The position numbers and the translations under genes were made by a program. From NCBI GenBank assembly GCA_963711405.1, contig CAVQDZ010000001.1:90703-154702 (forward strand): a stretch of 64,000 nucleotides of DNA, written 5' to 3'. The DNA is from an uncultured Chloroflexia bacterium. Its GTDB lineage: Bacteria > Chloroflexota > Limnocylindria > Limnocylindrales > CSP1-4. Below the pieces are notes generated by a model. The model did not search any database and had not been told where the DNA came from. It saw only the letters and a list, made by a program, of their open reading frames with translations. Below, one piece after another: positions 1-64,000 of this stretch (position 1 is the first letter of the stretch; the number at the start of each line of letters is the position of its first letter).

Positions 1-1359
1 CATGGAGCTCGCCAACGTCTCGACCAGCGCCTGGACGAAGACCATCCACGTGCCCAGCAGGAATGCGCGCACGAGCAGGTCGGCGGTCGGGGCGCGCACG
101 GCGCGCCAAACCTGGAGCGTCAGCACGACCGTGAAGATGAGTAGCGCAATGAGCCCGATGACGCCGGTCTCACCCAGGATGCGCGGCCAGAACGTGTCGC
201 TCACGAAGTTCGAGTGCTGCTCACTGAGTCCATCGATCTGGTCGAGCCCGTACTCGGCGTAGACCGGCGAGTACGGGTCGCGACTGACACCGCTGCCATA
301 GCGTCCCAGGCCGGCGCCAAACGGGAAATCGTCACGGGCGATGAGCACGGAGGTCTGATACAGCGCGACGCGCGCATCGGGCGTGCCGGTGCCGGTTCCG
401 GGTGCCGGATAGAGGGTCACATCGGCGAGACCGACCAGCGAGGGCAGGAAGACCAGGCCCACAAGAACCACGGCAACGACGGCCGGCCACCATGCGCGCA
501 GCGTCGTGCGTGCCGACCGTTCGCTGCGCGCGAATGCGGCGATGCCCGCGATCAGCGCCGCACCCACGCTGGCAATCGCTCGCCGTCGGCCGGCGAGGAC
601 CGTACCGACGCTGAACGCGGCGGCGCCCAGGAGCAGCCACCAGCGCCGCAGGAAGACGTAGCCAGCCACCAGATAGATGCCCACGAAGGCCGTGAACCAG
701 GAGAACAGCACGGGGTGATAGAAGACCGACTTGACGCTGGGCAGGCCTTCGCGCGGGGTCGAGATGTCGCTCAGGTTGAGCGTCGCGCGGAAGCGCGCCG
801 GGTCTGCCAGCTCGAGCGGCACGAGCGCCAGGACGAACACTCCAATGGCCAGCACGACCGGATAGAGCTGGCGAATGTCGGCGGGCTTGAAATCGTGCCA
901 CAGCACGATGTACAGAAAGGCGAAGACCTTGCCCAGGAGCAGCAGACCCAACGGCCAAACCGTGTTGGGCACGTTGTTGACGATGCTGCTTCCGACCCCG
1001 GCCACGAACATGACGAGCAGCGCTCCGTCGCGCAGCGGATCGATCAGATCGTGCCGCCAGGGCCTGGTCCGGACGGCCGCGGCAACGAACAGGACGGGCA
1101 CGACAATCTCGTCGATGTGGCGCAGGTCGGGCGTCAGCCAACGGCCGAGCGTGTGGTAGAAGAGGACGAGCAGCGCGAAGACGAGCAGCGTCGGCTTGGG
1201 CCACGGCACGTAGGCCAGCAGGATGGATGCGCTGGCCACGGCGAGCACCGCAGGACCCCTGACAGATCCCGGAGCGAGTAGCGCCGTGGCACTCATCAGG
1301 ACAAGAACGACTGCCCCGAGCACGATCGGCAGCCACGGGCTGGTCGAGTCGGCGCGCAC
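1..1359 (-). CDS. O-antigen ligase/polymerase (Wzy/WaaL-like) membrane protein, 3' end truncated by window edge
   Basis: Own translation of the minus frame running off the left edge (absent from the ORF track): multiple hydrophobic TM segments and ...FVSDTFWPRILGETGVIGLIALLIF... typical of the Wzy_C region. Lies downstream of the sugar transferase. Start uncertain (GTG 1359, or ~1414 with a frameshift). Confidence 0.7.
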   Translation of the reverse strand, partial: MRADSTSPWLPIVLGAVVLVLMSATALLAPGSVRGPAVLAVASASILLAYVPWPKPTLLVFALLVLFYHTLGRWLTPDLRHIDEIVVPVLFVAAAVRTRPWRHDLIDPLRDGALLVMFVAGVGSSIVNNVPNTVWPLGLLLLGKVFAFLYIVLWHDFKPADIRQLYPVVLAIGVFVLALVPLELADPARFRATLNLSDISTPREGLPSVKSVFYHPVLFSWFTAFVGIYLVAGYVFLRRWWLLLGAAAFSVGTVLAGRRRAIASVGAALIAGIAAFARSERSARTTLRAWWPAVVAVVLVGLVFLPSLVGLADVTLYPAPGTGTGTPDARVALYQTSVLIARDDFPFGAGLGRYGSGVSRDPYSPVYAEYGLDQIDGLSEQHSNFVSDTFWPRILGETGVIGLIALLIFTVVLTLQVWRAVRAPTADLLVRAFLLGTWMVFVQALVETLASSM

Positions 1360-1421
1360 GAGCTTACGGAACGCGGCGCGCCGACCTGGGCGCGCCGTTC
1401 GGGACGTCGGTCACGGAGTGG

Positions 1422-2825
1422 TCAGCGGCCTTGCTGGGAGACGAGCGCCGGCACGGTCCGCGCGATGATCTTCACGTCGAGCCACAGCGACCAGCGGTCG
1501 ATGTACTCCAGATCGCGCTCGACCCACCGATCGAAGTCGGGGCTGTTGCGCGCACTCACCTGCCACAGGCCGGTGATGCCCGGCTTCATTGACAACCTGC
1601 GCCGGTGCCATACGTCGTAGCCCGCCACTTCGTCGGGCAGCGGCGGTCGCGGCCCGACGAGGCTCATGTCGCCGCGCAGGACGTTCCAGAGCTGTGGCAG
1701 CTCATCGATGCTCGCGCGCCGCAGGAATGCACCGGTACGCGTCAGGCGGGGATCGTTGGTCATCTTGAAGGCGCGCCCGCGCACCTCGTTGAACAGCGCA
1801 AGCTGCTGAACATGTCGGTCGGCTCCGCGAATCATCGTCCGGAACTTAACCACGCGGAAGGGCCGTCCGTTGAGCCCGACGCGCGTCTGGCGATAGATGA
1901 CCGGTGCTCCTTCCGCATGACGGATGTATAGCGCCACGAGCGCCAGCAGCGGGCTCGTGAGCAGCAACACGAGGGCGGCAACGCTCACGTCGACGAAACG
2001 CTTGATGAGCAGGCTCAGCGCCCGATCCGGGCCGTACACCAGGGAGGTGACCGTCAGGCCATCGAAGTCCTCGACGTAGCCGCCACTCACCAGCGGGCCG
2101 CCGTCGGACGGAATGCGCACGATCTTGCCCTCGCCGGCACACAGCTGGGTCAGTGGCTCGACGTAGTTCCAGTCGCTGACCGGCATGCACACGGCGATCT
2201 CATCGACCACGCGGCTGTGCAGGACGGCCTCCACCTCATCGAGGTCGCCGATCACGGGTCGCGCCGGGTTCGCGTCTTCCTCACCAGGCGCGCGCAGATG
2301 GCCGATGACGCGCAGGCCCAGGTCGGTTGCGCCCTCGAGACGGTTTGCGAATTCCTCCGCGAACGGGCCAGCGCCAACGACGAGCACGAAGCGTGTCATG
2401 CGTCCGCGGCGGCGCAATGCGCTGAGTGCTGAGCGAAGGACGACGCGAGCGCCAAAGGCATACGTCACCGTCGCCGCGATGAGTCCGGCGATGAGCAGCC
2501 TGCTGGCATCCGAGATGCGCTCGAGAAACAGCAGGACGATCATTGCAACGCCCAGGATCGCCGCGGCCCTGATCAGCGCGATAGCTTCGCTGCGCAGTGA
2601 GTAGCGCGCCCTTACTCGATAGAGACCCTGCAGGCCGACGAGCGCCGTCCAGCCCAGTGCGTACAGAACCGCGGCGAGGAGGCCATCAATGCCCAGGCGG
2701 TTCCAGCTGGTGTACCAGTCCGGCCCGTAGCGGGCGATGGAGACCACGACGAAGAGCACCGCCGCACCGATGAAATCGGCGGCCATGAGGCTCGCGCGAA
2801 GGACAGTGGTATGGCGACGGACCAA
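1422..2825 (-). CDS. Exopolysaccharide priming polyprenyl glycosylphosphotransferase (WcaJ/CpsE family)
   Basis: N-terminal TMs, CoA-binding-like domain (VLVVGAG), C-terminal KFRTM...DELPQLWNVLRGDMSLVGPRP...KPGITGLWQVS. GAGGAG SD before TTG and a TATACT -10 upstream. Confidence 0.93.
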   Translation of the reverse strand: MVRRHTTVLRASLMAADFIGAAVLFVVVSIARYGPDWYTSWNRLGIDGLLAAVLYALGWTALVGLQGLYRVRARYSLRSEAIALIRAAAILGVAMIVLLFLERISDASRLLIAGLIAATVTYAFGARVVLRSALSALRRRGRMTRFVLVVGAGPFAEEFANRLEGATDLGLRVIGHLRAPGEEDANPARPVIGDLDEVEAVLHSRVVDEIAVCMPVSDWNYVEPLTQLCAGEGKIVRIPSDGGPLVSGGYVEDFDGLTVTSLVYGPDRALSLLIKRFVDVSVAALVLLLTSPLLALVALYIRHAEGAPVIYRQTRVGLNGRPFRVVKFRTMIRGADRHVQQLALFNEVRGRAFKMTNDPRLTRTGAFLRRASIDELPQLWNVLRGDMSLVGPRPPLPDEVAGYDVWHRRRLSMKPGITGLWQVSARNSPDFDRWVERDLEYIDRWSLWLDVKIIARTVPALVSQQGR

Positions 2826-2904
2826 GAGCTCTCCTCAGCTGGGGCACCGGAGAGGGCCGCAGTATAGGACGCACTCTGGTTGGGGCCGTGCGCGGGCCTA
2901 TGAG

Positions 2905-4014
2905 CTAGCGGGAGATCAGGCTCGCGTCCGCTCCGACAGACACTAATAGCTCGGCAAACGAGGCCCGGAAGCGCGCGACGTCGAACTGTTGGGCGTGCGC
3001 ACGGATGTCCATCGGGACGAGCCGCAGTCCTTCGAGCCGATCGAGCGCATCGCTGACGCCTTCGACGCTCTGTTCATCGAACAGCACCCCGGTGACTCCG
3101 TCTACGACCGTCTCAGCAGCGCCGCCCGCATTGAACGCGACGACCGGCTTGCCCGCAGCCATCGCCTCAACCGGAGCGATGCCGAAGTCCTCCTCGCCGG
3201 GCAGGAGGTAGGCGGTGCAGCGGGCGAACAACTCGAGCAGGCGCGCGCGCGGGACGTAGCCCTCGAAGGTCACGGACGGTCCCGCGCGCTCTTCGAGCTG
3301 GCGGCGTTCCGGGCCGTCGCCGACGACGATCAGTCGCCTGCCGGCAGCCGTCGCGGCGTCGACGGCCAGGTCCACGCGGCGATACGCGAGCAGCCTGGCG
3401 GCGACGAGCAGGAAGCCGTCGTTCACGCTCGACAGCGCGACCTCTTGTGTGTCGACCGGTGGATAGATGACGTCCGCGTCGCGGCCCCACCACTCGCGGA
3501 TCCGTTCGCGGACGTTGCGCGAGTTGGCCACGAGGTAGTCGGGCTGGCGCGAGGTGCGGCGATCCCAGGTGCGCAGCGGTGCGCTCATCAGCCGGCCCGC
3601 CAGGCGCGCCGGCCGGCCCAGCGACGAGCCGCGCTCGTACGCGCCGAGCTGCCACGCAAAACGCATCGGCGCGTGGATGTAGGCCACGTGAACATGTCGG
3701 TGCGACGTGCGAATGGCCTTGGCAAAGGCCGACGAGCTGCTCACCACCAGGTCGTAGCCGCGCAGGTCAAGCGCGGAGAAGTAGGCGGGGTAGAGCGGCA
3801 GCAGCGTGCGGAAGCGCTTCTCGTCGAAGTGGCCGGACAGCGGCCAGGTGTGGACGCGCGCCGCGTCGATCCGCTCGCCGAAGCGCTCCGCGTCGAAAAA
3901 CGTCGTGAACACCTGCGCGCTCGGCAATAGCCGCGCCAGCTCGATGGCGACGCGCTCGGCACCTCCGTCCTGGACGAAGTAGTCGTGGACGATGGCCACT
4001 CCGGATTGGTTCAC
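2905..4014 (-). CDS. Glycosyltransferase family 4 (GT-B)
   Basis: AIVHDY..GGAERV and EEDFGIAPVEAMAAGKPVV motifs. Confidence 0.92.
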   Translation of the reverse strand: MNQSGVAIVHDYFVQDGGAERVAIELARLLPSAQVFTTFFDAERFGERIDAARVHTWPLSGHFDEKRFRTLLPLYPAYFSALDLRGYDLVVSSSSAFAKAIRTSHRHVHVAYIHAPMRFAWQLGAYERGSSLGRPARLAGRLMSAPLRTWDRRTSRQPDYLVANSRNVRERIREWWGRDADVIYPPVDTQEVALSSVNDGFLLVAARLLAYRRVDLAVDAATAAGRRLIVVGDGPERRQLEERAGPSVTFEGYVPRARLLELFARCTAYLLPGEEDFGIAPVEAMAAGKPVVAFNAGGAAETVVDGVTGVLFDEQSVEGVSDALDRLEGLRLVPMDIRAHAQQFDVARFRASFAELLVSVGADASLISR

Positions 4015-4036
4015 CTGCGCTCACGCCCGCGCAGTG

Positions 4037-4940
4037 CTAGCGCAGATGGTTCGGGCTGTCGCCCGGCCCGGCCAGGTAGCCCATCAGGTGCCCGGTCGCC
4101 TGCACGTACTCGAGCCAGACGGCGAACGGCGCGCTCATGAGCAGCTCGCGCCGCAACCTGCCCTTGGCCAGGCCGGTCCGGATAACGCGCCCCACCCGCC
4201 AGGCCGGCAGCATGTACGCAGTGGCCATGCGCAGCCACTCCTCCCGAGTCATGCCGCGCGCGCGGCGAAAGGCGGAGATCGTGCGGCCGTTGTGGTAGTG
4301 AATTGATGTCGTCCAGCGCAGTCCTACCGTTTCGAAGTGGTCGACGACCATCCGATCGTCGACGCGCAACACCTCGCCGGCCTGAGCGAGGCGTTGGTTG
4401 TACAGGATGGCCATGAAACCCGAACCGTCGTCGGGGTCGTAGCGCTCCAGGGTCCCACGCTTGTACGACACATTGGCCTCGTTGGTGGTCATGGCTACGA
4501 CCGAGTCCCCGAGGGGTGCCATGTGCGGACCCTGGGTGGTGAAGTAGCTGGCCCACTCAAGGAGCCCCTCGGCCGAGCCGTTCTCGATCGCGCCACCGAT
4601 CGCCGCCGCCTCAGGATGTCGCTCATGCGCGTCCAGCACGGCGGCGATCCATCCGGCGCGCGGCAGCGCATGGTCCTCGGTCAGGGCGACTACATCGCCG
4701 CGCGCCGCACGCAGGCCGATGGCGTACAGCACGAAAACCGAGTCGCCCGGCGACTTGAGCCAGCGGACGGCCGGACCTATGTCCTCAGGCAACGGCGGCA
4801 TGTTGTTGCTGCCGTCGACGACGACGATCTCCGCGCCGACGCTCTCCGCACTCGACACGCAGCGATGCGAGCAGGTCGCTTACGTACGGCCAGCCCTCGC
4901 CAGTCGCGATCACGATTGACAGTGGCTGCCGATCAGCCAT
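4037..4940 (-). CDS. GT2-like glycosyltransferase, frameshifted at ~4860
   Basis: N-terminus MADRQPLSIVIAT.. (ORF 4785..5000, ATG 4940) joins ..AESVGAEIVVVDGS..ALTEDH (ORF 4037..4858). Paralogous to the two upstream genes. Confidence 0.75.
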
Positions 4941-4944
4941 GTCT

Positions 4945-5865
4945 CTAGAAGAGCCGGCTTGGACTGACGCCTGGTCCCGCCGCGTAGCCGAGCAGCTCAC
5001 CGGCCATCGCGCAGTACTGGAACCAGATGTGCGCAGGCAGGACCCGGGCCATGCGCGCTGCGGTCATGCCGTCCTGCATCTGCTTGCCGCGCACGATGCG
5101 CATCTGGCGCACGGCCCGGTAAGACGGCAGTACCGGCGAGCTGACGATGCGCAGCCAGTCGCCGCGGGTCATGTGCCGACGCCGGTAGCCGGCGATTGTT
5201 CGGCCGTTGTCGAACTCCGCGCGCGAGGTGCCCACGAGCCCCTGTGACTGGCTGTGCCAGACGCGAATGGAATCATCGGCGACAAGGTCTTCGCCTTCCA
5301 GCGCGTGAGGCAGCTCCAGAAAGTCGATGACGCCGTGCTCATCGTCGCCGCCCAGGCGCTCCAGGACACGTCGTTTGTACGAGACATTCGCCGGACCTGA
5401 GATACGCCGCGCAACACCGTTGACCAGCGGCGGCATGAACGGGCCCTGGGTCAGGAAGAAGGCGGCCCAATCGACAAGCTTGTCGTTGGTTCGGTTGTAG
5501 ACAGCGCCGCCGATAGCACCCGCGTTCGGGTTAGCTGCGTGTACCGCAAGAATGCGCTCGATCCAGTCGGGCGCGACGTCGACGTGGTCCTCTGTGATTG
5601 CCACGATTTCGCCGCGCGCAGCGCGATAGCCGGCCAGCCGCAGCTGGAAGACCGACTGTTCGGGCATGGTCAACCAGCGTACGACGGGAGCCAGCTCGCC
5701 CAGCTCCGCGTCTGTTGGCGCGGACTTGCCGGAGCCGTCGGCAACGATGAACTCGCCGCCCACGGCGAGCGTCTGCCTGCCGATCAGGCGTATGGCCGGT
5801 TCCGCATCGGGCCAGCCACGGATGCTGGCGATGAGCGCGGTGATTGGCAGCGCGTCGCCGCTCAT
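4945..5865 (-). CDS. GT2-like glycosyltransferase
   Basis: ITALIASIRGW, IVADGS, AITEDH, ANVSYKR. ATG 5865 chosen to avoid overlap with the upstream gene. Confidence 0.8.
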   Translation of the reverse strand: MSGDALPITALIASIRGWPDAEPAIRLIGRQTLAVGGEFIVADGSGKSAPTDAELGELAPVVRWLTMPEQSVFQLRLAGYRAARGEIVAITEDHVDVAPDWIERILAVHAANPNAGAIGGAVYNRTNDKLVDWAAFFLTQGPFMPPLVNGVARRISGPANVSYKRRVLERLGGDDEHGVIDFLELPHALEGEDLVADDSIRVWHSQSQGLVGTSRAEFDNGRTIAGYRRRHMTRGDWLRIVSSPVLPSYRAVRQMRIVRGKQMQDGMTAARMARVLPAHIWFQYCAMAGELLGYAAGPGVSPSRLF

Positions 5866-5887
5866 TGCGCCCCCTGCGTGGTTCGTC

Positions 5888-6787
5888 TCAATGCACCTCC
5901 CGCCCGCTCTTTCCAGGACCGCCAAGATATCCGACGCCCTCGCCCATGGTGTGCGACAGATGAAATAGTGCGATGACCGGCGCGCTCGTCAGCACCTCCG
6001 CCTGTATCTGCGGCTTGGTGCGCGAAAGCGCGATCGTGCGCGCCGTGCGGAAGATCGCCACCGGCACCGGTGCCACCGCGCGCAGCCAGTCGCGCGCGGT
6101 CATCCGCTGACGCCGCAGGCCGGCCACGACGCGCCCGTTGTGGAAGAGCAGGCGGGCCGTCGCAGGGAACCCGGCGGATTGGAAATGGGTGACCATGGTT
6201 CGGTCGGTGGCGAGCACCTCGTAGCCCGCATCGCGCAATGCGCTGACGTAGCGAAACTCGAGTACCTGGTCGCCCGTGGGAGGAAGCTCCTTGAACACCC
6301 ACGCCTTGAACGAGAGGTTGGCGTGACCGGGCGCGCCGCCGGCCACGGGCTGTGGCGGCGCCCAGGCCAGGTACCCCACGCAATAAAGGGCCCAGTCGAC
6401 AGCCTTGCCGCGCGAGCCGTTCTCGACAAGCCCGAAGATGCCTGCCGCGCCGGGCAGTCGCTGATGCTCTTCAACCACGCGCTGCGCCCAGTCGGCTGCG
6501 GGTTCGCAATGATCCTCAGTCACGGCGATTACAGCTCCCCGCGACTCCCGATAAGCACGCTGGCGCAGCTCGTACCCGGGCGTGTGAGCCAATCGTAGCC
6601 AGCGAATGTTGTCGGCCTTAGAGAAATCCGGCGCGGGCAGCCCGCTCGAATCGGCGACGATCAGCTCGGCACCGGCCGCCTCGAGTTGCGGCACGACGGC
6701 GTCCACGCTGCGGCGCATCTGCGGCCAGCCCACGCGCGTGGGAATGACGATCGTCAGCCGATACGCTCGATTGTCTGTGGCCGACAA
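5888..6787 (-). CDS. GT2-like glycosyltransferase
   Basis: LTIVIPT, LIVADSS, AVTEDH GT-A motifs. Confidence 0.82.
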   Translation of the reverse strand: MSATDNRAYRLTIVIPTRVGWPQMRRSVDAVVPQLEAAGAELIVADSSGLPAPDFSKADNIRWLRLAHTPGYELRQRAYRESRGAVIAVTEDHCEPAADWAQRVVEEHQRLPGAAGIFGLVENGSRGKAVDWALYCVGYLAWAPPQPVAGGAPGHANLSFKAWVFKELPPTGDQVLEFRYVSALRDAGYEVLATDRTMVTHFQSAGFPATARLLFHNGRVVAGLRRQRMTARDWLRAVAPVPVAIFRTARTIALSRTKPQIQAEVLTSAPVIALFHLSHTMGEGVGYLGGPGKSGREVH

Positions 6788-6823
6788 ATTCCTTCCTCTC
6801 GCGTATCAAGCATTCTAGAAACA

Positions 6824-7928
6824 GTGAGTGCAATCAGCGATCGAGTTGTAGTGGATGTCGCGCCCGTGCGCGCACAGCCCGCAGGCGTGGGCCTGTATGT
6901 CGCGCGCCTCACGGGCGAGCTGGTCAAGCGTGCGGACCTGTCGCTCGGGTTGATCGGCGTTCGCCCTGAAGCGAGCTCGCTGCCCGCCATCGATCCGAAC
7001 ATCCCGCAGCGCGCGTTCTCGACGCCCAGCTACCACGCCTGGATGCAGCTCGCTGCTGAGCGCGACGCGCACAGGCTGAATGCCCGCCTGATCCATTTCA
7101 CCAATGCCGCCGCGCCCATCCTGGGCCGGATCCCGTACGTGCTCACCGTTCACGACCTGTCGATCGGGCGGGAGCCTCTGACCCATCCGATCAGGCGTTG
7201 GCCGATCGTGCCCGTGAATCTCCTGGCGCTGCCCCGCGCGCGGACGGTCATCGTGCCCTCGCGCTGGACCGCGCGCGAGCTGCGACGCATCGGCGTCGAC
7301 GCCGGACGCATCGTCGTAATCCCGCACGCGCCGGCGTTTCCTGCGGCCACTGACGGGGGCGCTGTCGCGCGACGCCTCGGTCTCGCGGCCGGTGGCTACG
7401 TGCTCTATTTCGGCACGCTTGAGCCGCGCAAGAACATCGTTCGCCTCGTCGGGGCATTCGAGCGAGTGGCCGGCGAGATGCCCGATCTGCGCCTCGTCCT
7501 CGCCGGTAGCCGCGGTTGGCGTTTCGCCGGCCTCGAGGAGCGCATCGCGGCGAGCCCCATGCGCGAGCGGATCGTCATGCCCGGCTATGTCGACGATGCC
7601 GATCTGGCCGCGCTGATTGCTTCCAGCGCGGCCGTTGCGTACGTGTCGATCTACGAAGGCTTCGGCATGCCCGTGGTCGACGCAATGGCCCTCGGCGCCG
7701 CCGTCGTCACCTCGCGCACGTCGTCGATGCCGGAGGCGGCCGGCGGCGCGGCCGTGCTCGTCGACCCACGTGACGAGGCCGATATCGCGCGTGGCATCGC
7801 GGCCGCGCTCGCACGCCGAGCATGAGCTTGGCCGGCGCGGCCGCGAGTACGCCAACCGACGGAGCTGGGCGGACGTGGCCGACGAGCACGTTGAGGTGTA
7901 CCGCCACGTGCTGCGGGGCCAGAGGTGA
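6824..7928 (+). CDS. Glycosyltransferase family 4 (mannosyltransferase-like), frameshifted at ~7815
   Basis: GTLEPRKN, YEGFGMPVVDAMALG, SSMPEAAG. The expected C-terminal helix (..ELGRRGREYANRRSWADVADEHVEVY..) continues in another frame to TGA 7928, overlapping the next ATG. Confidence 0.85.
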
Positions 7929-8803
7929 TGGCCGTCGAAGATCATCCGGCGCGCATGGCGCGCATCGCGCGCGGCGCCGACGGTGCCGGACCGCTGCGCC
8001 GCCTGTACCGGGAATCGCGATTGCGGCGCCTGCTGCGCGTCGACTGGTCTCATCGCGGGCTCACCGCGAACGACGTCATGCTCGCCTCGTATCCGCGCTC
8101 GGGCAACGCGTGGCTGGCGTTTATCGTGCTCGAGATGACCGGACGCGGTGCCGGCTTCGACACGGTCCGCTTCGACGCTCCGATCGTCGGCGCGCACTCC
8201 GACGCACCCGCGCTGGTGCCCGGCGGCGGCCGCTTCATCAAGACCCACGAGCCGTACGTGCCGGCATATCGACGCGCCATCCATCTTGTGCGCGACCCGC
8301 GCGACGTGGCGCTGTCCTATTTCCGCTTCATGCAGCGCGCCGGCGAGCTCGTGCTGCAGCCGACAGACGATCGGGCGGCGACCTTCGACCGCTATCTCGA
8401 CGCCTTCCTGGCCGGCCGGCTCCATCCCCACGGGACCTGGCAGGAGCATCTCGACTCGTGGCTCGCCGCGCAGGCTGACGGCCGCGCGGACGTCCTCAGA
8501 CTTCGCTACGAGGACATGCGCAGCGACGCGCCGGCGCACGTGGCCCGGATCGGTGCGTGGCTCGGACTCGACCTGTCGTCCGACCAGGCCACCGATGTGG
8601 CCGCCCGCTGCTCTCTCGAGCAGATGCGCGAGAAGGAGCTCGCCTCCGATCCGAGCGTCTTCGGGCGAGTGCGGCCGGAGATCGCGTATGTCGGCGACGC
8701 CCACGTTGGAGGCTGGCACGACGCACTGACCCACGATCAGCAGCAGCGCTTCGCTCGCTTCGCCGACGGGCTGGCGCAGATGGGCTACGAGCCTGCGATC
8801 TGA
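7928..8803 (+). CDS. PAPS-dependent sulfotransferase domain protein
   Basis: 5'-PSB loop SYPRSGNAW, IKTH, 3'-PB motif VRDPRDVALSY, LRYEDM. Confidence 0.88.
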   Translation: MAVEDHPARMARIARGADGAGPLRRLYRESRLRRLLRVDWSHRGLTANDVMLASYPRSGNAWLAFIVLEMTGRGAGFDTVRFDAPIVGAHSDAPALVPGGGRFIKTHEPYVPAYRRAIHLVRDPRDVALSYFRFMQRAGELVLQPTDDRAATFDRYLDAFLAGRLHPHGTWQEHLDSWLAAQADGRADVLRLRYEDMRSDAPAHVARIGAWLGLDLSSDQATDVAARCSLEQMREKELASDPSVFGRVRPEIAYVGDAHVGGWHDALTHDQQQRFARFADGLAQMGYEPAI

Positions 8804-8887
8804 GGCACGTTTGAGGCGCTCCGCCGGAGTACCAATACCAAAGGTCCGGATCGACGGGCGCGCGCGCAGCCGCGATGCTCACCATCA

Positions 8888-10180
8888 GTGGCGAACGAGG
8901 AGCCGACCCCTGCCGGACTGACCGACTTTCACGCCGGCGGCACGCCAGACGCTCCCAACGGTGCCGATTCGCGTGAGCGCACACTGCTCCGGCGCGTCCG
9001 TCGGACCGTCTACGGCCTGCTCACGATTCTGGGCGCCCTGCTGCTGGTCAGCTTCGTGCGCGCTCCGCACGAGCTGCTCGGGCTGCTCGAGTTGGCCTGC
9101 GTGGTGGCCTTGGGCGCGGGAATGTGGACGCAGCACGAGCTCGGCCGGCGGCTGAACGAAAGGCGCGCGGCGCGCGACGCGGGCCTGACACGCATGCTCC
9201 AGGGCATGTCGCGCTCGGTGTCATCGGACGCGATCGTCCAGACCATCGTGGATGAGTTGCGCGGCGCCGCGGATGCCGACCACATCCTCGTCGCGCGCCT
9301 ACGACCGGTCGACCGTGTCGTCGAGGCGACGCTTGTCTCAAGCCGCGCACGCGTGCCGCCATCGCGGACCGTCCTGCCCGCGGGCATCCTCGACCCGTCG
9401 CGGCTGCCCGCGGCGCGCCGCCAGCTGCCGCCGGGAACGGATGCGCGTGACCACGATGCGCAGATCGTGGCCGACGAGATCGCGCACCGCCTGTCCGAGT
9501 CGTACGCGCTGCCCAACACGCTGGCCATGCCGCTCGTGGCCGATAACGAGATCCTTGGCGCGCTCATCCTGTCGCGCCGCCAGCGGCGCGACTGGTCGAG
9601 CGCTGATCGGCGCCTGTTGTCGTGGGCGTCGGCGGAGCTGTCGGCGGCGTTGACTCGGGCGTTCGCCTTCGAGCAGGCGGAGAACCAGGCCAACATCGAC
9701 GCACTCACCGGCCTGCCCAACCGGCGCTACCTCGAGGAGCTGCTGGCCAGCGCCGGCCCGCGCCGCCGCGCGATCGACCAGCTCGGCGCGCTGATGATCG
9801 ACCTGGACCATTTCAAGAAGCTCAACGATCGCTACGGCCACGCTGCCGGCGACCGCGTTCTGCGCTCTGTTGGCGAGCGCATCTCCAACGCGGTTCGAGC
9901 TGAGGACACGCCGGCGCGCTACGGAGGCGAGGAATTCGCCGTGGTGTTGCGCAAGGCCACGGCCGAGCAGGCCGTCGAGATCGCCGAGCGCATTCGCGTC
10001 CAGATCGCGGAGATCCCGCCGGTCGAGATGGGCATTGCCGAGAAGATCACCGTGTCAATCGGCGTCGCGGTCGGCGAGGTACGCGTGGGCGAGGTGCCCG
10101 GCTTGCTTGCGGCCGCGGATGACGCGTTGTACAGCGCCAAACGCCAGGGCCGTAACCGTGTCGTCCTGGCTGCCGCCTAG
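8888..10180 (+). CDS. Membrane-anchored GAF-GGDEF diguanylate cyclase
   Basis: Two N-terminal TMs, GAF domain, DALTGLPNRR, IDLDHFK, RAED I-site and RYGGEEF active site. Confidence 0.92.
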   Translation: MANEEPTPAGLTDFHAGGTPDAPNGADSRERTLLRRVRRTVYGLLTILGALLLVSFVRAPHELLGLLELACVVALGAGMWTQHELGRRLNERRAARDAGLTRMLQGMSRSVSSDAIVQTIVDELRGAADADHILVARLRPVDRVVEATLVSSRARVPPSRTVLPAGILDPSRLPAARRQLPPGTDARDHDAQIVADEIAHRLSESYALPNTLAMPLVADNEILGALILSRRQRRDWSSADRRLLSWASAELSAALTRAFAFEQAENQANIDALTGLPNRRYLEELLASAGPRRRAIDQLGALMIDLDHFKKLNDRYGHAAGDRVLRSVGERISNAVRAEDTPARYGGEEFAVVLRKATAEQAVEIAERIRVQIAEIPPVEMGIAEKITVSIGVAVGEVRVGEVPGLLAAADDALYSAKRQGRNRVVLAAA

Positions 10181-11124
10181 CGTCCTCCGAACCAGAGGCT
10201 GACAAGGTCGCGCCCGATGAGCGCGCCCGTTGCCTCCACATCGGGCCGCAGCTCGGCTTCCAGCTGTGCGCGTAGCTGTGCCGGAATAGGGCTGCGCTTG
10301 ACCTGGCGTCGGTTCATTCGGCTGTGCCGGAAGCGGTACGCCGCGCGGTCGCGGCGGGATTCACCGAGCACTATCCGCGCGACATCGTCGGTCACGAAAG
10401 TGCCCGCGCGACTGTCGAGCATGCGCCGCACCCAAACGCGCTGGCGGTGACTGGGGTTGCGTGCCGCAAGCGATTCGGGCTGGTAGTCCGGATCGACGTC
10501 CAGGAACGAGAGCGCCGCGCGCAGCGCTGCGGCGGGGTCGGCCGCGAAGTCGTCGAAGACGATGACGTGGACGCGATCCCGGCTGAGGGCGTCGAACCAG
10601 CGCCGCAATGGCTCGGCGAACAGCGCGCTCTCGCGGTAGACGGTGCCCAGAACGTTGGCAGCGCCGGGCAGCAGCTTGCCGTGCGCGCGCTCAGCGTCCG
10701 CGGCCATTGCCTGCGCGAAGTCGGTGAACTGCTCGTGACCCTGGGACACGCGTTCGTTGTGCAGCGCGTGGAGGAGCTCGACCGGATTGCGCAGCATTGC
10801 GATCGCGTACGCGTCGGGCTGGAACTCGTGCACCAGCCGGGCTGCCTCATGCGAGACGAGATAGCGCGTCGTGGCCTCGCCCAGGCGCGTCTCGTCGCGC
10901 GCATCGTCAAAAAGCGCCAGGTAACGCGCCGCGTCGCGCTCGTAAACGAACGGCTGGTCACCCCGCCAGCCGCGCACATCAGGGCAGAAATACATGGGCT
11001 CCTTGAACGGCGACATGTAGATCCGGGGATGACCGGCGAGCAACTCGTAGAGCGAGGTCGTGCCCGCCTTGGGCGCCCCGACGATGAACAGGTCGGGCCT
11101 GGCTGGGGCCTGGGCATTGGTCAC
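10177..11124 (-). CDS. Sulfotransferase family protein
   Basis: FIVGAPKAGTTSLY, KEPMYF, GEATTRY, MLRNPV motifs. Confidence 0.88.
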   Translation of the reverse strand: MTNAQAPARPDLFIVGAPKAGTTSLYELLAGHPRIYMSPFKEPMYFCPDVRGWRGDQPFVYERDAARYLALFDDARDETRLGEATTRYLVSHEAARLVHEFQPDAYAIAMLRNPVELLHALHNERVSQGHEQFTDFAQAMAADAERAHGKLLPGAANVLGTVYRESALFAEPLRRWFDALSRDRVHVIVFDDFAADPAAALRAALSFLDVDPDYQPESLAARNPSHRQRVWVRRMLDSRAGTFVTDDVARIVLGESRRDRAAYRFRHSRMNRRQVKRSPIPAQLRAQLEAELRPDVEATGALIGRDLVSLWFGGR

Positions 11125-11139
11125 GCGTAGGGACGGAAG

Positions 11140-12468
11140 TCAGTTCGCGCTGCGGCCGAGGACAATGACGTTCATGCCCGCGCTCGCCGCCGCCTGCGCG
11201 TCAGCGACGCGCCGAGAGTCGACCAAAACGCGTCCGGGCATACTCGCCACAAGCGATGTCCAGTCGAGCGTGTGGTACTCCGGCCACTCAGTCGCGATGA
11301 CCAGACCGTCTGCCGCGCGAGATGCCGCCACGACAGTGGGACACACTTCGAGGGTGAAGCCGCTTCGATCTGCCGCCTTCGCGGCAGCCTGACCGCCCAT
11401 CGGGTCGTGGCCGGCGACAGTCGCGCCGCGTGCCGCCAGGGCGTAGCAGATGCGCAGCGAAGGAGATTCGCGGACATCGTCGGTGCCGGCCTTGAAAGTC
11501 AGCCCCAGGACGCAGATGCGCTTGCCGTTGAGATCACCGACTGCCCGCTCAAGGCTGTCAACGACCCACCCCGCCTGCAACCCGTTGGAGCCGTCGATTG
11601 CGTCGATGATCGGCGTCGCGACCCCGTGCTCATGGGCAAGCGCCGGCAGCGAGCGCGCCTGAGACGGCAGGCACGACCCTCCAAAGCCCGGCCCCGGCGT
11701 CATGTACGAGCGCCCGATGCGTCGGTCGAGACCGATGCCGTCGACAACTGTCGCCACGTCGGCACCGGTCGCCGCCGACAGGCGCGCCAATTCGTTGGCG
11801 AAGCCGGCCTTCATAGCCAGGAACGCATTGGAGCCGACCTTGATCATCTCCGCGCTGGTCGCATCGGTCACGACGAGCGGGGCACGCACACGGCGGTAGA
11901 CACTGCGCAGCAGGGGCAGGGCACTCGACTCGTGTTCGGGTCGCGTGAGGCCAACGACTACGCGGTCGGGATTCAGGAAGTCGTCGATGGCCGAGCCCTG
12001 GCGCGTGAACTCCGGATGGTGCGCCAGCTCGACGTCCGCGTCGCGATCGCTGGCCAGCTTCGCCAGCCGCGCCGTGGCGCCGGGCATCAGCGTGCTGCGC
12101 ACGATCAGCGTGCGCGGCGCGGCCTGGTCTTCAGCCAGGCCACTGACGGCGCGCTTGACCGCGCGCGCGCTCCAGTCGCCGCGCTCGTCGAGTGTGCCGA
12201 CACAGATAAACACCGCCGTGGCGTCGCGCGCCGCGGCCATAGACGTGGCGAAGGTAAGTCGGCCGGCGTCCACGGCATCGCGCACGGCCTCGTCGAGGCC
12301 GGGCTCGAAGAACGGCAGGCGGCCGGCATTGATGCCGTCGATGCGCGCTTCGTCGTTGTCGACGCAACGAACCGACCAGCCAAGCGTGGACAGGCATGCC
12401 GCGGTGACGAGGCCCACGTAGCCCGCGCCCAGAACGGCGAGCTTCAGCTCGTTCTCTTCGTCAGCCAC
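11140..12468 (-). CDS. ugd: UDP-glucose/GDP-mannose dehydrogenase family
   Basis: GAGYVG Rossmann motif, PEF.RQG, AEMIK..SNAFLAMK, GFGGSCLP catalytic Cys, GLTFKAGTDDVRESP. Start GTG 12468. Confidence 0.9.
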   Translation of the reverse strand: MADEENELKLAVLGAGYVGLVTAACLSTLGWSVRCVDNDEARIDGINAGRLPFFEPGLDEAVRDAVDAGRLTFATSMAAARDATAVFICVGTLDERGDWSARAVKRAVSGLAEDQAAPRTLIVRSTLMPGATARLAKLASDRDADVELAHHPEFTRQGSAIDDFLNPDRVVVGLTRPEHESSALPLLRSVYRRVRAPLVVTDATSAEMIKVGSNAFLAMKAGFANELARLSAATGADVATVVDGIGLDRRIGRSYMTPGPGFGGSCLPSQARSLPALAHEHGVATPIIDAIDGSNGLQAGWVVDSLERAVGDLNGKRICVLGLTFKAGTDDVRESPSLRICYALAARGATVAGHDPMGGQAAAKAADRSGFTLEVCPTVVAASRAADGLVIATEWPEYHTLDWTSLVASMPGRVLVDSRRVADAQAAASAGMNVIVLGRSAN

Positions 12469-12504
12469 GGGCGAAGCATACGAGCGCCCATTAGGCTGCG
12501 GTAA

Positions 12505-14431
12505 ATGAGTCCCGGACGCAGGTCTGCCCCGCCGCGCCCCAAGCGCATCGACGTCCCGACACGATCGGAGACGGACTCCGTCACGCCCGAGCTTGATGAG
12601 GAGATCGAGCTCGACCCGGATCAGCCGCCGTACGAGACGCGGCCGAGTGCGTCGCGCGGCGACGACGTGCCTCTCTTGGGCAACGACGAGCTGGCGCGCA
12701 TCTTCTACGAGATCGGCGACATGCTCGAGATCGCGGGCGAGCTGCCGTTCAAGATTGGCGCTTATCGCCGTGCAGCCGAGTCGATCGCGCACTCGCCCCA
12801 GGACGTTGCCCGCGCCTACCGGCTGCGTACGCCGCCGCGGCTGCCCGGCGTCGGCAAGGCCATCGACGAGAAGCTCGCCGAGCTGGCCGATACGGGCCGA
12901 TTGCGCTACTACGAACGGCTGCGGCGCGACGTGCCGCCGTCGGTGGTCACGCTGCTCCAGGTGCCCGGGTTGGGCCCGCGCACGGCTGGTGAGCTGTGGC
13001 GCCAGGGCGGCATCGATTCGCTCGATGCCCTGGAGGCGGCCGCGCGCGCCGGCGAGCTTCGCAATCTGAAGGGCATGAGCGCAAAGACTGAGGAGCGGCT
13101 GCTCGATGGGCTAAAGACGCTGCGCGCGCGGCCGCCGCAGCGCATCCGCCTGGGCACGGCGCAGGACATCGTCGATCGCGTGGTCGGCTCGCTCGAGCTC
13201 GCCGCCGGCGTCACGTCGGTGACCGCGGCTGGGTCGTATCGCCGGCGCCGCGAGACCATCGCCGACATCGATGTCTTGGTCGAGACCACGGATCCGGCCG
13301 CGGTCATCACCAAGCTGCACGACTCGCCATGGGTGGAACGAGTCGGCGGCCACGGCGGCCGGCCCGGTGGCGGCTCGCGCACGACCGTGCAGCATGACCC
13401 GCGGTCCGCAGATCGACCTGATGACTATGCCCGTCGGCGCCGCGGGGACGTATCTCGTCCACTTCACAGGCTCCGCGGCGCACAACGTCCGGCTGCGCGA
13501 GATGGCTCGCGACCGCGGCTGGTCGCTCTCCGAGCACGGCTTCACCGCGCTCGACGACGAGACCCGCCGCGTCACCTTCGAGACGGAGGCGGAGGTATAC
13601 GACTTCCTTGGCCTGCCGTTCATGGCACCGGAGCTGCGCGAGGACCGCGGCGAGATCGAGGCGGCGCTCGCGGGCACGCTTCCCAATCTCGTCACGCGCG
13701 CCGACCTGCAGGGCGACTGCCACACGCATTCCGACTGGTCGGACGGGCACTTCTCCATCGAGCGCATGACCGAGGCGGCACGCGAACACGGATTGCGCTT
13801 CCAGGTGCTGACCGACCACACCCAGAGCCTGACCATCGCCAACGGCCTGACGCCGGCGCGCGTGGAGCAGGAGCGCCGCGTCATCGGCGAGCTGAACGAA
13901 TCGTTCGCCAGGGAGGGGATCGACTTCCGCCTGCTTCACGGCTGCGAGCTGGAGATCCGTGTCGACGGCATGCTCGATTACGACGACGCCCTGCTCGCGC
14001 GCTTCGACGTCGTCGTCTGCTCGCTCCATGTCGGTCGGCGCCAGCCGCGCGCGCAGCTCATGGCCCGCTACCGGACTGCGCTGCGCAACCCGAACGTGGA
14101 CATCATTGCCCACCCGTCGGGGCGCAAGATCGGCCTCCGCGACGACCTGGACCTGGACTGGGATGCGTTCTATCGAGAAGCGGCACAGACGCGCACCGTG
14201 CTCGAGCTGAACGGCTCCGACGAGCGGCTAGACCTGGACGACCGGCGCGCCCGCGCCGCCCACGAGGCGGGCAATCGCTTCGTGGTCGACTCGGACGCGC
14301 ACTACGTGCACGAGTTCATCAACCTCGACTGGGGCGCGGCGCAGGCGCGCCGGGCGTGGCTCGAGCCGGCCGACGTCCTCAACACGTTTCCCGTCGACGA
14401 CTTCCTGGCCGAAGTCACGGACCATCAATGA
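12505..14431 (+). CDS. polX: DNA polymerase X / PHP 3'-5' exonuclease, frameshifted at ~13393
   Basis: HhH motifs (LPGVGKAI, VPGLGP), AGSYRR, ADIDVL catalytic Asp pair. Then in another frame QIDL, HFTGSAAHN and a PHP domain (HTHSDWSDG, TDH, AHP, DSDAH). Confidence 0.9.
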
Positions 14432-15837
14432 GCGCCGCTGATGTCGGCCTGCCTTCCACGTTCGACAGTCGAGCTCGGCAGCTGGCAGCGCGCGTCAGCG
14501 CGACACCACTCATCCCGGTCATCGTCGCGGTCGTGCTCGGCACGATCGGCATCGGCGACAAGAGCATCTGGGTCGACGAGGGCATCGCGTTTGCCATGGC
14601 CCGAATGCCGATTCGGGCGATGCTTGACTACATTGCTCGTCAGGAGCTCGTGGCGTCGCCCTACTTCCTTGCCCTCAAGCCGTGGCTGGCGCTGGGCGAG
14701 TCGGAGGCCGCCATCAGGTTGCTTGCCGTCGTCTTCGGTGCGCTCGCCGTTGTGGGGACATGGCTCGTCGCCAAGCGCTACGGAGTTGCCTTCAGGGCAG
14801 CCCTGCTGATGGCTGTGCTGCCGACGCTCGTGGTCTACATGCAACAGGTCAAGGGCTATACCTTGATCGCTGCCGTCAGCGCGTTTTCCACCTGGCTGGT
14901 GCTGCGCCTGATCGACCGACCCTCGCCGTGGCGCGCCATCGCCTATGTCGGCTCGGCGATCCTGATCGCATATGTCAATCCCCTCGCCGCGCTGATCCCG
15001 ATCGCACACATCGGCTTTGTGTTCGCCACCGCCGCCCACGGCGATCGGCGCCGTCTGTTGCTGTTGTTCGTCCCGATCTTCATCGGCTGGATCCCGGTGG
15101 TGGTGTTTGCCATCCGGTCAGGAGATAAGTGGGCGTGGATCCCTCCCGCGACGCCTGATGTCGTGGCGTCCGAGCTGGTTGCCCTCGGTGGCGGCCTTCT
15201 CGTTGCGATAGTCCTCGGCGTTGCGCTGCTTTTCGGAATTCGACGCGACGTCATGGCCCTTTGGCTGCTCGTGCCGCTCGCAGGTGCGCTCTTGGCGTCC
15301 GTTCTGATCGAGCCGGTATTTCGTCACGCATACCTGATTGGCGTGCTCCCGGCCGCGGCGATCATCGCCGCGCGCGCGCCGCGTGTGGTCGTCGCCACTC
15401 TGATCGTCGTTGCCCTGGTCGCCAACGTGAGCTGGTACCAGGCGCCGTCGAGCGAAGACTGGCGCGGAGCGGCCGGCTACCTTGCCGCCCAGGTGCAGGA
15501 CGGCGACGGCCTCGTCTTTGCGCCGGCCTACGTTCGTCCTGCGTTCGGCTACTACGCCCGGATCGGCGAGCCGCTGCTGCCGTCGATGCCGTGGTCTGCC
15601 TCAGACGTCCCCTACTCCGCGGCTCCGAACGACAACGCGCTCAGGGTGGCCGCGCGCATCTGGCTGATCAAGTCCGATCAGCACTACCCGACCGTGCCTG
15701 ACAACGTCGCGGCAGAGATTGCTCGCCGGCCCGTTTTGTCGGAGCGGGACTTCGGCGGCGAGATCCGGGTCATCCTCCTTGGCCCTGATGCGAGCGGTGA
15801 TCGTGCGGCGACCGCTGCTACGCTGGCCGGCCAATGA
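14428..15837 (+). CDS. GT39/PMT-like (GT-C) polytopic membrane glycosyltransferase
   Basis: 3' part of the 1110-aa ORF from ATG 14428 (ATGA overlap): SIWVDEG, SPYF..LKPW, EAAIRL, many TMs, EDWRGAA. Confidence 0.8.
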   Translation: MSAADVGLPSTFDSRARQLAARVSATPLIPVIVAVVLGTIGIGDKSIWVDEGIAFAMARMPIRAMLDYIARQELVASPYFLALKPWLALGESEAAIRLLAVVFGALAVVGTWLVAKRYGVAFRAALLMAVLPTLVVYMQQVKGYTLIAAVSAFSTWLVLRLIDRPSPWRAIAYVGSAILIAYVNPLAALIPIAHIGFVFATAAHGDRRRLLLLFVPIFIGWIPVVVFAIRSGDKWAWIPPATPDVVASELVALGGGLLVAIVLGVALLFGIRRDVMALWLLVPLAGALLASVLIEPVFRHAYLIGVLPAAAIIAARAPRVVVATLIVVALVANVSWYQAPSSEDWRGAAGYLAAQVQDGDGLVFAPAYVRPAFGYYARIGEPLLPSMPWSASDVPYSAAPNDNALRVAARIWLIKSDQHYPTVPDNVAAEIARRPVLSERDFGGEIRVILLGPDASGDRAATAATLAGQ

Positions 15838-17510
15838 GCTACCTGCGGCTGTACCACCAGTCGACCCGCCAGGTCGCGCTCGCCGTGTTCAGCGGCGTGC
15901 TCCAGTCGATCGTGCTCATCCCGATCATCTTCCTGATCCGGATCGCGTTCGACACCTTGATCCCAGGTCGTGACCTGACCGGCCTGGTGCTCGTCGGCGT
16001 GCTGATGACGGTGCTGTACATCGTCAGTGGCGGGCTGTTGTTGTGGAGCCGCGCAGCGGCCCTCGACGGGACGCGGCGCGCGATCGATTCGATGCGCATG
16101 GATCTCGTGGCGAAGATCCAGGGACTGCCGCGCGAGCGCCTGGTCAGTGACGAGGCGTCGCACGTGCACAGCCTGCTGGTCTACGACACGGAGCGGGTCA
16201 GCTCCGCGAGCAACGCCCTCGTCGGTCAGCTGCTGCCCGCGGCCGTGTTCTCGATCGCGCTCGGCCTGGCCCTGCTGTACATGAACTTGCTGCTGTTCCT
16301 GACCGTCCTGGCCGTCGTGCCGATACTGACCGTCGCGATGCGCTTCATCGGCCGTCGCGCGTCGCAGCGCATTGCCGTCGGTCGGAACACCTTCGAGCGC
16401 TTCAGCAGCGGCGTCCTCTTCCTGGTCGAGCGCATGGACCTGACGCGCAGCCAATCCGCTGAGGCCGTCGAGCGCTCGCGTCAGGAGCGCAACATCAAGG
16501 AGCTGGGCCAGGCCACCGCGAGCATGGGTGCGTGGTCCGCGGCGCACACCGTCGCCCAGGAAACGGTGACGTCCGTCTCCTGGTCGCTGATCCTGATCAT
16601 CGGCGGCATCGCCGTCGCCGGCGGGGCGATGAGCGTGGGCGACGTGCTCGCCTTCTCCGTCGCCGCGATGATGCTCAAGCGCTCGGTCAATTCGCTTGTC
16701 GGCGCGGTGCCCACGATCCTCGAGGGCGGCTCGTCGATGGCAGCCATCCAGGCGCTCAGCGCCGAAGCGGACGACGACGCCTACCGGGGTGAGCGCCCGG
16801 GCACGCTCGAGCGACAGCTGACCATGACCGGCGTGACGTTCAGCTTTGGCGTGGAGCCACTGCTTGATCGACTCGACCTGCAGCTGTCTGCCGGCGACGT
16901 GGCCGTGATCAGCGGCCCGAGTGGCGCGGGCAAGACGACGCTGCTGCACCTCGTGCTGGGCTACTACCGACCGAGCGCGGGCACGATCGCCGCGGACGGA
17001 ATCGCGTATGACGAGCTCGACCTGCCGGCCTTGCGCAAGCAGATGGGCTTCGTCGCCCAGGATCCGGTCGTGTTCGCCGGGACGCTGCTCGAGAACTTGA
17101 CCTACGGCACCACCGATATCGATCACGACCGCCTCAACGAGGCCTGTGCGCTGGCCGGCGTGGACGAGTTCGTCAAGCGCCTCAGCGACGGCTATGACAC
17201 GACGGTGGGTGAGGGCGGGGCGCTGCTCTCCGGTGGCCAGCGCCAACGGATCGGGCTGGCCCGCGCTCTGTACCGTCGCCCGGCTGTGCTGCTGCTCGAC
17301 GAGCCCACCAGCCAGCTCGACGAGCGCCTCGCCGTGCGCCTCGTCGAGAGCCTGCGCGCGCTGCCGTGGCGGCCGGCGCTGCTCATCGTCAGCCACGAGC
17401 TGGGCCGCGTGGCGGCACATGCGGACGCGGTCTACGAGCTGAGCGGCGGCCGCCTGCACGAGCGCACTGATCGCGCCACGGACGACCTCCTGAGCGCAGC
17501 CGTCGCTTGA
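15834..17510 (+). CDS. ABC exporter, fused permease/ATP-binding
   Basis: N-terminal TM domain, Walker A GPSGAGKTT, LSGGQRQR, LLLDEPTS. No C39 peptidase domain. Confidence 0.93.
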   Translation: MSYLRLYHQSTRQVALAVFSGVLQSIVLIPIIFLIRIAFDTLIPGRDLTGLVLVGVLMTVLYIVSGGLLLWSRAAALDGTRRAIDSMRMDLVAKIQGLPRERLVSDEASHVHSLLVYDTERVSSASNALVGQLLPAAVFSIALGLALLYMNLLLFLTVLAVVPILTVAMRFIGRRASQRIAVGRNTFERFSSGVLFLVERMDLTRSQSAEAVERSRQERNIKELGQATASMGAWSAAHTVAQETVTSVSWSLILIIGGIAVAGGAMSVGDVLAFSVAAMMLKRSVNSLVGAVPTILEGGSSMAAIQALSAEADDDAYRGERPGTLERQLTMTGVTFSFGVEPLLDRLDLQLSAGDVAVISGPSGAGKTTLLHLVLGYYRPSAGTIAADGIAYDELDLPALRKQMGFVAQDPVVFAGTLLENLTYGTTDIDHDRLNEACALAGVDEFVKRLSDGYDTTVGEGGALLSGGQRQRIGLARALYRRPAVLLLDEPTSQLDERLAVRLVESLRALPWRPALLIVSHELGRVAAHADAVYELSGGRLHERTDRATDDLLSAAVA

Positions 17511-18649
17511 GAGCTTCCCGCCAGCAGGCGCTGCTGCTGCGCGCTGCGCTCGTGTCTGGCGACGCGGGCCTGGCCGCGTGGCATGGCTGGCGGCGTGCCG
17601 CGGACCTCGACGAGATAGACCGTGGCTCGGCGCGTCTGCTGCCGTTGCTGTGGTTCAACCTGCTGGCCAACGAGGTCGACGACCCGTGGATGCCACGCTT
17701 CAAAGGCATCTATCGCCACACCTGGTTTGGCAACCAGGTGTGGATGCGCAACGTGCGCGAGGTGCAGGCATTGCTGGCTGTTCACGGCGTCGAGCCGCTG
17801 TTTCTCAAGGGCATCGCGCTGGCCAACGTGTACTACTCGAATCCGGGCTTGCGGCCAATGGACGATCTGGACATCCTGATCGCGCCCGAACAGGTTCCAT
17901 CCGCGCTGGACGCCCTGGCGGCCGGAGGTTGGCGATGCATCGTCGAGCGGCCCACGATGGTCCTGCGCACGGTCCACGCGGTCGAGCTGCTGTCTGCCGA
18001 TCAGCACAACCTCGATGTCCACGCCCATCTGCTCCAGGGCAGCCTGAACTCCGATGTCGACGCCCGGCGTCGGGCGCGCGCAACAACCGTCCAGCTTGCC
18101 GACGGCCCGCTGACGGTGCTCGATCCGACCGATCAGCTGCTCCACGTCCTGGTCCACGGTGTGGAGTCGGATCCGCCCGCGCCGCGCTGGCTCGCCGACG
18201 CGCTGATCGTCATGCGTCGTGAACCTGCCATCGACTGGCGCCGACTGGCGGCCGACGCCGGCGCCGAGAGCCGCTCGCTGGCCGTGGCCCGCGCGCTCGC
18301 TGAGCTGGTCGAGGTCTTCGGCCGCGACAACGTGCCGGTTCCTGCCTATGTGCTCGACGCGTACCGCGACAGGCTCCGATCGTCAGCGCAGGCTCGTTTC
18401 GAGCAGCGCGTCGCCTCTGGTCCACGTGTACCCGTCGTTGGCTATGCGCTCCAACGCACGGTGGACTATCGACGCTGGCGACGCAGCGGAAACGGTGACC
18501 CCGAGCGAAGCGCCGGTTTCGACGCCTATCTGCGCCTCAACTGGGGCGTCGAGAGTCGGCGTGACCTGGTCGTGCAGGCCTCACGCCGCGGCACGCGGAC
18601 GGCACTGGCGGATCTGCGGGCCGCATCGCTCAAGCTGCGCCCGGAGTGA
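17507..18649 (+). CDS. Nucleotidyltransferase family protein (NTP_transf_5-like)
   Basis: LFLKGIALA..Y...GLRPMDDLDILI, LDVH, LLHVLVHG, RWLADA signature. Confidence 0.85.
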   Translation: MRASRQQALLLRAALVSGDAGLAAWHGWRRAADLDEIDRGSARLLPLLWFNLLANEVDDPWMPRFKGIYRHTWFGNQVWMRNVREVQALLAVHGVEPLFLKGIALANVYYSNPGLRPMDDLDILIAPEQVPSALDALAAGGWRCIVERPTMVLRTVHAVELLSADQHNLDVHAHLLQGSLNSDVDARRRARATTVQLADGPLTVLDPTDQLLHVLVHGVESDPPAPRWLADALIVMRREPAIDWRRLAADAGAESRSLAVARALAELVEVFGRDNVPVPAYVLDAYRDRLRSSAQARFEQRVASGPRVPVVGYALQRTVDYRRWRRSGNGDPERSAGFDAYLRLNWGVESRRDLVVQASRRGTRTALADLRAASLKLRPE

Positions 18650-19785
18650 CAAGCGCGGTGGTCGTTGACGCCAAGTGGCCGCGGCCGGCGTCCGACGCAG
18701 CCTCCCAGCGCACGCTCCAGATCGTCAATGAGCTCGATCACCTGGGTTTCGACGTTCACCTCGCAGCCCTCTTCCCGACCGAGGCCGGCGGCGAGGCCGG
18801 CATACCCATCGAGCTGGGGGCCGCGCGGCGTGTTCCCGTGGCAGGCGGCTCCGCGCTGATCGACTATCTGGCCCAGCACGTCGCCGACTTTGATCTGGCG
18901 CTGGTGTGCTGGACGCGGACCGCGCAGGCTGTCCTGGGACCTCTTCGAACTGCAGATCGTGATCTGCCGCTGTGCTTTGACACGCAGGATGTCAACCACG
19001 TTCGCGAGTACCGACACGCGCGGGTGACGGGCAATGCCAATCTGCTCCGGCGCGCGCTGGCGATGAAGGCGGCGGAGCTCGGCGCCGTGGCCGCCGCGGA
19101 CCTGACCCTGGCGATCAGCGAGGCTGACGCGGCGACGCTGCGCGCCGGCGCGCCGGATGCCCGCATCGAAGTCGTGACGATGTCCGTTGACCGGCGCGCC
19201 TCTGCGGTGCCCGGGCCGGACGGTCGGCGTGGCGCGGTCTACCTGGGCAATTACATGGCCTGGCACAACGTCGATGCGGCGACGTACCTGTGTCGCGAGA
19301 TCGTGCCCGCCCTCGATGCGCTGAATTCGACCCTGCCCGTGGCGCTCGCCGGCGCCGGCCGTCACGAGCTGATCGACCAGCTCGCCTCCGACAGAGTGCA
19401 AGTCGTCGGCTATGTCGACGATCTCGTGGCGCTGTTCGACAGCCGGCGCATGTTCGTGGCGCCGTTGCGCGTCGGCTCGGGCGTGAAAGGCAAGCTGCTC
19501 GCCGCGTTAGCGGCCGGGCTGCCCGTGATCGCGACACACATCGCGGCGGAGGGGGTGCCGCTCGTCGACGGGCGCAGCGCGCTGCTCGCGGATACACCTG
19601 AGGCCTTTGCGGCCGCATGCGCGCGGCTCGAGCACGACGACGACATGTGGCGAACTTTGTCCGAGGGCGGTCGCGCGGTCGTGGCCGAACACTTCAGCCC
19701 GGCGGTGGTGCGCGACCAGGTTCGAACCGTGTTCGAGCCGCTCCTCGAGGGCCGTGCTGGACGAGGCGCGCGGAGCGCTGGGTAA
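18646..19785 (+). CDS. Glycosyltransferase family 4
   Basis: DTQDVNH, YLGNY..HNVDA, FVAPLRVGSGVKGKLLAALAAGLPVIAT. Confidence 0.88.
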   Translation: MTSAVVVDAKWPRPASDAASQRTLQIVNELDHLGFDVHLAALFPTEAGGEAGIPIELGAARRVPVAGGSALIDYLAQHVADFDLALVCWTRTAQAVLGPLRTADRDLPLCFDTQDVNHVREYRHARVTGNANLLRRALAMKAAELGAVAAADLTLAISEADAATLRAGAPDARIEVVTMSVDRRASAVPGPDGRRGAVYLGNYMAWHNVDAATYLCREIVPALDALNSTLPVALAGAGRHELIDQLASDRVQVVGYVDDLVALFDSRRMFVAPLRVGSGVKGKLLAALAAGLPVIATHIAAEGVPLVDGRSALLADTPEAFAAACARLEHDDDMWRTLSEGGRAVVAEHFSPAVVRDQVRTVFEPLLEGRAGRGARSAG

Positions 19786-19821
19786 ACTGCGCCAGCACTG
19801 CTGCCGCCAAGGGGGACGAGC

Positions 19822-20288
19822 GTGACCAGCCCGGACGCGCGCCGCTATCGACAGCGCGGCGCTCCGATCATCCACGACACGATCGACAACGAGACGATCG
19901 CCATAAACCAGCTCACCGGCGCGTATTACTCGCTCGAGGGAGCGAGTGCGCTGGCGTGGGAGCGCCTGGCTGCGGGTGCCACCGCGCTGGAGATCGGTGA
20001 TGCTCCTGTGCGCGGCCTACGAGGCGGATCGTGCCGCGATCGATCAGGCCGTCAACGAGTTCGTTGGCCGAGCTGCTCGACGAGGCATTGATCGTCGCCG
20101 TGGACAGCGACCAGGCTGGTGGTGCCGCGGCGGTCGTGCCACAAGCTCCGTCCACAGGCTCGCGCGCACCGTTCAGCGGCCTTCGTCTGCAGCGCTACAA
20201 CGATCTCGAGGTGATGCTCCTGGCCGACCCGATCCACGAGGTGGACGACACCGGCTGGCCCATGCCCGTCGCCGACGCTGGCAAATGA
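19822..20288 (+). CDS. PqqD-family / RiPP recognition element protein with C-terminal DPIHEVD-GWP tail; two +1 frameshifts (~20005, ~20066)
   Basis: Three frames join: MTSPDARRYRQRGAPIIHDTIDNETIAINQLTGAYYSLEGASALAWERLAAGATALEIGDA / LCAAYEADRAAIDQAVNEFV / AELLDEALIVAV..FSGLRLQRYNDLEVMLLADPIHEVDDTGWPMPVADAGK. Three-strand plus three-helix PqqD pattern (YYSL...A..W..L; F+..L....LI). Confidence 0.8.
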
Positions 20289-21376
20289 CGGCGGTTCGGC
20301 TGATTGCCGCCGCCCATGATGCGTTCGCCGAGGCGCGTCGTTCGGCCGTCTCGCGCGATATCGACGGCTGGCTGGCCGGGAGGCCGGTCAGGTTTGAGTT
20401 CGCGGGCGACTTCTTCGAGCGGCAGCTGAGCCGCGCGCTGGCCATCGATCCACAGCCGGCGGCATCCACGCCGTCGACGGCCGGGGCCGCAGCGGCCCTC
20501 GCGCTGCATGCGTGGGACGCGGCCTCGACCGGTGTGCGGCTGGCCTCCGAATCGTGGGCCGGCCTGATGATCAACTCGTCGAGCGTGATCGAGGACCTGT
20601 CCGACGAGCGCTACCAGGTCAGCCTGGAGCTGCGCGGCGCCTTGGCATCCATCCTGGACCGCGATACGGGCGAGGCCTATCACTACGTGCCTGATCCGGA
20701 CAGGCTGCCGGCGTGGGAGACGACGCACCCCGCGCGCGTGCTGCTCGCCGCGTGGGCGCGCGCCCAGGGTCTGATCACGTGCCACGCCGCGGCCGTGGCC
20801 GACGAAACGGCCGGTCTATTGCTGTGCGGCGGCAGTGGCGCTGGTAAATCGACGACGACGCTCGCGTGTCTGGCGGCCGGGATGCGTTCGGCCGGTGACG
20901 ACTACGTGCTGGTCGAGCCGGGCGCTCCGCCCATCGTTCACGCGTTGTACCGCTCGACGCTGCTCGAGATCGACAACTACACCCGACATCAGCGCCTGAT
21001 GCCCGCTGTCGATCACGTCGCGGATCAGCTCGACCGGCGCAAGGCGGTCATGTTCGCGGCCGGAGCGGACCGGCCGCTGATCTCAGGCGGCTTTCCGATC
21101 GCTGGCATGGTCGCGCTGCATGTCGAGAAGGGCAGCCAGCCCGCGTATCGACGAACGAGCGGGGCGGCCGCGCTGCGCGCCCTTGCACCAAGCACGCTGT
21201 CCCAGTTGGGCATGGTCAATTCCGCGGGCCTGGCCCGCCTCGCGGACCTGTGTCGCTCGCTGCCCGCCTTCGAGCTCAGGCTGGGCGACGATCCCGCGCC
21301 TGTGCCCGACATCCTGCGCGGCGTGATCCGCGACGCCCTTCACGACACGACGCTGGCAGTGCCCGCGCATGCCTGA
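20285..21376 (+). CDS. HPr kinase-related P-loop serine/threonine kinase
   Basis: CHAAAVA, Walker A GGSGAGKSTTT, GDDYVLV. ATG 20285 overlaps the PqqD stop. Confidence 0.82.
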   Translation: MTAVRLIAAAHDAFAEARRSAVSRDIDGWLAGRPVRFEFAGDFFERQLSRALAIDPQPAASTPSTAGAAAALALHAWDAASTGVRLASESWAGLMINSSSVIEDLSDERYQVSLELRGALASILDRDTGEAYHYVPDPDRLPAWETTHPARVLLAAWARAQGLITCHAAAVADETAGLLLCGGSGAGKSTTTLACLAAGMRSAGDDYVLVEPGAPPIVHALYRSTLLEIDNYTRHQRLMPAVDHVADQLDRRKAVMFAAGADRPLISGGFPIAGMVALHVEKGSQPAYRRTSGAAALRALAPSTLSQLGMVNSAGLARLADLCRSLPAFELRLGDDPAPVPDILRGVIRDALHDTTLAVPAHA

Positions 21377-22064
21377 CGCCTCGCCCAGCATCGGCGTGGT
21401 CATTCCTGCACGCGACGCTGGCCGTTACATCGCCCAGACGATCGAGAGCGTCCTCGCGCAGACAGTCAGCCCGACCGAGATCATCCTCGTCGATGACGGC
21501 TCGACCGATGACACCGTAACCATCGCGCGGGCCTTTGGCGAGCGCATCCGGATCGAACGTCAGCCGCCGACCGGCCCGGCCGCCGCGCGCAACCTGGGCA
21601 TCAGCGCGACCTCGTCCGAGCTGGTGGGGCTGCTGGACGCGGATGACATATGGCCGACCAACAGCCTCGAGCTCCGCCTCGCTGGACTTCGGGCCGACGA
21701 GGACGCCGACCTGTGCTTCGGCCACATGATCCAGTTCGCAAGCCCTGACCTGCCGATCGAAGAACAAAGCCGGCTGCACGTCGATCCCGCGCCGCAGCCC
21801 GCGCTGAGCTCGACGGCCATGCTTGCCAGGCGAACGGTTTTCGATCGAGTGGGGCTATTTCCTGATCGGCGCGCCGGCGACTTTCTCGAGTGGCTCATCC
21901 GCGCGCGCACGGAGGGCGTGCGCTGGGTCATGCTCGGCGACGTCGTTCTCCGCCGGCGGCTGCACCTGCACAACCTGTCGCGCCGCGAGCCGGAGGCCAA
22001 CGCCCATTACCTGGCCGTCGTGCGCGCCGAGCTGGCCCGCCGCCGGCTCGCGGGCGAGGCGTGA
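21369..22064 (+). CDS. Glycosyltransferase family 2
   Basis: VVIPA, IILVDDGSTD, ARNLG, LLDADD. Confidence 0.92.
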   Translation: MPDASPSIGVVIPARDAGRYIAQTIESVLAQTVSPTEIILVDDGSTDDTVTIARAFGERIRIERQPPTGPAAARNLGISATSSELVGLLDADDIWPTNSLELRLAGLRADEDADLCFGHMIQFASPDLPIEEQSRLHVDPAPQPALSSTAMLARRTVFDRVGLFPDRRAGDFLEWLIRARTEGVRWVMLGDVVLRRRLHLHNLSRREPEANAHYLAVVRAELARRRLAGEA

Positions 22065-22078
22065 AAGGAGGCGACCTC

Positions 22079-22591
22079 ATGACCGACGAAGTCGCCAAGA
22101 TCCAGATCCGGCCCATCGTCGAGGCCGACGAAGCTATCGTCGACCGGCTCTGGCAGCTGTACATCCACGACCTGTCCGAGTCGCGCCACTCGCTGCCCAA
22201 CGAGCACGGCCTGTTCAAGTTGGGCCACCTGGCCGACTTCCGCGCCCGGCCCGATGAGTGGCCCGGTTTCCTGGTCACGTATGGCGGCACTCCGGCCGGC
22301 TTCGCGTTCGTCGGCCTGCGCTGGCAGGGGGACAAACGCACGATCGGTGAGTTCTTCGTCGTCCGTGGCGCGCGACGCCATGGCGTGGGCCGACACGTAG
22401 CGCGCGCCTTGATCGGACGCTATCGGGGCTCATGGGAGATCGCCTTCCAGGACAACAATCCAGGTGCGCCCGATTTCTGGAAAGGCGTGGTAGCGGACAT
22501 CACCGGCGCCGACTGGCGTGAGGAGTGGCGGCCGGTGCCTGACAAGCCGCACATCGCGCCCGATCACTGGCTGATGTTCAGCGTGTCCTAG
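22079..22591 (+). CDS. GNAT family N-acetyltransferase
   Basis: EFFVVRGARRHGVGR acetyl-CoA motif, N..A.DFW. AAGGAGG SD before ATG 22079. Confidence 0.85.
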   Translation: MTDEVAKIQIRPIVEADEAIVDRLWQLYIHDLSESRHSLPNEHGLFKLGHLADFRARPDEWPGFLVTYGGTPAGFAFVGLRWQGDKRTIGEFFVVRGARRHGVGRHVARALIGRYRGSWEIAFQDNNPGAPDFWKGVVADITGADWREEWRPVPDKPHIAPDHWLMFSVS

Positions 22592-22610
22592 CCTTGGGCC
22601 GTGCCCGGAG

Positions 22611-23015
22611 CTACCAGTGGTCGGGTCTGAACTCCACGAACTCGATCTGGTTGCCGAACGGATCGCGCGCGAAGAAGCGCGGCCGGCCCGGGATGTCACC
22701 GTCGTGGTCGCGCGTGACGACACCGTTCGCGTCGAGATGGGCGCGAAATGCCGCGGCATCGTCCACCTGGAAGCACGGATGGCGGCGTGACTGGTCGTTG
22801 ACCGCCACGCCGGATGGTTCGCCGAACAGGTGCAGCTCCAGATCACCCGCCTTCCACCACACGACCGTCCCCGGCAGCGTGTCCGGCACGGGCATCTCTT
22901 CGAGGCCCAGCACGTCGGTGAAGAAGCGGCGCGCCACGGCGACCGAGTCGGGCGTGCCCGGGAAAGGCATGGCGACGTGCTGAAGGCGAAGGATGCGCGG
23001 ACGCTGGGCGGTCAT
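22611..23015 (-). CDS. VOC/glyoxalase family protein
   Basis: LQHVAM, FFTDVLGL, HPCFQVDD, RDPFGNQIEF. Confidence 0.88.
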   Translation of the reverse strand: MTAQRPRILRLQHVAMPFPGTPDSVAVARRFFTDVLGLEEMPVPDTLPGTVVWWKAGDLELHLFGEPSGVAVNDQSRRHPCFQVDDAAAFRAHLDANGVVTRDHDGDIPGRPRFFARDPFGNQIEFVEFRPDHW

Positions 23016-23025
23016 GTCGTCAACG

Positions 23026-24315
23026 TCATGACGAGAACGAAGTAACGACGAGGACGACCGACATCACAACGAGCATCAGTGTCACGCCCCAGCCCAGGAT
23101 CAGGTTGATGCGGCCGCTGACGAGATTGCCCATGATCTTGCGATCGCCAACCAGGAGCATCACGAATACGAGGATGACCGGCAGCAGCAGGCCGTTGAAC
23201 ACCTGGGCACTGAACATGACCTGGATCAGCGGCAGGCCCGGGATGAGCATGAACAGGGCGGCAAAGACGATGAAGAAGACAAGCAGCCCGTAGAAGGCGG
23301 GTGCCTCACGGAAGCGCCACTCGACGCCCTGCTCCCAGCCGAACACTTCCGCGGCCGTGTAGGCACTAGAGAGCGGAACCACCCCCAGGCCCAGCAGCGA
23401 AGCGGCGACGAGGCCGATGGCAAAGAGAACGGCCGCGACGTTTCCGGCGATCGGCTCGAGCGCCTGCGCCGCGTCAGCGGCGCTACTGATGTTGAAGATG
23501 CCGGTGGCCCACAGCGTGGCGGCACAGGCGACGAGGATGAACGCGGCGATGACGTTCGTGATGAACACGCCAATCAGGACGTCGATACGCTCGGCGCTCA
23601 TGTCCTCGGGCCGCAGGCGCTTGTCGACGACATAGGCCTGGATGAACTGCTGTCCCCACGGGGTGATGGTGGTGCCCACGACACCGACCACGGCGAGCAT
23701 GTACACGCCGTTGAAGGTGCCTGAGGGCACGATCAGGCTGTGCAGCGCCAGGCCCCAGTCCGGGTTGGCCAGGATCGCCGACACGATGTATGCGCCGGAG
23801 ACGAGCACGCCGACCGCGACAAAAAAGTACTGGACGCGGTTGAAGCTGCCCGCGCCGATGAGCGTAATGACCGCGATCGCAGCGACGACCGCGGAGATTG
23901 GTGCCGGCACTCCAAAGATCGACAGCGCCGCACCGATTCCGGCGAACTCCGAGACGGTCGTGCCCAGGTTGGCGGCGAGCATCGTCACGGTGGCGAAAGC
24001 TGCCCAGCGGATGCCGAACCGCTCGCGAATCAAGCCAACGAGGCCTTTGCCCGTAGCGAGTCCCATTCGTGCGCCGATCTCCTGGGTGATGAGCAGCGCG
24101 ACCTGGGTCACGAGAATCAGCCACAACAGCTGGTAGCCGAACTTCGCCCCGGCAATCGAGTAGGTCGTGATGCCGCCGGCGTCGTTGTCGGCGAAGCCGC
24201 TGACGATGCCCGGGCCGAGCACCGCCATCGTGGCTACAAATCGGGCACGGCGGCCCAAGCGCCGGCGCGGCGCCATAGGCGCGGCAGGATTGACCGGCCG
24301 AGCCGCGGCGCTCAT
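23026..24315 (-). CDS. NRAMP-family divalent cation transporter (NrmT/Mg-type clade)
   Basis: GPGIV..ADNDAGGITTYS, GTTITPW, about 11 TMs. Confidence 0.88.
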   Translation of the reverse strand: MSAAARPVNPAAPMAPRRRLGRRARFVATMAVLGPGIVSGFADNDAGGITTYSIAGAKFGYQLLWLILVTQVALLITQEIGARMGLATGKGLVGLIRERFGIRWAAFATVTMLAANLGTTVSEFAGIGAALSIFGVPAPISAVVAAIAVITLIGAGSFNRVQYFFVAVGVLVSGAYIVSAILANPDWGLALHSLIVPSGTFNGVYMLAVVGVVGTTITPWGQQFIQAYVVDKRLRPEDMSAERIDVLIGVFITNVIAAFILVACAATLWATGIFNISSAADAAQALEPIAGNVAAVLFAIGLVAASLLGLGVVPLSSAYTAAEVFGWEQGVEWRFREAPAFYGLLVFFIVFAALFMLIPGLPLIQVMFSAQVFNGLLLPVILVFVMLLVGDRKIMGNLVSGRINLILGWGVTLMLVVMSVVLVVTSFSS

Positions 24316-25577
24316 CGCACGGGGCGTGAAGGACGACGTGGCTGCCAGCGGCGGCTGGCTTCTGGCGCCACGGCATCGAGCGCGTCGTCAACAGTGACAA
24401 TGCCCTCGAGGTGCCCGGCGTCATCGACTACGGGCACGGCCAACAGGTTGTAGCGCGCGATTACGCCCGCGACGTGATCCTGGTCGTCGAGTACACGAAC
24501 GGTGATCGGCTCCTTGATCATCACCTCGCTGACGACAGTCTCCGGCTTGGCCACGATCAGGTCGCGCAACGAAAGCACGCCGACGAGGGCATTCTCCGGC
24601 CCAACGACGTAGACGTAGTAGATCGTCTCCGCGTCGGGCTCCAGCTCGCGCAGCCGGTCGATCGCCTGGGCTGCGGTGAGGTTCGCCGGCAGAGCGACAT
24701 ACTCGGTGGTCATGATCCCGCCGGCCGACTCCTCCGGGTAGCCCAGCAGCTCCTGTACCTCCTCTGCCTCGTCCTTCTCCATCAGGGCGAGGATCTCCTC
24801 GCGCGCGGTCTCTGACAGGTCGGCGACCAGGTCGGCCGCGTCGTCGGGGCTCATCTCCTCGAGGATGTCCGCTGCGCGATCCGGCTCGAGGTCCTCGAGC
24901 ACCTCGACCTGTGTCTCCGGCTCCATCTCCTCGATCGCATCCGCGACCTGCTCGTCGTCAAGCGAGGCGAGCACGCCGGCACGATCGCGTGGCGTGAGCT
25001 GGTCGATGATCGAGGCGAGATCCGACGGGTGCAGCGAGGCGAGACCTGCATGGGGCACGCGCAGGCGCACCGCCGCAATCGACGTCTCGAGTGGATCGAC
25101 GTCCTCCCAGTCGATGAAGCGCTCGCGCACACGCAGGTTCAGGTTGCGTGCAAGCGTCCTATACGGACCCTCAAGGCCAAAGCGACGCAGGATGCCGGCT
25201 GCGCCGACGTCGACCGCGACGAGACGAAACGAACCGGTCACGACGTCGAGGCTCACGTCGTTGACGCGCACCACGCGCCGGCCGTCGATATCGACGATCT
25301 GCTTGTCCATCAAATCGGCCTTGAGCAGGATCTCGTTCGGCCGCTGACTGAACTTGTTGATGTCCAGCGTCGACGTCTTGAGGCGCGCGCCACTCATGTC
25401 CAACGACGCGACAGACGACCAGGGCAGGAAGATCTGGCGCGCGTCGGTCTTGATGACCAGACCGGTCACGGGCGGATAGCGCTCGCCAACCGCCACGATC
25501 AGGTCCGCGACCTTGCCCATCGGGTCCCCGTTCATGTCGCGAACGGGTCTGCCGATGACTTGACTCAGGTAGAGCAT
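24312..25577 (-). CDS. MgtE-like cytosolic protein (PRC barrel + MgtE_N + CBS pair, no TM domain)
   Basis: PRC-like N-terminus, LHPSDLA, MSPDDAADL, YPEESAGGIMT, IYYVYVV, GIVTVDD. The ORF ends before the MgtE membrane domain. Confidence 0.88.
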   Translation of the reverse strand: MLYLSQVIGRPVRDMNGDPMGKVADLIVAVGERYPPVTGLVIKTDARQIFLPWSSVASLDMSGARLKTSTLDINKFSQRPNEILLKADLMDKQIVDIDGRRVVRVNDVSLDVVTGSFRLVAVDVGAAGILRRFGLEGPYRTLARNLNLRVRERFIDWEDVDPLETSIAAVRLRVPHAGLASLHPSDLASIIDQLTPRDRAGVLASLDDEQVADAIEEMEPETQVEVLEDLEPDRAADILEEMSPDDAADLVADLSETAREEILALMEKDEAEEVQELLGYPEESAGGIMTTEYVALPANLTAAQAIDRLRELEPDAETIYYVYVVGPENALVGVLSLRDLIVAKPETVVSEVMIKEPITVRVLDDQDHVAGVIARYNLLAVPVVDDAGHLEGIVTVDDALDAVAPEASRRWQPRRPSRPVR

Positions 25578-25808
25578 CTCGGGTTACCTCGACGGGGTGG
25601 TTGTCCCGCCAGAGGCGCTCGACGCTCTACTGAGCGAGCACCTCCTGGTGGACGGGACGAACCGTTGTTGAACTCACGGCGCGTGTTGCGCCGCGGCTAC
25701 TGCATCCGGCATCCACGACTGGAGCGCTTCCTCCAAGGGCGGTTTCAGCGGTCCGACTCGCACGCGCACCTACGCGTAAGTCGCACGAGGGGACCTTGAT
25801 GAGTATAT
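25578..25808 (-). promoter_or_regulatory. Long structured 5' leader of the mgtE-like/NRAMP operon (candidate metal-sensing cis element)
   Basis: TATACT -10 near 25802-25807 on minus. Stems CGACT/AGTCG and GGTCC/GGACC, plus a 65-nt hairpin at 25599-25663 whose wobbles are G-U on the minus strand. Confidence 0.45.
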
Positions 25809-25893
25809 TAGTCAGCGAATTCCCGAATTCCATCCGTCCCGCGGTACGCCGACGCGTGCCCGGCGGGGTCGTACGAAGGACGCACGCACACAC

Positions 25894-26769
25894 ATGAGCT
25901 TTTCGATCACCGATGGCCAGGCGCAGCCGGCCCTCAACGCCACGCGCCTCAAGAGGCAGCTGACCGAGCAGGCAATCGCCGCCGCCACTGACGCCGACTG
26001 GGAGCAGGCCGCGGACCTCAACAAGCGCATCCTTGAGCTGGGCGCTGACTCTGAGGCAGAGAACCGCCTGGCCAAGTCCTACTGGGAGCAGGGCGAGCTG
26101 GGCCAGGCGCGCGAGCACTACCAGGCGGCGCTGGCCCTTGATCCGACCAACCGCATTGCCGAGCGCAACATCTCGCGCCTGCGCATGCTTCTGGCGGAGG
26201 CCGGCAAGAAGACGATCGCGGCCAAGAAGACGGACAAGGCGCCCGTCTCGATCTTCGTCGAGGAGACCGGCAAGACCGGTTTCGCGCACCTGATCGATCT
26301 CGCCGATCCCAAGCAACTGGCCCAGGTCAATCCGGGCGACTCGGTCGAGCTTTCACCGGTCGGACCGCGCCTCGAGGCGAAGTCCAACGGCTGGCACATC
26401 GGTTACGTCGAACCGCGCGTCGCCGCCCGACTGCTGAAGCTGATCGCGGAAGGCAACAAATACACCGCCGGCGTGACCAGCATCGGCGAACGCGACGTCC
26501 GCGTCATCATCCGTGAGACCTACCAGGACCCGGCCAACTACGGCAAGGTTTCGTTCCCGACAGCGGCCAAGGTCGGCGACCTGCGGCCGTACACCAAGGG
26601 CACGCTCATCCGTGAGGAGATGGACCTTGAGGATGAGCTCGAGCTGGACGAGGACGACGACGAGATCGAGGACATCGGCCGGGTCATTCCTGACGATCTG
26701 ACCACGGACGAGGCCTTCGTCGAGGAAGAGTCGGTCGACGACGACCGCTCCGACGACGAAGAGGAGTAG
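25894..26769 (+). CDS. Tetratricopeptide repeat protein with acidic C-terminal tail
   Basis: TPR pattern NRLAKSY...G....A...Y..ALALDPTN.IA, a middle FVEETGKT domain and a D/E-rich tail. Confidence 0.8.
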   Translation: MSFSITDGQAQPALNATRLKRQLTEQAIAAATDADWEQAADLNKRILELGADSEAENRLAKSYWEQGELGQAREHYQAALALDPTNRIAERNISRLRMLLAEAGKKTIAAKKTDKAPVSIFVEETGKTGFAHLIDLADPKQLAQVNPGDSVELSPVGPRLEAKSNGWHIGYVEPRVAARLLKLIAEGNKYTAGVTSIGERDVRVIIRETYQDPANYGKVSFPTAAKVGDLRPYTKGTLIREEMDLEDELELDEDDDEIEDIGRVIPDDLTTDEAFVEEESVDDDRSDDEEE

Positions 26770-26818
26770 TCCTCGTCGGCTCCTGGTCGCGTCGGTGACC
26801 GGGAACGTGACTGACCGG

Positions 26819-26846
26819 TTGACATTGACGCCGCTGCCGATACCGT
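26819..26846 (+). promoter_or_regulatory. Sigma70-type promoter of the secreted protein gene
   Basis: TTGACA-16 nt-TACCGT followed by a small hairpin and a GGAGG SD. Confidence 0.5.
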
Positions 26847-26883
26847 CCCCTTCATCGCAGAGGGGCAAGAGGGAGGATTTCGG

Positions 26884-27447
26884 ATGTCGAAGGTGAATTG
26901 GCGCGTCCCTGGCCGTCTGGCTGCAGTAGCTGGTCGGCTGGGTCTGGCAATCGGAGTCGCACTGTTCATCGCCGGATCGCCGACGATCGTCGGTGCCGCG
27001 GCGGCCCCGCGCATTTCTGGTCCCTTCTCGACCACGTTGACCGTCACCGCGCAGAAGAACTCATACAACACGGTCGGTCAGCAGATCACCCGCAATTGGA
27101 CCTTCACGCCGCAGTGTGCAAATGGCGGCTGCGCTACCAAACTGTCGCGAATCCGCGGCGACAACACCATCTCGAAGTACACGCTCAACCCGGTGCTCAA
27201 GAACGGTAAGTGGCAGTACACGACCACGGCCAACCAGACGACGAACTGCTACGCACCTGGCGGGGCGCTGGTCAAGAAGAATGCCTATGACTCGACGGAG
27301 AAGATCGTGCTCAAGGTGGGCAACGTGACGGGCGGCAACGTGACCAGCTTCACCGGCAGCTACGCCTTGACGTTCAAGGCGACGAGCGCCGCGAAGGCGC
27401 TCGGCTGCAAGGACGGCTTCGTCAAGGGCACGTTCAAGAACTCATAG
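26884..27447 (+). CDS. Secreted hypothetical protein (Thr/Lys/Asn-rich, 4 Cys)
   Basis: Signal-peptide-like N-terminus ending AAA, GGAGG SD, beta-rich composition. Confidence 0.7.
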   Translation: MSKVNWRVPGRLAAVAGRLGLAIGVALFIAGSPTIVGAAAAPRISGPFSTTLTVTAQKNSYNTVGQQITRNWTFTPQCANGGCATKLSRIRGDNTISKYTLNPVLKNGKWQYTTTANQTTNCYAPGGALVKKNAYDSTEKIVLKVGNVTGGNVTSFTGSYALTFKATSAAKALGCKDGFVKGTFKNS

Positions 27448-27514
27448 CTCGACGCCGGTAGCCGCTGCTGCCCGCGTCGCTGCGGCCGCCGGGCGTCGGT
27501 AGACTCCGAGGCAC

Positions 27515-30238
27515 ATGGCGGACCCGCTCTCGTCGCTTATCCGACCTAACCTCGGGCCGCAGCTCCCGGCCTTCGAGCGGTTTGCGCCACCGCCTCCGGA
27601 CAACGTCGTCGCCGCCCAACTTGCGGCACGCACCGCGCCCGGCGACGTTGTCATTGACACCCACGGGCGCGGTGGCTGGATCGCGCGCAACGCCATCGCC
27701 GCGCTGCGCCGGGTCTACTCGCTCGAGTCGACGGCGCTCACGCGGCTGCTGGCTGAGATCGTGCTGCGCCCGCCCGACCTGCGTCATTTCGACGCCGGGC
27801 TGTCGGCCGTGGCCACCGTCCCGCACGGCGAAGTGGAGCTGAAGCGTTACCTCGAGCAGGGCTTCACGACGCGCTGTCCAACGTGCGGCAGGCCGGTCAT
27901 AGTCCACGAGTACATCTGGGACGTTGGTGCGGAAGCGCCAACGCGCAAGGTCTTTCGCTGCTCGTTCTGCCGCGAACAGGCACGTGGCAACGAGCCGCGC
28001 ATTGCCCCGGTCGACGAGGACGACATCGCGCTCGCGTCGAGAATCGACGCGAGCGCGGCACGCGAGAGCCTCAAGCAACGGTTTCCGCTGCTCGGGCCAG
28101 GCCGCGGATTGCCCGACGAGCTGCTCGACCTGTACACGCCGCGCACGCTCGTGGCGCTCGACGAGATCATCGCCCAGCTCGACACGCAGCTGAAGGCGCC
28201 GGCAGTCGGCGCCGGCCTCAAGCTGGGCCTGGTCCACGGCCTGCTGGCCGCAAGCAAGCTGAACGGCTATCCCGGTCGCGTCGCGGCGCTGCGCATCCGC
28301 CACGGGCACGTTCAGCAGCCCGCCTCCAAGCAGTGGCGCGAACGTAATCCGTGGCTGTGCTTCGAGGAGGGCGTGCGCGAGGTGCGCTCGTTCATCGTCC
28401 GCGTCGAGCCGGGCGCGGCCAGCTTTCAGCCGCGGCCAGGCGACGACATCGAGACGCTCATCGACGGCACGGCCAACGTCGTGTTGCGCACCGGTGCCGC
28501 ATATGTCAGCGGCAACGAGCCAATGTTCTGGTCACGCCGGCCGGTCCTGCCCGGGCGGCTCGATCCGCGCTCGCGAGTTCGACTCGTGCTGACCCAGCCG
28601 CCCGTCCGCTGGTCGGTCGAGAACGTCAGCTTCGCGTATCTCGCCACGGCCCTGGTCCTGGGCCGCGAACAGGCTGCCGAGCTGCCGCTCGAATGGGTCT
28701 TCGGCGCGCCGCCGCCGAACGACCGCGGTCGTGAGGCCACGGCCCTGCGCAAGTCGCTGCTGGCCGTCCGTCCGGTGTTGGCGCGCGACGCCAGGGCAAT
28801 CGTGCTGCTCGACCGTGGCGGGGCCTCCGGGCTCGTGGCAGGCGTGCTCGGGGGAGTCGGTGCAGGCTTCCGTCTGTCGAGCGCGTTGCTCGCCGAATCG
28901 GGCAACCAGATCGGCGGCGTGCTCGAATTCAACGTCGGCCCGGCCGACGACGATCCACAGACGCACGCCGAGCTGGCCGATCTACCGAGCGCCGATCCGA
29001 GCGCACCGTTCGCGTTGACTGATGTCGAAAATGCGGTGACGTCGGTTGCGGTCAGCGTCCTGCAGGCGCGGGGCGAGCCGGCCAGCGGCGAGCGGCTGCT
29101 GGGCGAGGTGCTCGTAGGGCTGGACCGGCTGGGCCATCTGCGCCATCTCGTCGCCACTCAGACTTTCGGAGAGACGGAGGCGGCCAACGCCAGCGCCGTC
29201 GCCGAAGACGACACGGCGCAGGACTCGGAGTTCGAGGAAGGCGGCCCGGAGGATGTGTCCGAGCCCGACTTCCAGACCGATGCTGAGATTCAGGCCGAGT
29301 CCGACGACAGCGCCGCCGTCGATGAGCCCGAGTGGGCGCTGGGCAGTGCATCTGCGACCGACCACGTGCGCTTGTTGATGGAGATCGTCATGGGCGAGCT
29401 GCGCCGCCCGGATCATCCGCGGCTGATCGAGGTCGACCGCGGCCGTTGGTGGCTGCGCAGCGAAAAGGACCTGGCGCTGGCCCGGCCGCCGCTCTCAGAT
29501 CGGCTCGAGTGGGCCGCCTATGGGCTGCTATCGACCAGCCGCGGCATCGACGAGGAGACGTACTTCGAACGTGTCGCGGGCATGTTCCGCGGCCATGACA
29601 CGCCCGACGCCGAGCTCGTCCGCGCCGTGCTCGAGTCGTATCGCGATCCTGACGCTGACGCGGTCCAGCTGCGGCCGCAGGACGAGCTGACGGCGCGCCA
29701 CGCCGAGCACGGCGAGCTGTGCGGCCTGCTCGTCGAGTACGGCCACCGCCTGGGCCTGCGCGCGCACGTCTCGGCGCGCGAGAGCCGCCGTGCCTACCGC
29801 GGCGGCGTCGTGGGGGATCTGCTCAGCGAGGAGGAGCTGCGCGCGTACATGCCGCTCATCGCGCCTGGCGACCCGCAGACTTTCGACGCGCTCGACTGTG
29901 TCTGGTACCTGCGCGGCAAGGCCACGTTCCTGTTCGAGGTCGAATGGACGGCGATGCTTACCGACGCACTGTTGCGGCGCGGCCCGCGCATCCCTGCTGA
30001 CGACTCGATCATCCGCTTCCTGGTCATTCCGCCAGAGCGGACGGAGCTCGTGCGCTTCAAGATCGGCCGTTCACCGCTGTTGGCCAAGGCGCTCGAAGAG
30101 CAGAACTGGCATATCCTCAAGTCCGATCACCTGCGCCGGCTGGTTGGCCGCGAGGAGGCGGACCTCGATCAGCTCGGTCCATTGCTTGGGCTCGACCCTG
30201 AGATCGAACGCGAGGCGGAGCAGCTGGCGCTCTTCTGA
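27515..30238 (+). CDS. Large DNA-methyltransferase-like protein with Zn ribbon and degenerate catalytic motifs
   Basis: GDVVIDTHGRGG (motif I-like), CPTC...CSFC, VRLVLTQPPV (motif IV-like), C-terminal DCVWY....FLFEVE. Confidence 0.55.
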   Translation: MADPLSSLIRPNLGPQLPAFERFAPPPPDNVVAAQLAARTAPGDVVIDTHGRGGWIARNAIAALRRVYSLESTALTRLLAEIVLRPPDLRHFDAGLSAVATVPHGEVELKRYLEQGFTTRCPTCGRPVIVHEYIWDVGAEAPTRKVFRCSFCREQARGNEPRIAPVDEDDIALASRIDASAARESLKQRFPLLGPGRGLPDELLDLYTPRTLVALDEIIAQLDTQLKAPAVGAGLKLGLVHGLLAASKLNGYPGRVAALRIRHGHVQQPASKQWRERNPWLCFEEGVREVRSFIVRVEPGAASFQPRPGDDIETLIDGTANVVLRTGAAYVSGNEPMFWSRRPVLPGRLDPRSRVRLVLTQPPVRWSVENVSFAYLATALVLGREQAAELPLEWVFGAPPPNDRGREATALRKSLLAVRPVLARDARAIVLLDRGGASGLVAGVLGGVGAGFRLSSALLAESGNQIGGVLEFNVGPADDDPQTHAELADLPSADPSAPFALTDVENAVTSVAVSVLQARGEPASGERLLGEVLVGLDRLGHLRHLVATQTFGETEAANASAVAEDDTAQDSEFEEGGPEDVSEPDFQTDAEIQAESDDSAAVDEPEWALGSASATDHVRLLMEIVMGELRRPDHPRLIEVDRGRWWLRSEKDLALARPPLSDRLEWAAYGLLSTSRGIDEETYFERVAGMFRGHDTPDAELVRAVLESYRDPDADAVQLRPQDELTARHAEHGELCGLLVEYGHRLGLRAHVSARESRRAYRGGVVGDLLSEEELRAYMPLIAPGDPQTFDALDCVWYLRGKATFLFEVEWTAMLTDALLRRGPRIPADDSIIRFLVIPPERTELVRFKIGRSPLLAKALEEQNWHILKSDHLRRLVGREEADLDQLGPLLGLDPEIEREAEQLALF

Positions 30239-30284
30239 CCAGCATGCTGACTCGCACTTATCAACCATTCGAACGGAGAGTTTT

Positions 30285-31964
30285 GTGACCGACGTCGCCG
30301 TGAGTAGTAGTTCCGTCACCGATATCGCCGACCGCTTCTGGCAGTGGGTGCTGTCGCGCCAGCCGATCTACGCCACCGTGCTCGGTGACGAACGCTACGA
30401 CGACAAGCTGCCTGATCCCTCCGCCGAGGGCAGGGTCGAGGAAACGGTTGCGCTGAAGGACTTCCTGGCCGACGCGAAGCAGATCAATCGCCACGAGCTC
30501 GACCAGGAGGACACGATCACGCTCGACATGCTCGAGGTGGTCGCGCACATATGGCTCAAGCAGCTCGATCTGCGCCTGTACCACTTCGAGTCGATGGATC
30601 AGCTCGCGGGACCGCAGGCGCTGATGGGCGACCTGGCCCGCTTCCAGCGCGTCGATACGCCCGAGCGCATCGATCGTCTCATCCGCCGCCTCGAGCAGTA
30701 TCCAGAGTTCCTGGCCCAGAACCGCGCCAACCTGCTCGAGGGGGTCGCCGCCGGACGCACTGCCGCGGCCCCGGTCGTGACGCGCGTCATCGAGCAGACG
30801 CGGCGCGCGGTCGACACGCCCGTCGACGAGTCGCCCATCCTGCTCGCCCACCCTGAGCTTGACGAGGAGAGTCGCGCGCGGATTCGGCACGCGATCGAGA
30901 CGTGGGTGATGCCCGCGCTGTCCGACCATCTCGCCGCGGTCGAGGGCTACGCGCCGTTCGCCAGAAGCGGCGAAGGGATCTGGGCGCTGCCCGACGGCAG
31001 CGAGGTCTACGAGGCGATGATCCTGGCCTCGACGACGCTTGACGAGACGCCTGCGGCGCTGCACGAGTACGGCCTCCAGCAGCTCGACGCGATCCGTGCG
31101 GAGGCGCTCGAGATTGCCCACGAGCTGGGCTTCAGCGACATCGCGTCAATGCGCGCGGCGCTACAGACGGAGAGCTCGAACTACGCCTCGAGCCCAACGG
31201 AAATCGTCGACAAGGCGCGCGCGCAGATCGACAAGGCAGAGGCCCTGGCACCGCAGTGGTTTGGCCGGCTGCCGCGCGCACGTTGCGAGGTTCGCGCGGT
31301 CGAGCCTTACTCGGAGGCAGAGGCGCCGCCGGCGTTCTACTACCCGCCCGCGCCAGATGGCTCACGCAAGGGCATCTACTTCGTCAACACGTACCAGCCT
31401 GAGAACCGGCCGCTTTACCGCCTCGCCACGACCACCTATCACGAGGCCACGCCGGGCCACCATTTCCAGATCGCGATCGAGGGCGAGCTCGACGGCCTGC
31501 CCGACTTCCGGCGCTTTGGCGCGCGCATGACCGGTGCCGCGTACGGCGAGGGCTGGGGCCTGTACAGCGAGCGCCTCGCGGATGAGATGGGCCTGTACGA
31601 GAGTGCCTGGGAGCGCCTGGGCATGCTCGATGCGCAGGGCTGGCGTGCCGCGCGGCTCGTTGTCGACACCGGCATGCACGCCTTCAAATGGACGCGCGAG
31701 CAGTCCGTTGACCTGCTCATGACGGTGGGCCTGTCGCGCCTCGAGGCGGAGACGGAGACGGATCGCTACATCACCTGGCCCGGTCAGGCACTGGCGTACA
31801 TGACCGGCATGCGCGAGATCGTGGCGCTGCGCCGTGAGCTCGAGGCACGCGATGGCGATCGCTTCGACCTGAACGGTTTCCACGACGAGCTGTTGGCTCA
31901 CGGCACCTTGCCACTGGCGACCATGCGCCGCGTCCTGCCCGGCTGGGTCAAGCCCAAGCCCTAG
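30285..31964 (+). CDS. DUF885 family protein (metallopeptidase-like)
   Basis: HEATPGHHFQ, YGEGWGLYSE, RAARLVVDTGMH, WPGQALAY. GGAGAG SD before GTG. Confidence 0.9.
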   Translation: MTDVAVSSSSVTDIADRFWQWVLSRQPIYATVLGDERYDDKLPDPSAEGRVEETVALKDFLADAKQINRHELDQEDTITLDMLEVVAHIWLKQLDLRLYHFESMDQLAGPQALMGDLARFQRVDTPERIDRLIRRLEQYPEFLAQNRANLLEGVAAGRTAAAPVVTRVIEQTRRAVDTPVDESPILLAHPELDEESRARIRHAIETWVMPALSDHLAAVEGYAPFARSGEGIWALPDGSEVYEAMILASTTLDETPAALHEYGLQQLDAIRAEALEIAHELGFSDIASMRAALQTESSNYASSPTEIVDKARAQIDKAEALAPQWFGRLPRARCEVRAVEPYSEAEAPPAFYYPPAPDGSRKGIYFVNTYQPENRPLYRLATTTYHEATPGHHFQIAIEGELDGLPDFRRFGARMTGAAYGEGWGLYSERLADEMGLYESAWERLGMLDAQGWRAARLVVDTGMHAFKWTREQSVDLLMTVGLSRLEAETETDRYITWPGQALAYMTGMREIVALRRELEARDGDRFDLNGFHDELLAHGTLPLATMRRVLPGWVKPKP

Positions 31965-32026
31965 TCCGGCATTTGCGCGCGGAGCCCTGGCTCCGCGCGG
32001 CAACCGGCCGCCGCTAACCTACGCCC

Positions 32027-32926
32027 GTGCCCGACCCGCAGGCGTTTCTCGATGAGCTGAAGACGGTCGAAGTCTGGATCATCGTCTTCCAGCTGCTGCT
32101 GATCGTCGTCCTGACATTCGTTGCATTGCGCTTCGCGCGCAGCGTCGTGCGCGCATCGCTGCGGCGCTTGTTCGATCGAGAGGCGCAGGAAGGCACCGCC
32201 CAGGAGGTCAACTCCGTCGAGCTCGAGCGCCGCAAGGAGACGCTCGAGGACCTGACCTACCAGGCGCTGCGCATCATCATCCTGGTCATTGCCTTCCTGA
32301 TGGCCCTGGCCGTGCTCCATTTCGACATCGGCCCGGCCATCGCCGGTTTGGGCATCGTGGGACTGACCATCAGCCTGGGTGCGCAGAGCATCGTGCGCGA
32401 CTACCTGGCGGGCGCCTTCGTGCTCATCGAGAACCAGTATTCGAAGGGCGATGTGGTGGCGATCGCCGGTGCCCAGGGCACGGTCGAGGACATCAACCTG
32501 CGCCGGACGGTGCTGCGCGACGTCGACGGCACGGTCCATTTCGTGCCCCACGGCCTGATCGAGACGACGAGCAACCTGAGCCGCAATTGGGCCGCCATCA
32601 CGCTCGACCTGCCCTTCGAATACGGCGTCGACATGGCCCTTGTCACGGCCGCGGTCGATGCCGCGGCCGCGCGCATGACCGCTGACCCAGAGTGGCACAG
32701 GGCCATCTTTGAACAGCCCAAAGTGGCGCGCGTGGAGCGCCTCGCCGAACAGGGCGCGGTCGTGCGCGTTACCGGTAAGGTCGCGGCGCTGTACCGCACG
32801 ACGGCGCCGGGCGAGCTACGCGGCCTGATCCTCGAGGAATGCGCCAAGCGCGGCCTGAAGATCGGCTATCCGTCAGCGCTTAATGTCCGCCCCAGCTCAA
32901 CAGATCCCAAGCAGACTCAAGGCTGA
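32027..32926 (+). CDS. Small-conductance mechanosensitive channel (MscS family)
   Basis: AGLGIVGLTISLGAQSIVRDYLAG..IENQYSKGD...GTVEDINLR.T. Confidence 0.92.
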   Translation: MPDPQAFLDELKTVEVWIIVFQLLLIVVLTFVALRFARSVVRASLRRLFDREAQEGTAQEVNSVELERRKETLEDLTYQALRIIILVIAFLMALAVLHFDIGPAIAGLGIVGLTISLGAQSIVRDYLAGAFVLIENQYSKGDVVAIAGAQGTVEDINLRRTVLRDVDGTVHFVPHGLIETTSNLSRNWAAITLDLPFEYGVDMALVTAAVDAAAARMTADPEWHRAIFEQPKVARVERLAEQGAVVRVTGKVAALYRTTAPGELRGLILEECAKRGLKIGYPSALNVRPSSTDPKQTQG

Positions 32927-32938
32927 GAGGAGAGGGGA

Positions 32939-34930
32939 GTGAGCGACACCAACCTGCCCGGCTCGATGCGCGGGCCGGAGATCGAGAACCTGATGGCTGA
33001 GCGGCGCACGTTCGTGCCGGCGCCGGAGTTCGTGGCCCAAGCCAACGCCACGCAGGCGCTGTACGACGAGGCCGAGCGTGACTACGTCGCGTTCTGGGAG
33101 CGTCTCGCGCGCGAGCGGCTGTCGTGGGATACGCCGTTCGACAAGACGCTCGAGTGGGACGTGCCCTTCGCCAAGTGGTTCCTGGGCGGCAAGCTCAACC
33201 TGGCCTACAACTGTGTCGACCGCCACGTAGAGAACGGGCTGGGCGACAAGGTTGCCTATCACTGGATCGGCGAGCCCGGTGACACGCGCACCCTGACCTA
33301 CGCCGATCTCCAGCGTGAGGTGTCCAAGACGGCCAACGCGCTGCTCGAGCTGGGCATCACGACCGGCGACCGTGTCGCGATCTACATGCCCATGATCCCC
33401 GAGCTGCCCATCGCGATGCTCGCCTGTGCGCGCATCGGCGCCCCGCACACGGTCGTCTTCGGTGGCTTCAGCTCCGAGGCGCTGGCCGGCCGCATCGAGG
33501 ACGCCCAGGCCAAGCTGCTGATCACCGCTGACGGTGGCTGGCGCCGGGGCAAGGCGGTCAATCTCAAGACCGCGGCCGATGAGGCCGTCGCGCTGGGCTC
33601 GACCATTGAGCACGTGCTCGTCGCGCAACGCATCGGCGACGCCGGTGACGTGCCCATCGAGATGAAGCCGGGACGCGACGTGTGGTGGCACGACATCGTC
33701 GAGCGCCAGAGCAGCGACTGCCCGCCGGTGCCGCTGGACTCGGAGCACATGCTCTACCTGCTGTACACGTCGGGCACCACGGCCAAGCCCAAGGGCATCG
33801 TGCACACCACCGCCGGGTACCTGCTCGGCGCGAGCTTCACGCACTGGGCCGTCTTCGACGTCAAGCCGGACGACGTCTACTGGTGCGCCGCCGACATCGG
33901 CTGGGTGACCGGCCACTCGTACATCGTCTACGGGCCGCTGGCCAACGCGACGACGAGCGTCATGTACGAGGGCGCGCCGGACACGCCGGCCTGGGACCGC
34001 TGGTGGCAGATCATCGAGGACTACAAGGTCAACATCCTGTACTGCGCGCCCACGGCCATTCGCGCGTTCATGAAGCAGGGCGAGGACTGGCCGCGCAAGC
34101 ACGACCTGTCTTCTCTGCGCTTGCTGGGCAGCGTCGGCGAGCCGATCAATCCAGAGGCGTGGCTGTGGTACCAGACCAACATCGGCGCCGCCAGGACGCC
34201 CGTGGTCGACACGTGGTGGCAGACGGAGACGGGCATGATCATGATCACGCCGCTGCCGGGCGTGACGACGACCAAGCCGGGCAGTGCCACGTTCCCGTTT
34301 CCGGGCATTGGGGCCGACGTGGTCGACGCCAACGGCAACTCCGTGCCCTTCGGTGGCGGCGGCTACCTCGTCCTCACACGGCCGTGGCCGTCAATGCTGC
34401 GCGGCATCTACGGCGACCCGGAGCGCTACAAGGCAACCTACTGGAGCCGCTTTCCGGGCAAGTACTTCGCCGGCGACGGCGCCAAGCGCGACGAGGAGGG
34501 CTACCTCTGGTTGCTCGGCCGCGTCGACGACGTGATGAATGTGTCCGGCCACCGGATCTCGACGATCGAGATCGAATTGGCCCTCGTGTCCCATCCCGCG
34601 GTGGCCGAGGCAGCGGTTGTCGGGCGCGCCGATCCGATCACCGGACAGGCGATCTTTGCCTTCGTCATCCTGCGCCTGGGCAACGAGCCCACTGACGAGC
34701 TGGCCACGGAAGTGCGCGAGCACGTGGGCAAGGTCATCTCGCCCATCGCCAAGCCCAAGTACCTGCTCTTCACGCCCGACCTGCCCAAGACCCGCTCGGG
34801 CAAGATCATGCGCCGCCTGTTGCGCGACATAGGCGAGGGCAGGCCACTGGGCGACACGACCACGCTCGCCGATTCGGGCGTCGTTGAGACGATCCGCGAG
34901 CGCAGCGGCGCGGCGACCGAGGAGGAGTAG
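32939..34930 (+). CDS. acs: Acetate--CoA ligase
   Basis: [46 protein letters not shown]. Confidence 0.97.
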
Positions 34931-34932
34931 GG

Positions 34933-35757
34933 GTGGAGTCGTTTCAGACCTCCGACGGGCGCACGCTCGCCTACAACACCGTGGGCTCAGGCCCGACTCT
35001 CGTGTGTCACCCTGGCGGACCTGGTTTCGCCGGAGCCGAGCTGGGCGATCTCGGTGGCTTGTCAGCGTCGCGCACCCTGGTGCTGCTCGATCCGCGCGGT
35101 ACGGGCGGTTCGTCACCCGGTCCCGACTATTCGCTCAACGGCTACGCCGCGGACCTGGAGCAGCTGCGCGTCCACCTCGGGTTGACGCGCATGGACCTGC
35201 TCGGCTTCTCGTTCGGAACCGTGGTCGCCATCTCATACGCTGCGGCATACCAGGACGGCCTGGGCAAGCTCGTGCTGGCCGGCGGCCTGGCCGCGTTCAC
35301 AGAGGAGGGTCAGGCACACGCCAACGCCGTGATCGCGTCGAAATCGGCCGAGCCGTGGCACGCCGACGCGGTCGCCGCGCTCGAACAGGAAGAACACGGC
35401 GAGATCGACGACATGGCGGCATTGTGGATTCGCGAGGCGCCGCTCTATTTCGCCAAGTGGGATGAGCGCTACCGGCCGGCCATCGTCGCAGGGGCCGTCG
35501 GCGCGAGTGCCAAGCCGCTGATCGAGTCGAATGAGATCGGCTTCGACGTCCGCGGCGAGCTCAACCTGATCACCGCGCCCACGCTGATCGTGTGCGGCCG
35601 CGACGACTTCATCTGCGGGCCGCCCGCTGCACAGGAGATGGCGCGCGGCATCACCGGCTCCAAGGTGGTCTACGTGGAGAACGCCGGTCACATGATGTTC
35701 ATGGAGCAGCCCGACGCGTTCCGGACTGCGGTGAGCGACTTCCTCAGCGCGGCCTGA
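34933..35757 (+). CDS. Alpha/beta hydrolase (proline iminopeptidase-like)
   Basis: HPGGPG, DPRGTG, GFSFG nucleophile elbow, AGH. Confidence 0.85.
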   Translation: MESFQTSDGRTLAYNTVGSGPTLVCHPGGPGFAGAELGDLGGLSASRTLVLLDPRGTGGSSPGPDYSLNGYAADLEQLRVHLGLTRMDLLGFSFGTVVAISYAAAYQDGLGKLVLAGGLAAFTEEGQAHANAVIASKSAEPWHADAVAALEQEEHGEIDDMAALWIREAPLYFAKWDERYRPAIVAGAVGASAKPLIESNEIGFDVRGELNLITAPTLIVCGRDDFICGPPAAQEMARGITGSKVVYVENAGHMMFMEQPDAFRTAVSDFLSAA

Positions 35758-35798
35758 TTCGGGGCATCGCCGCGCACAGCGGCGACAATCACCCGACG

Positions 35799-36830
35799 AT
35801 GCTCATCAGAGACACGCTCGGCCGGCCCATCCATGACCTGCGTATCTCCGTCACGGATCGCTGCAACTTCCGCTGCACGTACTGCATGCCGCGCGAGGTG
35901 TATGGCCGCGACTACGCGTTCCTGCCGCGGGCCGAGCTGCTGACCTTCGAGGAAATCACGCGCCTTGCGCGGATCTTCGTCGGGCTCGGCGTACGCAAGA
36001 TCCGCCTGACCGGTGGCGAGCCGCTCTTGCGCCGCGATCTGCCGGTGCTGGTCGAGATGCTGGCGCGGATCCCGGAAGCAGAGGACATCACGCTCACGAC
36101 CAACGGCTCACTTCTTGCGCGCCAAGCGCAGGCCCTCGCCGACGCCGGCCTGCGGCGCATCTCGGTCAGCCTCGACTCGCTCGACGAGCAGACTTTCGCG
36201 CTCATGAATGACGTGGGCTTCCCGGTCAGCGACGTGCTCGACGGCATTGCCGCGGCGGACCGTGCCGGGCTGCGCCCGATCAAGGTCAACGTGGTCGTCC
36301 GCCGCGGCCTCAACGAACGCGACGTCGTGCCCATGGCGCGCTACTTTCGCGAGCGCGGCCACGTGCTGCGCTTCATCGAGTACATGGACGTGGGCCACAC
36401 CAACGGCTGGCGGCTCGACGACGTCGTGCCCGCCAACGAGATCATTGCCGCCATCGATGCGGACATGCCGCTCGTCGCGCTGCCATCGAACTACCCGGGC
36501 GAGGTCGTCGATCGGTGGGCGTACCGCGACGGCAGCGGCGAGGTGGGCGTCATCGCATCGGTCACTCAGCCGTTCTGTCGGGATTGCTCACGCGCCCGAC
36601 TGACCGCCGACGGCCAGCTATACACCTGCCTCTTTGCGAGCTCCGGCCACGACCTGCGCGGCCCGGCTCGTGCCGGAGCCAGTGACGACGCGCTGCGCGA
36701 CGAGATCAGTGGCGTGTGGGCCGCGCGCACGGACCGCTATTCGGAGCTGCGCTCGCTGGCGACGTCGCGGCCGCTGCCGGTGATCAGCGTGGACCCGAAT
36801 CGCGTCGAGATGTCGCGCATCGGCGGCTGA
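35799..36830 (+). CDS. moaA: GTP 3',8-cyclase (molybdenum cofactor biosynthesis)
   Basis: LRISVTDRCNFRCTYCMP, C-terminal FC..C.R.RL....LYTCLF and MSRIGG end. Confidence 0.97.
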   Translation: MLIRDTLGRPIHDLRISVTDRCNFRCTYCMPREVYGRDYAFLPRAELLTFEEITRLARIFVGLGVRKIRLTGGEPLLRRDLPVLVEMLARIPEAEDITLTTNGSLLARQAQALADAGLRRISVSLDSLDEQTFALMNDVGFPVSDVLDGIAAADRAGLRPIKVNVVVRRGLNERDVVPMARYFRERGHVLRFIEYMDVGHTNGWRLDDVVPANEIIAAIDADMPLVALPSNYPGEVVDRWAYRDGSGEVGVIASVTQPFCRDCSRARLTADGQLYTCLFASSGHDLRGPARAGASDDALRDEISGVWAARTDRYSELRSLATSRPLPVISVDPNRVEMSRIGG

Positions 36831-37010
36831 ACCCTCTGGTGGGCCTGGCAATGGGTCCAAAATCGCCGTGGCCGGCGACGAGCCGATGTGGCGAAATTCA
36901 TCATCCACACACTGCGGCGGACGCTATGCTCACGCTAAGTGACGCGAACGTCCGCTCTTGGACATGTCGCGAACTGACACGTCGTGCCCACGAGGAGGGA
37001 TAGCGAGAAG

Positions 37011-37712
37011 ATGGACCAATCTGGCGGTCCTAATGTGCCGCCCCCGCCACCGCCAGCGGCACCGCCGCCCCCGCCGCCGCCACCCCCGCAGCAGGGCTGG
37101 CAATCAACGCCTCAGCCGCCCGGCCCGCCGCCCGCTGGCGGTCAGCAGGGCATGCCGGCGTGGACCAACAATCTCACCGCACGCGGCACCATGGCCGGCC
37201 CAGGCGGCGTCGCGCTCTCGGACGCACCGTCGCGTTTCATCGGGCTGTTCATCGACTTCATCATCATCGGGATCATCGGCTTCATCGTTAACGCCATCAC
37301 CACGTCGATCTTCGGCGATAACTTTCTGGGCATCTTTGGATCAACGTTCAAGACCCAGTCGCTGATCGGCGCGATCATCACCGTTGTCATCCTGCTCGCT
37401 GTCACCGGCGCGTACTTCATCTACATGTGGACGCGCATGGCCGGCCAGACGCTGGGCATGAAGGTCATGAAGATCTCTGTGCGCGATCAGGCAACCGGTG
37501 GCCCGATTACCCAGAGTCAGGCAATCACGCGATGGCTTTTCCTTGGAGCGCCATGGGCGGTCAACTTCCTGTACGGCTGGGGGCTCGGGCTGATCATCAG
37601 CTTGCTGATCCTGGTCTACTACATCTACCTCGTCTACAGCATCGCCAATGACCCGTTGCGCCAGGGTCTGCATGACAAGCAGGCCAAGACAGTCGTCGCC
37701 AAGGTCGGCTGA
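37011..37712 (+). CDS. RDD family membrane protein with Pro-rich N-terminus
   Basis: RFIGLFID, GQTLGMKVM, RQGLHDK. GAGGAGG SD. Confidence 0.88.
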   Translation: MDQSGGPNVPPPPPPAAPPPPPPPPPQQGWQSTPQPPGPPPAGGQQGMPAWTNNLTARGTMAGPGGVALSDAPSRFIGLFIDFIIIGIIGFIVNAITTSIFGDNFLGIFGSTFKTQSLIGAIITVVILLAVTGAYFIYMWTRMAGQTLGMKVMKISVRDQATGGPITQSQAITRWLFLGAPWAVNFLYGWGLGLIISLLILVYYIYLVYSIANDPLRQGLHDKQAKTVVAKVG

Positions 37713-37741
37713 CCAGCGCGACTCATCCGAGTCACTTGCGC

Positions 37742-37780
37742 AGAACCCCGCCGGGCAGCCGGCGGGGTTCTTTGTTGTTT
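37742..37780 (+). terminator. Intrinsic terminator
   Basis: AGAACCCCGCCGG-GCAG-CCGGCGGGGTTCT perfect 13-bp stem followed by TTGTTGTTT. Confidence 0.9.
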
Positions 37781-37806
37781 GCCACCAACCGCGTGCCAAC
37801 GGGATG

Positions 37807-37880
37807 TTGTCCACGGGATATCCACACTGACTGTGGATTTGTGGATGGGTCCGAGGAATAGTTTTGAAATGCGTGGATAA
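37807..37880. promoter_or_regulatory. Cluster of five DnaA-box-like 9-mers
   Basis: TTGTCCACG 37807, ATATCCACA 37818, TGTGGATTT 37832, TGTGGATGG 37840, CGTGGATAA 37872 versus the TT(A/T)TNCACA consensus. Confidence 0.6.
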
Positions 37881-37885
37881 GAACG

Positions 37886-37914
37886 TTGACCGTCCGTTAT
37901 CGCGCCCTTAACTT
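37886..37914 (+). promoter_or_regulatory. Sigma70-type promoter
   Basis: TTGACC-17 nt-TAACTT. Confidence 0.6.
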
Positions 37915-37920
37915 AGGTCT

Positions 37921-37998
37921 TGCCCGGAGGGGCCGCAGAGAACTCGGTAGTCGAGATCACATCAAGACTGCAAGAGACTTGGCTGGCTTCTTCGGGCA
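37921..37998 (+). ncRNA. Candidate ~80-nt structured RNA or 5' leader of punA
   Basis: 14-bp closing stem TGCCCGGAGGGGCC/GGCTTCTTCGGGCA with 3 G-U pairs, beginning at the predicted TSS. Inner CTCG/CGAG hairpin. Confidence 0.35.
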
Positions 37999-38034
37999 TT
38001 TGCTTGTCCATGGCGTGCGCTATCGTCAGCGGCC

Positions 38035-38880
38035 ATGACCGACGGCACTGTTCCCTTCTCGATCCGACTCGATGCCCTCGAGCACGCCGTCCGTCTACGC
38101 ACGGACATGGTCCCTCAGCTCGGCATCGTCCTCGGCTCAGGCCTTGGCGCGCTGGCCGACGAGCTCGACAACGCTGTCGCCATTCCTTTCGCCGAGCTAC
38201 CCGGCTGGCCCGCGGCGTCGGCCCCGGGTCACGCTGGCCGGCTCGTTTTCGGCACTCTCGAGGGACTACCGGTCGTCTGCCTCCAGGGCCGGCTGCACCT
38301 GTACGAAGGTCATTCCGTGCGCCTGGTTGTGGAGCCGGTGCTGCTCATGGGTCGCCTGGGCGCGCCACGTGTGCTGTTGACCAATGCCGCGGGCGGCGTC
38401 AACGCGAGCTATGCGCCGGGCACGCTGATGATCATCAGCGACCACATCAACATGACCGGTCAGCAGCCGCTCATCGGCCCCAACGACGACGCAACCGGGC
38501 CACGCTTCCCCGACCTAGTCGACGTCTGGAGCCCGCCGCTGCGCGCCCTGCTGCGTCGAGCGGCGGCCGACGAGGGCATTGATGTCGAGGAAGGCATCTA
38601 CGTCGGCCTGACCGGGCCGACCTACGAGACTCCGGCGGAGGTCGTGATGCTGCGCGGCTGGGGCGCGGATGCCGTGGGAATGTCAACCGTGCTCGAAGCG
38701 ATCCTGGCGCGCTGGGCGGGCATCGAGGTTGTTGGCGTGTCGCTCGTCACAAACCCCGGCGCGGGCGTGACGGGGTTGCCGCTCAGCCACGAAGAGGTTC
38801 TCGCTGCGGGCGAGGAAGCCGGCCCCAAGTTCCGGACGCTGATCCGTCGTTTCGTCCGCCTGCTGGGTGGCGACGCCTAG
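38035..38880 (+). CDS. punA: Purine-nucleoside phosphorylase (trimeric type)
   Basis: GIVLGSGLG, GHAG, QGRLHLYEG, TNAAGG, GPTYET, VGMSTV, VTN. Confidence 0.95.
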   Translation: MTDGTVPFSIRLDALEHAVRLRTDMVPQLGIVLGSGLGALADELDNAVAIPFAELPGWPAASAPGHAGRLVFGTLEGLPVVCLQGRLHLYEGHSVRLVVEPVLLMGRLGAPRVLLTNAAGGVNASYAPGTLMIISDHINMTGQQPLIGPNDDATGPRFPDLVDVWSPPLRALLRRAAADEGIDVEEGIYVGLTGPTYETPAEVVMLRGWGADAVGMSTVLEAILARWAGIEVVGVSLVTNPGAGVTGLPLSHEEVLAAGEEAGPKFRTLIRRFVRLLGGDA

Positions 38881-39758
38881 ATCGTCGGTAGGTCCCGACC
38901 GGCGGCCTTGGCCGCGGCCTTCTTCTCCGCCCAGGCGGCAAGGACGTTGTCCTTGTGCGGCCGGATGGGGCAGTGCTCGTCGCGGTTGCGATCCTCGTCG
39001 CAGTAACCCAGCGGCACGCACTTTGGCGCCAGGAATGAGCCAAGGAAGGGCGAGACCGTGAACACCTCGTGGCGGATGAGCTGGAAGAGCCGGCGGATCT
39101 CCCACTGGGCCATCGTGCACAGGCGCAGCCCGCTCATGTGGATCAGCGCACGCAGGTTGGCGGTCATGATCAGGTTGGTGCGCGTCGCATTGGGCATGAC
39201 GAAGCGGGCGTCCTCGCCCGGGATGCCGGCGTCGAGCATCTCGCCGTAGAAGGCGAGCGAGTCGTCCATCTCCGCCACGAAACGGTCGCGCAGCTCCGGC
39301 GGCGCGTCCGTCAGCGAGCCTGGAACCATGTACGACGGTCGCTTGTAGTTCAGGTAGCGCTGCGACTGCTGATCAAACGCGACGCCCGCCCGGTGCCGGA
39401 CGAGCTGGTGCGACAGCGTCCGCGTAACCCCACTGATGGCGAAGGTGAAGACGATGTGCTCGATCGTCGAGCCGTGGCCCGACTCGATCACGCGCCTGAT
39501 CAGGTCCTGCTGCTTGTCGGTCGCGACCTGGCCGGTCGTGGCGCGCTCGAAGATGTCCTGCGGCAGCAGCTCGCTGTAGCACGTCCGGCACGCCGTATAG
39601 ATGAGCGGCAGGTAGTAGCCCTCGGCGATCTCGCGCGTGGGGAAGAGCAGGGTCGCCTTCATGCCCAGCTCGCGGGTGGCTGGGCTGCGCGGAGTCGCAG
39701 ACGTGGGCGCTGCTTTGGGCTGAGGCGCGGGCTGCTGGGGCGCGGAGTCGACGGCCAT
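38877..39758 (-). CDS. thyX: FAD-dependent thymidylate synthase
   Basis: GHGSTIEH, SHQLVRHR...QQSQRY, EDARF, NLRAL, RLC..AQWEIR. Confidence 0.95.
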   Translation of the reverse strand: MAVDSAPQQPAPQPKAAPTSATPRSPATRELGMKATLLFPTREIAEGYYLPLIYTACRTCYSELLPQDIFERATTGQVATDKQQDLIRRVIESGHGSTIEHIVFTFAISGVTRTLSHQLVRHRAGVAFDQQSQRYLNYKRPSYMVPGSLTDAPPELRDRFVAEMDDSLAFYGEMLDAGIPGEDARFVMPNATRTNLIMTANLRALIHMSGLRLCTMAQWEIRRLFQLIRHEVFTVSPFLGSFLAPKCVPLGYCDEDRNRDEHCPIRPHKDNVLAAWAEKKAAAKAAGRDLPTI

Positions 39759-39788
39759 CTGACGGCCTAGGTTATTCGGTCGGGCGGA

Positions 39789-40592
39789 TTACCGGATGCC
39801 CGTGTCGTATTCCATGACGATCGTCGCGTTGCGGCCGCCCGGAACGGAGAAAGCCTGTGGCTCTGCTTGGCGCATCAGGCCTTCCACCGCGGAGGCTTCG
39901 GCGTAATACGCGCCACCGGGGACGCTGAAGGCGACCTTGCCGCCGGCGTCCGCCACGGCCTGCCCGACCTGCGCGCCGCTCGGATCGCGCAACACGACCA
40001 ATCCACCCGGCACAGGCCGTGGCGCGCAACTCGGATCGGGTGGGTTGCGCTCGACCGGACAAACCGGACCCGCGACGAGCCGGATGGTGACCTGGGCTGG
40101 ATCCGGTGTGCCACGATCGATCGGGTCGACGACCTGGCCGCCCTGCTCGCTGACAAGAGTGACGGTGCCGTTGTTGCTGACGGTGTAGTTCCACGTGTGC
40201 TGATTGATGCAGCCCGCCGGACAGTCGCCCGAGCCGATCGTGACTGACACGGAGAACTTGTCGCCGACCTGCGATGCCTGGTACGACGTCGAGGCGCCGA
40301 TCGAACCTGGTTCGGGCTGGGTGATTGAGGCGAAGACAGGATCGGACGCAAACACGACGGCCGCCGCCTGCGCGGGCGAAGTTACCTGCGTGACAGGCGC
40401 CGCCGTGCGCCTGCCCGGTGTACCGCTTGGCGTCGCAGCGGAGCTCGGCACGGGGGTCGCAGCGGGCGCACTTGGTGCGGCGCTCGACGTCGACGCGGGA
40501 GGACTGTTCGAAGATCCGGGCAGCGTCCCGCACGCGGCAACGAGCGCAAGCGCCAGCCCCGCCAGCACTGACGATCGGAAGATGTTGCGCAC
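39789..40592 (-). CDS. Lipoprotein with Pro/Ser/Thr linker and C-terminal prealbumin-like beta domain
   Basis: Lipobox LVAAC, GSGDCPAGCI, AGPVCPVE...C and YDTGIR end. Confidence 0.7.
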   Translation of the reverse strand: MRNIFRSSVLAGLALALVAACGTLPGSSNSPPASTSSAAPSAPAATPVPSSAATPSGTPGRRTAAPVTQVTSPAQAAAVVFASDPVFASITQPEPGSIGASTSYQASQVGDKFSVSVTIGSGDCPAGCINQHTWNYTVSNNGTVTLVSEQGGQVVDPIDRGTPDPAQVTIRLVAGPVCPVERNPPDPSCAPRPVPGGLVVLRDPSGAQVGQAVADAGGKVAFSVPGGAYYAEASAVEGLMRQAEPQAFSVPGGRNATIVMEYDTGIR

Positions 40593-40658
40593 GTATCTCT
40601 CGACGTGAAAGCCCGCGCGAATGTTCCTTCGGCCCACGTGTGGCATTCTCCGCCTGTA

Positions 40659-41237
40659 ATGGCACTAAGACATCTGTTTCACCCGTCCACTCCCGCCACG
40701 CCTCCAACGGAGCCGGCCCCGCCGATTCCTGTCGATCAGGCGGAAACGGAGACCATCCGCAAGATCGTCCGGGCGCTCGAAGCGGTCGACCCAGAGCGGC
40801 GCAAGTTCCTCGCCGGCTTTGCTTACGTGCTCGCGCGCGCGGCCCACGCCGACCTCGACATCACCGACGACGAACAGGCGGAGATGGAGCGCGTCGTCTC
40901 GAGCATCGGCGGCCTGCCGATGGCCCAGGCTGTGCTCGTCGTCGAGATCGCTCGCAACCAGAGCGAGCTGTACGGCGGAACCGAGGACTATGTCGTCACG
41001 CGCGAGTTCAACAAGACCGCCACCGACGAGGAGCGGCGCGCCGCCGTCGCCGCGTGCTTCGCGGTTGCCGCCACGGACCACGAGATCACGGCCGAGGAGT
41101 ACGCCGAGCTGACCGAGATCGCGGACGAGCTTGGACTGTCACGCGAGGAGTTGAACGTGATCCGCAACGAGCATCGCGATCAGCTGACGGCGATCAAGAA
41201 GATGCGCGCGCAGCAGGCTGGTCAGGCGGCCGAGTAG
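40659..41237 (+). CDS. TerB family protein
   Basis: Duplicated A.AD..I...E motif (AHADLDITDDE; AATDHEITAEE...IADELGL). Confidence 0.8.
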   Translation: MALRHLFHPSTPATPPTEPAPPIPVDQAETETIRKIVRALEAVDPERRKFLAGFAYVLARAAHADLDITDDEQAEMERVVSSIGGLPMAQAVLVVEIARNQSELYGGTEDYVVTREFNKTATDEERRAAVAACFAVAATDHEITAEEYAELTEIADELGLSREELNVIRNEHRDQLTAIKKMRAQQAGQAAE

Positions 41238-41240
41238 CCC

Positions 41241-41963
41241 TCAGGCGGTCGGGTCGGCCGGAGTGCGCATGAGGTCTGCCTCGGGCAGGAACAGGTAGCG
41301 GTACATGAGCGCCGCGATGCCCGCGCCGACGAGCGGGCCGACGATCCACACGTAGCTGTTGTCCCAGATCCCGGTCACGGCCGCTGGACCGAACCAGCGC
41401 GCTGGGTTCATCGCAGCCCCGGTCAACGCGCCACCCATCAGGATGTCTGCGCCAACGGCCAGGCCGATCGCCAGGCCGCCGACCTTTGGCGCGCGCGGAT
41501 CCACGGCCGTGCCGAAGACCGCGAGCAGCAGGACCACGGTCAGCACGCCCTCGATGACCGTGCCCGCGAGCGGGGTTACGGCGCCGAACAGGCGCGGGAT
41601 GCCCAGCGTCTGGCGAAAGGTCTCGTCGGGAATGACGGCCCACAACAGCCACGCGGCGACCATGGCGCCAATCAGCTGGGCCAGGACATAGGCGAGGCCA
41701 CGGCGCCACGGGATCTGGCCGGCAACCCAGACGGCAAAGGTCACGGCTGGGTTGAAGTGGGCGCCGCTGACGGCGCCCAGGGCGCTGACCAGGACCGCGA
41801 GCGCGACGCCGTGAGCCAGGGCGACTACTACGAGACTTGCCGCCGGGTCAACGGGATGGCCTGAGTTAGTGAGTTGCAGTGCGCCAATCGCGCCGATGCC
41901 GATGAAGAAGAAGAGGAATGTTCCGACCATCTCGGCGATGACGCCATTCCAACCGCTGCGCAC
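41241..41963 (-). CDS. Aquaporin / MIP family channel
   Basis: Two NPA motifs (SGAHFNPAVT, AAMNPARWFGPA), AE..GTF and WVYWxGP-like segment. AGGGAG SD before GTG 41963. Confidence 0.93.
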   Translation of the reverse strand: MRSGWNGVIAEMVGTFLFFFIGIGAIGALQLTNSGHPVDPAASLVVVALAHGVALAVLVSALGAVSGAHFNPAVTFAVWVAGQIPWRRGLAYVLAQLIGAMVAAWLLWAVIPDETFRQTLGIPRLFGAVTPLAGTVIEGVLTVVLLLAVFGTAVDPRAPKVGGLAIGLAVGADILMGGALTGAAMNPARWFGPAAVTGIWDNSYVWIVGPLVGAGIAALMYRYLFLPEADLMRTPADPTA

Positions 41964-42027
41964 TTCGTTCTCCCTCTTTGCTATCGCTTGCCATACTACG
42001 CATGCCCAAACGTCACCGGGGAGGCAC

Positions 42028-43005
42028 ATGGCACTGCTTCGTGCGCCGGCGTCCACTGACATGCGACGCCAAGACACGACATCGCGCATCGCGCGCGACG
42101 ACGACAAACGACTGCGTCTGAACGACGGTCGCTGGCTCGGCTATCGAGAGTCCGGCGATCCGGCCGGCGTGCCCGTGCTCTTCTTCCATGGCTTCGGGAC
42201 GACGCGCGTCGTGTGCCCAGCCGACGAGACCGCCCGCCAGCTGGGCGTGCGCCTCCTTGCCGTCGACCGACCCGCCCTGGGCCTGTCGACGCCGCTGCCC
42301 GGCCGGCGCCTGCTCGACTGGCCCACAGATGTGCGCGAGCTGGCCGATCAACTGGGTTTGCAGCGATTCTCGATCGTCGGCTGGTCCGGCGGCGGCCCCT
42401 ACGCGCTCGCCTGCGCCATGCGCCTGGCCGACCGGATCGAATCGATCGCCATCGTCAGCGGCGCGGCGCCGCTCGCAGGCACGACGCGGACGGACTACCT
42501 GCGTCGCTTCGATCGCAACGCGATATTTGCTGCGGGCAAGGCACCGTGGGTCATCCGCATCGCGATGTGGCATTGGGGCCGCGGCCAGCGGCGTGACGCG
42601 GAGGCGTACTTCGACAAGTCCGTGGCTGAGATGTGTGCAGCGGACCAGGAAGTGCTGTCGGCGCCCGAGCTGCGCAGCGCGATGATCGCGAACTCGACTG
42701 AGCTGTACCGCCAGGGCGGACGCGGCATGTACGACGAGGCGCTCGTCCTGGCTCGGCCGTGGGGCTTCGACCCATCCGATATCAACGTCCCGGTAGAGGT
42801 GTGGCACGGCGCGCGCGACAAGGTCGTGCCCATGGGCATGTCCTCACACCTGGCCGAGTCGATTCCGGGCGCCTCACTCCGGCTCTACCCGGATGAGGGA
42901 CACCACCTGCTCTACCGCCGCTGGCCGGACATCCTGCGCTCGCTCATCAAGCCTGAGCTCGCCCCGACACCGCCGCTGTTCATGGCCGCTGGAGCGACCT
43001 CGTAG
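42028..43005 (+). CDS. Alpha/beta hydrolase
   Basis: FFHG, DRPALG, GWSGGGPY, WHG..D, EGH. GGAGG SD. Confidence 0.9.
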   Translation: MALLRAPASTDMRRQDTTSRIARDDDKRLRLNDGRWLGYRESGDPAGVPVLFFHGFGTTRVVCPADETARQLGVRLLAVDRPALGLSTPLPGRRLLDWPTDVRELADQLGLQRFSIVGWSGGGPYALACAMRLADRIESIAIVSGAAPLAGTTRTDYLRRFDRNAIFAAGKAPWVIRIAMWHWGRGQRRDAEAYFDKSVAEMCAADQEVLSAPELRSAMIANSTELYRQGGRGMYDEALVLARPWGFDPSDINVPVEVWHGARDKVVPMGMSSHLAESIPGASLRLYPDEGHHLLYRRWPDILRSLIKPELAPTPPLFMAAGATS

Positions 43006-43028
43006 ACCGAACGGTCCCCGCATATTCG

Positions 43029-43180
43029 TTACCGATGGCACTGGCCCGCCGCGCGTCGTACAACGAAACTTCTGTTCGAAGCGTGATCGGGTGCTGCGTT
43101 GCCGACCATGCGAACGGTGTTCATTCCGCACCGGTTGTCGCAGCCAGCCGGTGAAACGGCGGGCCGGGTGTCGTGGGTCA
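43029..43180 (+). ncRNA. Candidate structured non-coding RNA (~150 nt, multi-stem, family unassigned)
   Basis: Closing stem 43035-43051/43157-43174, stem 43072-43117 and stem 43129-43153. Six G-U wobbles all favour the plus strand. Lies between convergent genes. Confidence 0.5.
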
Positions 43181-43181
43181 T

Positions 43182-43208
43182 CCGGCCCGCTTCTCGTTTA
43201 GCGGCCGG
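43182..43208. terminator. GC-rich hairpin, possible terminator between convergent units
   Basis: CCGG(C)CCGCT-loop-AGCGGCCGG inverted repeat with no clear U-tract. Confidence 0.35.
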
Positions 43209-43221
43209 AAGCGACCCGGAC

Positions 43222-44330
<1,109 letters not shown>

Positions 44331-44334
<4 letters not shown>

Positions 44335-46673
44335 TACGGCCAGCTCCAGCCTGAGATCTCCGGTTGGTCCTCGCCGAACTCGCGCGCGTGCGCGGCGGCG
44401 GTCAGGCGCGCGTCGACCATCTGCTGCCGCAGCGCCGCCGCCCGCTCGCCCAGCCCCGGCACACGGTCGATCACGTCGATCACGAGATGGAAGCGATCCA
44501 GATCGTTACGCAGGGTCATGTCGAACGGCGTCGTGACCGTGCCCTCTTCCTTGTAGCCGCGGACGTGCAGGTTGGCATGGTTGCGCCGCCGGTAGGTCAG
44601 CCGATGGATGAGCCAGGGGTAGCCGTGGAAGGCAAAGATGATCGGCTTGTCGTGCGTGAACAGGGCATCGAACTCGCGGTCGGGCATGCCGTGCGGATGC
44701 TCCGTGTCCTGCTGCAGACGCATCAGGTCGACGACGTTCACGAAACGGACCTTGAGTTGCGGCAGGTGCTCGCGCAGCAGGGCCGTGGCGGCCAGCGCCT
44801 CAAGCGTGGGCACATCGCCGGCACAGGCCATGACCAGGTCCGGTTCGCCGTCGCCGTTGCTCGCCCAGTCCCAGATGCCCAGGCCGCGCGTGGCGTGCAG
44901 CACCGCCTCGTCCATGGCCAGGAACTGCGGGGCCGGCTGCTTGCCTGCGACGATGACGTTCACGTATTGGCGCGAGCGCAGGCAGTGGTCGGCAACTGAC
45001 AGCAGCGTGTTGGCGTCGGGCGGCAGGTAGACGCGCACGACCTCTGCCTTCTTGTTCGTGACAACGTCCAGGAAGCCCGGATCCTGGTGGCTGAAGCCGT
45101 TGTGGTCCTGGCGCCAGACGTGGCTCGAGAGCAGGTAGTTGAGTGACGCGATCGGCCGCCGCCAGGGAATGCCGTTGCTGATCTCCAGCCACTTGGCGTG
45201 TTGGTTGAACATCGCGTCGACGATGTGGATGAAGGCTTCGTAGCAGTTGAAGAGGCCGTGGCGGCCGGTCAGCAGGTAACCCTCGAGCCAGCCTTCGCAC
45301 AGGTGCTCGGAGAGGACCTCGATGACCCGGCCCTCGCGCGCCTGGTGCTCGTCTGTTGGCAGGAGCTCGCCCTCGAACTGGCGATCGGTTGTCTCGAAGA
45401 CGGGCGTCAGCCGGTTCGAGTCAGTCTCGTCGGGCCCGAAAAGGCGAAAGTTGTCCGGGTTGCGATCTATGACGTCGCGCAGGAACTGGCCCAGCACCCG
45501 CGTCGCCTCCGCGCTCGACTTGCCCGGCTCGACCTTCACGCCGTAGCCGCGAAAGTCGGGCAGCGCCAGGTCGCGCAGCAGCTCGCCGCCGTTGGTGTGC
45601 GGGTTGGCCGACATGCGTCGTGCGCCCTTTGGCGGAAAATCGGCCAGCTCCGCGATCAAGCGGCCGTCGTCATCGAACAGCTCGTGTGGCCTGTACGAGC
45701 GCAGCCACTCGTCGAGTTGCTCGAAGTGTTCCTTGTTGCCGCGCACGTCCGACAGCGGAACCTGGTGCGCGCGCCAGGTGCCTTCCATGGGCTTGCCGTC
45801 AACCGACTTTGGCCCGGTCCAGCCCTTTGGCGAACGCAACACGATCATCGGCCAGCGCGGCCGGGCGTCGTCGCGGGCGCTGCGCGCCTGGGCCTGGATG
45901 GCAGAGATCGAGTCGAGTGCCTGGTCGAGAGCGGCGGCGAACTCGTTGTGCATCTTGACCGGCTCGTGGCCGGAGACGAACAACGGCTCGTAGCCATAGC
46001 CGTTGAACAGGTCACGCAACTCCGTCTCCGGAATGCGCGCCAAGAAGGACGGGTTCGCGATCTTGTAGCCGTTCAGGTGCAGGATCGGCAGCACGGCGCC
46101 GTCATTGACCGGGCTCAGGAACTTGTTCGAGTGCCACGAAGCGGCCAGCGGGCCGGTCTCTGCTTCACCATCGCCGACGACGCAGAAGACAACGAGGCCA
46201 GGGTTGTCGAACGCCGCGCCGTAGGCGTGCGCGAGCGAGTAACCGAGCTCGCCGCCCTCGTGAATCGAGCCGGGGACCTCAGGCGTGACGTGGCTGCCAA
46301 CGCCGCCTGGGAATGAGAACTCGCGGAACAGCGTGCGCATGCCCTCGTCGCCTGCGCCGACGGCCGAGTAGCGCTCCGACCAGGTGCCCTCGAGATAGGC
46401 GTTGGCCACTGCCGCCGGGCCACCGTGGCCGGGTCCTACGACCATCATCGCGTCCAGGTCGCGCGTCTTGATCGCGCGGTCGGCGTGCGCCCAGATGAAG
46501 TTCAGCCCGGGCGTCGTGCCCCAGTGGCCGAGCAGGCGCGGCTTGATGTCGCTCGGCTCGAGCGGCCTGCGCAACATGGGGTTGTCGAGCAGATAGATCT
46601 GCCCTACAGAGAGGTAGTTGGCGGCACGCCAGTAAGCGTCGATTACGGCCAGCTCGTGGTCGTCGAGGGGCAT
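44331..46673 (-). CDS. xfp: Xylulose-5-P/fructose-6-P phosphoketolase
   Basis: [46 protein letters not shown]. Confidence 0.97.
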
Positions 46674-46712
46674 CGTCAACAGATCGCCGGGCTGCGCTGG
46701 AGAGTCACCGGG

Positions 46713-47621
46713 CTAGGTTAGCGGGCGAGTCTCCCGGACCACGAGCACGGAGCACGGCGCGTGGAGCATCACGTTGCGCGCGACACTGCCGGCCAGGGCG
46801 CGGCGCAGCCCCGTGCGGCCGTGCGTGCCGACCACGATGACGTCCGCTTCGTCGTCCCTGGCGCAGCGGACGATCTCCTCTGCCGGGTCGCCCTGGATGG
46901 GACGCGTGACGGCCACGCGACCCTGCTTGCGCAGCCGGTGCGTGGCTTCGTCTGCCCAGAGCTGATGCTGCGCGGCGATCGCGCGCTCAGTCTGCGGATA
47001 GTCGATGCTGCCGGCATACGCGCTGAGCGCCAGGCTCGACGGCCACGACAAATTCATGTCAGTGACCGATAGGACTTCAACGGGCGTCGCGGCGAAGATC
47101 GGCCACGTACCGACTACCCGCTCTGCCGCTTCCCCAAAGCTTGACCCGTCGACGCCCAGGATGGCCCGCGACCAGGTCGATTTGCGGGCCACGATGACCG
47201 GGCAGTGAGCGTGATCGGCGACCTCCGCGCTGACCGAGCCCAGGAGCATCGAGCCGATCGTGCCGTGGCCGCGGCTGCCAACGACGATCACGTCCGCCTT
47301 GAGCAACTCTGCCTCGTCGACGATTGCCGTGGCCGGCCGGCCGATGAGCATGTGCGTCTCGACCTGCGCGCCCGTCTCGCGCAACGGAGCCGCCATGTGT
47401 TCCAGCTCCGTGGCCAGGCCGCCGATCATGGGCACCTCGCGTTCGACGGGATCCGCGATCGCGCCCGGCGCGCTGGGCACGTACGCGACTGAGGCACGCT
47501 CGACGACGGTCACGAGATGAATTGCGCAAGATTCCGGCCAGGGGATCCTTGCGGCCAGGTCGAGCGCGACCTGTGCGCACGCGGATCCATCGGTGGCCAC
47601 GAGGACGGTCATCTGATTCAT
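46713..47621 (-). CDS. Tandem universal stress protein
   Basis: Two USP domains (VLVATDGS...VGSRG...LGSVS; LGVDGS...VGTHG...GSVA...PCSVLVV). ATG 47621. Confidence 0.92.
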   Translation of the reverse strand: MNQMTVLVATDGSACAQVALDLAARIPWPESCAIHLVTVVERASVAYVPSAPGAIADPVEREVPMIGGLATELEHMAAPLRETGAQVETHMLIGRPATAIVDEAELLKADVIVVGSRGHGTIGSMLLGSVSAEVADHAHCPVIVARKSTWSRAILGVDGSSFGEAAERVVGTWPIFAATPVEVLSVTDMNLSWPSSLALSAYAGSIDYPQTERAIAAQHQLWADEATHRLRKQGRVAVTRPIQGDPAEEIVRCARDDEADVIVVGTHGRTGLRRALAGSVARNVMLHAPCSVLVVRETRPLT

Positions 47622-48085
47622 GGTGTTGGCTCCGGTTTCGGCTGTCGGTAGTAGACGACGGCAGCGATCACGAAACGCAGCAGCAGCGAGATCTCGTAGG
47701 TGACGCACCACACGCACACGGCCTTGATGACGAACACCTGCAGGAACAGGAAGTAGGCGTCGAAGATCACTCCGACCAGGGACAGCGCGTAGTGCGCAAG
47801 CAGCAGCCCGTAGATGTCCGTCTTCCACCACGCCAGCGCCAGGCTGAGCAGCACCACGGACAGCAACACTCCGAAGACGGCGACGGGGACGCCCAGGAAG
47901 TTGTTGTACTGGCTCTTGGCGACCTCCTCGCAGCCGGAGATGAGCCCGCACGTGGGCACCCCTCCGGACAGCTCCACGACTGACAGGTAGCCCGCGACAA
48001 GCAAGCCGACCGTGTCCAGCACGGCGAGGATGAGCCCCGGGTGGACGCCAAACAGCTTGCGCGCCGGGACGCGCTGGGTGAGCAC
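47618..48085 (-). CDS. Vitamin K epoxide reductase (VKOR) family protein
   Basis: C....GC..V..S, GVPVA, CVWC redox motif. Confidence 0.9.
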   Translation of the reverse strand: MLTQRVPARKLFGVHPGLILAVLDTVGLLVAGYLSVVELSGGVPTCGLISGCEEVAKSQYNNFLGVPVAVFGVLLSVVLLSLALAWWKTDIYGLLLAHYALSLVGVIFDAYFLFLQVFVIKAVCVWCVTYEISLLLRFVIAAVVYYRQPKPEPTP

Positions 48086-48099
48086 GGCCTGATCGCTCG

Positions 48100-48921
48100 C
48101 TACTGCACGGGTGCGGGCGGGGCGCCGCCGGCCGCGGTCATGATCGCATCGCCCAGATCCTTGACCGTGATCGGGCCGGTGTAGACCGCGCCGTTGAGCA
48201 TGATCGTCGGCGTCTGGTTGATGCCGTCCTTGACCGCCTGGTCAGTCTCCGCGCCGACGGCCGTCTGCTTGTCGCCAACGGCCATGCAGGTGTCGTAGGC
48301 GGACATGTCGAGCTCAGCGCTCTGGGCTATGGCGCGCAGTCGAGCTTGCGCGAATCCACCCTGGTTCTCGCCCGCCCAATTGGCGAACAGCCAGTCGTGC
48401 ATCTCCCAGAAGCGGCCCTGGTCGGCCGCGCACCGGGCGCCAGCGGCGGCCTGCTCCGACTCATCCCATGAGCTGGCCGACTTGCGTCCCTGGAACGCGG
48501 CGTCGTGATAAACGAGACGGGCGTAGCCGGGCACGACGAACTGGCTGACGAGTGACGGCTCGATGCGCGTGGCCAGCGCCCGACAGCCGGGACACTGGAA
48601 GTCGGACCAGATGTCGACCGCGACGGGCGCGCTGGCGCTGCCCAGCGTGCGGCCGTCGGCCTGACCGGCTGGTACGGCGGCAACAGGTGCGAGGAGCGTG
48701 TCGGTGGCAACAGTTGGCTGACTGGCCAGCGCCCAGGCCACGATGGCGGCGCCGACGACGAGCGCCGCGACCGTCAGTACGACAATCGGCGAGCGCCACA
48801 CCGGAGTCTTCGATGAAGCGCGCGCTGAGGGTCGTTGTGTCGCTCGCTCCGCGCGCTGGGCGGCGCGTCGCTCGCGACGCGCCGCGACAGGTGTCGCGGC
48901 GCTCTTTTTGCCGGCAGTCAT
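48100..48921 (-). CDS. Membrane-anchored DsbA-like thioredoxin
   Basis: TM anchor, SDFQCPGC, GINQTPT. Confidence 0.9.
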   Translation of the reverse strand: MTAGKKSAATPVAARRERRAAQRAERATQRPSARASSKTPVWRSPIVVLTVAALVVGAAIVAWALASQPTVATDTLLAPVAAVPAGQADGRTLGSASAPVAVDIWSDFQCPGCRALATRIEPSLVSQFVVPGYARLVYHDAAFQGRKSASSWDESEQAAAGARCAADQGRFWEMHDWLFANWAGENQGGFAQARLRAIAQSAELDMSAYDTCMAVGDKQTAVGAETDQAVKDGINQTPTIMLNGAVYTGPITVKDLGDAIMTAAGGAPPAPVQ

Positions 48922-49433
48922 GACTGGTGCTGCGGGCGGTTGAGTGCGGCAACGATCAGCAACACGCCGCCGCCGATCACGATGAGCGGCCAGATGAGGC
49001 CAAAGTCGAGCGTCGGGATGTACTGGCGCAGAAGGAAGAACGCGCCGACCACGATCAGGATCAGGCCGAACACAAGCGGGCCGGCGCCGTCGTGTCGTTC
49101 GCGCCGGTAATGACGTTCGTAGCGCGGCACGAGTGGCGGCGGCGTGCCCAGGTCAGGGTCGACCGGACCGGGAGGGGGCGCGGAGGTTGGCTGACCGTCT
49201 GGTCCCATCGGCGCCGGTGCACCCGCGGCGCTCCACAGCGAAGTCTGGAAGGGTCGGAGTGGAACGACGATGGCCATGACCAGGTACAGGAGCAGGAACA
49301 GGCCGCCGGTGATCAGGATCAGGAACGCCCAGCCGACGCGGACGATTGCCGGATCAAGATCCCAGGCTTCGGCCATTCCGCCGGCGACGCCGGCGATGAC
49401 CCGGTCGTCAGGCGACCGATACAAGCGGTTCAT
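48918..49433 (-). CDS. PspC domain protein with C-terminal LiaF/LiaI-like TM hairpin
   Basis: RLYRS..DRVIAGVAGG.AE...LDP..VR; GLILIVVG..FLL....WPLIVIG.G. Confidence 0.88.
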   Translation of the reverse strand: MNRLYRSPDDRVIAGVAGGMAEAWDLDPAIVRVGWAFLILITGGLFLLLYLVMAIVVPLRPFQTSLWSAAGAPAPMGPDGQPTSAPPPGPVDPDLGTPPPLVPRYERHYRRERHDGAGPLVFGLILIVVGAFFLLRQYIPTLDFGLIWPLIVIGGGVLLIVAALNRPQHQS

Positions 49434-50398
49434 TGGCACCCTCCCGATCTATCGAGCGTGATGGACGACAAGTTGCTTGTGACATGGAGCTCAGAAGGGG
49501 CAGGGACGATGCCCGCCGTGGACCAGTTCTCGCCACTGCCTACGAGGCCGGCCGCGGCGAAGTTGTCCGCACCGAGCGTGTTCGAGTACTCGACGCGCAG
49601 GCCCGCCGTCGGCGCCAGGCACACGGTCAGTGACGAGACGTTGAGCGTGACGCTCGCCTGTACGGCCGTATCTGGAAGCAGCAGCCGCACCGAGCTCGCG
49701 TTGAGCGTCGCGCTGACGCCGCTGTCACCGGTCGCACCGCGCAGGTCCAGGGTGGAGTCGGCACCGTTGTAAGTGGCACTGACGTGGCTGACGGAGCCGT
49801 TGCCGAAGGCCAGTCGCCCGGACGCCGCGTTGAGCGTCACGCCGGCGCCGACGATGCTCGAGGCCGGCAGCGTCACCCGCCAGTGCTCGTCCGTGCCGCC
49901 GGGGATCGGTCCGGCCAGGCGGGCGCTCGCCGAACGCAGGTCGAGCGACGTCGCATCCGCGCGTACGAGCGGAGATGCGCCGTCAGTGGCGACACCCACC
50001 GACCAGCCCGGATCGCCGCCGCGCGTGAGGCTGATGTCGCCACAGCTTAATTCGATGTTGACGTACGCAGACGAGCCGCTGAACGAGCCGGTCTGCGTCA
50101 CGGGAGCCGCGGCGGGTTGGCCGCCCGTGCATATGAAAGCGGGCGACGCGAGGCCGCCGGCGAAGAAGACCCCAACGACCAAACCAAAGGCGGCCGCCGA
50201 AACGACACTACCGAGCACCCGGTAACGGGTCATGCGCAGGACCAGGCTGAGCCCGATGCCAATCAGGATGAGCGGCCACAGCCGGAGTACGGCCACGGCC
50301 GCCTGCGCGTCGATCCAGCCCATCTGCACCGCAAGCGGCACGACGCCGAGGCAGATCAGAAATACGCCCCAGCCCAGGTAGCGGCGGTGGATCTTCAT
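49430..50398 (-). CDS. LiaF-like membrane protein with C-terminal beta-solenoid (toastrack-like) domain
   Basis: WGVFLI..G...LWPLILIGIG TM motif followed by Ser/Gly-rich beta repeats. Confidence 0.7.
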   Translation of the reverse strand: MKIHRRYLGWGVFLICLGVVPLAVQMGWIDAQAAVAVLRLWPLILIGIGLSLVLRMTRYRVLGSVVSAAAFGLVVGVFFAGGLASPAFICTGGQPAAAPVTQTGSFSGSSAYVNIELSCGDISLTRGGDPGWSVGVATDGASPLVRADATSLDLRSASARLAGPIPGGTDEHWRVTLPASSIVGAGVTLNAASGRLAFGNGSVSHVSATYNGADSTLDLRGATGDSGVSATLNASSVRLLLPDTAVQASVTLNVSSLTVCLAPTAGLRVEYSNTLGADNFAAAGLVGSGENWSTAGIVPAPSELHVTSNLSSITLDRSGGCQ

Positions 50399-50407
50399 CC
50401 GGACCTC

Positions 50408-52099
50408 CTAGGAGGCGGCAGGCGCACCAGCAGCGCTGGCCACTCCGGCCATCTCCTGGAGCGTTCGCCAGTTGAGCAGTCGATCGGCGGCCGTCGCCTC
50501 GATCTCCGGGCTCGGACTGCCGTCGGCGCCGAAGTGCGGCGCAAAGCGACCCTCCGTGCGCGCGAAGGCCACGAAGTCGAACAGTGAACCGTCGGGCTCG
50601 CGATACCAGTCCTCGCGCAACGCCGGATTGCCCTGGAGCGACAGCCGCTCAGCGAGCGTCGGACCGCGGCGCGGGTCATACGTGAACAGCGGGAACGCGC
50701 GCGAGTCGACCGCGAGCCGGGCCTGCGCCGCCGACGCGTCGTCGCCGATGCCGTGCTCCGGCTGGCAGGGGGTGTAGACGATGATCACGGCGGGGCCGGG
50801 ATACTCGTTGGCGTCCATCACCGCGCGGTAGAAGTGATTGATGTGCGCGGCGGTGGTCTGCGCGACGTACACCTCGCCGTGGGCGAGAAGGATGCGGCCG
50901 AGCTCCTTGCGCCGTTGCGTGTAGCCGTGCGTCTCCTTGCCGAACGCCGACAGCTTGGTGATCTGGCCGCCGAAGCTCGCGGTCGAAGACTGACCACCGG
51001 TATTCGAGTAGGCCTGCGTGTCCAGGACCATGACCTTGATGTCCGCTCCGCTGGCAACCATGCGTGACAGGGCCTGAAAGCCGATGTCGTACATGCCGCC
51101 GTCGCCACCCACGGCCCACAGCCGTCGATCCGCGTGACCTGCCTGGTCCCAGCGCGCACGAATGCCCATCGCATCTGTTGGCGCGTTTTCGAAGAGCGAG
51201 TTAGTCCACGGGATGACGTACGGGTTGTACGGGTAGGTGCTGCCATAGACCGTGTTGCAGCCGGTTGCGGCAACCATGCCCATCGACTCGGGGCCGTGGA
51301 TCTGGCGTGTGGCCGCGACGAGCATGCGCAGCGCCGTGGCTTCGCCGCAGCCCGAGCAGGACCCGGCACCGCCCACGTAACCGACCGCGTGCTCGCCGAG
51401 CATCAAGTCGGCCAACGCCTTGTCATTGCGGTAGACCGGCGGCGTGGGCGCCAACGAATTGAAGAAGCTGAACGCGACGCGGTAATCGCTGACGGTCGAT
51501 GGCGTCGTATCCGTCGCCGGTTGCTTGTCGATCATGACCAACGCGTCGTGGCCCAAGTGGGCGCATACCTCGACGCACTCGGCGCAGCCCTTGCAGTTGG
51601 TCGGGTCGATGAAGATGCCGAATAGCGCCGGCTCGATGCCCTTGCGCTCGGGCACGGTCGCGTACTTCTGAGTCTCGGCGAACTGCGCGTGCAGCTGCGT
51701 CTCTATCGCGGCTGGATCAGCCTGGGTCGCGGCGAAAGTCGTGATCGCGTTTTCGAGCGCGGCACGGGGTTGGGCCGTGGCCAGGATGGCCGTGTCGGGG
51801 CAGACGTTGACGCACGCCATGCAACCAACGCAGGCCTCAGCGATGAGCTGTGGGATGCGCGGCGACAGCGTCGAGAAATCGCGCGTGGCGGCTGTGGCGG
51901 GCGGAATGATCGAGCGTGCCAGGCCGGCGTCTGCGGGCAGCCCGCGGTCGGCCTTGCCTGACTTGTAGCTGGGCACGATCGTGGCGCCAAAGTCGGTGAC
52001 GTAGGTGTTGACGTCGAAGACAGGCAGCGCGTGGGCAAGGCGCACCTCGTGCGTCTCCATCGGTTCGCCTGCCTTCTTGGTCAGGACGTGTTCAACCAT
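50408..52099 (-). CDS. Pyruvate:ferredoxin oxidoreductase, 2x[4Fe-4S] + TPP-binding (delta-beta) half
   Basis: CVGCMACVNVCP, CKGCAECVEVC, GSCSGCGE, ATGC, NSLFEN, GGDGGMYDIG, YSNTGGQ. Confidence 0.92.
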   Translation of the reverse strand: MVEHVLTKKAGEPMETHEVRLAHALPVFDVNTYVTDFGATIVPSYKSGKADRGLPADAGLARSIIPPATAATRDFSTLSPRIPQLIAEACVGCMACVNVCPDTAILATAQPRAALENAITTFAATQADPAAIETQLHAQFAETQKYATVPERKGIEPALFGIFIDPTNCKGCAECVEVCAHLGHDALVMIDKQPATDTTPSTVSDYRVAFSFFNSLAPTPPVYRNDKALADLMLGEHAVGYVGGAGSCSGCGEATALRMLVAATRQIHGPESMGMVAATGCNTVYGSTYPYNPYVIPWTNSLFENAPTDAMGIRARWDQAGHADRRLWAVGGDGGMYDIGFQALSRMVASGADIKVMVLDTQAYSNTGGQSSTASFGGQITKLSAFGKETHGYTQRRKELGRILLAHGEVYVAQTTAAHINHFYRAVMDANEYPGPAVIIVYTPCQPEHGIGDDASAAQARLAVDSRAFPLFTYDPRRGPTLAERLSLQGNPALREDWYREPDGSLFDFVAFARTEGRFAPHFGADGSPSPEIEATAADRLLNWRTLQEMAGVASAAGAPAAS

Positions 52100-52517
52100 C
52101 GGTCGGCCTTCGCGCGAGCGCGCGCACCAGGTCGGTTGTCGAGATGACGCCGACTGGTGTCGTCTGGTCGTCGTCGACCACGACGAGGCGGTGGACGTGG
52201 GAGCGTTCCATGACCTGCGCCGCTTCCTCGAGCGACATCTGTCGGTCGGCGGTGAGAGCCGGCGAATGCATCAGGTGCCGAACACGAAGCCCGGGCCAGC
52301 GGTGCCACAGGTGGCCGACAGCCCGTGCGCGGACGATGTCGGTCTGGCTGATCACACCCAGCAGCACGCCCTGGCTGTCGACCACGGGCAAGCCGCTGAT
52401 GTCGTTCTCCTCGAGCAGGCGCACGGCGTCGTCGACCGTGGCCGACTCGTCGATGACGATCGGATCCGGGGTCATCAGCTGGTCGACCGTTACCGGCTCT
52501 GCGACGTGGGTAGTCAT
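52092..52517 (-). CDS. CBS-pair protein
   Basis: LMTPDPIVI, ISGLPVVD, GVISQTD, VHRLVVV, GVISTTD. Confidence 0.9.
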   Translation of the reverse strand: MTTHVAEPVTVDQLMTPDPIVIDESATVDDAVRLLEENDISGLPVVDSQGVLLGVISQTDIVRARAVGHLWHRWPGLRVRHLMHSPALTADRQMSLEEAAQVMERSHVHRLVVVDDDQTTPVGVISTTDLVRALARRPTDG

Positions 52518-54487
52518 GCGTGTGCCTCCTGCAGCTCTCGGGGCGCTTCGGCGCCTGCCGGCGCGGCGGCGCCGCGCAACGGCCCGGTGACATCGATGAG
52601 CTCCTCGTATGCCGCGCGGATCAGTCCCAGGTTTGCGTCGACGACGGCGCCGCCGCGCTTGCCGACTGACTTCGTGAGTGGTCCCTTGACCGCGGCCATC
52701 AGCTCGTCAATGGGCAGTCCGCGTGCAGCCACGAACGGGGCCACGCGCAGGAAGACGCCGACGAGTGCCGCGCCCTGCATCCTGCGGGCCATGTCGGGCG
52801 TCGGCGCGAAGCGCTCGGCGAGCGCGAGCGAGTCGAGCGCGACAACGTTGATGTCGCGCGCGATGATCTCCGCCCGGGCGTAGGCCGGGATCGAGTTCCA
52901 GATCTGCGCGGCATCGTCGAGCTTGCTGTTCAGGAAGAGCGTGCCGGCGTCGACGAGCCCGGCGAGCGGGTCGCCCTGGCCGAACGCGCTGACATCGTGG
53001 AGCGGGACGAGCTCCACGTAGCGCAGCTCGCTGTGCTGACGGATCGGCTCGTCGGCGATGGTCAGGTAGTAGGTCGTGGGCAGGCCACGCTTTTCTGAGC
53101 CGTAGCGCGGATAGGCCTGGACATACAGCCCGAAGAGGTCGCCGATGACGCTGGCCAGCAGCTTGTTGACCGTGACGGAGCCGTAGCCGCCGATCGAATG
53201 GCCGCGCAGGCTGTACGCGCCACGCGGGCGGATCTCGATTTCGGGTGCCTCGAGTGCGAGTGGGTGCTTGATGCCGAGCACGGCATACGGCCGTTCGGCC
53301 ATCAGAGCCTCGTCGCCGAGCCAGTCGTAGACGGCGATCAGGTCAGCCGACGAGACGTCGCGCGACCCAAGTCCGGCGGACGCCGACACGACGCGCGGAA
53401 TGCGCTGTCCGTCCGCGGCCAGGTCGGCGAGGGCGGCTTTCAGCTCGCGCGTCAGCGGGTTGGCAGAGGCGGCCGGCTCGTCCGTGCGCTCAATTACAGC
53501 AACCGAGTGCGCGCCGCCAAGCGCCTGTGCGAGCTCCGCGGCGGGGAACGGCCGGAACGATGTCACGGCCACGACCCCGGCGCGCACGCCTTGCTCGCGC
53601 ATGTGGTCGACGACGTCGCGCAGGCTGTCGGCGATCGTGCCCATGGCCACGACGATCCGATCGGCGTCTTCAGTCCGATATGCGTCGATCAGCCCATAGC
53701 GCCGACCGGTCAGCGACTGCCACTCGGCCATGACCTCCGCGAGGACGGCCGGGATGCGCTCGTACCAGGCGCGCTGGGCGATGCGGCCCTTCATGTAGCT
53801 GTCCTGGTTCTGGACGACGCCGGTCATGAGCGCCTCAGCCGGGTCGAACAGGTCGCGGATGCGCTCGCGCGGATCGCCGACGAAGTCGCGCAGCAGCTCG
53901 TCTTCCGGCAGCATCGCGTTTTCGAGCGTGTGCGTGGTCAGGAAGCCGTCCTGGGCGACGAGGAATGGTGTCTCTGTCTCTTCCGCCACGCGTCGGGCAA
54001 TGGCCGTCAGATCGGCCGCCTCCTGGACGTTGCGCGCGAAGAGCACGCCCCAGCCCGTGTCGGCGACGGCCATGACGTCGTCGTGGCCGGCATGGATGTT
54101 GAGCGCCTGGCTGGTCAGCGCCCGGGCGCCAACGTGGAAGACCACCGGCAGGCGCTTGCCGCTGATGACGAACAGCACTTCCTTCATGAGCACCAGGCCC
54201 TGCCCGGCGGTGAAGTTGGTGACGCGGCCGCCGGCCAGCGCGTAGCCCTCGGCGGCGGAGGCGGAGGAATGCTCCGATTCGGGCTCCAGGAAAGTCAGGT
54301 GGGTGCCCCACAGGTTGTGCTTACCGTCGGCGACCGCAGCCTGGAAGAGCGTCGCCATGGTCGTCGAGGGGGTGATCGGATAGGCGCAGCAGCCCTCGGC
54401 GATGCGCGTCTCGACGTATGCGACGGCCTCAGATCCGTCGATGATCGCGGCCTTGCCGGGGTAGCGAGGATGGGTTGTTTCGTTCAC
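52514..54487 (-). CDS. Pyruvate:ferredoxin oxidoreductase, alpha-gamma half
   Basis: DGSEAVA, YPITPST, ESEH, FTAGQGL, DGFLTTH, HSIGGYG, YGSEKRG. GTG 54487. Confidence 0.92.
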   Translation of the reverse strand: MNETTHPRYPGKAAIIDGSEAVAYVETRIAEGCCAYPITPSTTMATLFQAAVADGKHNLWGTHLTFLEPESEHSSASAAEGYALAGGRVTNFTAGQGLVLMKEVLFVISGKRLPVVFHVGARALTSQALNIHAGHDDVMAVADTGWGVLFARNVQEAADLTAIARRVAEETETPFLVAQDGFLTTHTLENAMLPEDELLRDFVGDPRERIRDLFDPAEALMTGVVQNQDSYMKGRIAQRAWYERIPAVLAEVMAEWQSLTGRRYGLIDAYRTEDADRIVVAMGTIADSLRDVVDHMREQGVRAGVVAVTSFRPFPAAELAQALGGAHSVAVIERTDEPAASANPLTRELKAALADLAADGQRIPRVVSASAGLGSRDVSSADLIAVYDWLGDEALMAERPYAVLGIKHPLALEAPEIEIRPRGAYSLRGHSIGGYGSVTVNKLLASVIGDLFGLYVQAYPRYGSEKRGLPTTYYLTIADEPIRQHSELRYVELVPLHDVSAFGQGDPLAGLVDAGTLFLNSKLDDAAQIWNSIPAYARAEIIARDINVVALDSLALAERFAPTPDMARRMQGAALVGVFLRVAPFVAARGLPIDELMAAVKGPLTKSVGKRGGAVVDANLGLIRAAYEELIDVTGPLRGAAAPAGAEAPRELQEAHA

Positions 54488-54521
54488 GTCGTAAGCGTGG
54501 CAGCGGGCACTCCATCCGGGA

Positions 54522-54560
54522 CGTGACGCGCGGTACCCAAAGACAGGGCCGTTTGGCACG
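54522..54560. promoter_or_regulatory. DosR/OsdR-like boxes upstream of PFOR operon
   Basis: AGGGCCGTTTGGCACG (54545-54560) plus weaker minus-strand GGTACCGCGCGTCACG (54522-54537), centred about -42.5 from GTG 54487. Confidence 0.6.
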
Positions 54561-54619
54561 CCAGTCAGGTCACTTCAGCGCTACGGATCCGTGATCGCCG
54601 GCACCTAGGGTCTGCGGCG

Positions 54620-55150
54620 ATGGCACCCAAGCGCGCAACGCTCGTAGCGACCGGGCCGGGACTCCGGCTCGTCGCCGGTACCGCCTCAGGCCATGCCGTG
54701 ATCTTCGACGACGAGCACGGCAACTCCGCCGCGCGGCCCATGGAAGTGCTCCTCGCCGCGCTGGGCGCGTGCGCGGGCATGGACGTCCTGTCGATCCTGC
54801 GCAAGAAGCAGCAGCCGGTCGCGGCCTACCACGTCCGGGTTGAGGGTGACCAACGCGTCGAGCATCCGCGCGTCTACACGGAGATCCGCGTCGTGCACGA
54901 GTTGGAGGGTGCGGGCATCGACGAAACGGCCGTTCGCCGCGCCATAGAGCTGTCCGCCGCGCGCTACTGCTCGGTCTCAGCCATGCTCGCCAGCGGCGTC
55001 GTGACCATTCGCCACCGCTATGTGCTGCGCGGCGTCTGTGAAGGCGATGACGAGGTTGGTGAAGTGATCGTCACCGGGCCATATTCGGCGCCCGGATCGA
55101 TACCGATCGGCCTGGGCTCAGAGCCCGTGGAGGCTGCCCTCCGCTCCTAG
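54620..55150 (+). CDS. OsmC family protein
   Basis: RPMEVLLAALGACAGMDV..IL.K and YCSV. Confidence 0.9.
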   Translation: MAPKRATLVATGPGLRLVAGTASGHAVIFDDEHGNSAARPMEVLLAALGACAGMDVLSILRKKQQPVAAYHVRVEGDQRVEHPRVYTEIRVVHELEGAGIDETAVRRAIELSAARYCSVSAMLASGVVTIRHRYVLRGVCEGDDEVGEVIVTGPYSAPGSIPIGLGSEPVEAALRS

Positions 55151-55166
55151 GCCGCCAGGAGGCGTC

Positions 55167-56438
55167 CTACACGAAGTGCGCGCGCCTCGCCTCTGATTCC
55201 AGCTCGTCGCGGAAGCGCGGGTCCGATATCGCGATGAGCTGGCGGGCGCGTTCGTGGATCGATCGCCCGTGCATCTCCGCAACGCCCCACTCGGTGACAA
55301 CCGTCTCGACATGTGCGCGCGTCGTGACCACGCCGGCGCCCTGGGCGAGAAAGGGCACGATGCGCGACACGCTGCCGCCGGCCGCGGTGGATGGCAGGGC
55401 GATGATGGCGCGCCCCTCATCGGCCAGGGCGGCGCCGCGTATGAAGTCCATCTGCCCACCCACGCCGCTGTACATGCGCGGGCCGATCGAGTCGGCGCAC
55501 ACCTGGCCGGTAAGGTCGATCTCGATCGCCGAGTTGATCGCAACCATTTTCCGGAAGCGACGGATCACGGCCGTGTCATTGGTGTACTCGGCCGAGCGCA
55601 TCTCGACCATTGGGTTGTCGTCGGCCCAGTCGTAAAGCCGCTGGGTGCCGAGCATGAAGGTGGCCACCACTCGACCGCGATTGATCTCCTTCTGGCTGCC
55701 CGTGACCACGCCACGCTCGACCAGGTCGAGGACCACGTCGGTCATCATCTCCGTGTGCACGCCAAGCTCGCGCTTGTCGCCCAGTGCGTTGGCTACGGCC
55801 GACGGGATCGCACCGATGCCCATCTGGAGCGTCGCGCCGTGAGGCACCAGGGCGGCGATGTATTCACCGATGCGCTGCTCGACCTCACCGATCGGATCAA
55901 GCGCGTGCTCGTAGGGCGGTACGTCCACCTCGACGCCCAGGTCGATGTCGTCAACGTGAACGAAGGTGTCGCCCAGGGTGCGCGGCATGCGCGCGTTCAC
56001 CTGGGCAATGACCACCTTGGCCGTCTTGATCGCCGTCGGCAGGGCAATCACGGAGGTGCCCATCGAGCAGAAGCCGTTGCGGTCCGGACGCGAGACGTTG
56101 ATGAGCACAGCGTCGAGGGCCAGGATGCCGCGGCGCATGAGCGCCTGCGCATCTGACAGGAACACCGGGATGTACTCGGCGCGCCCCTCGTTGACAGCCT
56201 TGCGCGCGTTCGGGCCGATGAACAGGGCGCGGTGGTAGAAGTGGCCGGCCATCTCAGGCGCCAGGTGCGGCCCCGGCCCTTCGCAATGGAAGTGGACGAT
56301 CTTGACGTCGCGCAGATCCGGCGCGCGCGCCACCAGAGCGTCGAGCAGTACGGACGGTGTGGCGGCCGCTGCATGGAGCCAGACCTGGTCGCCGGACTCG
56401 ATTCCGGCCACGGCCTCAGCCGCCGACACGATGCGCAT
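55167..56438 (-). CDS. Acetyl-CoA hydrolase/transferase (4-hydroxybutyrate CoA-transferase-like)
   Basis: LQMGIGAIP, HTEM, INSAIEIDLTGQVCADS, GVGGQMDF, VTEWG. Confidence 0.93.
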   Translation of the reverse strand: MRIVSAAEAVAGIESGDQVWLHAAAATPSVLLDALVARAPDLRDVKIVHFHCEGPGPHLAPEMAGHFYHRALFIGPNARKAVNEGRAEYIPVFLSDAQALMRRGILALDAVLINVSRPDRNGFCSMGTSVIALPTAIKTAKVVIAQVNARMPRTLGDTFVHVDDIDLGVEVDVPPYEHALDPIGEVEQRIGEYIAALVPHGATLQMGIGAIPSAVANALGDKRELGVHTEMMTDVVLDLVERGVVTGSQKEINRGRVVATFMLGTQRLYDWADDNPMVEMRSAEYTNDTAVIRRFRKMVAINSAIEIDLTGQVCADSIGPRMYSGVGGQMDFIRGAALADEGRAIIALPSTAAGGSVSRIVPFLAQGAGVVTTRAHVETVVTEWGVAEMHGRSIHERARQLIAISDPRFRDELESEARRAHFV

Positions 56439-56499
56439 TAGCTCTCCAGGTGAATGTTGACGCCGGCCACGACCCTACGACGTGGCCGGCGCCAGCCAT

Positions 56500-56515
56500 A
56501 GGGCCGATTGGCCGT
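56500..56515. promoter_or_regulatory. DosR/OsdR-like box
   Basis: AGGGCCGATTGGCCGT upstream of the CoA transferase. Confidence 0.6.
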
Positions 56516-56521
56516 CACACG

Positions 56522-58108
56522 TCAGTGCATCATGACGCTGATGCGGCCCTTCATCCACGGATGTGGCGTGCACGCATAGTCGAAGTCGCCGGGCTTGTCG
56601 AAGGTGTACGAGAAGGACTGTCCCGCGGCGAGCATGCCCGAGTCGAATGAGCCATCAGCGGCCGTCACGGTGTGGACCATGCCCGGGTCGTTGTTGGTCC
56701 AGGTCACGGTCGCGCCGAGCGGGACCATCAGCACGTTCGGGCCGTAGTCCGGCGGATTCTCCGTGTCGGCGAATTCATCAACAGCGCCATCTGCCTGGAA
56801 AGTGCTCGCGCCGGGCACGATGCTGACGCTGTAGCCCGTTGCCGGTCCACCCGACCCTGCGGGAGCGGACGGCGACGGCATGTCCGTGGATGGCGCCCCA
56901 CTTGACGTGACGGTCGCGGCCGGAGTTGGCGTCGCGGCAGGCGTTGGAGTCGTGGCCGCCGTTGGCGCCGGGAAGCCCTTGAAGATCTCCGGGTTCGGAT
57001 CGCCGGTGACCACGATCTGGCCGATTGCGCCCTTGTCAAATGCGCGTGCCAGGGCATGGTCGACCAGGACGATGGTCGAGGGCACCTGGGCGATCAGCTC
57101 CACCACCGTGCCGCCGCCGGCGGGCACGAGCGTGGTCTGGACTCCCCGCAGCGGAGCGTTGAGCAACGCGCCGTCCTCCCAGACCTTGTCCCAGTGCGAG
57201 CCAATCGGGTGGAAGTTGCTGTCCAGGTTGAGGCCCGCGTCAACGAAGTAGATGCGCACGTGGTCGCCGACGCTGACCCGTGGGGCGTTGTCGCCGGTGA
57301 GTGAGCCCATCGCCCCGTTGAACACGACGTAGGTTGGGTTCTCGTCCGTGATGGCCTTGCGATCGGTCGTCAGCGTGCCATCGGCGGCCTTCGTCGTGTA
57401 GTACTCGGACTGGACGATGTAGAGCTCCTTCTCGACCGCTGGCAGTGGCGTCTGCGGATCGACGAGGATGCCGCCGTACATGCCCTGGGCGATGTGGCCG
57501 GGCACGTCTCCGGCAGCGCAGTGGTACATGAAGATGCCCGGGTAGAGCATGCGGGCTTCGATCGTCGCGCTCTGACCGGGCGCGACGGTCAGGTCCTTGG
57601 CCCCGCCGCCCTGGCCGGTTACGGCGTGGAAGTCCACGTTGTGCGGCATGGTGCCGTTGTTGGTCAGCGTGAAACGCAGGATGTCGCCCACTCTGGCGCG
57701 GATGATCGGACCCGGCGTGCCGGTCGTGACCTGATTGTCGTCGTGCAGCCGGTAGCCCCAGGTCGTGTACTGGGTGCCGTTCGGGTCGATCGCCTGGACG
57801 CCCTCGACGACGTCGAAGTGGACTTCAACGATGGCCTGTGAGGTCCGCGTGGCAGCGGGCGGCACGTCCGGCGCGTAGGCGACGTTGACCTCGCCCTGTG
57901 GCACGGGCTTGAGATCCGCTACTGGCGTCAGCGCCGGCAGGACATCGTCGCTCGCGCCGGCCGAGACGGACGGGGAGGGCGCTGTTGCGGTGGCGGGTGA
58001 CGGACTGGGGCTCCGATCGGAGCGCTGGCGCGCGGTACAGCCGACGAGCAGAGCCGCGATGACCAGAACCGACAGAACAGCGATGACCGCGCGGTGTAGC
58101 GGCTTCAC
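56522..58108 (-). CDS. nirK: Copper-containing nitrite reductase, lipoprotein, with C-terminal cupredoxin domain
   Basis: Lipobox LLVGC. PHNVDFH, YHCA...HIAQGM, NFHPIG, VDHAL supply the T1/T2 Cu ligands and catalytic Asp/His. After a PT-rich linker, HTVT...YACTPHPWM. GGAGG SD. Confidence 0.88.
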   Translation of the reverse strand: MKPLHRAVIAVLSVLVIAALLVGCTARQRSDRSPSPSPATATAPSPSVSAGASDDVLPALTPVADLKPVPQGEVNVAYAPDVPPAATRTSQAIVEVHFDVVEGVQAIDPNGTQYTTWGYRLHDDNQVTTGTPGPIIRARVGDILRFTLTNNGTMPHNVDFHAVTGQGGGAKDLTVAPGQSATIEARMLYPGIFMYHCAAGDVPGHIAQGMYGGILVDPQTPLPAVEKELYIVQSEYYTTKAADGTLTTDRKAITDENPTYVVFNGAMGSLTGDNAPRVSVGDHVRIYFVDAGLNLDSNFHPIGSHWDKVWEDGALLNAPLRGVQTTLVPAGGGTVVELIAQVPSTIVLVDHALARAFDKGAIGQIVVTGDPNPEIFKGFPAPTAATTPTPAATPTPAATVTSSGAPSTDMPSPSAPAGSGGPATGYSVSIVPGASTFQADGAVDEFADTENPPDYGPNVLMVPLGATVTWTNNDPGMVHTVTAADGSFDSGMLAAGQSFSYTFDKPGDFDYACTPHPWMKGRISVMMH

Positions 58109-58137
58109 CAGTGGACCTCCCGTTGCGCGAGTTGCAG

Positions 58138-58168
58138 AAATGAACAGCAACGAGGTTCGTGTTTATTT
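58138..58168. promoter_or_regulatory. AT-rich imperfect palindrome, candidate Rrf2 (NsrR-like) operator
   Basis: AAATGAACA-N13-TGTTTATTT between divergent nirK and rrf2. Confidence 0.45.
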
Positions 58169-58180
58169 TGTGACCCGCCA

Positions 58181-58196
58181 CGTGCCGTTCGGCCCT
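58181..58196. promoter_or_regulatory. DosR/OsdR-like box
   Basis: CGTGCCGTTCGGCCCT (reverse complement AGGGCCGAACGGCACG). Confidence 0.6.
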
Positions 58197-58230
58197 ATTC
58201 GGAGGGGCAACAAGACGGCGAACTGTGCAT

Positions 58231-58707
58231 ATGCAACTTGAGCTCGCCCGGCGCACCGACTACGCGATACAGGCGCTCGTCCTGCTTGCCCACAATCCCG
58301 ATCAGACGCTGAGCAGCGTCGAGATATCCAAGCGCACCCACGTTCCCGTCCGCTTCGCGTCGCAGGTCATGGGCTACCTGGTGCGCGCGAAGTTCGTGAC
58401 CGCCGTAATCGGTCGGTCAGGCGGCTATCGGCTGAGCGAAATGCCAGAGCGAGTCAGCGTGCTGGCGATAGTCGAAGCAGTGGAAGGGGAGACCCGGCGC
58501 AAGCGCTGCGTCCTGCGCAGCGGGCCGTGCCAGCGCGCGATGCCGTGCGAGATCCACGACGTATTCAGTGCTGCGCAGGAGGCGCTTATCGCCGAGCTCG
58601 CCGCGGCGACGCTGGCCGACGTCGCGGCTGCGCCGCAGACCTCTAGTCGGACGTCGAGTGACGCTTCGCCAGGTATGCCGCCGCTTGCGCGCGGCGCTGG
58701 AGATTGA
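58231..58707 (+). CDS. Rrf2 family Fe-S transcriptional regulator (NsrR/IscR-like)
   Basis: TDYAI.AL, G..GGY.L, I..AVEG, three-Cys motif CVLRSGPCQRAMPCEIH. Confidence 0.9.
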   Translation: MQLELARRTDYAIQALVLLAHNPDQTLSSVEISKRTHVPVRFASQVMGYLVRAKFVTAVIGRSGGYRLSEMPERVSVLAIVEAVEGETRRKRCVLRSGPCQRAMPCEIHDVFSAAQEALIAELAAATLADVAAAPQTSSRTSSDASPGMPPLARGAGD

Positions 58708-59314
58708 GCTTCGAGAGGATCGAGCTGACGTAGTTCTTGACCGTCTTGTCGGACAGAAAGACTTCCGCCGCGATCTCCTTGTTGGTCTTGCCCTCGGCGA
58801 CCAGGAGCAGGATCTTCTGCTCCTGCGAAGTCAGCTGCGCGAGCTCGTCCGTGGCGCCACCGGTGGCGATGCGGCGCACGCGCTCGAGCACTTTCTCCGT
58901 CACTGCCGGATCGAGTAGGGATTCGCCACGACCGACGGCCTCGAGCGCTGCCACCAGGTCGCGCCCGCGGACCTGCTTGAGCAGGTAGCCGCTCGCGCCG
59001 GCGACGATCGCGGAGAAGACCGCCTCCTCGTCCGGGTAGCTGGTCAGGATCACGACGCGCGTACCGGGCAGCTCGGAGCGAATCTCGCGACACGCCTCGA
59101 TGCCCGAGCCATCGGGCAGGCGCACATCCATGATCACCAGCTCGGGCTGGAAGCGACGAGCGGCCTCGATCGCCTCGGCGACCGTGCCGGCCTCCGCCAC
59201 GACCTGGAAGTTGGGCCGGCGGCTGAGCATCGCGACCAGACCCTGGCGCACGACTTCGTGATCGTCGACCACGAGCAGGCGGAGCTGGCGCTCAACTGGT
59301 TGTGGGCTGGTCAT
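58643..59314 (-). CDS. NarL/LuxR response regulator, DosR/DevR-like
   Basis: VDDHEVVRQGL, DVRLPDGSGIEACREI, LTSY.DEEA, AGASGYLLK, TNKEIA...LSDKTVKNYVS.ILSKL closely follows the DevR pattern. Confidence 0.9.
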   Translation of the reverse strand: MTSPQPVERQLRLLVVDDHEVVRQGLVAMLSRRPNFQVVAEAGTVAEAIEAARRFQPELVIMDVRLPDGSGIEACREIRSELPGTRVVILTSYPDEEAVFSAIVAGASGYLLKQVRGRDLVAALEAVGRGESLLDPAVTEKVLERVRRIATGGATDELAQLTSQEQKILLLVAEGKTNKEIAAEVFLSDKTVKNYVSSILSKLNLQRRAQAAAYLAKRHSTSD

Positions 59315-60468
59315 TGGTTCCTCGTGGTCGAGATTGGGATCAGGAGCTCGAGTCGAGTCCCCGCGCCGGGCTCGCTGGTCAGGTTCATGATGCCGCCTAT
59401 CGCTTCCGATCGAGCGCTCAGATTGGTCAGGCCGCGCTGGCGGCTGCTGCGCGTCTGGGCGACATCGAAACCACGGCCATTGTCGCCGATCGCCAGCAGC
59501 ATCGCGCCGTCGCGCGCGCTCAGCGCCAGCGAGGCGCGCGTGGCCCCAGAGTGGCGCGCGATGTTGCTCAGCGCCTCGCGCGTGATGGCGAGCAGGTGCG
59601 CTGAGTCCTCCTGCGTTGGCTCGCTCAGATCGGCATCCAGGTGCAGCTCCAGATCGATCAGTGTGTTGGCCTCGAACTCGGCGGCGAGCGTCTGGATGCC
59701 CGTGGCAAGGTCGGCCCCGGCGAGCAGCTCGGGCTGGAGGCCCATGATGAAGTTGCGGATGTCGCGGATCGTGGCGTGGATCGAGTCGATCGCCCTGTCG
59801 GCCCGCGCTGCACCCTCCGTAGCATCTTCGGTGATCACCTCGGGCAGGTCCTCGAGCGACAGCGAGATCGCGTACAGGCTCTGGATGATCGAGTCGTGCA
59901 GGTCCTGGCTGATGCGCTGGCGCTCCTCGACGATCGCCAGGCGACCTATCTCCTCGTGCAGACGCGCGTTCTCGATGGCGATGCCGGCGTGTAGCGCGAA
60001 GCGCTCGACGAGCTGCAGGTCGCCCTCGCTGAACGATCCGCCGTCGATGCGGTTGGTGAGATACAGGTTGCCAACGGAGCGGCCCTTGGTATGCACGGGC
60101 ACGCCCAGAAACGAATGCATCTCAGGGTGGTTTGGCGGGAATCCGTAGCGCCGTTCGTCGGTGGCCATGTCGTCGATGAGGATCGAGTGGTCCTCGCGGA
60201 TGATCAGGCCCAGCAGGCCGTGGCCGCGCGGCGGCGCCCCGATCAGCGCGCGGATCTCGCTCGAGATGCCGCTGGTGATGAACTGCTCTATCTGGCCGAA
60301 GGATCCGACGATGCCCAGTGCGGCGTACTGAGCGCCGACAAGCTCGCGGACACGGTCGACGATGAGCTGCAGCACGCGCTCGACCGAGTCGATGGTGGCG
60401 ATGCCGCGCACGGCGGCATCGAGCGCCTCCAGCTGGCGGCGGAGCAGGGCCGCTTCGTCAGTGGGCAT
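59311..60468 (-). CDS. GAF-domain sensor histidine kinase, DosS/DevS-like (single GAF)
   Basis: GAQYAALG, PRGHGLLG, GFPPNHPEMHSFLGVP (heme-GAF-like His), ERQRISQDLHDSIIQ H-box, EALSNIARHS, DNGRGF. Confidence 0.9.
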   Translation of the reverse strand: MPTDEAALLRRQLEALDAAVRGIATIDSVERVLQLIVDRVRELVGAQYAALGIVGSFGQIEQFITSGISSEIRALIGAPPRGHGLLGLIIREDHSILIDDMATDERRYGFPPNHPEMHSFLGVPVHTKGRSVGNLYLTNRIDGGSFSEGDLQLVERFALHAGIAIENARLHEEIGRLAIVEERQRISQDLHDSIIQSLYAISLSLEDLPEVITEDATEGAARADRAIDSIHATIRDIRNFIMGLQPELLAGADLATGIQTLAAEFEANTLIDLELHLDADLSEPTQEDSAHLLAITREALSNIARHSGATRASLALSARDGAMLLAIGDNGRGFDVAQTRSSRQRGLTNLSARSEAIGGIMNLTSEPGAGTRLELLIPISTTRNQ

Positions 60469-60486
60469 CGCCAAAGAGCGTACCAG

Positions 60487-60525
60487 CGGCCCTAACGGTC
60501 ACGAGCATTAGGGCCGAACGTCACT
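60487..60525. promoter_or_regulatory. Tandem DosR/OsdR-like boxes between divergent kinase and multicopper oxidase
   Basis: AGGGCCGAACGTCACT (60510-60525, centred about -43.5 from ATG 60561) and reverse-complement GTGACCGTTAGGGCCG (60487-60502). Confidence 0.6.
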
Positions 60526-60560
60526 GTCGCGCGCCGACCAGACTCGCCGACCATCCGGCA

Positions 60561-61684
60561 ATGACAAAGCTGCTGCAATCCTCGATCGACCGCCGCGGGT
60601 TCCTGCGCCGCGGCGTGGTCGGCGCGGCCGGCGTTGCCGCCGCGACCATCGCGGCTTGCGCGCCCGGCGGCGTCGCGCGCTGGACGTATAACCCACAGTC
60701 GTCCGCACCTGGTGCCGGCGCATCGCTGTCGCCAACGCAGTCGGCTTTCGCTTCGCTCGCGCCGACCGCACCGGCCATGTCGATGGGGCCCGGCTCGCCC
60801 ATGGCGACGATGGCCGGCGACGACATGGACGCCCTGGCCGAGGCCGTCATCAAGCGCTTCCCTGAGACAACTGACAAAGTCGGTAATCAGCCGCTGGCGC
60901 CGACCATGGACGGCACGACCAAGGTCTTCGAGCTGACCTCGTCGGCGTTCCCGTGGCACATCGACGCGGTGCTCAAGCCGGTCGATGCGGTCGGCTACAA
61001 CGGCACTTGGCCCGGTCCGATCCTGCGCGTGACTGAGGGCGATCCGGTGCGCGTGATCCATCACAACAATCTGTCCGAGTCGACCGGCATGCACTTCCAC
61101 GGCCAGGCGGTGCCCAACAACATGGACGGTGTGCCGTTCATCACCCAGCCGCCGATCAAGCCGGGCGGAACCTTCGTGTACGAGTTCAACGCCGGCCCGT
61201 CCGGGTCGCACATGTACCACTCGCACCACAACGCTACCGACCAGGTTGGCCGCGGCATGCTCGGCGCGTTCATCGTTGATCCGGCCGACCCCGCCAAGCG
61301 CTACCAGGTCGACCAGGACATCATCTGGATCAGCAACGACGAGCTGGGCGGCTTCACGATCAACGGCAAGGGCTTCCCGGCCACGGCACCGATCGTCGCC
61401 AAGAAGGGCCAGCGCGTCCTGGTGCGCTTCATGAACGAGGGCGTGATGACCCACCCGTGGCACCTCCACGGCCAGCCCTTCCGTGTGGTCGCGCGCGATG
61501 GCTGGCCGCTGGGCACGGCCGAGTTCACATGCGACACGCTCGGCGTCAACCCGGGTGAGCGCTGGGACGTGATCATCGACTGCAGAACGTCGGCGTGTGG
61601 GCTTTCCACTGCCACATCCTGACCCACGCCGAAGGCCACTCAGGTATGTACGGCATGGTCACCGCGCTGATCGTCCAGGAGTGA
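60561..61684 (+). CDS. Tat-exported two-domain multicopper oxidase, frameshifted at ~61585
   Basis: DRRGFL Tat motif, MHFHG, MYHSHH, HPWHLHG. The C-terminal ..GVWAFHCHILTHAEGHSGMYGMVTALIVQE* is in another frame, ending at TGA 61684. Confidence 0.88.
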
Positions 61685-62208
61685 TGAAGGACCGCGACGA
61701 GATGGTCACAGAAGCGAAGTCGCTCGCCCAGGCGCGCACGAGCGACCCTGAGCTCTCGACGCCGCGCACGCAGCCGAGCAAGATCAAGACGGTCCTGCTC
61801 GCGACTGACCTGACCGCGGCATCGGAGGTTGCGACGGATCAAGCGATCGACTTGGCGGCCTCGATCGGCGCCAAGCTGCTCGTGGTCAACGTCATCGACC
61901 CGGGTCAACCCGGCGGCGGACCAGTCGCGCCATACCCCAGCGTCGTACGCGTCGACCAGCAGCGGGCAAACCGCGAAGGGCCGTTGCTCAATATCGTCGA
62001 GCGCGCCAGGATCCGCGGCATCGATGGCGCGTTCCTGCTCTGGACGGGGGAGCCCGGACTGGGCATCGTCGCCGCGGCAGAAGCGGAAAGCGCCGACCTG
62101 ATCGTCGTCGGCACGCGCGGGCTGGATCGCGCGGGACGGTTCCTGCTCGGCTCGGTGTCTGACTACGTCGTCTACCACAGCAGCTGCCCGGTGCTCGTCG
62201 CCCACTGA
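61684..62208 (+). CDS. Universal stress protein
   Basis: VLLATD, GEP...I, DLIVVGTRG, LLGSVSDYVV...CPVLV. Confidence 0.92.
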   Translation: MKDRDEMVTEAKSLAQARTSDPELSTPRTQPSKIKTVLLATDLTAASEVATDQAIDLAASIGAKLLVVNVIDPGQPGGGPVAPYPSVVRVDQQRANREGPLLNIVERARIRGIDGAFLLWTGEPGLGIVAAAEAESADLIVVGTRGLDRAGRFLLGSVSDYVVYHSSCPVLVAH

Positions 62209-62298
62209 CCGACTCGCGCCGGGGCCGTCGTGGCGGCGCCCAGCGCCGGGCGCGTTTGCCTCCATTCCGCTGGCTCCGGTGTGCGACGATCCGCCGCG

Positions 62299-64000
62299 AT
62301 GGCAGACGCGACGGCCGCCACCACCACCAGCGCGCATCATCGGCCGACAGAGGAGCTGCGCGACGACCCGCGCCTGGCTGATCTTTCGCCGACCACCGCG
62401 GCGGGGCTGACAGAGGCAGAGGCGACGCGACGACGCGCGGCGGGCATGGCCAACGACGCGCGGGTCGGCACCGGCCGGACGTACGCGGAGATCTTTCGCC
62501 AGAACGCGCTCAACCCGGTCAACCTGTTGCTCGTCGGCATCTCAATCGTGCTCGCGCTGCTCGGCCTGTGGGGCGACGCCGCGGTGACGGTCGTGCTCGT
62601 CGTTGTCAACGTGGTTGTTGGGGTTTACCAGGAGGGGCGGGCGAAGCAGACGCTCGATCGCCTGAGCATCCTGACCCGACCCACCGCGACCATCATGCGC
62701 GACGGGAAAGCCAGGGTCACCGACCAGCACGAGGTGGTGCTCGGCGACGCGCTGGTGGTCAAGCTGGGCGACCAGCTCATGCTCGACGGCCGGGTCATCG
62801 ACGGCGCGATGGAGGTCGATGAGTCACTCCTCACCGGCGAGCCGGACCGGATCCCCAAGCGCGCCGGAGCGGACGTCTATTCGGGCAGCGTGTGCGTCAG
62901 CGGCACGGCCACCTACGTAGCCACCCGCGTCGGCGCCGAGTCGTTCGCAAACCGGTTGACTTCGCAGGCTCGCGCGATGGGCGACGAGCCGACGCCGCTG
63001 CAACACGACGTCGGCCGCGTCATGCGCGCGATGACCGCGCTTGTTGTCGTCGCGGCGGTGCCGGTCGTGATCGGCATCTATGTGCGCACCGGCGGCATCG
63101 ACCCGATCGAGACGGCCCGTGCCGCGGCCGTCCTGGTCGCGCTCATCCCGCAGGGCCTGATCGTCATGGTCACCGTCACGTACGCGCTCGCGATCATCCG
63201 TCTCGCCGGAGGCAAGGCGCTCATCCAGCGCTCGAATGCGGTCGAGTCGATGAGCCGCGTGGATGTCCTGTGCCTGGACAAGACAGGCACGCTCACGACG
63301 CCACTGATCGAGCTTGTCGACACGCATTCGTTTGTCGACGAGCCAGAGCTGAAGGCGGCACTGGGCGACTTCCTCGCCTCGGCCAGTCTTGCGACGCGCA
63401 GCGCGGACGCGCTGCGCGCTGCTCACCCGGGCACGAAGCACGACATCGACAGCGAGGTGACATTCACGTCCGAGCTGCGCTGGTCGGGTCTGCGCTACGC
63501 GGCGGATCAGTCGCCCGATACGCCCTTCGGCATCTCGTACGTGCTCGGCGCGCCAGAGGTTGTGGGGCCGCACGTCAGCGGGCCTCGGGCCAAGGAGATC
63601 GCCGAGCTGACCCACACCTGGGCCGAAGACGGCTTGCGTGTGATGCTCTTTGCCGCGGCACCCGACACGGCCAGTCTGCGCGCGAGCGACGACTCGCCGC
63701 AGCTGCCCGACGGCATGCGCCCGCTCGCGCTGTTCGCGCTGCGTGAGCAGCTGCGGCCGGACGCGCGCGAGACGCTCGCTCGGCTCACGGCCGCAGGCGT
63801 CCGGCTCAAGATCATCAGCGGTGACAACCCGGTCACGGTCGCTGCACTGACCCGGCAGCTGGGTCTCGTGCTGGAGGGGCCGCCTACCTCCGGCCTTGAC
63901 CTGGCCGAGATGGATGACGCAGGTCTGGCCCATGCGATGGGCACGGCCACGGTCTTCGGCCGCGTCCCGCCGTCGCTCAAGGCGCGTCTCGTGCAGGCGC
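62299..64000 (+). CDS. Cation-translocating P-type ATPase (CtpE-like), truncated by window edge
   Basis: Own translation from ATG 62299: GLTEAEA, DESLLTGE, LIPQGL, CLDKTGTLT, IISGDNP, VFGRV.P. Confidence 0.9.
   Translation, partial: MADATAATTTSAHHRPTEELRDDPRLADLSPTTAAGLTEAEATRRRAAGMANDARVGTGRTYAEIFRQNALNPVNLLLVGISIVLALLGLWGDAAVTVVLVVVNVVVGVYQEGRAKQTLDRLSILTRPTATIMRDGKARVTDQHEVVLGDALVVKLGDQLMLDGRVIDGAMEVDESLLTGEPDRIPKRAGADVYSGSVCVSGTATYVATRVGAESFANRLTSQARAMGDEPTPLQHDVGRVMRAMTALVVVAAVPVVIGIYVRTGGIDPIETARAAAVLVALIPQGLIVMVTVTYALAIIRLAGGKALIQRSNAVESMSRVDVLCLDKTGTLTTPLIELVDTHSFVDEPELKAALGDFLASASLATRSADALRAAHPGTKHDIDSEVTFTSELRWSGLRYAADQSPDTPFGISYVLGAPEVVGPHVSGPRAKEIAELTHTWAEDGLRVMLFAAAPDTASLRASDDSPQLPDGMRPLALFALREQLRPDARETLARLTAAGVRLKIISGDNPVTVAALTRQLGLVLEGPPTSGLDLAEMDDAGLAHAMGTATVFGRVPPSLKARLVQA

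Follow-up and report, generated by a model that had tools for sequence, protein, structure and literature searches.

The closest described system to the cassette discussed here is the linear polyphosphorylated peptide (LPP) cluster of Bacillota, LppA/K/B/S/D/N (Popov et al., Nat Commun 2026, PMC13381572). [quoted passage not shown] Like the cassette, the paeninodin and pseudomycoidin lasso clusters (PadeK, PsmK, PsmN) encode a B1-type RRE and an ABC exporter, together with an HprK-like kinase that has both P-loop and DD metal site and a PF14907-type enzyme bearing DxD (PMC6993621, PMC8498205). In pseudomycoidin, a phosphate and then hexoses are described as being added onto a serine; PsmK D158/D159 are needed for phosphorylation and PsmN D134/D136 for hexosylation, PsmN being required for hexose addition onto the phosphate (PMC6993621, PMC8498205). 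The HPr-rel-A system (HprK_rel_A, TIGR04352, with PqqD_rel_X, TIGR04353) and HprK_rel_B (TIGR04355) likewise set a PqqD-family chaperone beside an HprK-related kinase, and the SynChlorMet cassette combines an HprK-like ScmC, a PqqD-like ScmD and radical SAM partners. PQQ and mycofactocin, the latter with the GT2 enzyme MftF, are conserved-core RRE systems that make cofactors, and share with the cassette an RRE together with a strongly conserved peptide end instead of a hypervariable core.

The cassette lies in a 64,000-nucleotide stretch of Chloroflexota DNA, the window, to which all coordinates refer. It resembles the LPP clusters, as these are reported, in being cyclase-less, in often being situated at polysaccharide loci, and in using a recognition motif of the [Y/W]xxP type. 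Unlike LPP clusters, the cassette lacks an SpI-like leader peptidase (21 of 21 loci scanned) and a free-standing precursor with YxxPxVLxHQxIxFETxxS, almost always includes a GT2, and occurs outside Bacillota. Its leader-like motif and an invariant DPxH..GWP belong to the RRE protein itself, whose family profile scores higher with TbiB1 (E 5e-18) and PbaB1 (9x90, 1e-13) than with LppB (9x8z, 4.5e-7). The initial annotation had posited a distinct cyclase-less pathway; such a kind has already been reported as LPP in Bacillota (PMC13381572), but the absence of a peptidase and a free precursor does set this cassette apart. The statement of the initial annotation that a gene set of this kind is the tailoring kit of paeninodin-type lasso clusters agrees with a review and with the pseudomycoidin literature (PMC6993621, PMC8498205). 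The lasso clusters differ in possessing a cyclase, a B2 protease and a precursor gene, all missing from the cassette, which has an RRE protein of 125–216 aa with a tail and dedicated GT2 and GT4 genes.

The HPr-rel-A and HprK_rel_B models are the best NCBIfam matches of the cassette, but the scores (27.6–31.6 bits vs 200 for the kinase, 17.7–23.7 bits vs 35 for the RRE) fall so far below the cut-offs that the cassette represents a separate family. Similarly, many kinase homologues carry PF27840, named ScmC in Pfam 38.1, and have a PqqD-like partner as in SynChlorMet; however, the kinase of the window reaches only 16.3 bits with the NCBIfam ScmC model (cut-off 125), and the conserved core includes no radical SAM gene, although one of the 21 loci scanned, L034, has such a gene close by. 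PQQ and mycofactocin differ from the cassette, in which radical SAM enzyme and peptidase are both absent and the RRE protein itself includes the conserved stretch.

Organization of the operon

The operon runs on the plus strand in the order PolX, PMT_2 (GT-C), ABC exporter, NTP_transf_5, GT4, PqqD/RRE, HprK/ScmC-like kinase, GT2 and GNAT, and is translationally coupled through 4-nt or 8-nt overlaps (ATGA, TTGA, GTGA, ATGA, ATGCCTGA). Pfam and NCBIfam recover all six families of the one-strand cassette originally proposed, exporter to GT2, about where they had been placed, while the RRE open reading frame and the kinase start required correction. The PolX-type DNA polymerase gene (12505..14431) is split over two frames at ~13270–13300, where GC3 changes frame: the 12505 frame encodes HHH_8, HHH_5 and the palm domain, and the 13271 frame the thumb and PHP domains. 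Its stop overlaps the PMT_2 start in an ATGA junction at 14428. PolX belongs to the surroundings of the cassette and not to its core. A polysaccharide locus (Wzy_C, Bac_transf, GT4, GT2, GT4, two sulfotransferases and UGDH) adjoins the cassette with PolX between them; it does not surround the cassette as had been claimed.

PMT_2 (14428..15837, start ATG 14428) encodes a 469-aa glycosyltransferase of GT-C fold, GT39/GT83-like (PF13231, 29.6 bits vs cut-off 26.1), and is an accessory gene, with a homologue near the kinase at just 3 of the best 80 of 101 loci. This is the coupled upstream GT39 gene of the initial annotation, and an ATGA overlap joins it to the ABC gene; the 1110-aa open reading frame at 12505–15837 is rejected as a single gene, being a run-on through the frameshifted PolX gene. 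The exporter (15834..17510, 558 aa) is of the MsbA/bacteriocin type, with a TMD and an NBD (Pfam ABC_membrane residues 15–281, ABC_tran 344–493) and no peptidase domain; its best NCBIfam matches, MsbA, CydD and type I secretion, are all below their own cut-offs. The NTP_transf_5 gene (17507..18649) encodes a 380-aa nucleotidyltransferase-fold enzyme of the PsmN/LppN type (PF14907 E 2.2e-33, 116 bits), in which K101, G102, R116 and D170 are invariant and D120xD122 nearly so among 10 aligned sequences. It is followed by a 379-aa GT4 glycosyltransferase (18646..19785, Glyco_trans_1_4 E 2.1e-21).

The RRE-tail gene (19822..20288), which encodes a lasso-B1-like PqqD domain, a linker and a conserved tail, starts at a GTG with AAGGGGGA upstream, is interrupted by two +1 frameshifts, and ends in a stop overlapping the kinase ATG. 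The 89-aa open reading frame at 19822–20091 is rejected as the whole RRE gene, which extends over three successive frames. The kinase gene (20285..21376) encodes a 363-aa HprK/ScmC-like P-loop kinase (TIGR04355 31.4 bits, TIGR04352 27.6 bits, cut-off 200); a start at 19946 is likewise rejected, as ATG 20285 gives 363 aa and homologues span 350–375 aa. A small soluble GT2 glycosyltransferase follows (21369..22064, 231 aa, Glycos_transf_2 E 2.4e-28), which also matches the MftF model (E 4.4e-16, 58.8 bits) below its cut-off of 280. The operon extends past the end first assigned to it into a GNAT acetyltransferase gene (22079..22591, 170 aa, Acetyltransf_1 E 3e-7), an accessory gene with AAAGGAGG before its ATG at 22079; the GNAT homologue of the related locus L012 lies between PolX and PMT_2.

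The RRE-tail family and its distribution

In intact RRE homologues, a linker of variable sequence connects a lasso-B1-like RRE to an invariant tail, an architecture that is new here. The RRE assignment, subject to a check set beforehand, holds: intact homologues match PqqD at E 1e-9 to 1e-13, and the AF2 model (pLDDT 84.4) superimposes on the lasso RRE TbiB1 with a Foldseek TM of 0.88 and an rmsd of 1.1 Å. The tail, overlooked in the initial annotation together with the frameshifts, follows the pattern [FYW]xxPx[LVF]xx[YF][TS]Dx7DP[IV]Hx5-7GWP and begins with a lasso-leader-like motif. The full motif is present in 123 of the 128 best single-unit representatives, and [YWF]xxPx[LVIFAM] occurs at a fixed distance in 36 of 57 intact proteins. 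G37, Y39, D149, P150, H152, G158, W159 and P160 are invariant in an alignment of 50 sequences that averages 24% column identity. In the window, the motif occupies 20172..20261 on the plus strand, starting at the F of FSGLRL and ending with GWP; this leader-like segment, without the Pro, is followed by D-x7-DPIH-x5-GWP. Neither the 50-sequence alignment nor the 123 motif-bearing representatives contain an invariant Ser, Thr or Tyr in the tail; the residue preceding its invariant Asp is T/S in 107 of the 123 and Asn in the window and L012. The AF2 model forms a strand at the leader-like stretch (pLDDT 95) next to a linker of pLDDT 58–65.

In 19 multi-unit proteins, the leader-like motif typically recurs ~81 residues after each RRE, and DPxH..GWP appears at most once per protein. 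Five of the 19 end in a kinase, and are natural RRE–kinase fusions; residues 534–780 of one such protein, P0082, match the kinase of the window at 33% identity (E 4e-36).

A locus search matched 214 stretches; relatives are encoded by 101, from which the best 80 loci were taken and scored for gene presence by tblastn with the proteins of the window. They span at least 10 phyla, among them Chloroflexota, Actinomycetota, Acidobacteriota, Pseudomonadota, Myxococcota and Gemmatimonadota, and come also from Bacteroidota, Verrucomicrobiota, Cyanobacteriota, Planctomycetota, Rokubacteria and Abditibacteriota. Among these best 80 of 101, the RRE lies directly upstream of the kinase in 68 (67 of them with the tail), a GT2 no further than 8 kb away on the strand of the kinase in 77, and an NTP_transf_5 homologue in 59 (missed in 21); an ABC exporter homologue is within 8 kb of the kinase in only 28, and the particular GT4 of the window has a homologue in 10, with other GT4 or GT2 genes elsewhere. 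The conserved core comprises the RRE, the kinase and GT2, usually NTP_transf_5 and sometimes the ABC exporter. Recurrence at 80 loci places the arrangement far beyond what chance would give. A kinase homologue (L032) also occurs in an unrelated context.

Proposed working of the module and its substrate

The best explanation is that the window carries a single instance of a module that is self-contained and widespread. An RRE-tail protein and an HprK/ScmC-like kinase are accompanied in it by between one and three GT2/GT4 enzymes, usually by NTP_transf_5 and sometimes by an MsbA-like exporter, and it would work without lasso cyclase, leader protease or free-standing precursor. By analogy with pseudomycoidin, we lean toward a self-presenting RRE-tail protein that is phosphorylated and glycosylated. 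Judging from pLDDT and secondary structure only, the lasso-B1-like RRE would bind its own leader-like segment [FYW]xxPx[LVF] in cis. Such binding would present the invariant D-x7-DP[IV]H-x5-7-GWP stretch to a kinase complexed with the RRE-tail protein, a complex suggested by the natural fusions, by gene overlaps that are conserved and, weakly, by complex prediction. The kinase may then phosphorylate a residue of the RRE-tail protein, on whose phosphate NTP_transf_5 and the GTs would build sugars, as PsmK and PsmN do on pseudomycoidin. The nucleotidylation originally proposed finds no counterpart in PsmN, the one studied relative, which is reported to be needed instead for hexose addition onto the phosphate. 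Lineage-specific steps, putative export among them, would be supplied by the exporter, PMT_2 and GNAT, and perhaps also by UGDH and the sulfotransferases nearby.

The complex prediction for the RRE-tail protein and kinase scored 0.44 (best of three controls, 0.00), with runs sharing at least 46% of contacts and partner pLDDT of at least 67, and weakly supports such a complex. Among 80 solved complexes 58 reached the mark, as did 2 of 110 mismatched pairs, counts that hold only roughly as own alignments were used; scores of 0.60 or under with the mark reached comprised only 7 of the 80 solved complexes and both passing mismatched pairs. Catalytic residues are kept in both enzymes, the P-loop and GDDY in the kinase (invariant H167, G182xxGxGKST190 and D206) and DxD in NTP_transf_5. 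Counting against the preferred reading are the FSGLRL segment of the window, which lacks the Pro, the limited occurrence of the exporter (28 of the best 80 loci) and of NTP_transf_5 (missed in 21), the reported inactivity of LppN, and the L032 kinase homologue in its unrelated setting.

An unlikely alternative is that the kinase acts on a sugar, lipid-linked glycan or small molecule of the neighboring polysaccharide pathway, the RRE-tail protein serving as its regulatory or scaffolding subunit. The kinase profile matches HPrK/P (1jb1, E 1.1e-7), with sequence likeness confined to the P-loop core; the whole-length fold of its AF2 model (pLDDT 89.3) is closest to two-domain PEP carboxykinases over ~400 columns (E 7e-10, TMq 0.55), which act on small molecules, and this counts against peptide phosphorylation. 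So does the lack of an invariant hydroxyl residue in the tail, whose invariant Asp, Pro, His and Gly-Trp-Pro suit a docking motif. The alternative is also favored by the proximity of GT2, GT4, PMT_2, UGDH and sulfotransferases, and by a single open reading frame that joins Sulfotransfer_3 to NTP_transf_5 in the Acidimicrobiia locus L017. Against it, the RRE is closely related to lasso B1 proteins, which are known solely for binding leader peptides, and every studied HprK-like kinase beside such an RRE (PadeK, PsmK, LppK) is reported to phosphorylate a peptide Ser. Furthermore, in other genomes the cassette lies among unrelated genes (hem genes, RF3, glycoside hydrolases), and is therefore independent of a polysaccharide locus.

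Integrity of the RRE gene and the search for lasso genes

Because it carries two extra bases relative to the intact homologues of L012 and L014, the RRE gene is split into three frames, A to C (19822 to ~19990, ~19991 to 20062 and ~20055 to 20288). Frame A holds PqqD profile positions 1–28 and frame B positions 38–66, both matches below the 23.4-bit cut-off, and frame C the conserved tail; the pieces align in order to residues 5–61, 66–84 and 85–166 of the intact 168-aa L012 protein. That the insertions are real, leaving the module inactive or rewired in the source organism and the family functional elsewhere, is improbable: they are 52 nt apart within one small gene, the neighboring PolX gene is frame-broken here and in L012, and the sites are covered by no independent read or contig, but all three pieces retain codon-level conservation (synonymous to non-synonymous differences 17:14, 4:9 and 14:30) like that of intact neighbors (96:108, 108:148 and 109:131). 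In addition, the other eight operon genes are open and overlapping, the essential gene rpoC is frame-split on contig C6 of the same MAG and whole on C7, and a completeness of 83.7% despite no more than 10 contigs is in keeping with indel errors in the assembly. In L012 and L014, too, the PolX, NTP_transf_5, GT4 and kinase genes are broken between frames. The two frameshifts are probably indel errors of the MAG assembly.

Two further checks set beforehand were borne out: the 21 loci scanned all show synteny without a cyclase, as neither the 123 ORFs of 13 loci nor the 82 ORFs of eight more include an Asn_synthase, a Transglut_core3 or an S24/S26 peptidase, and the source genome, 83.7% complete, yields no matches to PF00733 (Asn_synthase) or PF13471 (Transglut_core3). 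That the genes tailor a lasso or LPP peptide as an orphan kit, with cyclase or peptidase and precursor elsewhere in the genome, is very improbable: the genome is incomplete and the Abditibacteriota carrier genome has two Transglut_core3 genes, but four of five other carrier genomes have none over the cut-off (in the fifth it lies ~76 kb from the cassette), the source genome holds a single kinase of this type and a single tail motif, the RRE appears to bring its own leader-like segment, and no conserved small ORF accompanies the best 80 of 101 loci.

Overall, the initial observation is partly confirmed and its interpretation partly supported. The preferred reading, a phosphorylated and glycosylated RRE-tail protein, concerns a peptide-recognition protein with a built-in recognition tail, whose operon also encodes an exporter, enzymes that add sugars and one that resembles serine kinases. 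Because the same kit recurs in many phyla without lasso-peptide machinery, the cassette looks like an undescribed cousin of the phosphorylated peptides of Bacillota.

Operon structure and gene content of the cassette

The cassette belongs to a single plus-strand operon that runs from a PolX gene to a GNAT gene with stops overlapping starts, as established by junction inspection, and the only gap inside it, of 36 nt, is too short for a free-standing precursor gene. The G+C content of the region is ~68%, so that long spurious ORFs are abundant, and gene calls were fixed by GC3 frame analysis combined with Pfam, NCBIfam and junction inspection. The operon opens with PolX (12505-14431, +), which is split in two frames at ~13270-13300, carries HHH_8, HHH_5 and palm followed by thumb and PHP, and is translationally coupled (ATGA) to a PMT_2/GT-C gene (14428-15837, +). 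There follow, all on the plus strand, the ABC exporter (15834-17510), the NTP_transf_5 nucleotidyltransferase (17507-18649), GT4 (18646-19785), the PqqD/RRE gene (19822-20288), which occupies three frames, the HprK-like kinase (20285-21376), GT2 (21369-22064) and GNAT (22079-22591). All six cassette genes of the initial annotation are real by Pfam, NCBIfam and junctions, but three details of its gene calling had to be revised. The 1110-aa upstream ORF is a run-on through PolX; the kinase begins at 20285 and has 363 aa, where homologues have 350-375; and the 89-aa ORF presented as the RRE gene covers just the first of the frames over which a broken gene is spread. In the related locus L012, the PolX homologue likewise lies upstream of the cassette and is spread over at least four frames.

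The polysaccharide locus said to enclose the cassette instead adjoins it upstream, at 1-12500 of the window. It encodes a Wzy_C polymerase/ligase-like protein, a Bac_transf initiating transferase, a GT4, a GT2 and a further GT4, two sulfotransferases (7925-8803, +, and 10177-11124, −), a GAF-GGDEF cyclase (8888-10180) and a UGDH (11140 to ~12480, −), a content that suggests a sulfated, uronic-acid-containing polymer under c-di-GMP control. A related locus in an Acidimicrobiia MAG (L017) contains a single 757-aa ORF (4468-6741, −) composed of Sulfotransfer_3 (residues 55-259) and NTP_transf_5 (414-656). This fused ORF adjoins GT4, RRE, kinase, GT2, UGDH, GNAT and ABC genes, the same accessory set as around the window cassette; taking that arrangement as a hint, the adjacent sulfotransferases and UGDH of the window may feed the same product as the cassette. 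On the other side of the operon, a gene (24312-25577, −) encodes a protein with PRC-barrel, MgtE_N and CBS domains but not the membrane domain of MgtE, with an Nramp transporter gene (23026-24315, −) following it; in L012, the MgtE on the matching side of the cassette is complete. Elsewhere in the window, an acetate kinase ORF (43222-44292, −) is separated by 39 nt from a phosphoketolase gene (44331-46679); it lacks the first ~52 profile positions and may be truncated or mis-assembled.

The same module recurs widely. A pattern scan of one genome per species, built from a 12-row kinase alignment, yielded 214 candidate stretches, 101 of them confirmed kinase relatives, from which the best 80 loci were kept; these come from at least 10 phyla. 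Neighbours were counted by tblastn with the window proteins at E ≤ 1e-3, and the counts are hence lower bounds: an RRE lies just upstream of the kinase in 68 of the 80 loci (67 of them with the tail described below), a GT2 on the kinase strand within 8 kb in 77, a nucleotidyltransferase in 59, an ABC exporter in 28, a window-type GT4 in 10 and PMT_2 in 3. Among the 56 loci with full flanks, the RRE is found in 49, GT2 in 54, the nucleotidyltransferase in 43 and ABC in 21. The flanking genes differ between genomes, which argues that the module is self-contained.

Pfam scans of 13 loci (123 ORFs, E ≤ 1e-4) and of 8 more (82 ORFs of at least 150 aa, E ≤ 1e-12) recovered the RRE, the kinase, one to three GT2/GT4, NTP_transf_5 and sometimes ABC. 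The 205 ORFs of these 21 loci include no lasso cyclase, B2 protease or S24/S26 peptidase, so that the survey of homologue neighbourhoods proposed with the initial annotation finds the cassette recurring without a cyclase in every locus scanned (21/21). The accompanying search for lasso C and B2 genes in the whole genome, a 10-contig MAG that is 83.7% complete, gave 0 matches to PF00733 (Asn_synthase) and 0 to PF13471 (Transglut_core3), and no further PqqD; kinase and tail each occur there in a single copy. Transglut_core3 exceeds its cut-off in one of five other carrier genomes, from an Abditibacteriota, ~76 kb from the cassette. The sole TIGR02228 match of the MAG, an archaeal-type signal peptidase, is located on another contig (C8:137522-137953, −), and no SpI-like (SipW-type) leader peptidase occurs in the operon or in the 21 loci. 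Among 943 ORFs of 25-130 aa from the 80 loci there is no conserved small-ORF family that could represent a free-standing precursor, a search that a hypervariable precursor would escape; the clusters obtained were of low complexity, consisted of frame-broken or short RRE-tail copies, or were limited to three close Bacteroidota relatives. No separate precursor of the type known from linear polyphosphorylated peptide (LPP) clusters was found among these small ORFs or in the MAG, and the sole leader-like motif lies inside the RRE protein.

The RRE-tail protein

In 57 of 66 loci with a tail match upstream of the kinase, the RRE-tail protein is a single ORF of 120-230 aa; the other nine, with ORF lengths outside this range, were left out. 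The protein combines a lasso-B1-like RRE with a variable linker of low complexity and, as its third part, a tail that reads [FYW]xxPx[LVF]-xx-[YF][TS]D-x7-DP[IV]H-x5-7-GWP and is followed by a median of 7-8 variable residues. Across 50 sequences, at a mean column identity of 24%, eight columns are invariant: two belong to the RRE (G37 and Y39) and six to the tail (D149, P150, H152, G158, W159 and P160). The first element of the tail resembles a lasso leader, and the lasso-leader-type pattern [YWF]xxPx[LVIFAM] is found in 36 of the 57 intact proteins; in the window and its closest relatives, Leu replaces the Pro of this motif. A profile search of 1.84 billion representatives returned 1659 proteins or clusters at E ≤ 1e-30, a number that rises to 5809 at E ≤ 1e-10. 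In the top 128 single-unit proteins, a set biased towards the consensus, D-x7-DP[IVL]H-x5-7-GWP is present in 126 and the whole motif in 123. The tail is matched by no library model: NCBIfam models reach only the PqqD part of intact homologues, and Pfam at E up to 10 finds no family on the frame-C piece of the window gene. A tail HMM run against the six-frame translation of the MAG retrieves the window copy only, with the next matches at E above 1.

The RRE recognized in the initial annotation is borne out by the intact homologues. A model of an intact RRE-tail protein superimposes on TbiB1 (5v1v) with a TM of 0.88 and an rmsd of 1.1 Å (Foldseek; TbiB1-leader complexes), and the RRE family profile matches TbiB1 (5.3e-18), PbaB1 (1e-13), TfuB1 (5.5e-9) and LppB (4.5e-7). 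The AF2 model of the L012 protein (pLDDT 84.4; linker 58-65) adopts the RRE fold. Its leader-like stretch, residues 131-140, is modeled at pLDDT 95 and includes a strand at 136-139, and the DPIH..GWP end is less confident (pLDDT 65-70). This pattern is consistent with a leader-like strand that would cap its own RRE in cis.

Natural fusions further dissect this architecture. Nineteen representatives of at least 260 aa contain two or three RRE units (P0082-P0098, P0106, P0210), and a leader-like motif typically appears ~81 residues after each unit. DPxH..GWP is present at most once per multi-unit protein, once in 15 and absent in 4. A kinase with a P-loop forms the end of 5 of the 19, exemplified by P0082, whose residues 534-780 share 33% identity with the window kinase (E 4e-36). 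A word-based search for longer, fused relatives of the L012 protein yielded none among 1904 candidates; the fusions came from the exhaustive profile search. We read this as the DPxH..GWP stretch being the functional end of a protein that works with the kinase.

In the window itself, the RRE gene is split. The frame that opens at 19822 encodes PqqD profile positions 1-28, and the following frame positions 38-66; the third frame holds the conserved C-terminal part, and its stop overlaps the kinase ATG. Alignment with the intact L012 and L014 genes reveals two single extra bases, 52 nt apart, and the three pieces, each in its own frame, align in order to L012 residues 5-61, 66-84 and 85-166 of 168. 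Synonymous:non-synonymous codon differences between the pieces and L012 are 17:14, 4:9 and 14:30; those of the neighbouring kinase, GT4 and nucleotidyltransferase are 96:108, 108:148 and 109:131. Because the pieces behave like their neighbours, the breaks are taken to be recent or artefactual. In the assembly, both rpoB and rpoC are present twice, on contigs C6 (28763-36570) and C7 (20020-27821), so the bin holds two near-duplicate stretches; rpoC on C6 is split over two frames, and the C7 copy is one 1679-aa open frame. Together, the duplication and the split C6 rpoC suggest redundancy and indel errors. Frame breaks also affect the L014 nucleotidyltransferase, GT4 and kinase, and PolX is worse in L012 than in the window. 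Among public reads, six soil runs contain small shares of the sequence words from the frameshift sites, and contigs from four of them leave 19963-20268 uncovered. Assembly indels are the probable source of the RRE frameshifts; real insertions, which would make the gene a pseudogene in this organism, are unlikely.

Enzymes and the kinase–RRE-tail pair

The kinase family displays the hallmarks of HPr kinase/phosphorylase, namely Walker A GxSGxGKS, an upstream His and a DD metal site. H167, G182, G185, G187, K188, S189, T190 and D206 are invariant in 29 sequences, D205 (of GDDY) is nearly so, and the core motifs align with the catalytic core of HPrK/P (1jb1) at E 1.1e-7. Hpr_kinase_C scores only 17.9-18.4 bits, below its 33.3 cut-off, and the NCBIfam HprK_rel_A, HprK_rel_B and ScmC models match far below theirs. 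For the HPr-rel-A kinase model TIGR04352, the window protein reaches 27.6 bits and its homologues 21.6-31.6 against a cut-off of 200; the corresponding RRE model TIGR04353 gives 17.7-23.7 bits against 35. Many kinase homologues carry PF27840 (ScmC in Pfam 38.1). Over its whole length, the kinase model (pLDDT 89.3) has its nearest structural match in PEP carboxykinases (E 7e-10, TMq 0.55). In a Verrucomicrobia locus (L032:9475-12505), a kinase homologue has neither RRE nor GT2 next to it, its neighbours being a low-molecular-weight phosphotyrosine phosphatase and Ser/Thr protein kinases; here the kinase family is put to another use. The nucleotidyltransferase was correctly assigned to NTP_transf_5 from the outset: it matches PF14907 at 116.3 bits (cut-off 31.2) and keeps KG, R116 and D170, and its metal-binding DxD, D120xD122, is nearly invariant.

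When the L012 kinase and the L012 RRE-tail protein were folded together from alignments of our own making, the complex scored 0.44 (runs 0.44, 0.45 and 0.31), against 0.00 for the best of three controls, with a contact agreement between runs of at least 46% and partner pLDDT of at least 67. Of the reference pairs, 58 of 80 solved complexes pass the mark applied, as do 2 of 110 mismatched pairs; those that pass with a score of 0.60 or less include only 7 of the 80 solved complexes and both of the mismatches. Since natural fusions and conserved overlapping genes already make binding likely, the predicted complex counts as mild support only.

Relation to lasso and LPP systems and proposed function

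HprK-like kinases and PF14907 enzymes first came to notice as enzymes that decorate lasso peptides. Paeninodin-type clusters are described as accompanied by HprK-like kinases, PF14907 enzymes, sulfotransferases and ABC exporters (PMC6993621, PMC8498205), and the paeninodin-type tailoring kit invoked in the initial annotation agrees with these descriptions. According to the same papers, PsmK, with its metal site D158/D159, puts one to three phosphates on the C-terminal Ser of pseudomycoidin, and the addition of one or two hexoses to that phosphate requires PsmN (D134/D136) (PMC6993621, PMC8498205). The cassette shares the B1-type RRE with these clusters and differs from them in having no cyclase, no B2 protease and no free-standing YxxPxL-leader precursor.

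Among published systems, the LPP cluster comes closest (Popov et al. 2026, PMC13381572); with it, the two enzyme types were presented as the core of linear polyphosphorylated peptides. According to that work, LPP clusters occur in Bacillota, often within capsule loci, and no more than about one in three has a link to lasso genes. The precursors, of 35-200 aa, carry an N-terminal YxxPxVLxHQxIxFETxxS and are polyphosphorylated at core residue Ser3. LppN proved inactive when expressed heterologously, the final product is unknown by the authors' account, and both LPPs and paeninodins are called restricted to Bacillota (PMC13381572). Common to both systems are an HprK-like kinase, a nucleotidyltransferase and an MsbA-like exporter beside a discrete RRE. 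Unlike LPP clusters, the cassette has no peptidase and no separate precursor, includes an obligatory GT2, bears the leader-like motif on the RRE protein itself, and is found in phyla other than Bacillota. The full-text literature covered, with subscription journals outside it, contains no paper describing the cassette; 'HprK-like' appears in PMC13381572 only, ScmC/SynChlorMet retrieves unrelated acronyms only, and PF14907 leads to a single phosphonate paper.

The observations to be explained are a conserved gene set, an RRE fold, an invariant tail, kinase fusions, retained catalytic motifs and the absence of lasso and LPP processing genes. We somewhat favour a pathway in which a ribosomal product receives phosphate and sugars, with the RRE-tail protein at its centre. 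The leader-like strand would dock on its own RRE in cis, and the tail would be presented to the kinase; phosphorylation would be followed by glycosylation dependent on the nucleotidyltransferase and glycosyltransferases, and the product would then be exported. The weakest link of this mechanism is the acceptor, as the tail has no invariant Ser, Thr or Tyr. At the position before the invariant Asp, 107 of 123 representatives have T/S, 11 have D or E, and the window has N; since 16 of the 123 deviate from T/S (to D, E, N or others), this position was rejected as a universal acceptor. A C-terminal Ser acceptor as in paeninodin was likewise rejected, since only 4 of 57 proteins end in Ser.

A more specific version, which we advance tentatively, is that RRE-tail proteins are a new RiPP-like substrate. 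As self-presenting precursors, they may unite recognition domain, leader-like strand and invariant 'core' (DP[IV]H..GWP) on one chain, to be loaded onto the HprK-like kinase and phospho-glycosylated by NTP_transf_5, GT2 and GT4, in a family of more than 1600 clusters from at least 10 phyla with multi-RRE and kinase-fused forms. The product could be a phosphoglycan-bearing protein, as in protein-primed glycan assembly, or, if a peptide is released, a conserved glycoconjugate derived from it. A non-peptide substrate, with the RRE-tail protein serving as an adaptor, is rather unlikely, and other readings are less probable still. An orphan lasso or LPP tailoring kit is highly improbable. The distinct phospho-glyco pathway envisaged in the initial annotation is supported in part: its RRE, its PF14907 enzyme and its missing cyclase hold up.

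In soil and water bacteria of many phyla, the same toolkit as in LPP clusters thus follows a different logic, with no peptidase and no separate precursor, and the RRE carries a leader-like strand together with a short motif that ranks among the most conserved of any seen in RRE proteins. The family is directly testable in cultured carriers such as Aestuariivirga litoralis KCTC 52945 and Ohtaekwangia koreensis DSM 25262, and, being large, phylogenetically broad and architecturally unusual, should interest specialists in RiPPs and glycobiology alike. If the RRE-tail protein is the substrate, it would be the first self-recognising RRE and a route to bacterial protein phosphoglycosylation; if it is instead a kinase adaptor, it would redefine what RREs can do.

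Follow-up and report, generated by a model that had tools for sequence, protein, structure and literature searches.

A lasso-type RRE protein with a conserved recognition-sequence-like tail in a cassette of kinase and glycosyltransferase genes

Ribosomal peptide pathways of any class can be mined by way of their RREs, which are presumed to bind a leader encoded by a separate gene. The window analysed here, a stretch of DNA of 64,000 nucleotides, holds a gene at 19822–20288 on the forward strand that raises the question of what an RRE does when, contrary to this assumption, a recognition sequence lies in the same chain. An earlier note had read this gene, after removal of two single-base insertions, as a PqqD fold joined to its own leader-like and core-like tail, and had proposed that the precursor is built into the RRE protein. 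Here we follow that reading through the gene, its homologues, its neighbours and the predicted position of its tail.

An RRE protein read across three frames

Read through both insertions, the gene specifies a lasso-type PqqD/RRE domain that continues through an Ala/Pro/Gly linker of 22 aa into a tail, RAPFSGLRLQRYNDLEVMLLADPIHEVDDTGWP (Table 1). Frame 1, from the GTG at 19822 to 19998, translates as VTSPDARRYRQRGAPIIHDTIDNETIAINQLTGAYYSLEGASALAWERLAAGATALEIG, frame 2 over 20000–20062 as MLLCAAYEADRAAIDQAVNEF, and frame 0 past the linker as RAPFSGLRLQRYNDLEVMLLADPIHEVDDTGWPMPVADAGK, with the stop at 20286–20288. The pieces were joined using P0020, an intact homologue of 151 aa, as the reference. 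Because all three align end to end with P0020 (the frame 0 piece with 47 of 71 positions identical to residues 81–148), there are exactly two one-base insertions and nothing is missing, as the earlier note had it; the sites of both extra G bases were read from the codons and are hence approximate. The three broken pieces alone match no Pfam or NCBIfam family, and the database entry for the gene is only an 85-aa fragment ORF (P0050, 20031–20288), so that the gene was indeed missed by the gene caller. Alignment of the pieces with homologues, together with conservation of the tail throughout the family (below), confirms the fusion itself.

Table 1. Features of the RRE-tail gene and its neighbours in the window
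Feature	Position	Strand	Basis
GT-C type membrane glycosyltransferase (PMT_2)	14443..15837	+	PF13231, E 1.1e-6, 29.4 bits against a cut-off of 26.1
MsbA-like ABC exporter, permease and ATPase	15834..17510	+	ABC_membrane, ABC_tran
NTP_transf_5 'uncharacterised nucleotidyltransferase'	17507..18649	+	PF14907, E 2.2e-33
GT4 glycosyltransferase	18646..19785	+	Glyco_trans_1_4, E 2.1e-21; Glyco_transf_4
Shine-Dalgarno-like AGGGGGA	19810..19816	+	Sequence; 5 nt upstream of GTG start 19822
RRE/PqqD domain, piece 1 (beta1–beta3, alpha1), frame 1	19822..19998	+	50/59 identical to P0020 residues 1–59
Extra base 1, G (place approximate)	19999	+	GGT-G-ATG; frame 1 to frame 2
RRE domain, piece 2 (alpha2, start of alpha3), frame 2	20000..20062	+	12/21 identical to P0020 residues 61–81
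Extra base 2, G (place approximate)	20063	+	TTC-G-TTG; frame 2 to frame 0
RRE domain end, LAELLDEALIV, frame 0	20064..20096	+	Translation and P0020 alignment
Ala/Pro/Gly/Ser-rich variable linker, 22 aa, AVDSDQAGGAAAVVPQAPSTGS	20097..20162	+	Frame 0 translation
Recognition-sequence-like motif RAPFSGLRL	20163..20189	+	Conservation; covariation with RRE position 78; homologue-model pLDDT 89–92
QRYNDLEVMLLA: conserved Y-x-D and Leu-rich stretch	20190..20225	+	Predicted short strand, then helix
Invariant module DPIHEVDDTGWP	20226..20261	+	D, P, H, W, P invariant in alignment A4 (146 sequences)
Variable short C-terminal extension MPVADAGK and stop	20262..20288	+	Stop overlaps kinase start (ATGA)
HprK-like P-loop kinase with family-specific N-terminal domain of ~150 aa	20285..21376	+	Weak HprK_rel_A, HprK_rel_B and Hpr_kinase_C matches
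GT2 glycosyltransferase	21369..22064	+	Glycos_transf_2, E 2.4e-28
GNAT acetyltransferase, conserved part (start uncertain)	22118..22591	+	Acetyltransf_1, E 3e-7; tblastx to L005

The gene product is a lasso-type RRE protein of the PqqD fold. Intact homologues from three related genomes (P0001, P0002 and L004:1480–1965) match PF05402 PqqD over residues 26–95 with 46.6–53.9 bits against a cut-off of 23.4. By sequence, the RRE is nearest to TbiB1 (5v1u, E = 3e-18) and then to PbaB1 (9x90, E = 3.6e-14), and the best Foldseek match of the P0001 model is again TbiB1 (5v1v_A; TM 0.86, rmsd 1.2 Å, 82 columns), which bears out the fold proposed at the outset. The RRE part of this AlphaFold2 model has predicted strands at 18–23, 26–31 and 36–41 and helices at 43–52, 57–67 and 72–88. 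Its groove residues Y38, L64, Y68, F82, L86 and L91 correspond to Y39, L65, Y69, F83, L87 and L92 of PbaB1, and W48 aligns with PbaB1 W49. The groove residues are conserved in 345 members, position 82 being F in 224 and L in 109, and L64 is at least 90% conserved in the 49 close homologues that we found. Narrower models match below their cut-offs: the lasso B1 models NF033530 and NF033536, which match all 45 diverse members (best E-value 2.1e-15), give 34.2–40.2 bits against cut-offs of 70 and 80, TIGR04353 (PqqD_rel_X of the HPr-rel-A system) gives 20 bits against 35, and TIGR03859 (PqqD of PQQ biosynthesis) gives 15.2 bits against 46.

The two extra bases are probably assembly errors, because rpoC shows a like pattern in the same assembly and none of the 77 informative metagenome relatives is broken, RRE and tail sharing a single frame in each. 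We consider it improbable that the frameshifts are real and mark a fresh pseudogene in a decaying cassette, an alternative that draws on two independent +1 shifts lying within 64 nt of each other, neither in a homopolymer, and on the failure to find a second copy of the gene in the genome (83.7% complete). The best public read runs contained at most 0.13 of the sampled words, and no read or contig from them bridged 19999 or 20063. Against it, the rpoC copy on contig C6 carries two single-base insertions at a distance of 62 nt relative to the intact copy on C7, and rpoC is an essential gene; splitting also affects PolX, a UvrA paralogue and a class-I aminoacyl-tRNA synthetase in this assembly, which has only 10 contigs yet reaches no more than 83.7% completeness. 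Moreover, the window gene keeps every family-invariant residue, the pN/pS of its tail relative to L005 is 0.11, and all adjoining cassette genes are intact.

A conserved tail and its genomic setting

The RRE-tail family is large and undescribed. Among 1.84 billion proteins, a profile of four tails matched 2,632 cluster representatives at E ≤ 1e-3, of which 398 reached E ≤ 1e-10, far more than chance would give, and scoring of the best 8,000 candidates gave at least 4,394 clusters at the stricter of these thresholds. The tail is carried by at least 534 species genomes, this being the number confirmed among the 599 pattern matches listed, and about 20 phyla are represented among the matches listed. 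Members occur in cultured cyanobacteria and in Rhodohalobacter, carriers in culture being Phormidium sp. CCY1219 (L048) and Rhodohalobacter sulfatireducens WB101 (L052). A search of a limited literature collection found no description of an RRE with a fused recognition sequence or of this cassette. Two published categories could accommodate the family. It may make up part of the 21% of PF05402 proteins that, in a 2025 survey, exceed the length of a discrete RRE without another domain and are called 'unexplored' (PMC12710340), and its members could belong to the lasso-RRE matches lying away from lasso genes, which the RRE-Finder paper treats as false positives or as RREs of uncharacterised classes (PMC7470986).

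The tail has the consensus [RK]xPFxxPxLxxY[TS]DMxxLLLLDPIHxVDxxGWP; in the subclade of the window, Leu stands where the family motif [RK]xPFxxPxL has Pro. Its conservation in homologues had been set beforehand as a test, and the tail proves to be the best conserved part of the family, above the RRE domain itself, so the objection that it is not conserved fails. D147, P148, H150, W157 and P158 are invariant in the 146 sequences of alignment A4. This alignment, like A1, comes from a profile search, whereas the 276- and 345-sequence sets were selected by a pattern requiring DP.H...GWP, so that the invariance of these letters in the latter two sets holds by construction. Elsewhere in the 276 distinct tails, F and L each occupy their motif position in 253 and P does so in 218; the position after the tail Tyr is T in 169, S in 46, N in 25 and D in 22; the position before GWP is T in 142, S in 56, A in 35 and Q in 17, with others in the remainder; and Ser or Thr is invariant nowhere. 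The linker spans 15–55 aa with a median of 23, none being shorter than 15 (n = 229). In two natural tandem proteins, each RRE has its own FxxPx[LF] motif, yet DPIH..GWP occurs once only, at the end. The tail matches no Pfam or NCBIfam family and has no relative among solved structures, where matches of the protein or tail to Tektin-3 and ATP synthase were set aside as chance.

Pfam matches in the window confirm that a kinase, a nucleotidyltransferase and glycosyltransferases adjoin the RRE gene, as had been noted. Upstream, the PMT_2 gene (P0201) is conserved in L005 and L006 by tblastx and ends in a stop that overlaps the ABC start; its own start is uncertain because it is hidden in a 1110-aa open frame (12505–15837). 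MsbA and bacteriocin-exporter models of NCBIfam match the ABC exporter, all under their cut-offs. The NTP_transf_5 family appears in Supplementary Data 2 of PMC13381572 as the NTP transferase family of linear polyphosphorylated peptide (LPP) clusters. The GNAT gene, with a phmmer match in 1 of 80 loci, is specific to the lineage of the window and lies outside the general cassette. In the window the cassette adjoins an exopolysaccharide cluster.

The kinase, directly downstream of the tail gene, has the catalytic core of HPr kinase/phosphorylase, marked by a GxxGxGKS P-loop, a His upstream of it and a DD metal site: a kinase profile (A5) matches the HPr kinase cores 2qmh and 1jb1 (E = 5.9e-7), and H167, G182, G185, G187, K188 and D205 are invariant in 41 kinases. 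Against TIGR04352 (HPr-rel-A kinase A) and TIGR04355 (kinase B) it scores 28.3 and 32 bits, compared with a cut-off of 200; across the family, 17 of 45 and 40–41 of 41 members match models of these systems, weakly. Kinase and tail travel together, the full-length kinase being present in 6 of 401 sampled genomes, all 6 with the tail. Of 80 loci, 73 have a kinase homologue within 8 kb of the tail gene; it directly follows that gene in 59 of 76, with its start no more than 30 nt from the tail stop in 44 of 58. Within the same 8 kb, NTP_transf_5 is found in 58, GT2 in 69 and ABC genes in 35 of the 80 loci. The RRE-tail gene comes first in 50 of 66 cassettes, which are rich in sugar enzymes (two to six GT2, GT4, SDR/epimerase, GlcNAc 2-epimerase and sulfotransferase). 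One genome has a kinase–GT2 fusion.

The earlier remark that a stand-alone precursor is missing was also borne out. Clustering of 12,059 small ORFs from 80 loci returned no conserved small same-strand ORF family, only antisense or out-of-frame shadows of conserved genes, and ORFs with the motif showed no enrichment (154 of 3,253, compared with 157.9 after shuffling). Tail matches of 40–110 aa were rejected as stand-alone tail peptides and are fragments or broken copies: P0090, for example, lies inside the 157-aa P0200, and G101 carries a truncated remnant. This assignment does not extend to three short singletons from longer contigs (P0092, P0195 and P0056). A search for shorter homologues found three proteins, including the fragment from the window itself. 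A conserved peptidase is absent from the cassette (47 ORFs of 7 loci, cluster representatives, 80 loci), as are Asn_synthase and Transglut_core3 from the window cassette, the same 47 ORFs and the cluster representatives; PF13471 has no match in the window's genome, at its 83.7% completeness. A jackhmmer search with the TIGR02228 protein of that genome found no SpI-type peptidase in the 80 loci or the window; the protein, which alone in that genome exceeds the TIGR02228 cut-off, is encoded on contig C8 and not near the window.

The motif and the RRE groove

The family motif [RK]xPFxxPxL fits the canonical [Y/W]xxPx[L/V/I/F/A] motif of lasso and LPP leaders, which is the recognition motif bound by lasso and LPP RREs (PMC13381572; PMC12710340), and the parallel with a lasso leader is therefore stronger than the earlier note had claimed. 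In LppB, an Asp70-type residue hydrogen-bonds the anchor Tyr or Trp of the leader (PMC13381572). The position that aligns gap-free with LppB D70, TbiB1 D70 and PbaB1 Q79 is RRE position 78, and it is Asp in 5 of 6 members with a Tyr anchor versus 4 of 329 with a Phe anchor (Fisher p = 2e-8, with a Tyr sample of six sequences). These six members are 34–43% identical to each other, and their nearest neighbours have a residue other than Asp together with a Phe or Leu anchor. In a general MI/APC covariation scan, the signature of a single clade outweighed all else. The family also offers a natural experiment on how pockets of RREs read anchors that are Phe, Tyr or Trp.

The AlphaFold2 model of P0001 has a mean pLDDT of 85. 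Confidence falls to 56–67 in the linker and rises to 89–92 in the motif region (121–140), where strands are predicted at 127–128 and 135–137, followed by a helix at 140–145; the DPIH..GWP module beyond, at 60–74, is modelled with moderate confidence and is unstructured. Docking of the motif in the leader groove of its own RRE, also suggested earlier, is supported indirectly, because Tyr and Asp covary at position 78 and AlphaFold2 orders the motif after a floppy linker; the contacts and binding in cis we infer from covariation, model confidence and predicted secondary structure. The tail might instead lie outside this groove, either docked to the N-terminal domain of the kinase or bound to the RRE of another copy and so forming oligomers. 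Tail and full-length kinase strictly co-occur in the sample and are translationally coupled, and covariation does not separate cis from trans binding. Yet where the tail has Tyr for Phe, position 78 has Asp for Ala, a coupling that implicates the RRE pocket rather than the kinase, the monomer model orders the motif, and the tandem proteins keep one motif per RRE; we hold this alternative to be quite improbable.

Scaffold, adaptor or pseudo-leader

We regard the RRE-tail system as a variant of the LPP/paeninodin-type systems, to which it stands nearest. Like the LPP clusters of Bacillota (Popov et al. 2026, PMC13381572), it combines an RRE of the lasso B1 kind with an HprK-like kinase, NTP_transf_5 and an MsbA-like exporter among glycosyltransferase and polysaccharide genes, with no lasso cyclase; it shares the [aromatic]xxPx[L/V] recognition motif, and the Tyr–Asp70 logic of the first pocket is mirrored in the family. 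LPP clusters, on the other hand, have a discrete RRE, separate precursors of 35–200 aa with an N-terminal motif, and an SpI-type leader peptidase, whereas here the motif is fused to the C terminus of the RRE, neither SpI nor another peptidase was found, and the kinase has its own N-domain. The LPP precursor begins with YxxPxVLxHQxIxFETxxS and has a phospho-acceptor Ser 18 residues after the Tyr (PMC13381572); at +18 from the anchor, the family has an invariant Asp in place of Ser. LPP clusters are reported as restricted to Bacillota, compared with about 20 phyla here among the matches listed. The paeninodin and pseudomycoidin clusters (PMC6993621) likewise have a B1-type RRE, an HprK-like precursor kinase, the NTP-transferase-like PsmN and an ABC exporter, and differ in the lasso cyclase, B2 peptidase and separate precursor, none of which was found here.

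The family, its motif, its cassette and its fold are established; for its function we tentatively favour, at a little under even confidence, a built-in precursor or scaffold that docks its own recognition sequence and shows its C-terminal module to the enzymes of the operon. The recognition sequence would fold back into the groove of its own RRE, with the Phe in the first pocket, the Leu in the second and the motif Pro/Leu resting on the divider Phe82, and the residues that follow would extend the beta-sheet. Docking would fix the DPIH...GWP module on the RRE surface, where it would be presented to the dedicated HprK-like kinase, whose translation would be coupled to that of the tail, to NTP_transf_5 and to several GT2 and GT4 enzymes, and then to the MsbA-like exporter. 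The enzymes might lay down phosphate and build sugars on top of it, much as is described for pseudomycoidin and LPP. Cassettes would then lack a separate precursor and a leader peptidase because the RRE-tail protein itself would be the precursor or scaffold. Such an arrangement would make a simple system for testing, with one small protein and one kinase and no need for a precursor hunt.

The site of modification, whether the tail or the family-specific Ser39, and the chemistry involved we infer only by analogy: PsmK phosphorylates a Ser and PsmN is required for hexoses on the phosphate (PMC6993621), and LppK polyphosphorylates Ser3, accepting Ser but neither Thr nor Tyr (PMC13381572). It is possible, though less likely than not, that the protein is a self-contained ribosomal scaffold whose DPIHxVDxxGWP end or nearby Ser39 is phosphorylated and then bears a glycan made by NTP_transf_5 and the GT2 and GT4 enzymes. 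If so, it would be a protein-borne carrier of a previously unseen phospho-glycan in about 20 bacterial phyla, and a natural counterpart to the leader-fused enzymes made by RiPP engineers. The proposal of a built-in precursor with the tail as substrate or carrier therefore stands in part: the leader motif, the supported docking and the missing separate precursor agree with it, whereas the role of kinase substrate gains no support so far and the lack of a peptidase speaks against it. No Ser or Thr of the tail is invariant, while LppK takes only Ser; no conserved peptidase in the cassette would release a product; an MsbA-like exporter would be an unusual route for a product of ~15 kDa; and the module itself is only moderately confident and unstructured in the model.

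Several of these points would suit a permanent adaptor, in which the filled groove keeps the RRE always 'loaded' and DPIH..GWP recruits or activates enzymes whose target lies elsewhere, for instance in a glycan, lipid or second protein, while the RRE-tail protein stays unmodified throughout. An adaptor is favoured by the absence of both an invariant Ser or Thr and a peptidase, by the many sugar enzymes, by the exopolysaccharide cluster beside the window copy and by the kinase N-domain specific to this family. LppB is insoluble without its leader (PMC13381572), and a leader in cis would therefore stabilise an RRE. On balance we think an adaptor unlikely, though it is a serious competitor, as it gives no cause for keeping a peptide-binding fold, the extreme conservation and strictly C-terminal place of DPIH..GWP resemble a reactive or presented end, and no alternative substrate is evident. 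Much harder to sustain is an autoinhibitory pseudo-leader that would fill the groove until a separately encoded true precursor displaced it. The tail motif does equal known leader motifs, and RiPP precursors are often small and overlooked by gene callers. Nevertheless, the 80 loci hold no conserved small ORF family, their motif-bearing ORFs are not enriched, and no cyclase or peptidase is at hand to process such a precursor, making this reading very unlikely.

Proteins that join a substrate to its own maturation machinery offer a comparison for the precursor or scaffold that we favour. A precursor is fused to its own maturation protein in borosins such as OphMA and in plant BURP-domain cyclases, and in engineered leader–enzyme fusions, such as leader-fused LynD or LctM, a leader in cis keeps the machinery 'loaded'. 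As in the RRE-tail family, a recognition or modification partner and a substrate-like peptide share one polypeptide; the fused part in those systems is an enzyme, whereas here it is a non-catalytic recognition domain alone. Carrier and scaffold proteins with a reactive C-terminal tail, such as LysW/AmCP and the PEARL scaffold peptides, are alike in being small proteins that offer an acidic, Trp-containing, conserved C-terminal tail to several operon enzymes and, for the scaffold reading, in needing no product-releasing protease. In the RRE-tail family, unlike in LysW/AmCP and PEARL, the conserved motif ends ~8 residues before the C terminus and not at it.

The RRE-tail gene and its frameshifts

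Alignment to P0020, an intact homologue of 151 aa, bears out the earlier note's proposal of a single gene that encodes an RRE domain, a linker and a leader-like tail and is interrupted by two single-base insertions. Across three successive frames, the product runs from a PqqD-like domain through a 22-aa Ala/Pro/Gly/Ser linker to the tail RAPFSGLRLQRYNDLEVMLLADPIHEVDDTGWPMPVADAGK. Nucleotides 19822–19998 align with P0020 residues 1–59 (50/59 identical), 20000–20062 with residues 61–81 (12/21) and 20064–20285 with residues 81–148 (47/71); because these pieces join end to end, the gene is complete apart from one extra G near 19999 and another near 20063, both placed by codons.

Features of the RRE-tail gene and its neighbours in the window
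Feature	Position	Strand	Remark
PolX (HHH_8, HHH_5 and palm, then thumb and PHP)	12505–14428	+	over two frames, split at ~13393
PMT_2 GT-C	~14443–15837	+	cassette
ABC exporter	15834–17510	+	cassette
NTP_transf_5	17507–18649	+	cassette
GT4	18646–19785	+	cassette
Shine–Dalgarno-like AGGGGGA	19810–19816	+	precedes GTG 19822
RRE-tail gene	19822–20288	+	GTG start at 19822; stop 20286–20288
Ser39 (P0001 residue 39)	~19933–19935	+	Ser of GAYYSLEG
HprK-like kinase	20285–21376	+	ATGA overlap on the tail stop
GT2	21369–22064	+	cassette
GNAT	ends 22591	+	cassette

The two frameshifts are probably an assembly artefact. In public reads, the best runs contained at most 0.13 of the sampled words, and no read contig bridged 19999 or 20063. 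A recent pseudogene, in which the frameshifts would be real, is improbable given several observations. The genome is a 10-contig bin (3.14 Mb, completeness 83.66%) in which rpoC on contig C6 shows the same pattern: it spans two frames and carries one extra base at each of 34523 and 34585, 62 nt apart and outside homopolymers. The window's PolX is also split, and the PolX of a relative (G028, locus L005) carries two different shifts; a UvrA paralogue and a class-I aminoacyl-tRNA synthetase are likewise split on C1, the contig that carries the window; gyrA, secA, uvrA and ileS are intact. These two split genes are more signs of indel errors on that contig. Furthermore, three relatives from the same genus have intact copies of the RRE-tail gene, the window's copy retains all family-invariant residues, pN/pS in the tail is 0.11 (window versus L005), all neighbouring genes are intact, and none of the 77 informative metagenome relatives has a broken copy.

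The bin contains two rpoB–rpoC loci that are 92.3% identical (C6:28700–36700 and C7:19950–27950, the C7 copy being intact) and therefore holds two related populations. On C1, the UvrA paralogue (1085829–1088081) is spread over three or more frames, a 71-aa island among them, and the synthetase (1076614–1078804) over two. The 1110-aa 'ORF' at 12505–15837 is a composite of PolX and the downstream GT-C gene. At 60366–61619 (+), a multicopper oxidase ORF stops within its Cu-oxidase_2 domain (profile positions 22–98 of 137) and may be another frameshift. In a close relative (G018; assembly 59% complete, 10 contigs), the kinase gene at L006 10272–11588 is frameshifted near its 3′ end.

A conserved tail and its recognition motif

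Intact homologues match PF05402 solely at residues 26–95, and no Pfam or NCBIfam model matches the tail in those scanned. A 2025 survey of RREs reports that 21% of PF05402 proteins exceed the length of a discrete RRE without containing another domain (PMC12710340). Linker length and sequence differ among 49 close homologues, and the conservation that had been named as a test of the tail is evident at 12 invariant positions: Y137, D139, L144, L145, D147, P148, I149, H150, V152, D153, W157 and P158. A tail-only profile built from four tails matched 2,632 representatives at E ≤ 1e-3, of which 398 have E ≤ 1e-10; almost all of the matched proteins are 140–160 aa long and carry the tail at the extreme C terminus. 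A profile of 45 diverse members matched at least 4,394 clusters at E ≤ 1e-10 (8,000 candidates scored). Source names among the profile matches listed are only 'PqqD family protein', 'PqqD family peptide modification chaperone' and 'hypothetical'. With one genome per species, at least 534 of 599 pattern matches listed were confirmed. The 80 loci retained span Chloroflexota, Actinomycetota, Nitrospirota, Acidobacteriota, Bacteroidota, Ignavibacteriota, Cyanobacteria, Verrucomicrobiota, Planctomycetota, Gemmatimonadota, Desulfobacterota and other phyla; the distribution of the tail in the phylum of the window is patchy (9/401 sampled genomes).

The logo of 276 distinct tails, chosen by a pattern demanding DP.H..GWP, reads [RK]xPFxxPxLx[KR]Y[TS]DM[QE][DE]LLLLDPIH[ED]VDx[TS]GWP, followed by around eight variable residues. 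Judged by sequence, its start, [RK]xPFxxPxL, is the motif [Y/W]xxPx[L/V/I/F/A], reported to be bound as an added β-strand by discrete RREs of lasso and LPP systems (PMC13381572), which supports the leader-like character proposed for the tail; the 2025 survey describes a wider form, W/Y/LxxP/L/I, and an extended form, KPxWxxP (PMC12710340). In the window's subclade Leu replaces Pro (FxGLxL). The nearest RREs by sequence are TbiB1 (5v1u, E 3e-18), PbaB1 (9x90, E 3.6e-14) and TfuB1 (E 1e-8), followed by the LPP protein LppB (9x8z, E 7.9e-7).

Two independent lines, covariation and the AlphaFold2 confidence pattern, support the suggested docking of the tail in the RRE groove, and from them we infer the contacts and whether binding is in cis or in trans. 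Groove residues are conserved in the family. Position 78 (P0001 numbering) corresponds in ungapped alignments to D70 of LppB, D70 of TbiB1 and Q79 of PbaB1; the residue equivalent to LppB D70 is reported to hydrogen-bond the anchor Tyr or Trp of the leader, D70A to weaken binding and Q79D to make PbaB1 accept Tyr leaders (PMC13381572). Across 345 family members this position is A185, S50, G36, E18, T17, D9 and others, with Asp in 4/329 proteins that have a Phe anchor versus 5/6 that have a Tyr anchor (Fisher p = 2e-8; six Tyr-type sequences). The six Tyr-type proteins share just 34–43% identity, and the nearest neighbours of each (46–63% identity) have a Phe or Leu anchor without Asp, so the change at anchor and position 78 arose at least five times.

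The AlphaFold2 model of P0001 (146 sequences; mean pLDDT 85, pTM 0.73) has pLDDT values of 95–98 in the RRE, 56–67 in the linker and 89–92 in the motif segment, residues 121–140, with strands at 127–128 and 135–137 and a helix at 140–145; DPIH..GWP lacks regular structure (60–74). The model domain superposes on leader-bound TbiB1 (5v1v_A) with TM 0.86 and an rmsd of 1.2 Å over 82 columns. The motif probably occupies an RRE groove, the simplest case being that of the same protein. Consistent with binding in cis, linkers have a minimum of 15 aa (median 23, n = 229), and RRE and tail are unsplit in 77/77 informative metagenome loci (3 of the 80 are too short upstream to judge). Also consistent are the tandem proteins P0120 (284 aa) and P0202 (287 aa), which have one FxxPx[LF] motif per RRE and a single terminal DPIH..GWP, in the order RRE, FxxPxL with a degenerate core, RRE, FxxPx[LF], DPIH..GWP.

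The cassette and its kinase

Cassette genes in the window overlap or abut. Elsewhere, of 80 other-species loci, 73 have a kinase homologue within 8 kb, and in the same range 58 have NTP_transf_5, 69 GT2, 35 ABC and 13 GT4; of the 76 loci with enough sequence, 59 have the kinase directly downstream. The kinase starts within 30 nt of the tail stop in 44/58 loci, with a 4-nt overlap in 11, and the RRE-tail gene comes first in 50/66 cassettes. Pfam searches of 47 ORFs from seven loci plus cluster representatives found GT2 (2–6 copies), GT4, GT10, SDR/epimerase, GlcNAc 2-epimerase and sulfotransferase, and no Asn-synthase-like cyclase, Transglut_core3 or peptidase. A jackhmmer search starting from this genome's archaeal-type signal peptidase found no copy in the loci or the window. 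As for a separate precursor, 12,059 small ORFs were clustered and yielded only shadows of known genes, and motif-bearing ORFs were not enriched (154/3,253 versus 157.9 in shuffles).

The kinase retains the HPr-kinase core (H167, G182, G185, G187, K188 and D205 invariant; 2qmh at E 5.9e-7) behind a family-specific N-terminal half. Full-length matches occur in 6/401 sampled genomes, all six tail-positive, and 31 others match the P-loop half only; one of the 31, G286, is marked as unpublished and supports no claim made here. For the kinase and the RRE-tail protein alike, all NCBIfam scores stay below the model cut-offs. The cultured Rhodohalobacter sulfatireducens WB101 has a natural kinase–GT2 fusion of 603 aa (L052:11598–13409), with NTP_transf_5 adjoining its RRE-tail gene.

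Just upstream of the cassette, window positions 1–13110 hold an exopolysaccharide-type cluster with Wzy_C, Bac_transf, several GT4/GT2, two sulfotransferases (7895–8800 and 10180–11139), a GGDEF–GAF protein and UDP-glucose dehydrogenase. Downstream, a 129-aa ORF without family (22594–22983, +) overlaps a glyoxalase-family gene (22614–23063, −); the latter is likely the real one, so the operon ends at GNAT.

Relation to LPP systems and role of the tail

The RRE-tail system belongs with RRE–kinase–NTase systems of the lasso/LPP kind; the fused architecture, for which we found no description in the literature searched, is what is new, and the family is clearly interesting for the RiPP field. [quoted passage not shown] Its kinase polyphosphorylates Ser3 in a separate precursor, whose sequence begins YxxPxVLxHQxIxFETxxS, an SpI-type peptidase removes the leader, and the final product is given as unknown (PMC13381572). 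Pseudomycoidin receives a phosphate on its C-terminal Ser from the kinase, and attaching hexoses to that phosphate requires the NTP-transferase-like PsmN (PMC6993621). The RRE-tail family shares this enzyme set and recognition logic. By contrast with LPP, its recognition sequence follows the RRE on one polypeptide, it lacks both peptidase and separate precursor in the loci searched, it has an invariant Asp, not Ser, 18 residues past the anchor, and it spans many phyla, LPP being restricted to Bacillota according to its authors (PMC13381572).

The earlier note's interpretation is thus partly supported: the leader-like motif and groove binding stand, whereas a role as substrate is unproven. We tentatively entertain the RRE-tail protein as a scaffold or built-in precursor, which would explain the absence of precursor and peptidase, the tail's strictly C-terminal position and the kinase coupling. 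What speaks against it is that no position in the 276 tails is invariantly Ser or Thr (Tyr is followed by T169/S46/N25/D22, and GWP is preceded by T142/S56/A35/Q17 and others), and LppK is reported to accept Ser only (PMC13381572). That the protein is instead an adaptor, its loaded RRE merely recruiting or activating enzymes that act on a glycan or lipid, is somewhat less likely.

For a scaffold or built-in precursor, Ser39 is a speculative candidate acceptor, suggested by its conservation, outward position and retention only beside a full tail in tandem proteins. It is the sole highly conserved Ser of the protein (S331, T5, N5 and D1 as counted in 345 members) and lies on the outer face of β3, away from the groove, at a position that is G, N, Q or K in other RREs. 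P0120 and P0202 keep it only in the second RRE, with Thr or Val in the first.

Follow-up and report, generated by a model that had tools for sequence, protein, structure and literature searches.

Results

A structured element lies between two convergent genes

The window analyzed here is a stretch of 64,000 nucleotides from an uncultured Chloroflexia bacterium, hereafter the host, whose genome is 3.14 Mb and 84% complete. Within the window, a gap of 216 nt (43006–43221) is flanked by two convergent genes, encoding an alpha/beta-hydrolase on the plus strand and acetate kinase on the minus strand. A sequence-only reading of this DNA had placed an unassigned structured RNA in the gap. Each of the strings it quoted was found at the position given, and it rightly held that the gap separates two gene 3' ends and cannot be a 5' UTR, while overlooking the alternative that the RNA occupies a 3'-UTR position after the hydrolase gene. 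Our analysis supports a structured RNA on the plus strand between these genes, in that the element is conserved, single-copy, non-coding, and without a match in Rfam. The genes and the parts of the element are as follows.

41869–43005, plus strand: alpha/beta-hydrolase gene
43005–43199, plus strand: the whole conserved element
43005–43016, plus strand: block a, the palindrome GACCGAACGGTC, overlapping the hydrolase stop codon
43031–43042, plus strand: block b, ACCGATGGCACT, an invariant 5' motif
43042–43051, plus strand: TGGCCCGCCG, complementary to 43157–43166, an extension specific to the host genome
43056–43078, plus strand: candidate hairpin P2 with the A-rich loop ACGAAACTTC (from RNAalifold; weak)
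43081–43111, plus strand: helix P3
43112–43128, plus strand: pyrimidine-rich stretch GAACGGTGTTCATTCCG before P4, predicted to be mostly unpaired
43129–43153, plus strand: hairpin P4, CACCGGTTG and CAGCCGGTG around the loop TCGCAGC
43159–43199, plus strand: intrinsic terminator P5, with a 12-bp stem, the loop TCGTGGGT, and the tail TTCTCGTTT
43222–44292, minus strand: acetate kinase gene (ackA)
44331–46679, minus strand: phosphoketolase gene, beyond the acetate kinase gene

The 3' module combines a nearly invariant hairpin with an intrinsic terminator

Hairpin P4, which had been picked out previously as CACCGGTTG/CAGCCGGTG, proved to be real and almost invariant in homologs. Across 17 sequences, 94.8% of its cells pair, its core and loop do not vary, and the base pair at its foot covaries (AU in 5, GC in 4, and GU in 4). 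In the host genome, the pair probability of P4 is 0.94. The P5 hairpin has a GC-rich stem-loop that leads straight into a T/U-rich tail, the arrangement by which intrinsic terminators are recognized; its stem pairs 43159–43170 with 43179–43190, and the T-rich tail ends at 43199. A terminator scan returned 2 sites where 0.2 would be expected, including a plus-strand match at 43158–43191 with the tail TCTCGTTTAG. All P5 cells (100%) pair in the 17 sequences; 14 of the cells are G-U, and A-U swaps occur twice and a C-G swap once. The hairpin is invariant including its loop, and T-rich tails follow it in the homologs on the plus strand only.

In a model-based alignment of 17 sequences, pairing across P4 and P5 together reaches 97.9% of cells. 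The observed pairing, covariation score, and double changes were each reached by none of 500 shuffles, and sliding the pairs along the alignment dropped pairing to 21–45%; the covariation itself derives from few independent events, since most P4/P5 pairs never vary and many alignment rows are close kin. The module is 80–91% identical to its homologs, compared with 57–72% for flanking coding DNA and ≈70% within the subgroup for the 5' part of the element.

The 5' part carries two conserved blocks and no conserved reading frame

The palindrome that the earlier reading had noted at the upstream edge is present as block a, and its conservation is partial. Among the 19 aligned rows, GACCGAAYGGTC occurs in 10 and a one-base variant in 1, another palindrome of the same pattern (GKCCAATYGGCC) takes its place in 4, and 4 have no palindrome there. 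Block a pairs in 84% of cells, including A-U/G-C swaps, and from its sequence could form either a 4–5 bp hairpin or a protein-binding site. The 12-mer occurs three times in the genome, the other two sites looking like coding sequence by eye.

Block b is invariant in all 19 rows at A43031, from G43034 to C43039, and at C43041 and T43042. The CATATT hexamer that had been read as a −10-like signal is not conserved among aligned homologs. A scan of 42700–43400, of a kind that does not cover the promoters of this phylum, found no sigma-70-like promoter, and the homolog alignment showed no conserved promoter between blocks a and b.

In the host, a frame of 39 codons starts at the invariant ATG of block b and runs into P4; we considered and rejected a small protein encoded there, as the frame is not conserved. 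Measured against P4, this ATG falls in frame 0, 1, or 2 in the homologs, and 8 of 19 reads meet a stop codon before reaching P4. The nine contexts with a divergent upstream gene have no shared reading frame on either strand. Because no frame is conserved, the element is non-coding.

The center varies in sequence and keeps the P3 helix

The center of the element is the variable stretch in the comparison of homologs. RNAalifold, run on 6 sequences, predicted hairpin P2 with compensatory changes and with one mismatch in the host genome; the P2 loop holds a semi-conserved motif, A(A/G)ACT(C/T). The same fold, in which 9 of 20 pairs show a compensatory change, recovers P3. This helix consists of an outer part, GCGTG (43081–43085) with CATGC (43107–43111), and an inner hairpin, TCGG (43087–43090) with CCGA (43102–43105). 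All 7 members of the host's subgroup have the same outer helix and an inner hairpin of differing sequence, so that the inner stem covaries. The host genome's own MFE fold lacks P3, to which it assigns a pair probability of 0.003. Of the long interrupted stem proposed for this region, the inner CGTG/CATG portion (43082–43085 with 43107–43110) pairs in 6 of 6 aligned relatives, whereas the outer CTGTTCG/CGAACGG portion pairs in only 50% of cells.

Between P3 and P4, the pyrimidine-rich stretch is conserved in position (GTGTTCGTTTCG or GTTTACCTC in relatives) and only semi-conserved in sequence. Predicted to be mostly unpaired, 43112–43128 is a candidate contact region.

The closing stem is largely specific to the host and competes with the terminator

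The sequence-only reading had enclosed the RNA in a closing stem. Over its full 17 bp, this stem pairs in 61.8% of cells across 19 sequences, compared with 60.7% in shuffles. The 7-bp distal part, ATGGCAC/GTGTCGT, persists because both of its strands are invariant in sequence, whereas the 10-bp part, TGGCCCGCCG/CGGCGGGCCG, occurs in the host genome only. At 7 of the 10 positions of TGGCCCGCCG, pairing is absent from 12–18 of 19 rows, and the remaining three alone pair, in 12, 16, and 19 rows.

The 3' strand of the closing stem is also the 5' arm of the conserved terminator hairpin (43159–43190). When the modeled transcript stops at the T tail, its terminator fold has an energy of −85.5 kcal/mol (pair probability 0.98) versus −79.2 kcal/mol for the closing-stem fold, and enforcing the TGGCCCGCCG pairs in this terminated transcript costs 6.3 kcal/mol. 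The closing-stem fold becomes the MFE only when bases beyond the T tail are included. The same applies to the "separate hairpin" that had been described downstream, CCGGCCCGC...GCGGCCGG (43183–43209, plus strand). It dissolves into the 3' arm of the terminator paired with downstream sequence, enters the MFE only with bases past the T tail, and has a downstream half that is not conserved in homologs. On these folding models, the TGGCCCGCCG extension would create the closing stem in the host and would act like an anti-terminator.

One rival reading of the element is a conditional terminator, that is, an orphan riboswitch-like attenuator in which block b, together with the 10 host-genome bases, pairs with the 5' arm or the apical loop of the terminator; when block b wins, transcription would read through antisense into the convergent ackA or Zn-dependent alcohol dehydrogenase gene. 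The 17-bp complementarity of 43035–43051 with 43157–43174, and the MFE status of the closing-stem fold when downstream bases are present, are consistent with such a device. Block b and apical P5 moreover complement each other (GATGGCCC with GGGTCATC, or ATGGCAC with GTGTCGT), and each is invariant; in the one divergent homolog (G008), the two sides have changed compatibly, and a convergent gene always abuts P5. However, the duplex between block b and the loop has the best energy of all sequence windows in only 4 of 20 homologs and is matched by at most 3 of 200 shuffles in only 6 of 20. The long anti-terminator is confined to the host genome, the terminated transcript favors the terminator by the margin given above, and we recognized neither a conserved junction resembling a ligand pocket nor an Rfam riboswitch match. 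We therefore regard a conditional terminator as improbable. A pseudoknot between block b and the loop of the terminator was dropped as a reading of its own, as its duplex energies are not consistently more favorable than those of other windows or shuffles; it survives only within the switch described next.

The most specific form of this idea, a self-contained switch in which block b competes for the apical terminator and a signal sensed by the P2/P3 region chooses the outcome, strikes us as a long shot. If true, it would have two outcomes, an RNA that stops at 43199 as a stable small RNA or antisense read-through into a fermentation gene (ackA-xfp here, alcohol dehydrogenase in relatives), and an uncultured Chloroflexota lineage would thereby have a new antisense controller resembling an orphan riboswitch.

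The element is single-copy and restricted to part of one genus

Searches by blastn recover the gap in relatives of the same genus. We built two covariance models, R1 for the 3' domain (P4 and P5) and a broader model, R2. The genus is represented by 32 genomes, among them G004, which is marked unpublished and gave no match. R1 detects the element in 10 of the 32, each time as a single copy; nine copies score 81–95 bits and the divergent G008 form scores 40 bits. A blastn search of the genus for kin of the G008 form returned no further relatives. Among the genomes at least 90% complete, 3 of 8 are positive, and one single-contig genome is without the element.

Beyond the genus, R1 found nothing convincing in about 140 other genomes of the family. 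Its five matches among 150 family genomes, at 28–32 bits, were on inspection ordinary hairpin-plus-terminator sites after apparent gene ends. In 150 genomes of the order, R2 gave two doubtful matches of the same hairpin-plus-terminator kind, and the sister family gave 0 of 42; over the 150 family and 150 order genomes, the doubtful matches span 28–34 bits. A wider distribution by blastn, in which 26 of 201 family genomes match, was discounted since the matches beyond the genus are chance pieces of 20–35 nt, mostly in apparent genes. An exact-pattern scan of species-representative genomes produced 75 loci, of which only 8 pass R1; these carry the labels of Chloroflexota, Chloroflexia, Limnocylindrales, or Anaerolineaceae MAGs. 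A metagenome scan added 14 loci, including 7 new distinct full-length forms. A dormancy role had been suggested from the likeness of block a to a DosR box, a motif of mycobacteria; this suggestion finds no support, the model-positive loci in named genomes all being labeled as Chloroflexota lineages, which makes the host an uncultured Chloroflexota lineage and not an actinobacterium.

Plasmid and phage collections contained no match, and two pattern matches in viral contigs both fail the model. A repeat or mobile element was rejected on these empty collections, on the single copy per genome, and on the coding-like appearance by eye of the other sites of the palindrome 12-mer.

Searching the whole window against Rfam 15 yielded no match at the gathering score, and permissive mode gave only sub-threshold hairpin-type matches, asX1 at 30.4 bits and Chloroflexi-1 at 22.1 bits; the outcome was the same at 14 homologous loci. 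A loosely 6S-like layout of stem, bubble, and stem had been proposed, and a divergent 6S-type RNA of the lineage, putatively binding RNA polymerase, would be about the right size. The 6S model (RF00013, gathering score 46.4 bits) has no match in the window and none up to an E value of 10 in either 42900–43350 or the whole genome. The Rfam 6S model also finds nothing in any of the 32 genus genomes, so the 6S RNA of this lineage is unaccounted for, and the host MFE does have a 5'/3' closing stem. Yet that stem is not conserved, and the conserved fold is a series of hairpins with a terminator rather than a rod with a central bubble. The limited occurrence within the genus, including the incomplete representation among the most complete genomes and the absence from a single-contig genome, weighs further against a 6S-type RNA, as does the lack of any convincing copy in the other family and order genomes searched. 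The proposed layout does not hold, and we assign the 6S-type reading a very small probability.

The element occurs in several gene contexts

The element has the following neighbors in the host and its relatives.

Host genome: upstream, hydrolase gene (plus strand); downstream, convergent ackA (minus strand)
G013 and G214: upstream, hydrolase gene (plus strand); downstream, Zn-dependent dehydrogenase gene (minus strand)
G006, G015, and G021: upstream, divergent TusA/DsrE-type gene; downstream, dehydrogenase gene (minus strand)
G001: upstream, divergent TusA-type gene; downstream, ackA (minus strand)
G003: upstream, 355-aa ORF (plus strand); downstream, ackA (minus strand)
Five metagenome forms: upstream, divergent TusA-type gene, assigned by sequence likeness to the Pfam-checked ones

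A divergent TusA/DsrE-type gene thus adjoins the element in nine distinct homologs (Pfam-checked in 4 of the 9). With the upstream gene divergent, the plus-strand unit would have to start by itself in these relatives, from a putative promoter of its own. A riboswitch or 5' leader would have a regulated same-strand gene downstream, but in all the contexts that we examined the next gene (ackA or a Zn-dependent dehydrogenase gene) is convergent. The 3' module is accompanied by blocks a and b whether behind the hydrolase gene, behind the 355-aa ORF, or with no same-strand gene. Two metagenome contigs (L133 and L137) have only P4-P5, positioned after an Hsp20-like ORF assigned by eye whose stop codon falls in the P4 loop, and the 3' end of their convergent gene resembles ackA. 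The occurrence of P4-P5 alone on these contigs means that the 3' module can serve simply as a terminator.

In the host, the element follows from the hydrolase stop codon without an intervening terminator, so the RNA would be made at least as the 3' UTR of the hydrolase mRNA, from which a small RNA may be released. The main rival to a small RNA is a plain UTR and terminator cassette, in which P4-P5 ends the upstream plus-strand gene and insulates it from the convergent gene, and the 5' blocks are UTR or operator DNA that does not act in trans. Such a cassette would explain why the hydrolase stop codon marks the start of the element, with P5 the first terminator after the hydrolase gene, and why the stop of the convergent gene lies ≈25 nt or less from P5 in homologs read by eye. 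The contigs with P4-P5 alone behind the Hsp20-like gene and the absence of a promoter in the scan of 42700–43400 point the same way. Against it, the nine distinct homologs have no upstream same-strand gene and still keep blocks a and b, the P2 loop motif, and P4-P5. The loops and stems are also far more invariant than termination requires (the module at 80–91% against 57–72% for neighboring genes), and P3 covaries. On balance, we find a pure cassette possible but rather doubtful.

Sequence variation assigns the structure to the plus strand

The plus-strand sequence folds better than shuffled controls (z = −3.04, with 1 of 200 shuffles equally good), as does the minus strand (z = −3.47, 0 of 200 as good). 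As both strands outperform their dinucleotide shuffles, thermodynamics alone cannot choose between them. The orientation follows instead from two features of the homologs, namely the G-U cells, which would be A-C mismatches on the minus strand, and the T-rich tails, which are one-sided. The earlier reading had drawn a suggestion of RNA-level selection from plus-strand wobbles; in the homologs, the stems change between G-C and G-U in ways compatible with the plus strand only.

The same observations bear on the possibility that the conserved palindromes act as DNA, as protein-bound operators or recombination sites, with no RNA involved. Block a, P4, and P5 are indeed all palindromic and nearly invariant, with stems that vary little. 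Further palindromes like block a occur upstream in tusA contexts, where they are called block U2, and one genome without the RNA also has such a palindrome in front of a protein-coding gene; the gene content around the element varies between genomes. DNA-level function alone, however, fits poorly with stem variation confined to changes that preserve plus-strand G-U pairing, with a P3 inner stem that covaries through wholly different sequences, and with a T tail after P5 on one strand only. Nor does it fit with a single-copy element that is missing from plasmids, phages, and viral contigs and beside which we noticed no integrase or transposase among the few ORFs scanned. We consider this explanation highly unlikely.

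Discussion

The element described here is conserved, present in one copy per genome, and non-coding; it ends in a plus-strand terminator and keeps P3, P4, and P5 in several gene contexts. We interpret this conserved, structured, terminator-bearing element, found in one genus of uncultured soil Chloroflexota, as probably a new small regulatory RNA. To the more exact proposal that the locus encodes a structured, lineage-specific small RNA of ≈165–195 nt, as its gene or as a copy embedded in a 3' UTR, read from the plus strand and ending at the conserved intrinsic terminator, we give an even chance.

For this small RNA, the arrangement of the conserved parts suggests one transcription unit, which would begin at about block a or b and continue to the terminator. 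The most likely mechanism would be that of a trans-acting regulatory RNA. Its invariant P4-P5 module would provide termination, stability of the 3' end, and perhaps a docking site for a protein. Contacts with targets may fall to block b and to the unpaired, pyrimidine-rich segment ahead of P4. Searching the host genome for 11-mer complements yielded no meaningful target. One candidate, a stretch of 12 nt in the 16S-23S spacer that complements block b, we judged to be chance because it is unchanged in G006, the one genome checked that shares the spacer and has a different block b. Genes for Hfq and CsrA were not found in the host genome, which is 84% complete.

In the portions of the literature on Limnocylindria/CSP1-4 covered here, we found no regulatory RNAs of this uncultured soil Chloroflexota group. 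As a single-copy, strongly conserved RNA with defined helices, the element offers a concrete target for metatranscriptome mining and would make a new Rfam family. Because the 3' module is more conserved than the neighboring genes and is reused behind an unrelated gene, it could also prove useful in high-GC hosts as a natural terminator or stability element. Apart from this, the element is one further lineage-specific small-RNA candidate.

The closest likenesses in Rfam are generic. The Xanthomonadaceae sRNA asX1 (RF02235) and Chloroflexi-1 RNA (RF01698) resemble the element in having a GC-rich hairpin and then a terminator-like hairpin. The element scores 30.4–36.2 bits with asX1, against a gathering score of 70 and with 52 model positions skipped, and 22.1–24.5 bits with Chloroflexi-1, against a gathering score of 80. 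We therefore rejected membership in either family, the scores being below gathering and the likeness one of generic hairpin content.

With 6S RNA, the element shares a similar length and, in the host genome alone, 5' and 3' regions that can pair. It differs in ending in an autonomous terminator hairpin, in a consensus of separate hairpins without a rod, and in a patchy distribution within the genus, whereas a 6S RNA would be expected to have a housekeeping distribution, with one copy in nearly every genome of a lineage.

Antisense RNAs controlled by riboswitches or attenuators include, for example, the B12- or SAM-controlled antisense transcripts of Firmicutes. Like them, the element is a structured leader with a terminator and a convergent gene just beyond, and in the host genome an alternative pairing competes with the terminator; unlike them, it has no match to a known aptamer, and its long anti-terminator is not conserved.

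The preferred reading, a small regulatory RNA, places the element in the general class of trans-acting bacterial small RNAs with a Rho-independent terminator, some of which derive from 3' UTRs. It departs from this class in that conservation is highest in the 3' hairpins, loops included, and not in an obvious single-stranded seed. Its likenesses to the class are that it is non-coding, 150–200 nt long, and lineage-restricted, with several hairpins; that its 3' end consists of an internal hairpin followed by a terminator hairpin with a U tail; and that it stands either free or directly after a coding gene.

The 3′ module of the RNA occurs outside the full-length element

The 3′ module of the RNA, comprising hairpin P4 and intrinsic terminator P5, is reused without the 5′ half on two metagenome contigs, L133 and L137. 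On both, P4-P5 alone lies downstream of an Hsp20-like gene, which we assigned by eye, and the TGA stop codon of that gene falls within the P4 hairpin loop. Beyond the module lies a convergent gene whose 3′ end is similar to that of ackA.

L133:260-760 (likewise in L137), Hsp20-like gene, assigned by eye, and P4-P5 module

Conserved blocks upstream of the RNA

Two further conserved blocks, U1 and U2, lie between the RNA and a divergent TusA/DsrE gene.

L003:1330-1420 (also L005, L007, L004, L128, L135, L131, and L136), U1/U2 region
U1, GAGTGYCC...GTGCCATCTGAC
U2, GGGCCATYCGG, a palindrome resembling block a, the palindrome of the RNA locus

In one genome lacking the RNA (L140, G002), U1 and a block a-like palindrome precede a protein-coding gene. 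U1 and U2 are candidates for shared promoter or operator sequences.

A U1-like block also occurs in the relative G008, followed immediately by a motif (GGCCCTAT) that resembles block b, the invariant 5′ motif, and is retained in a divergent form of the RNA. P4, P5, and both loops are changed in this form, and no close relatives of it were found in the genus.

L044:1501-1720 (G008), − strand of the locus, divergent RNA form, 40 bits against the P4-P5 covariance model

A block b complement in the rRNA spacer

A perfect 12-nt complement of block b is present outside the window in the 16S-23S spacer of the same genome (G000:C6:2076), 20 nt past the 16S 3′ end; by a rough estimate, ≈0.4 such matches are expected by chance. 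In G006, the one relative among those checked that shares the spacer but has a different block b, the 12-nt spacer site is unaltered. Separately, G237 contains two 16S 3′ ends (L156 and L158) with spacers unrelated to each other, pointing to a second type of rRNA operon or to a contaminated bin.

Genes flanking the RNA

The hydrolase gene preceding the RNA has two genes just upstream, and the convergent side is occupied by a metabolic gene pair; in relatives, that position goes to a Zn-dependent alcohol dehydrogenase gene.

Within 40605-42107, +, TerB-domain gene
Within 40605-42107, −, major-intrinsic-protein (aquaporin-type) gene
43222-46679, −, tandem genes for acetate kinase and phosphoketolase (XFP)

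The tandem arrangement of acetate kinase and XFP is as in a phosphoketolase pathway operon.
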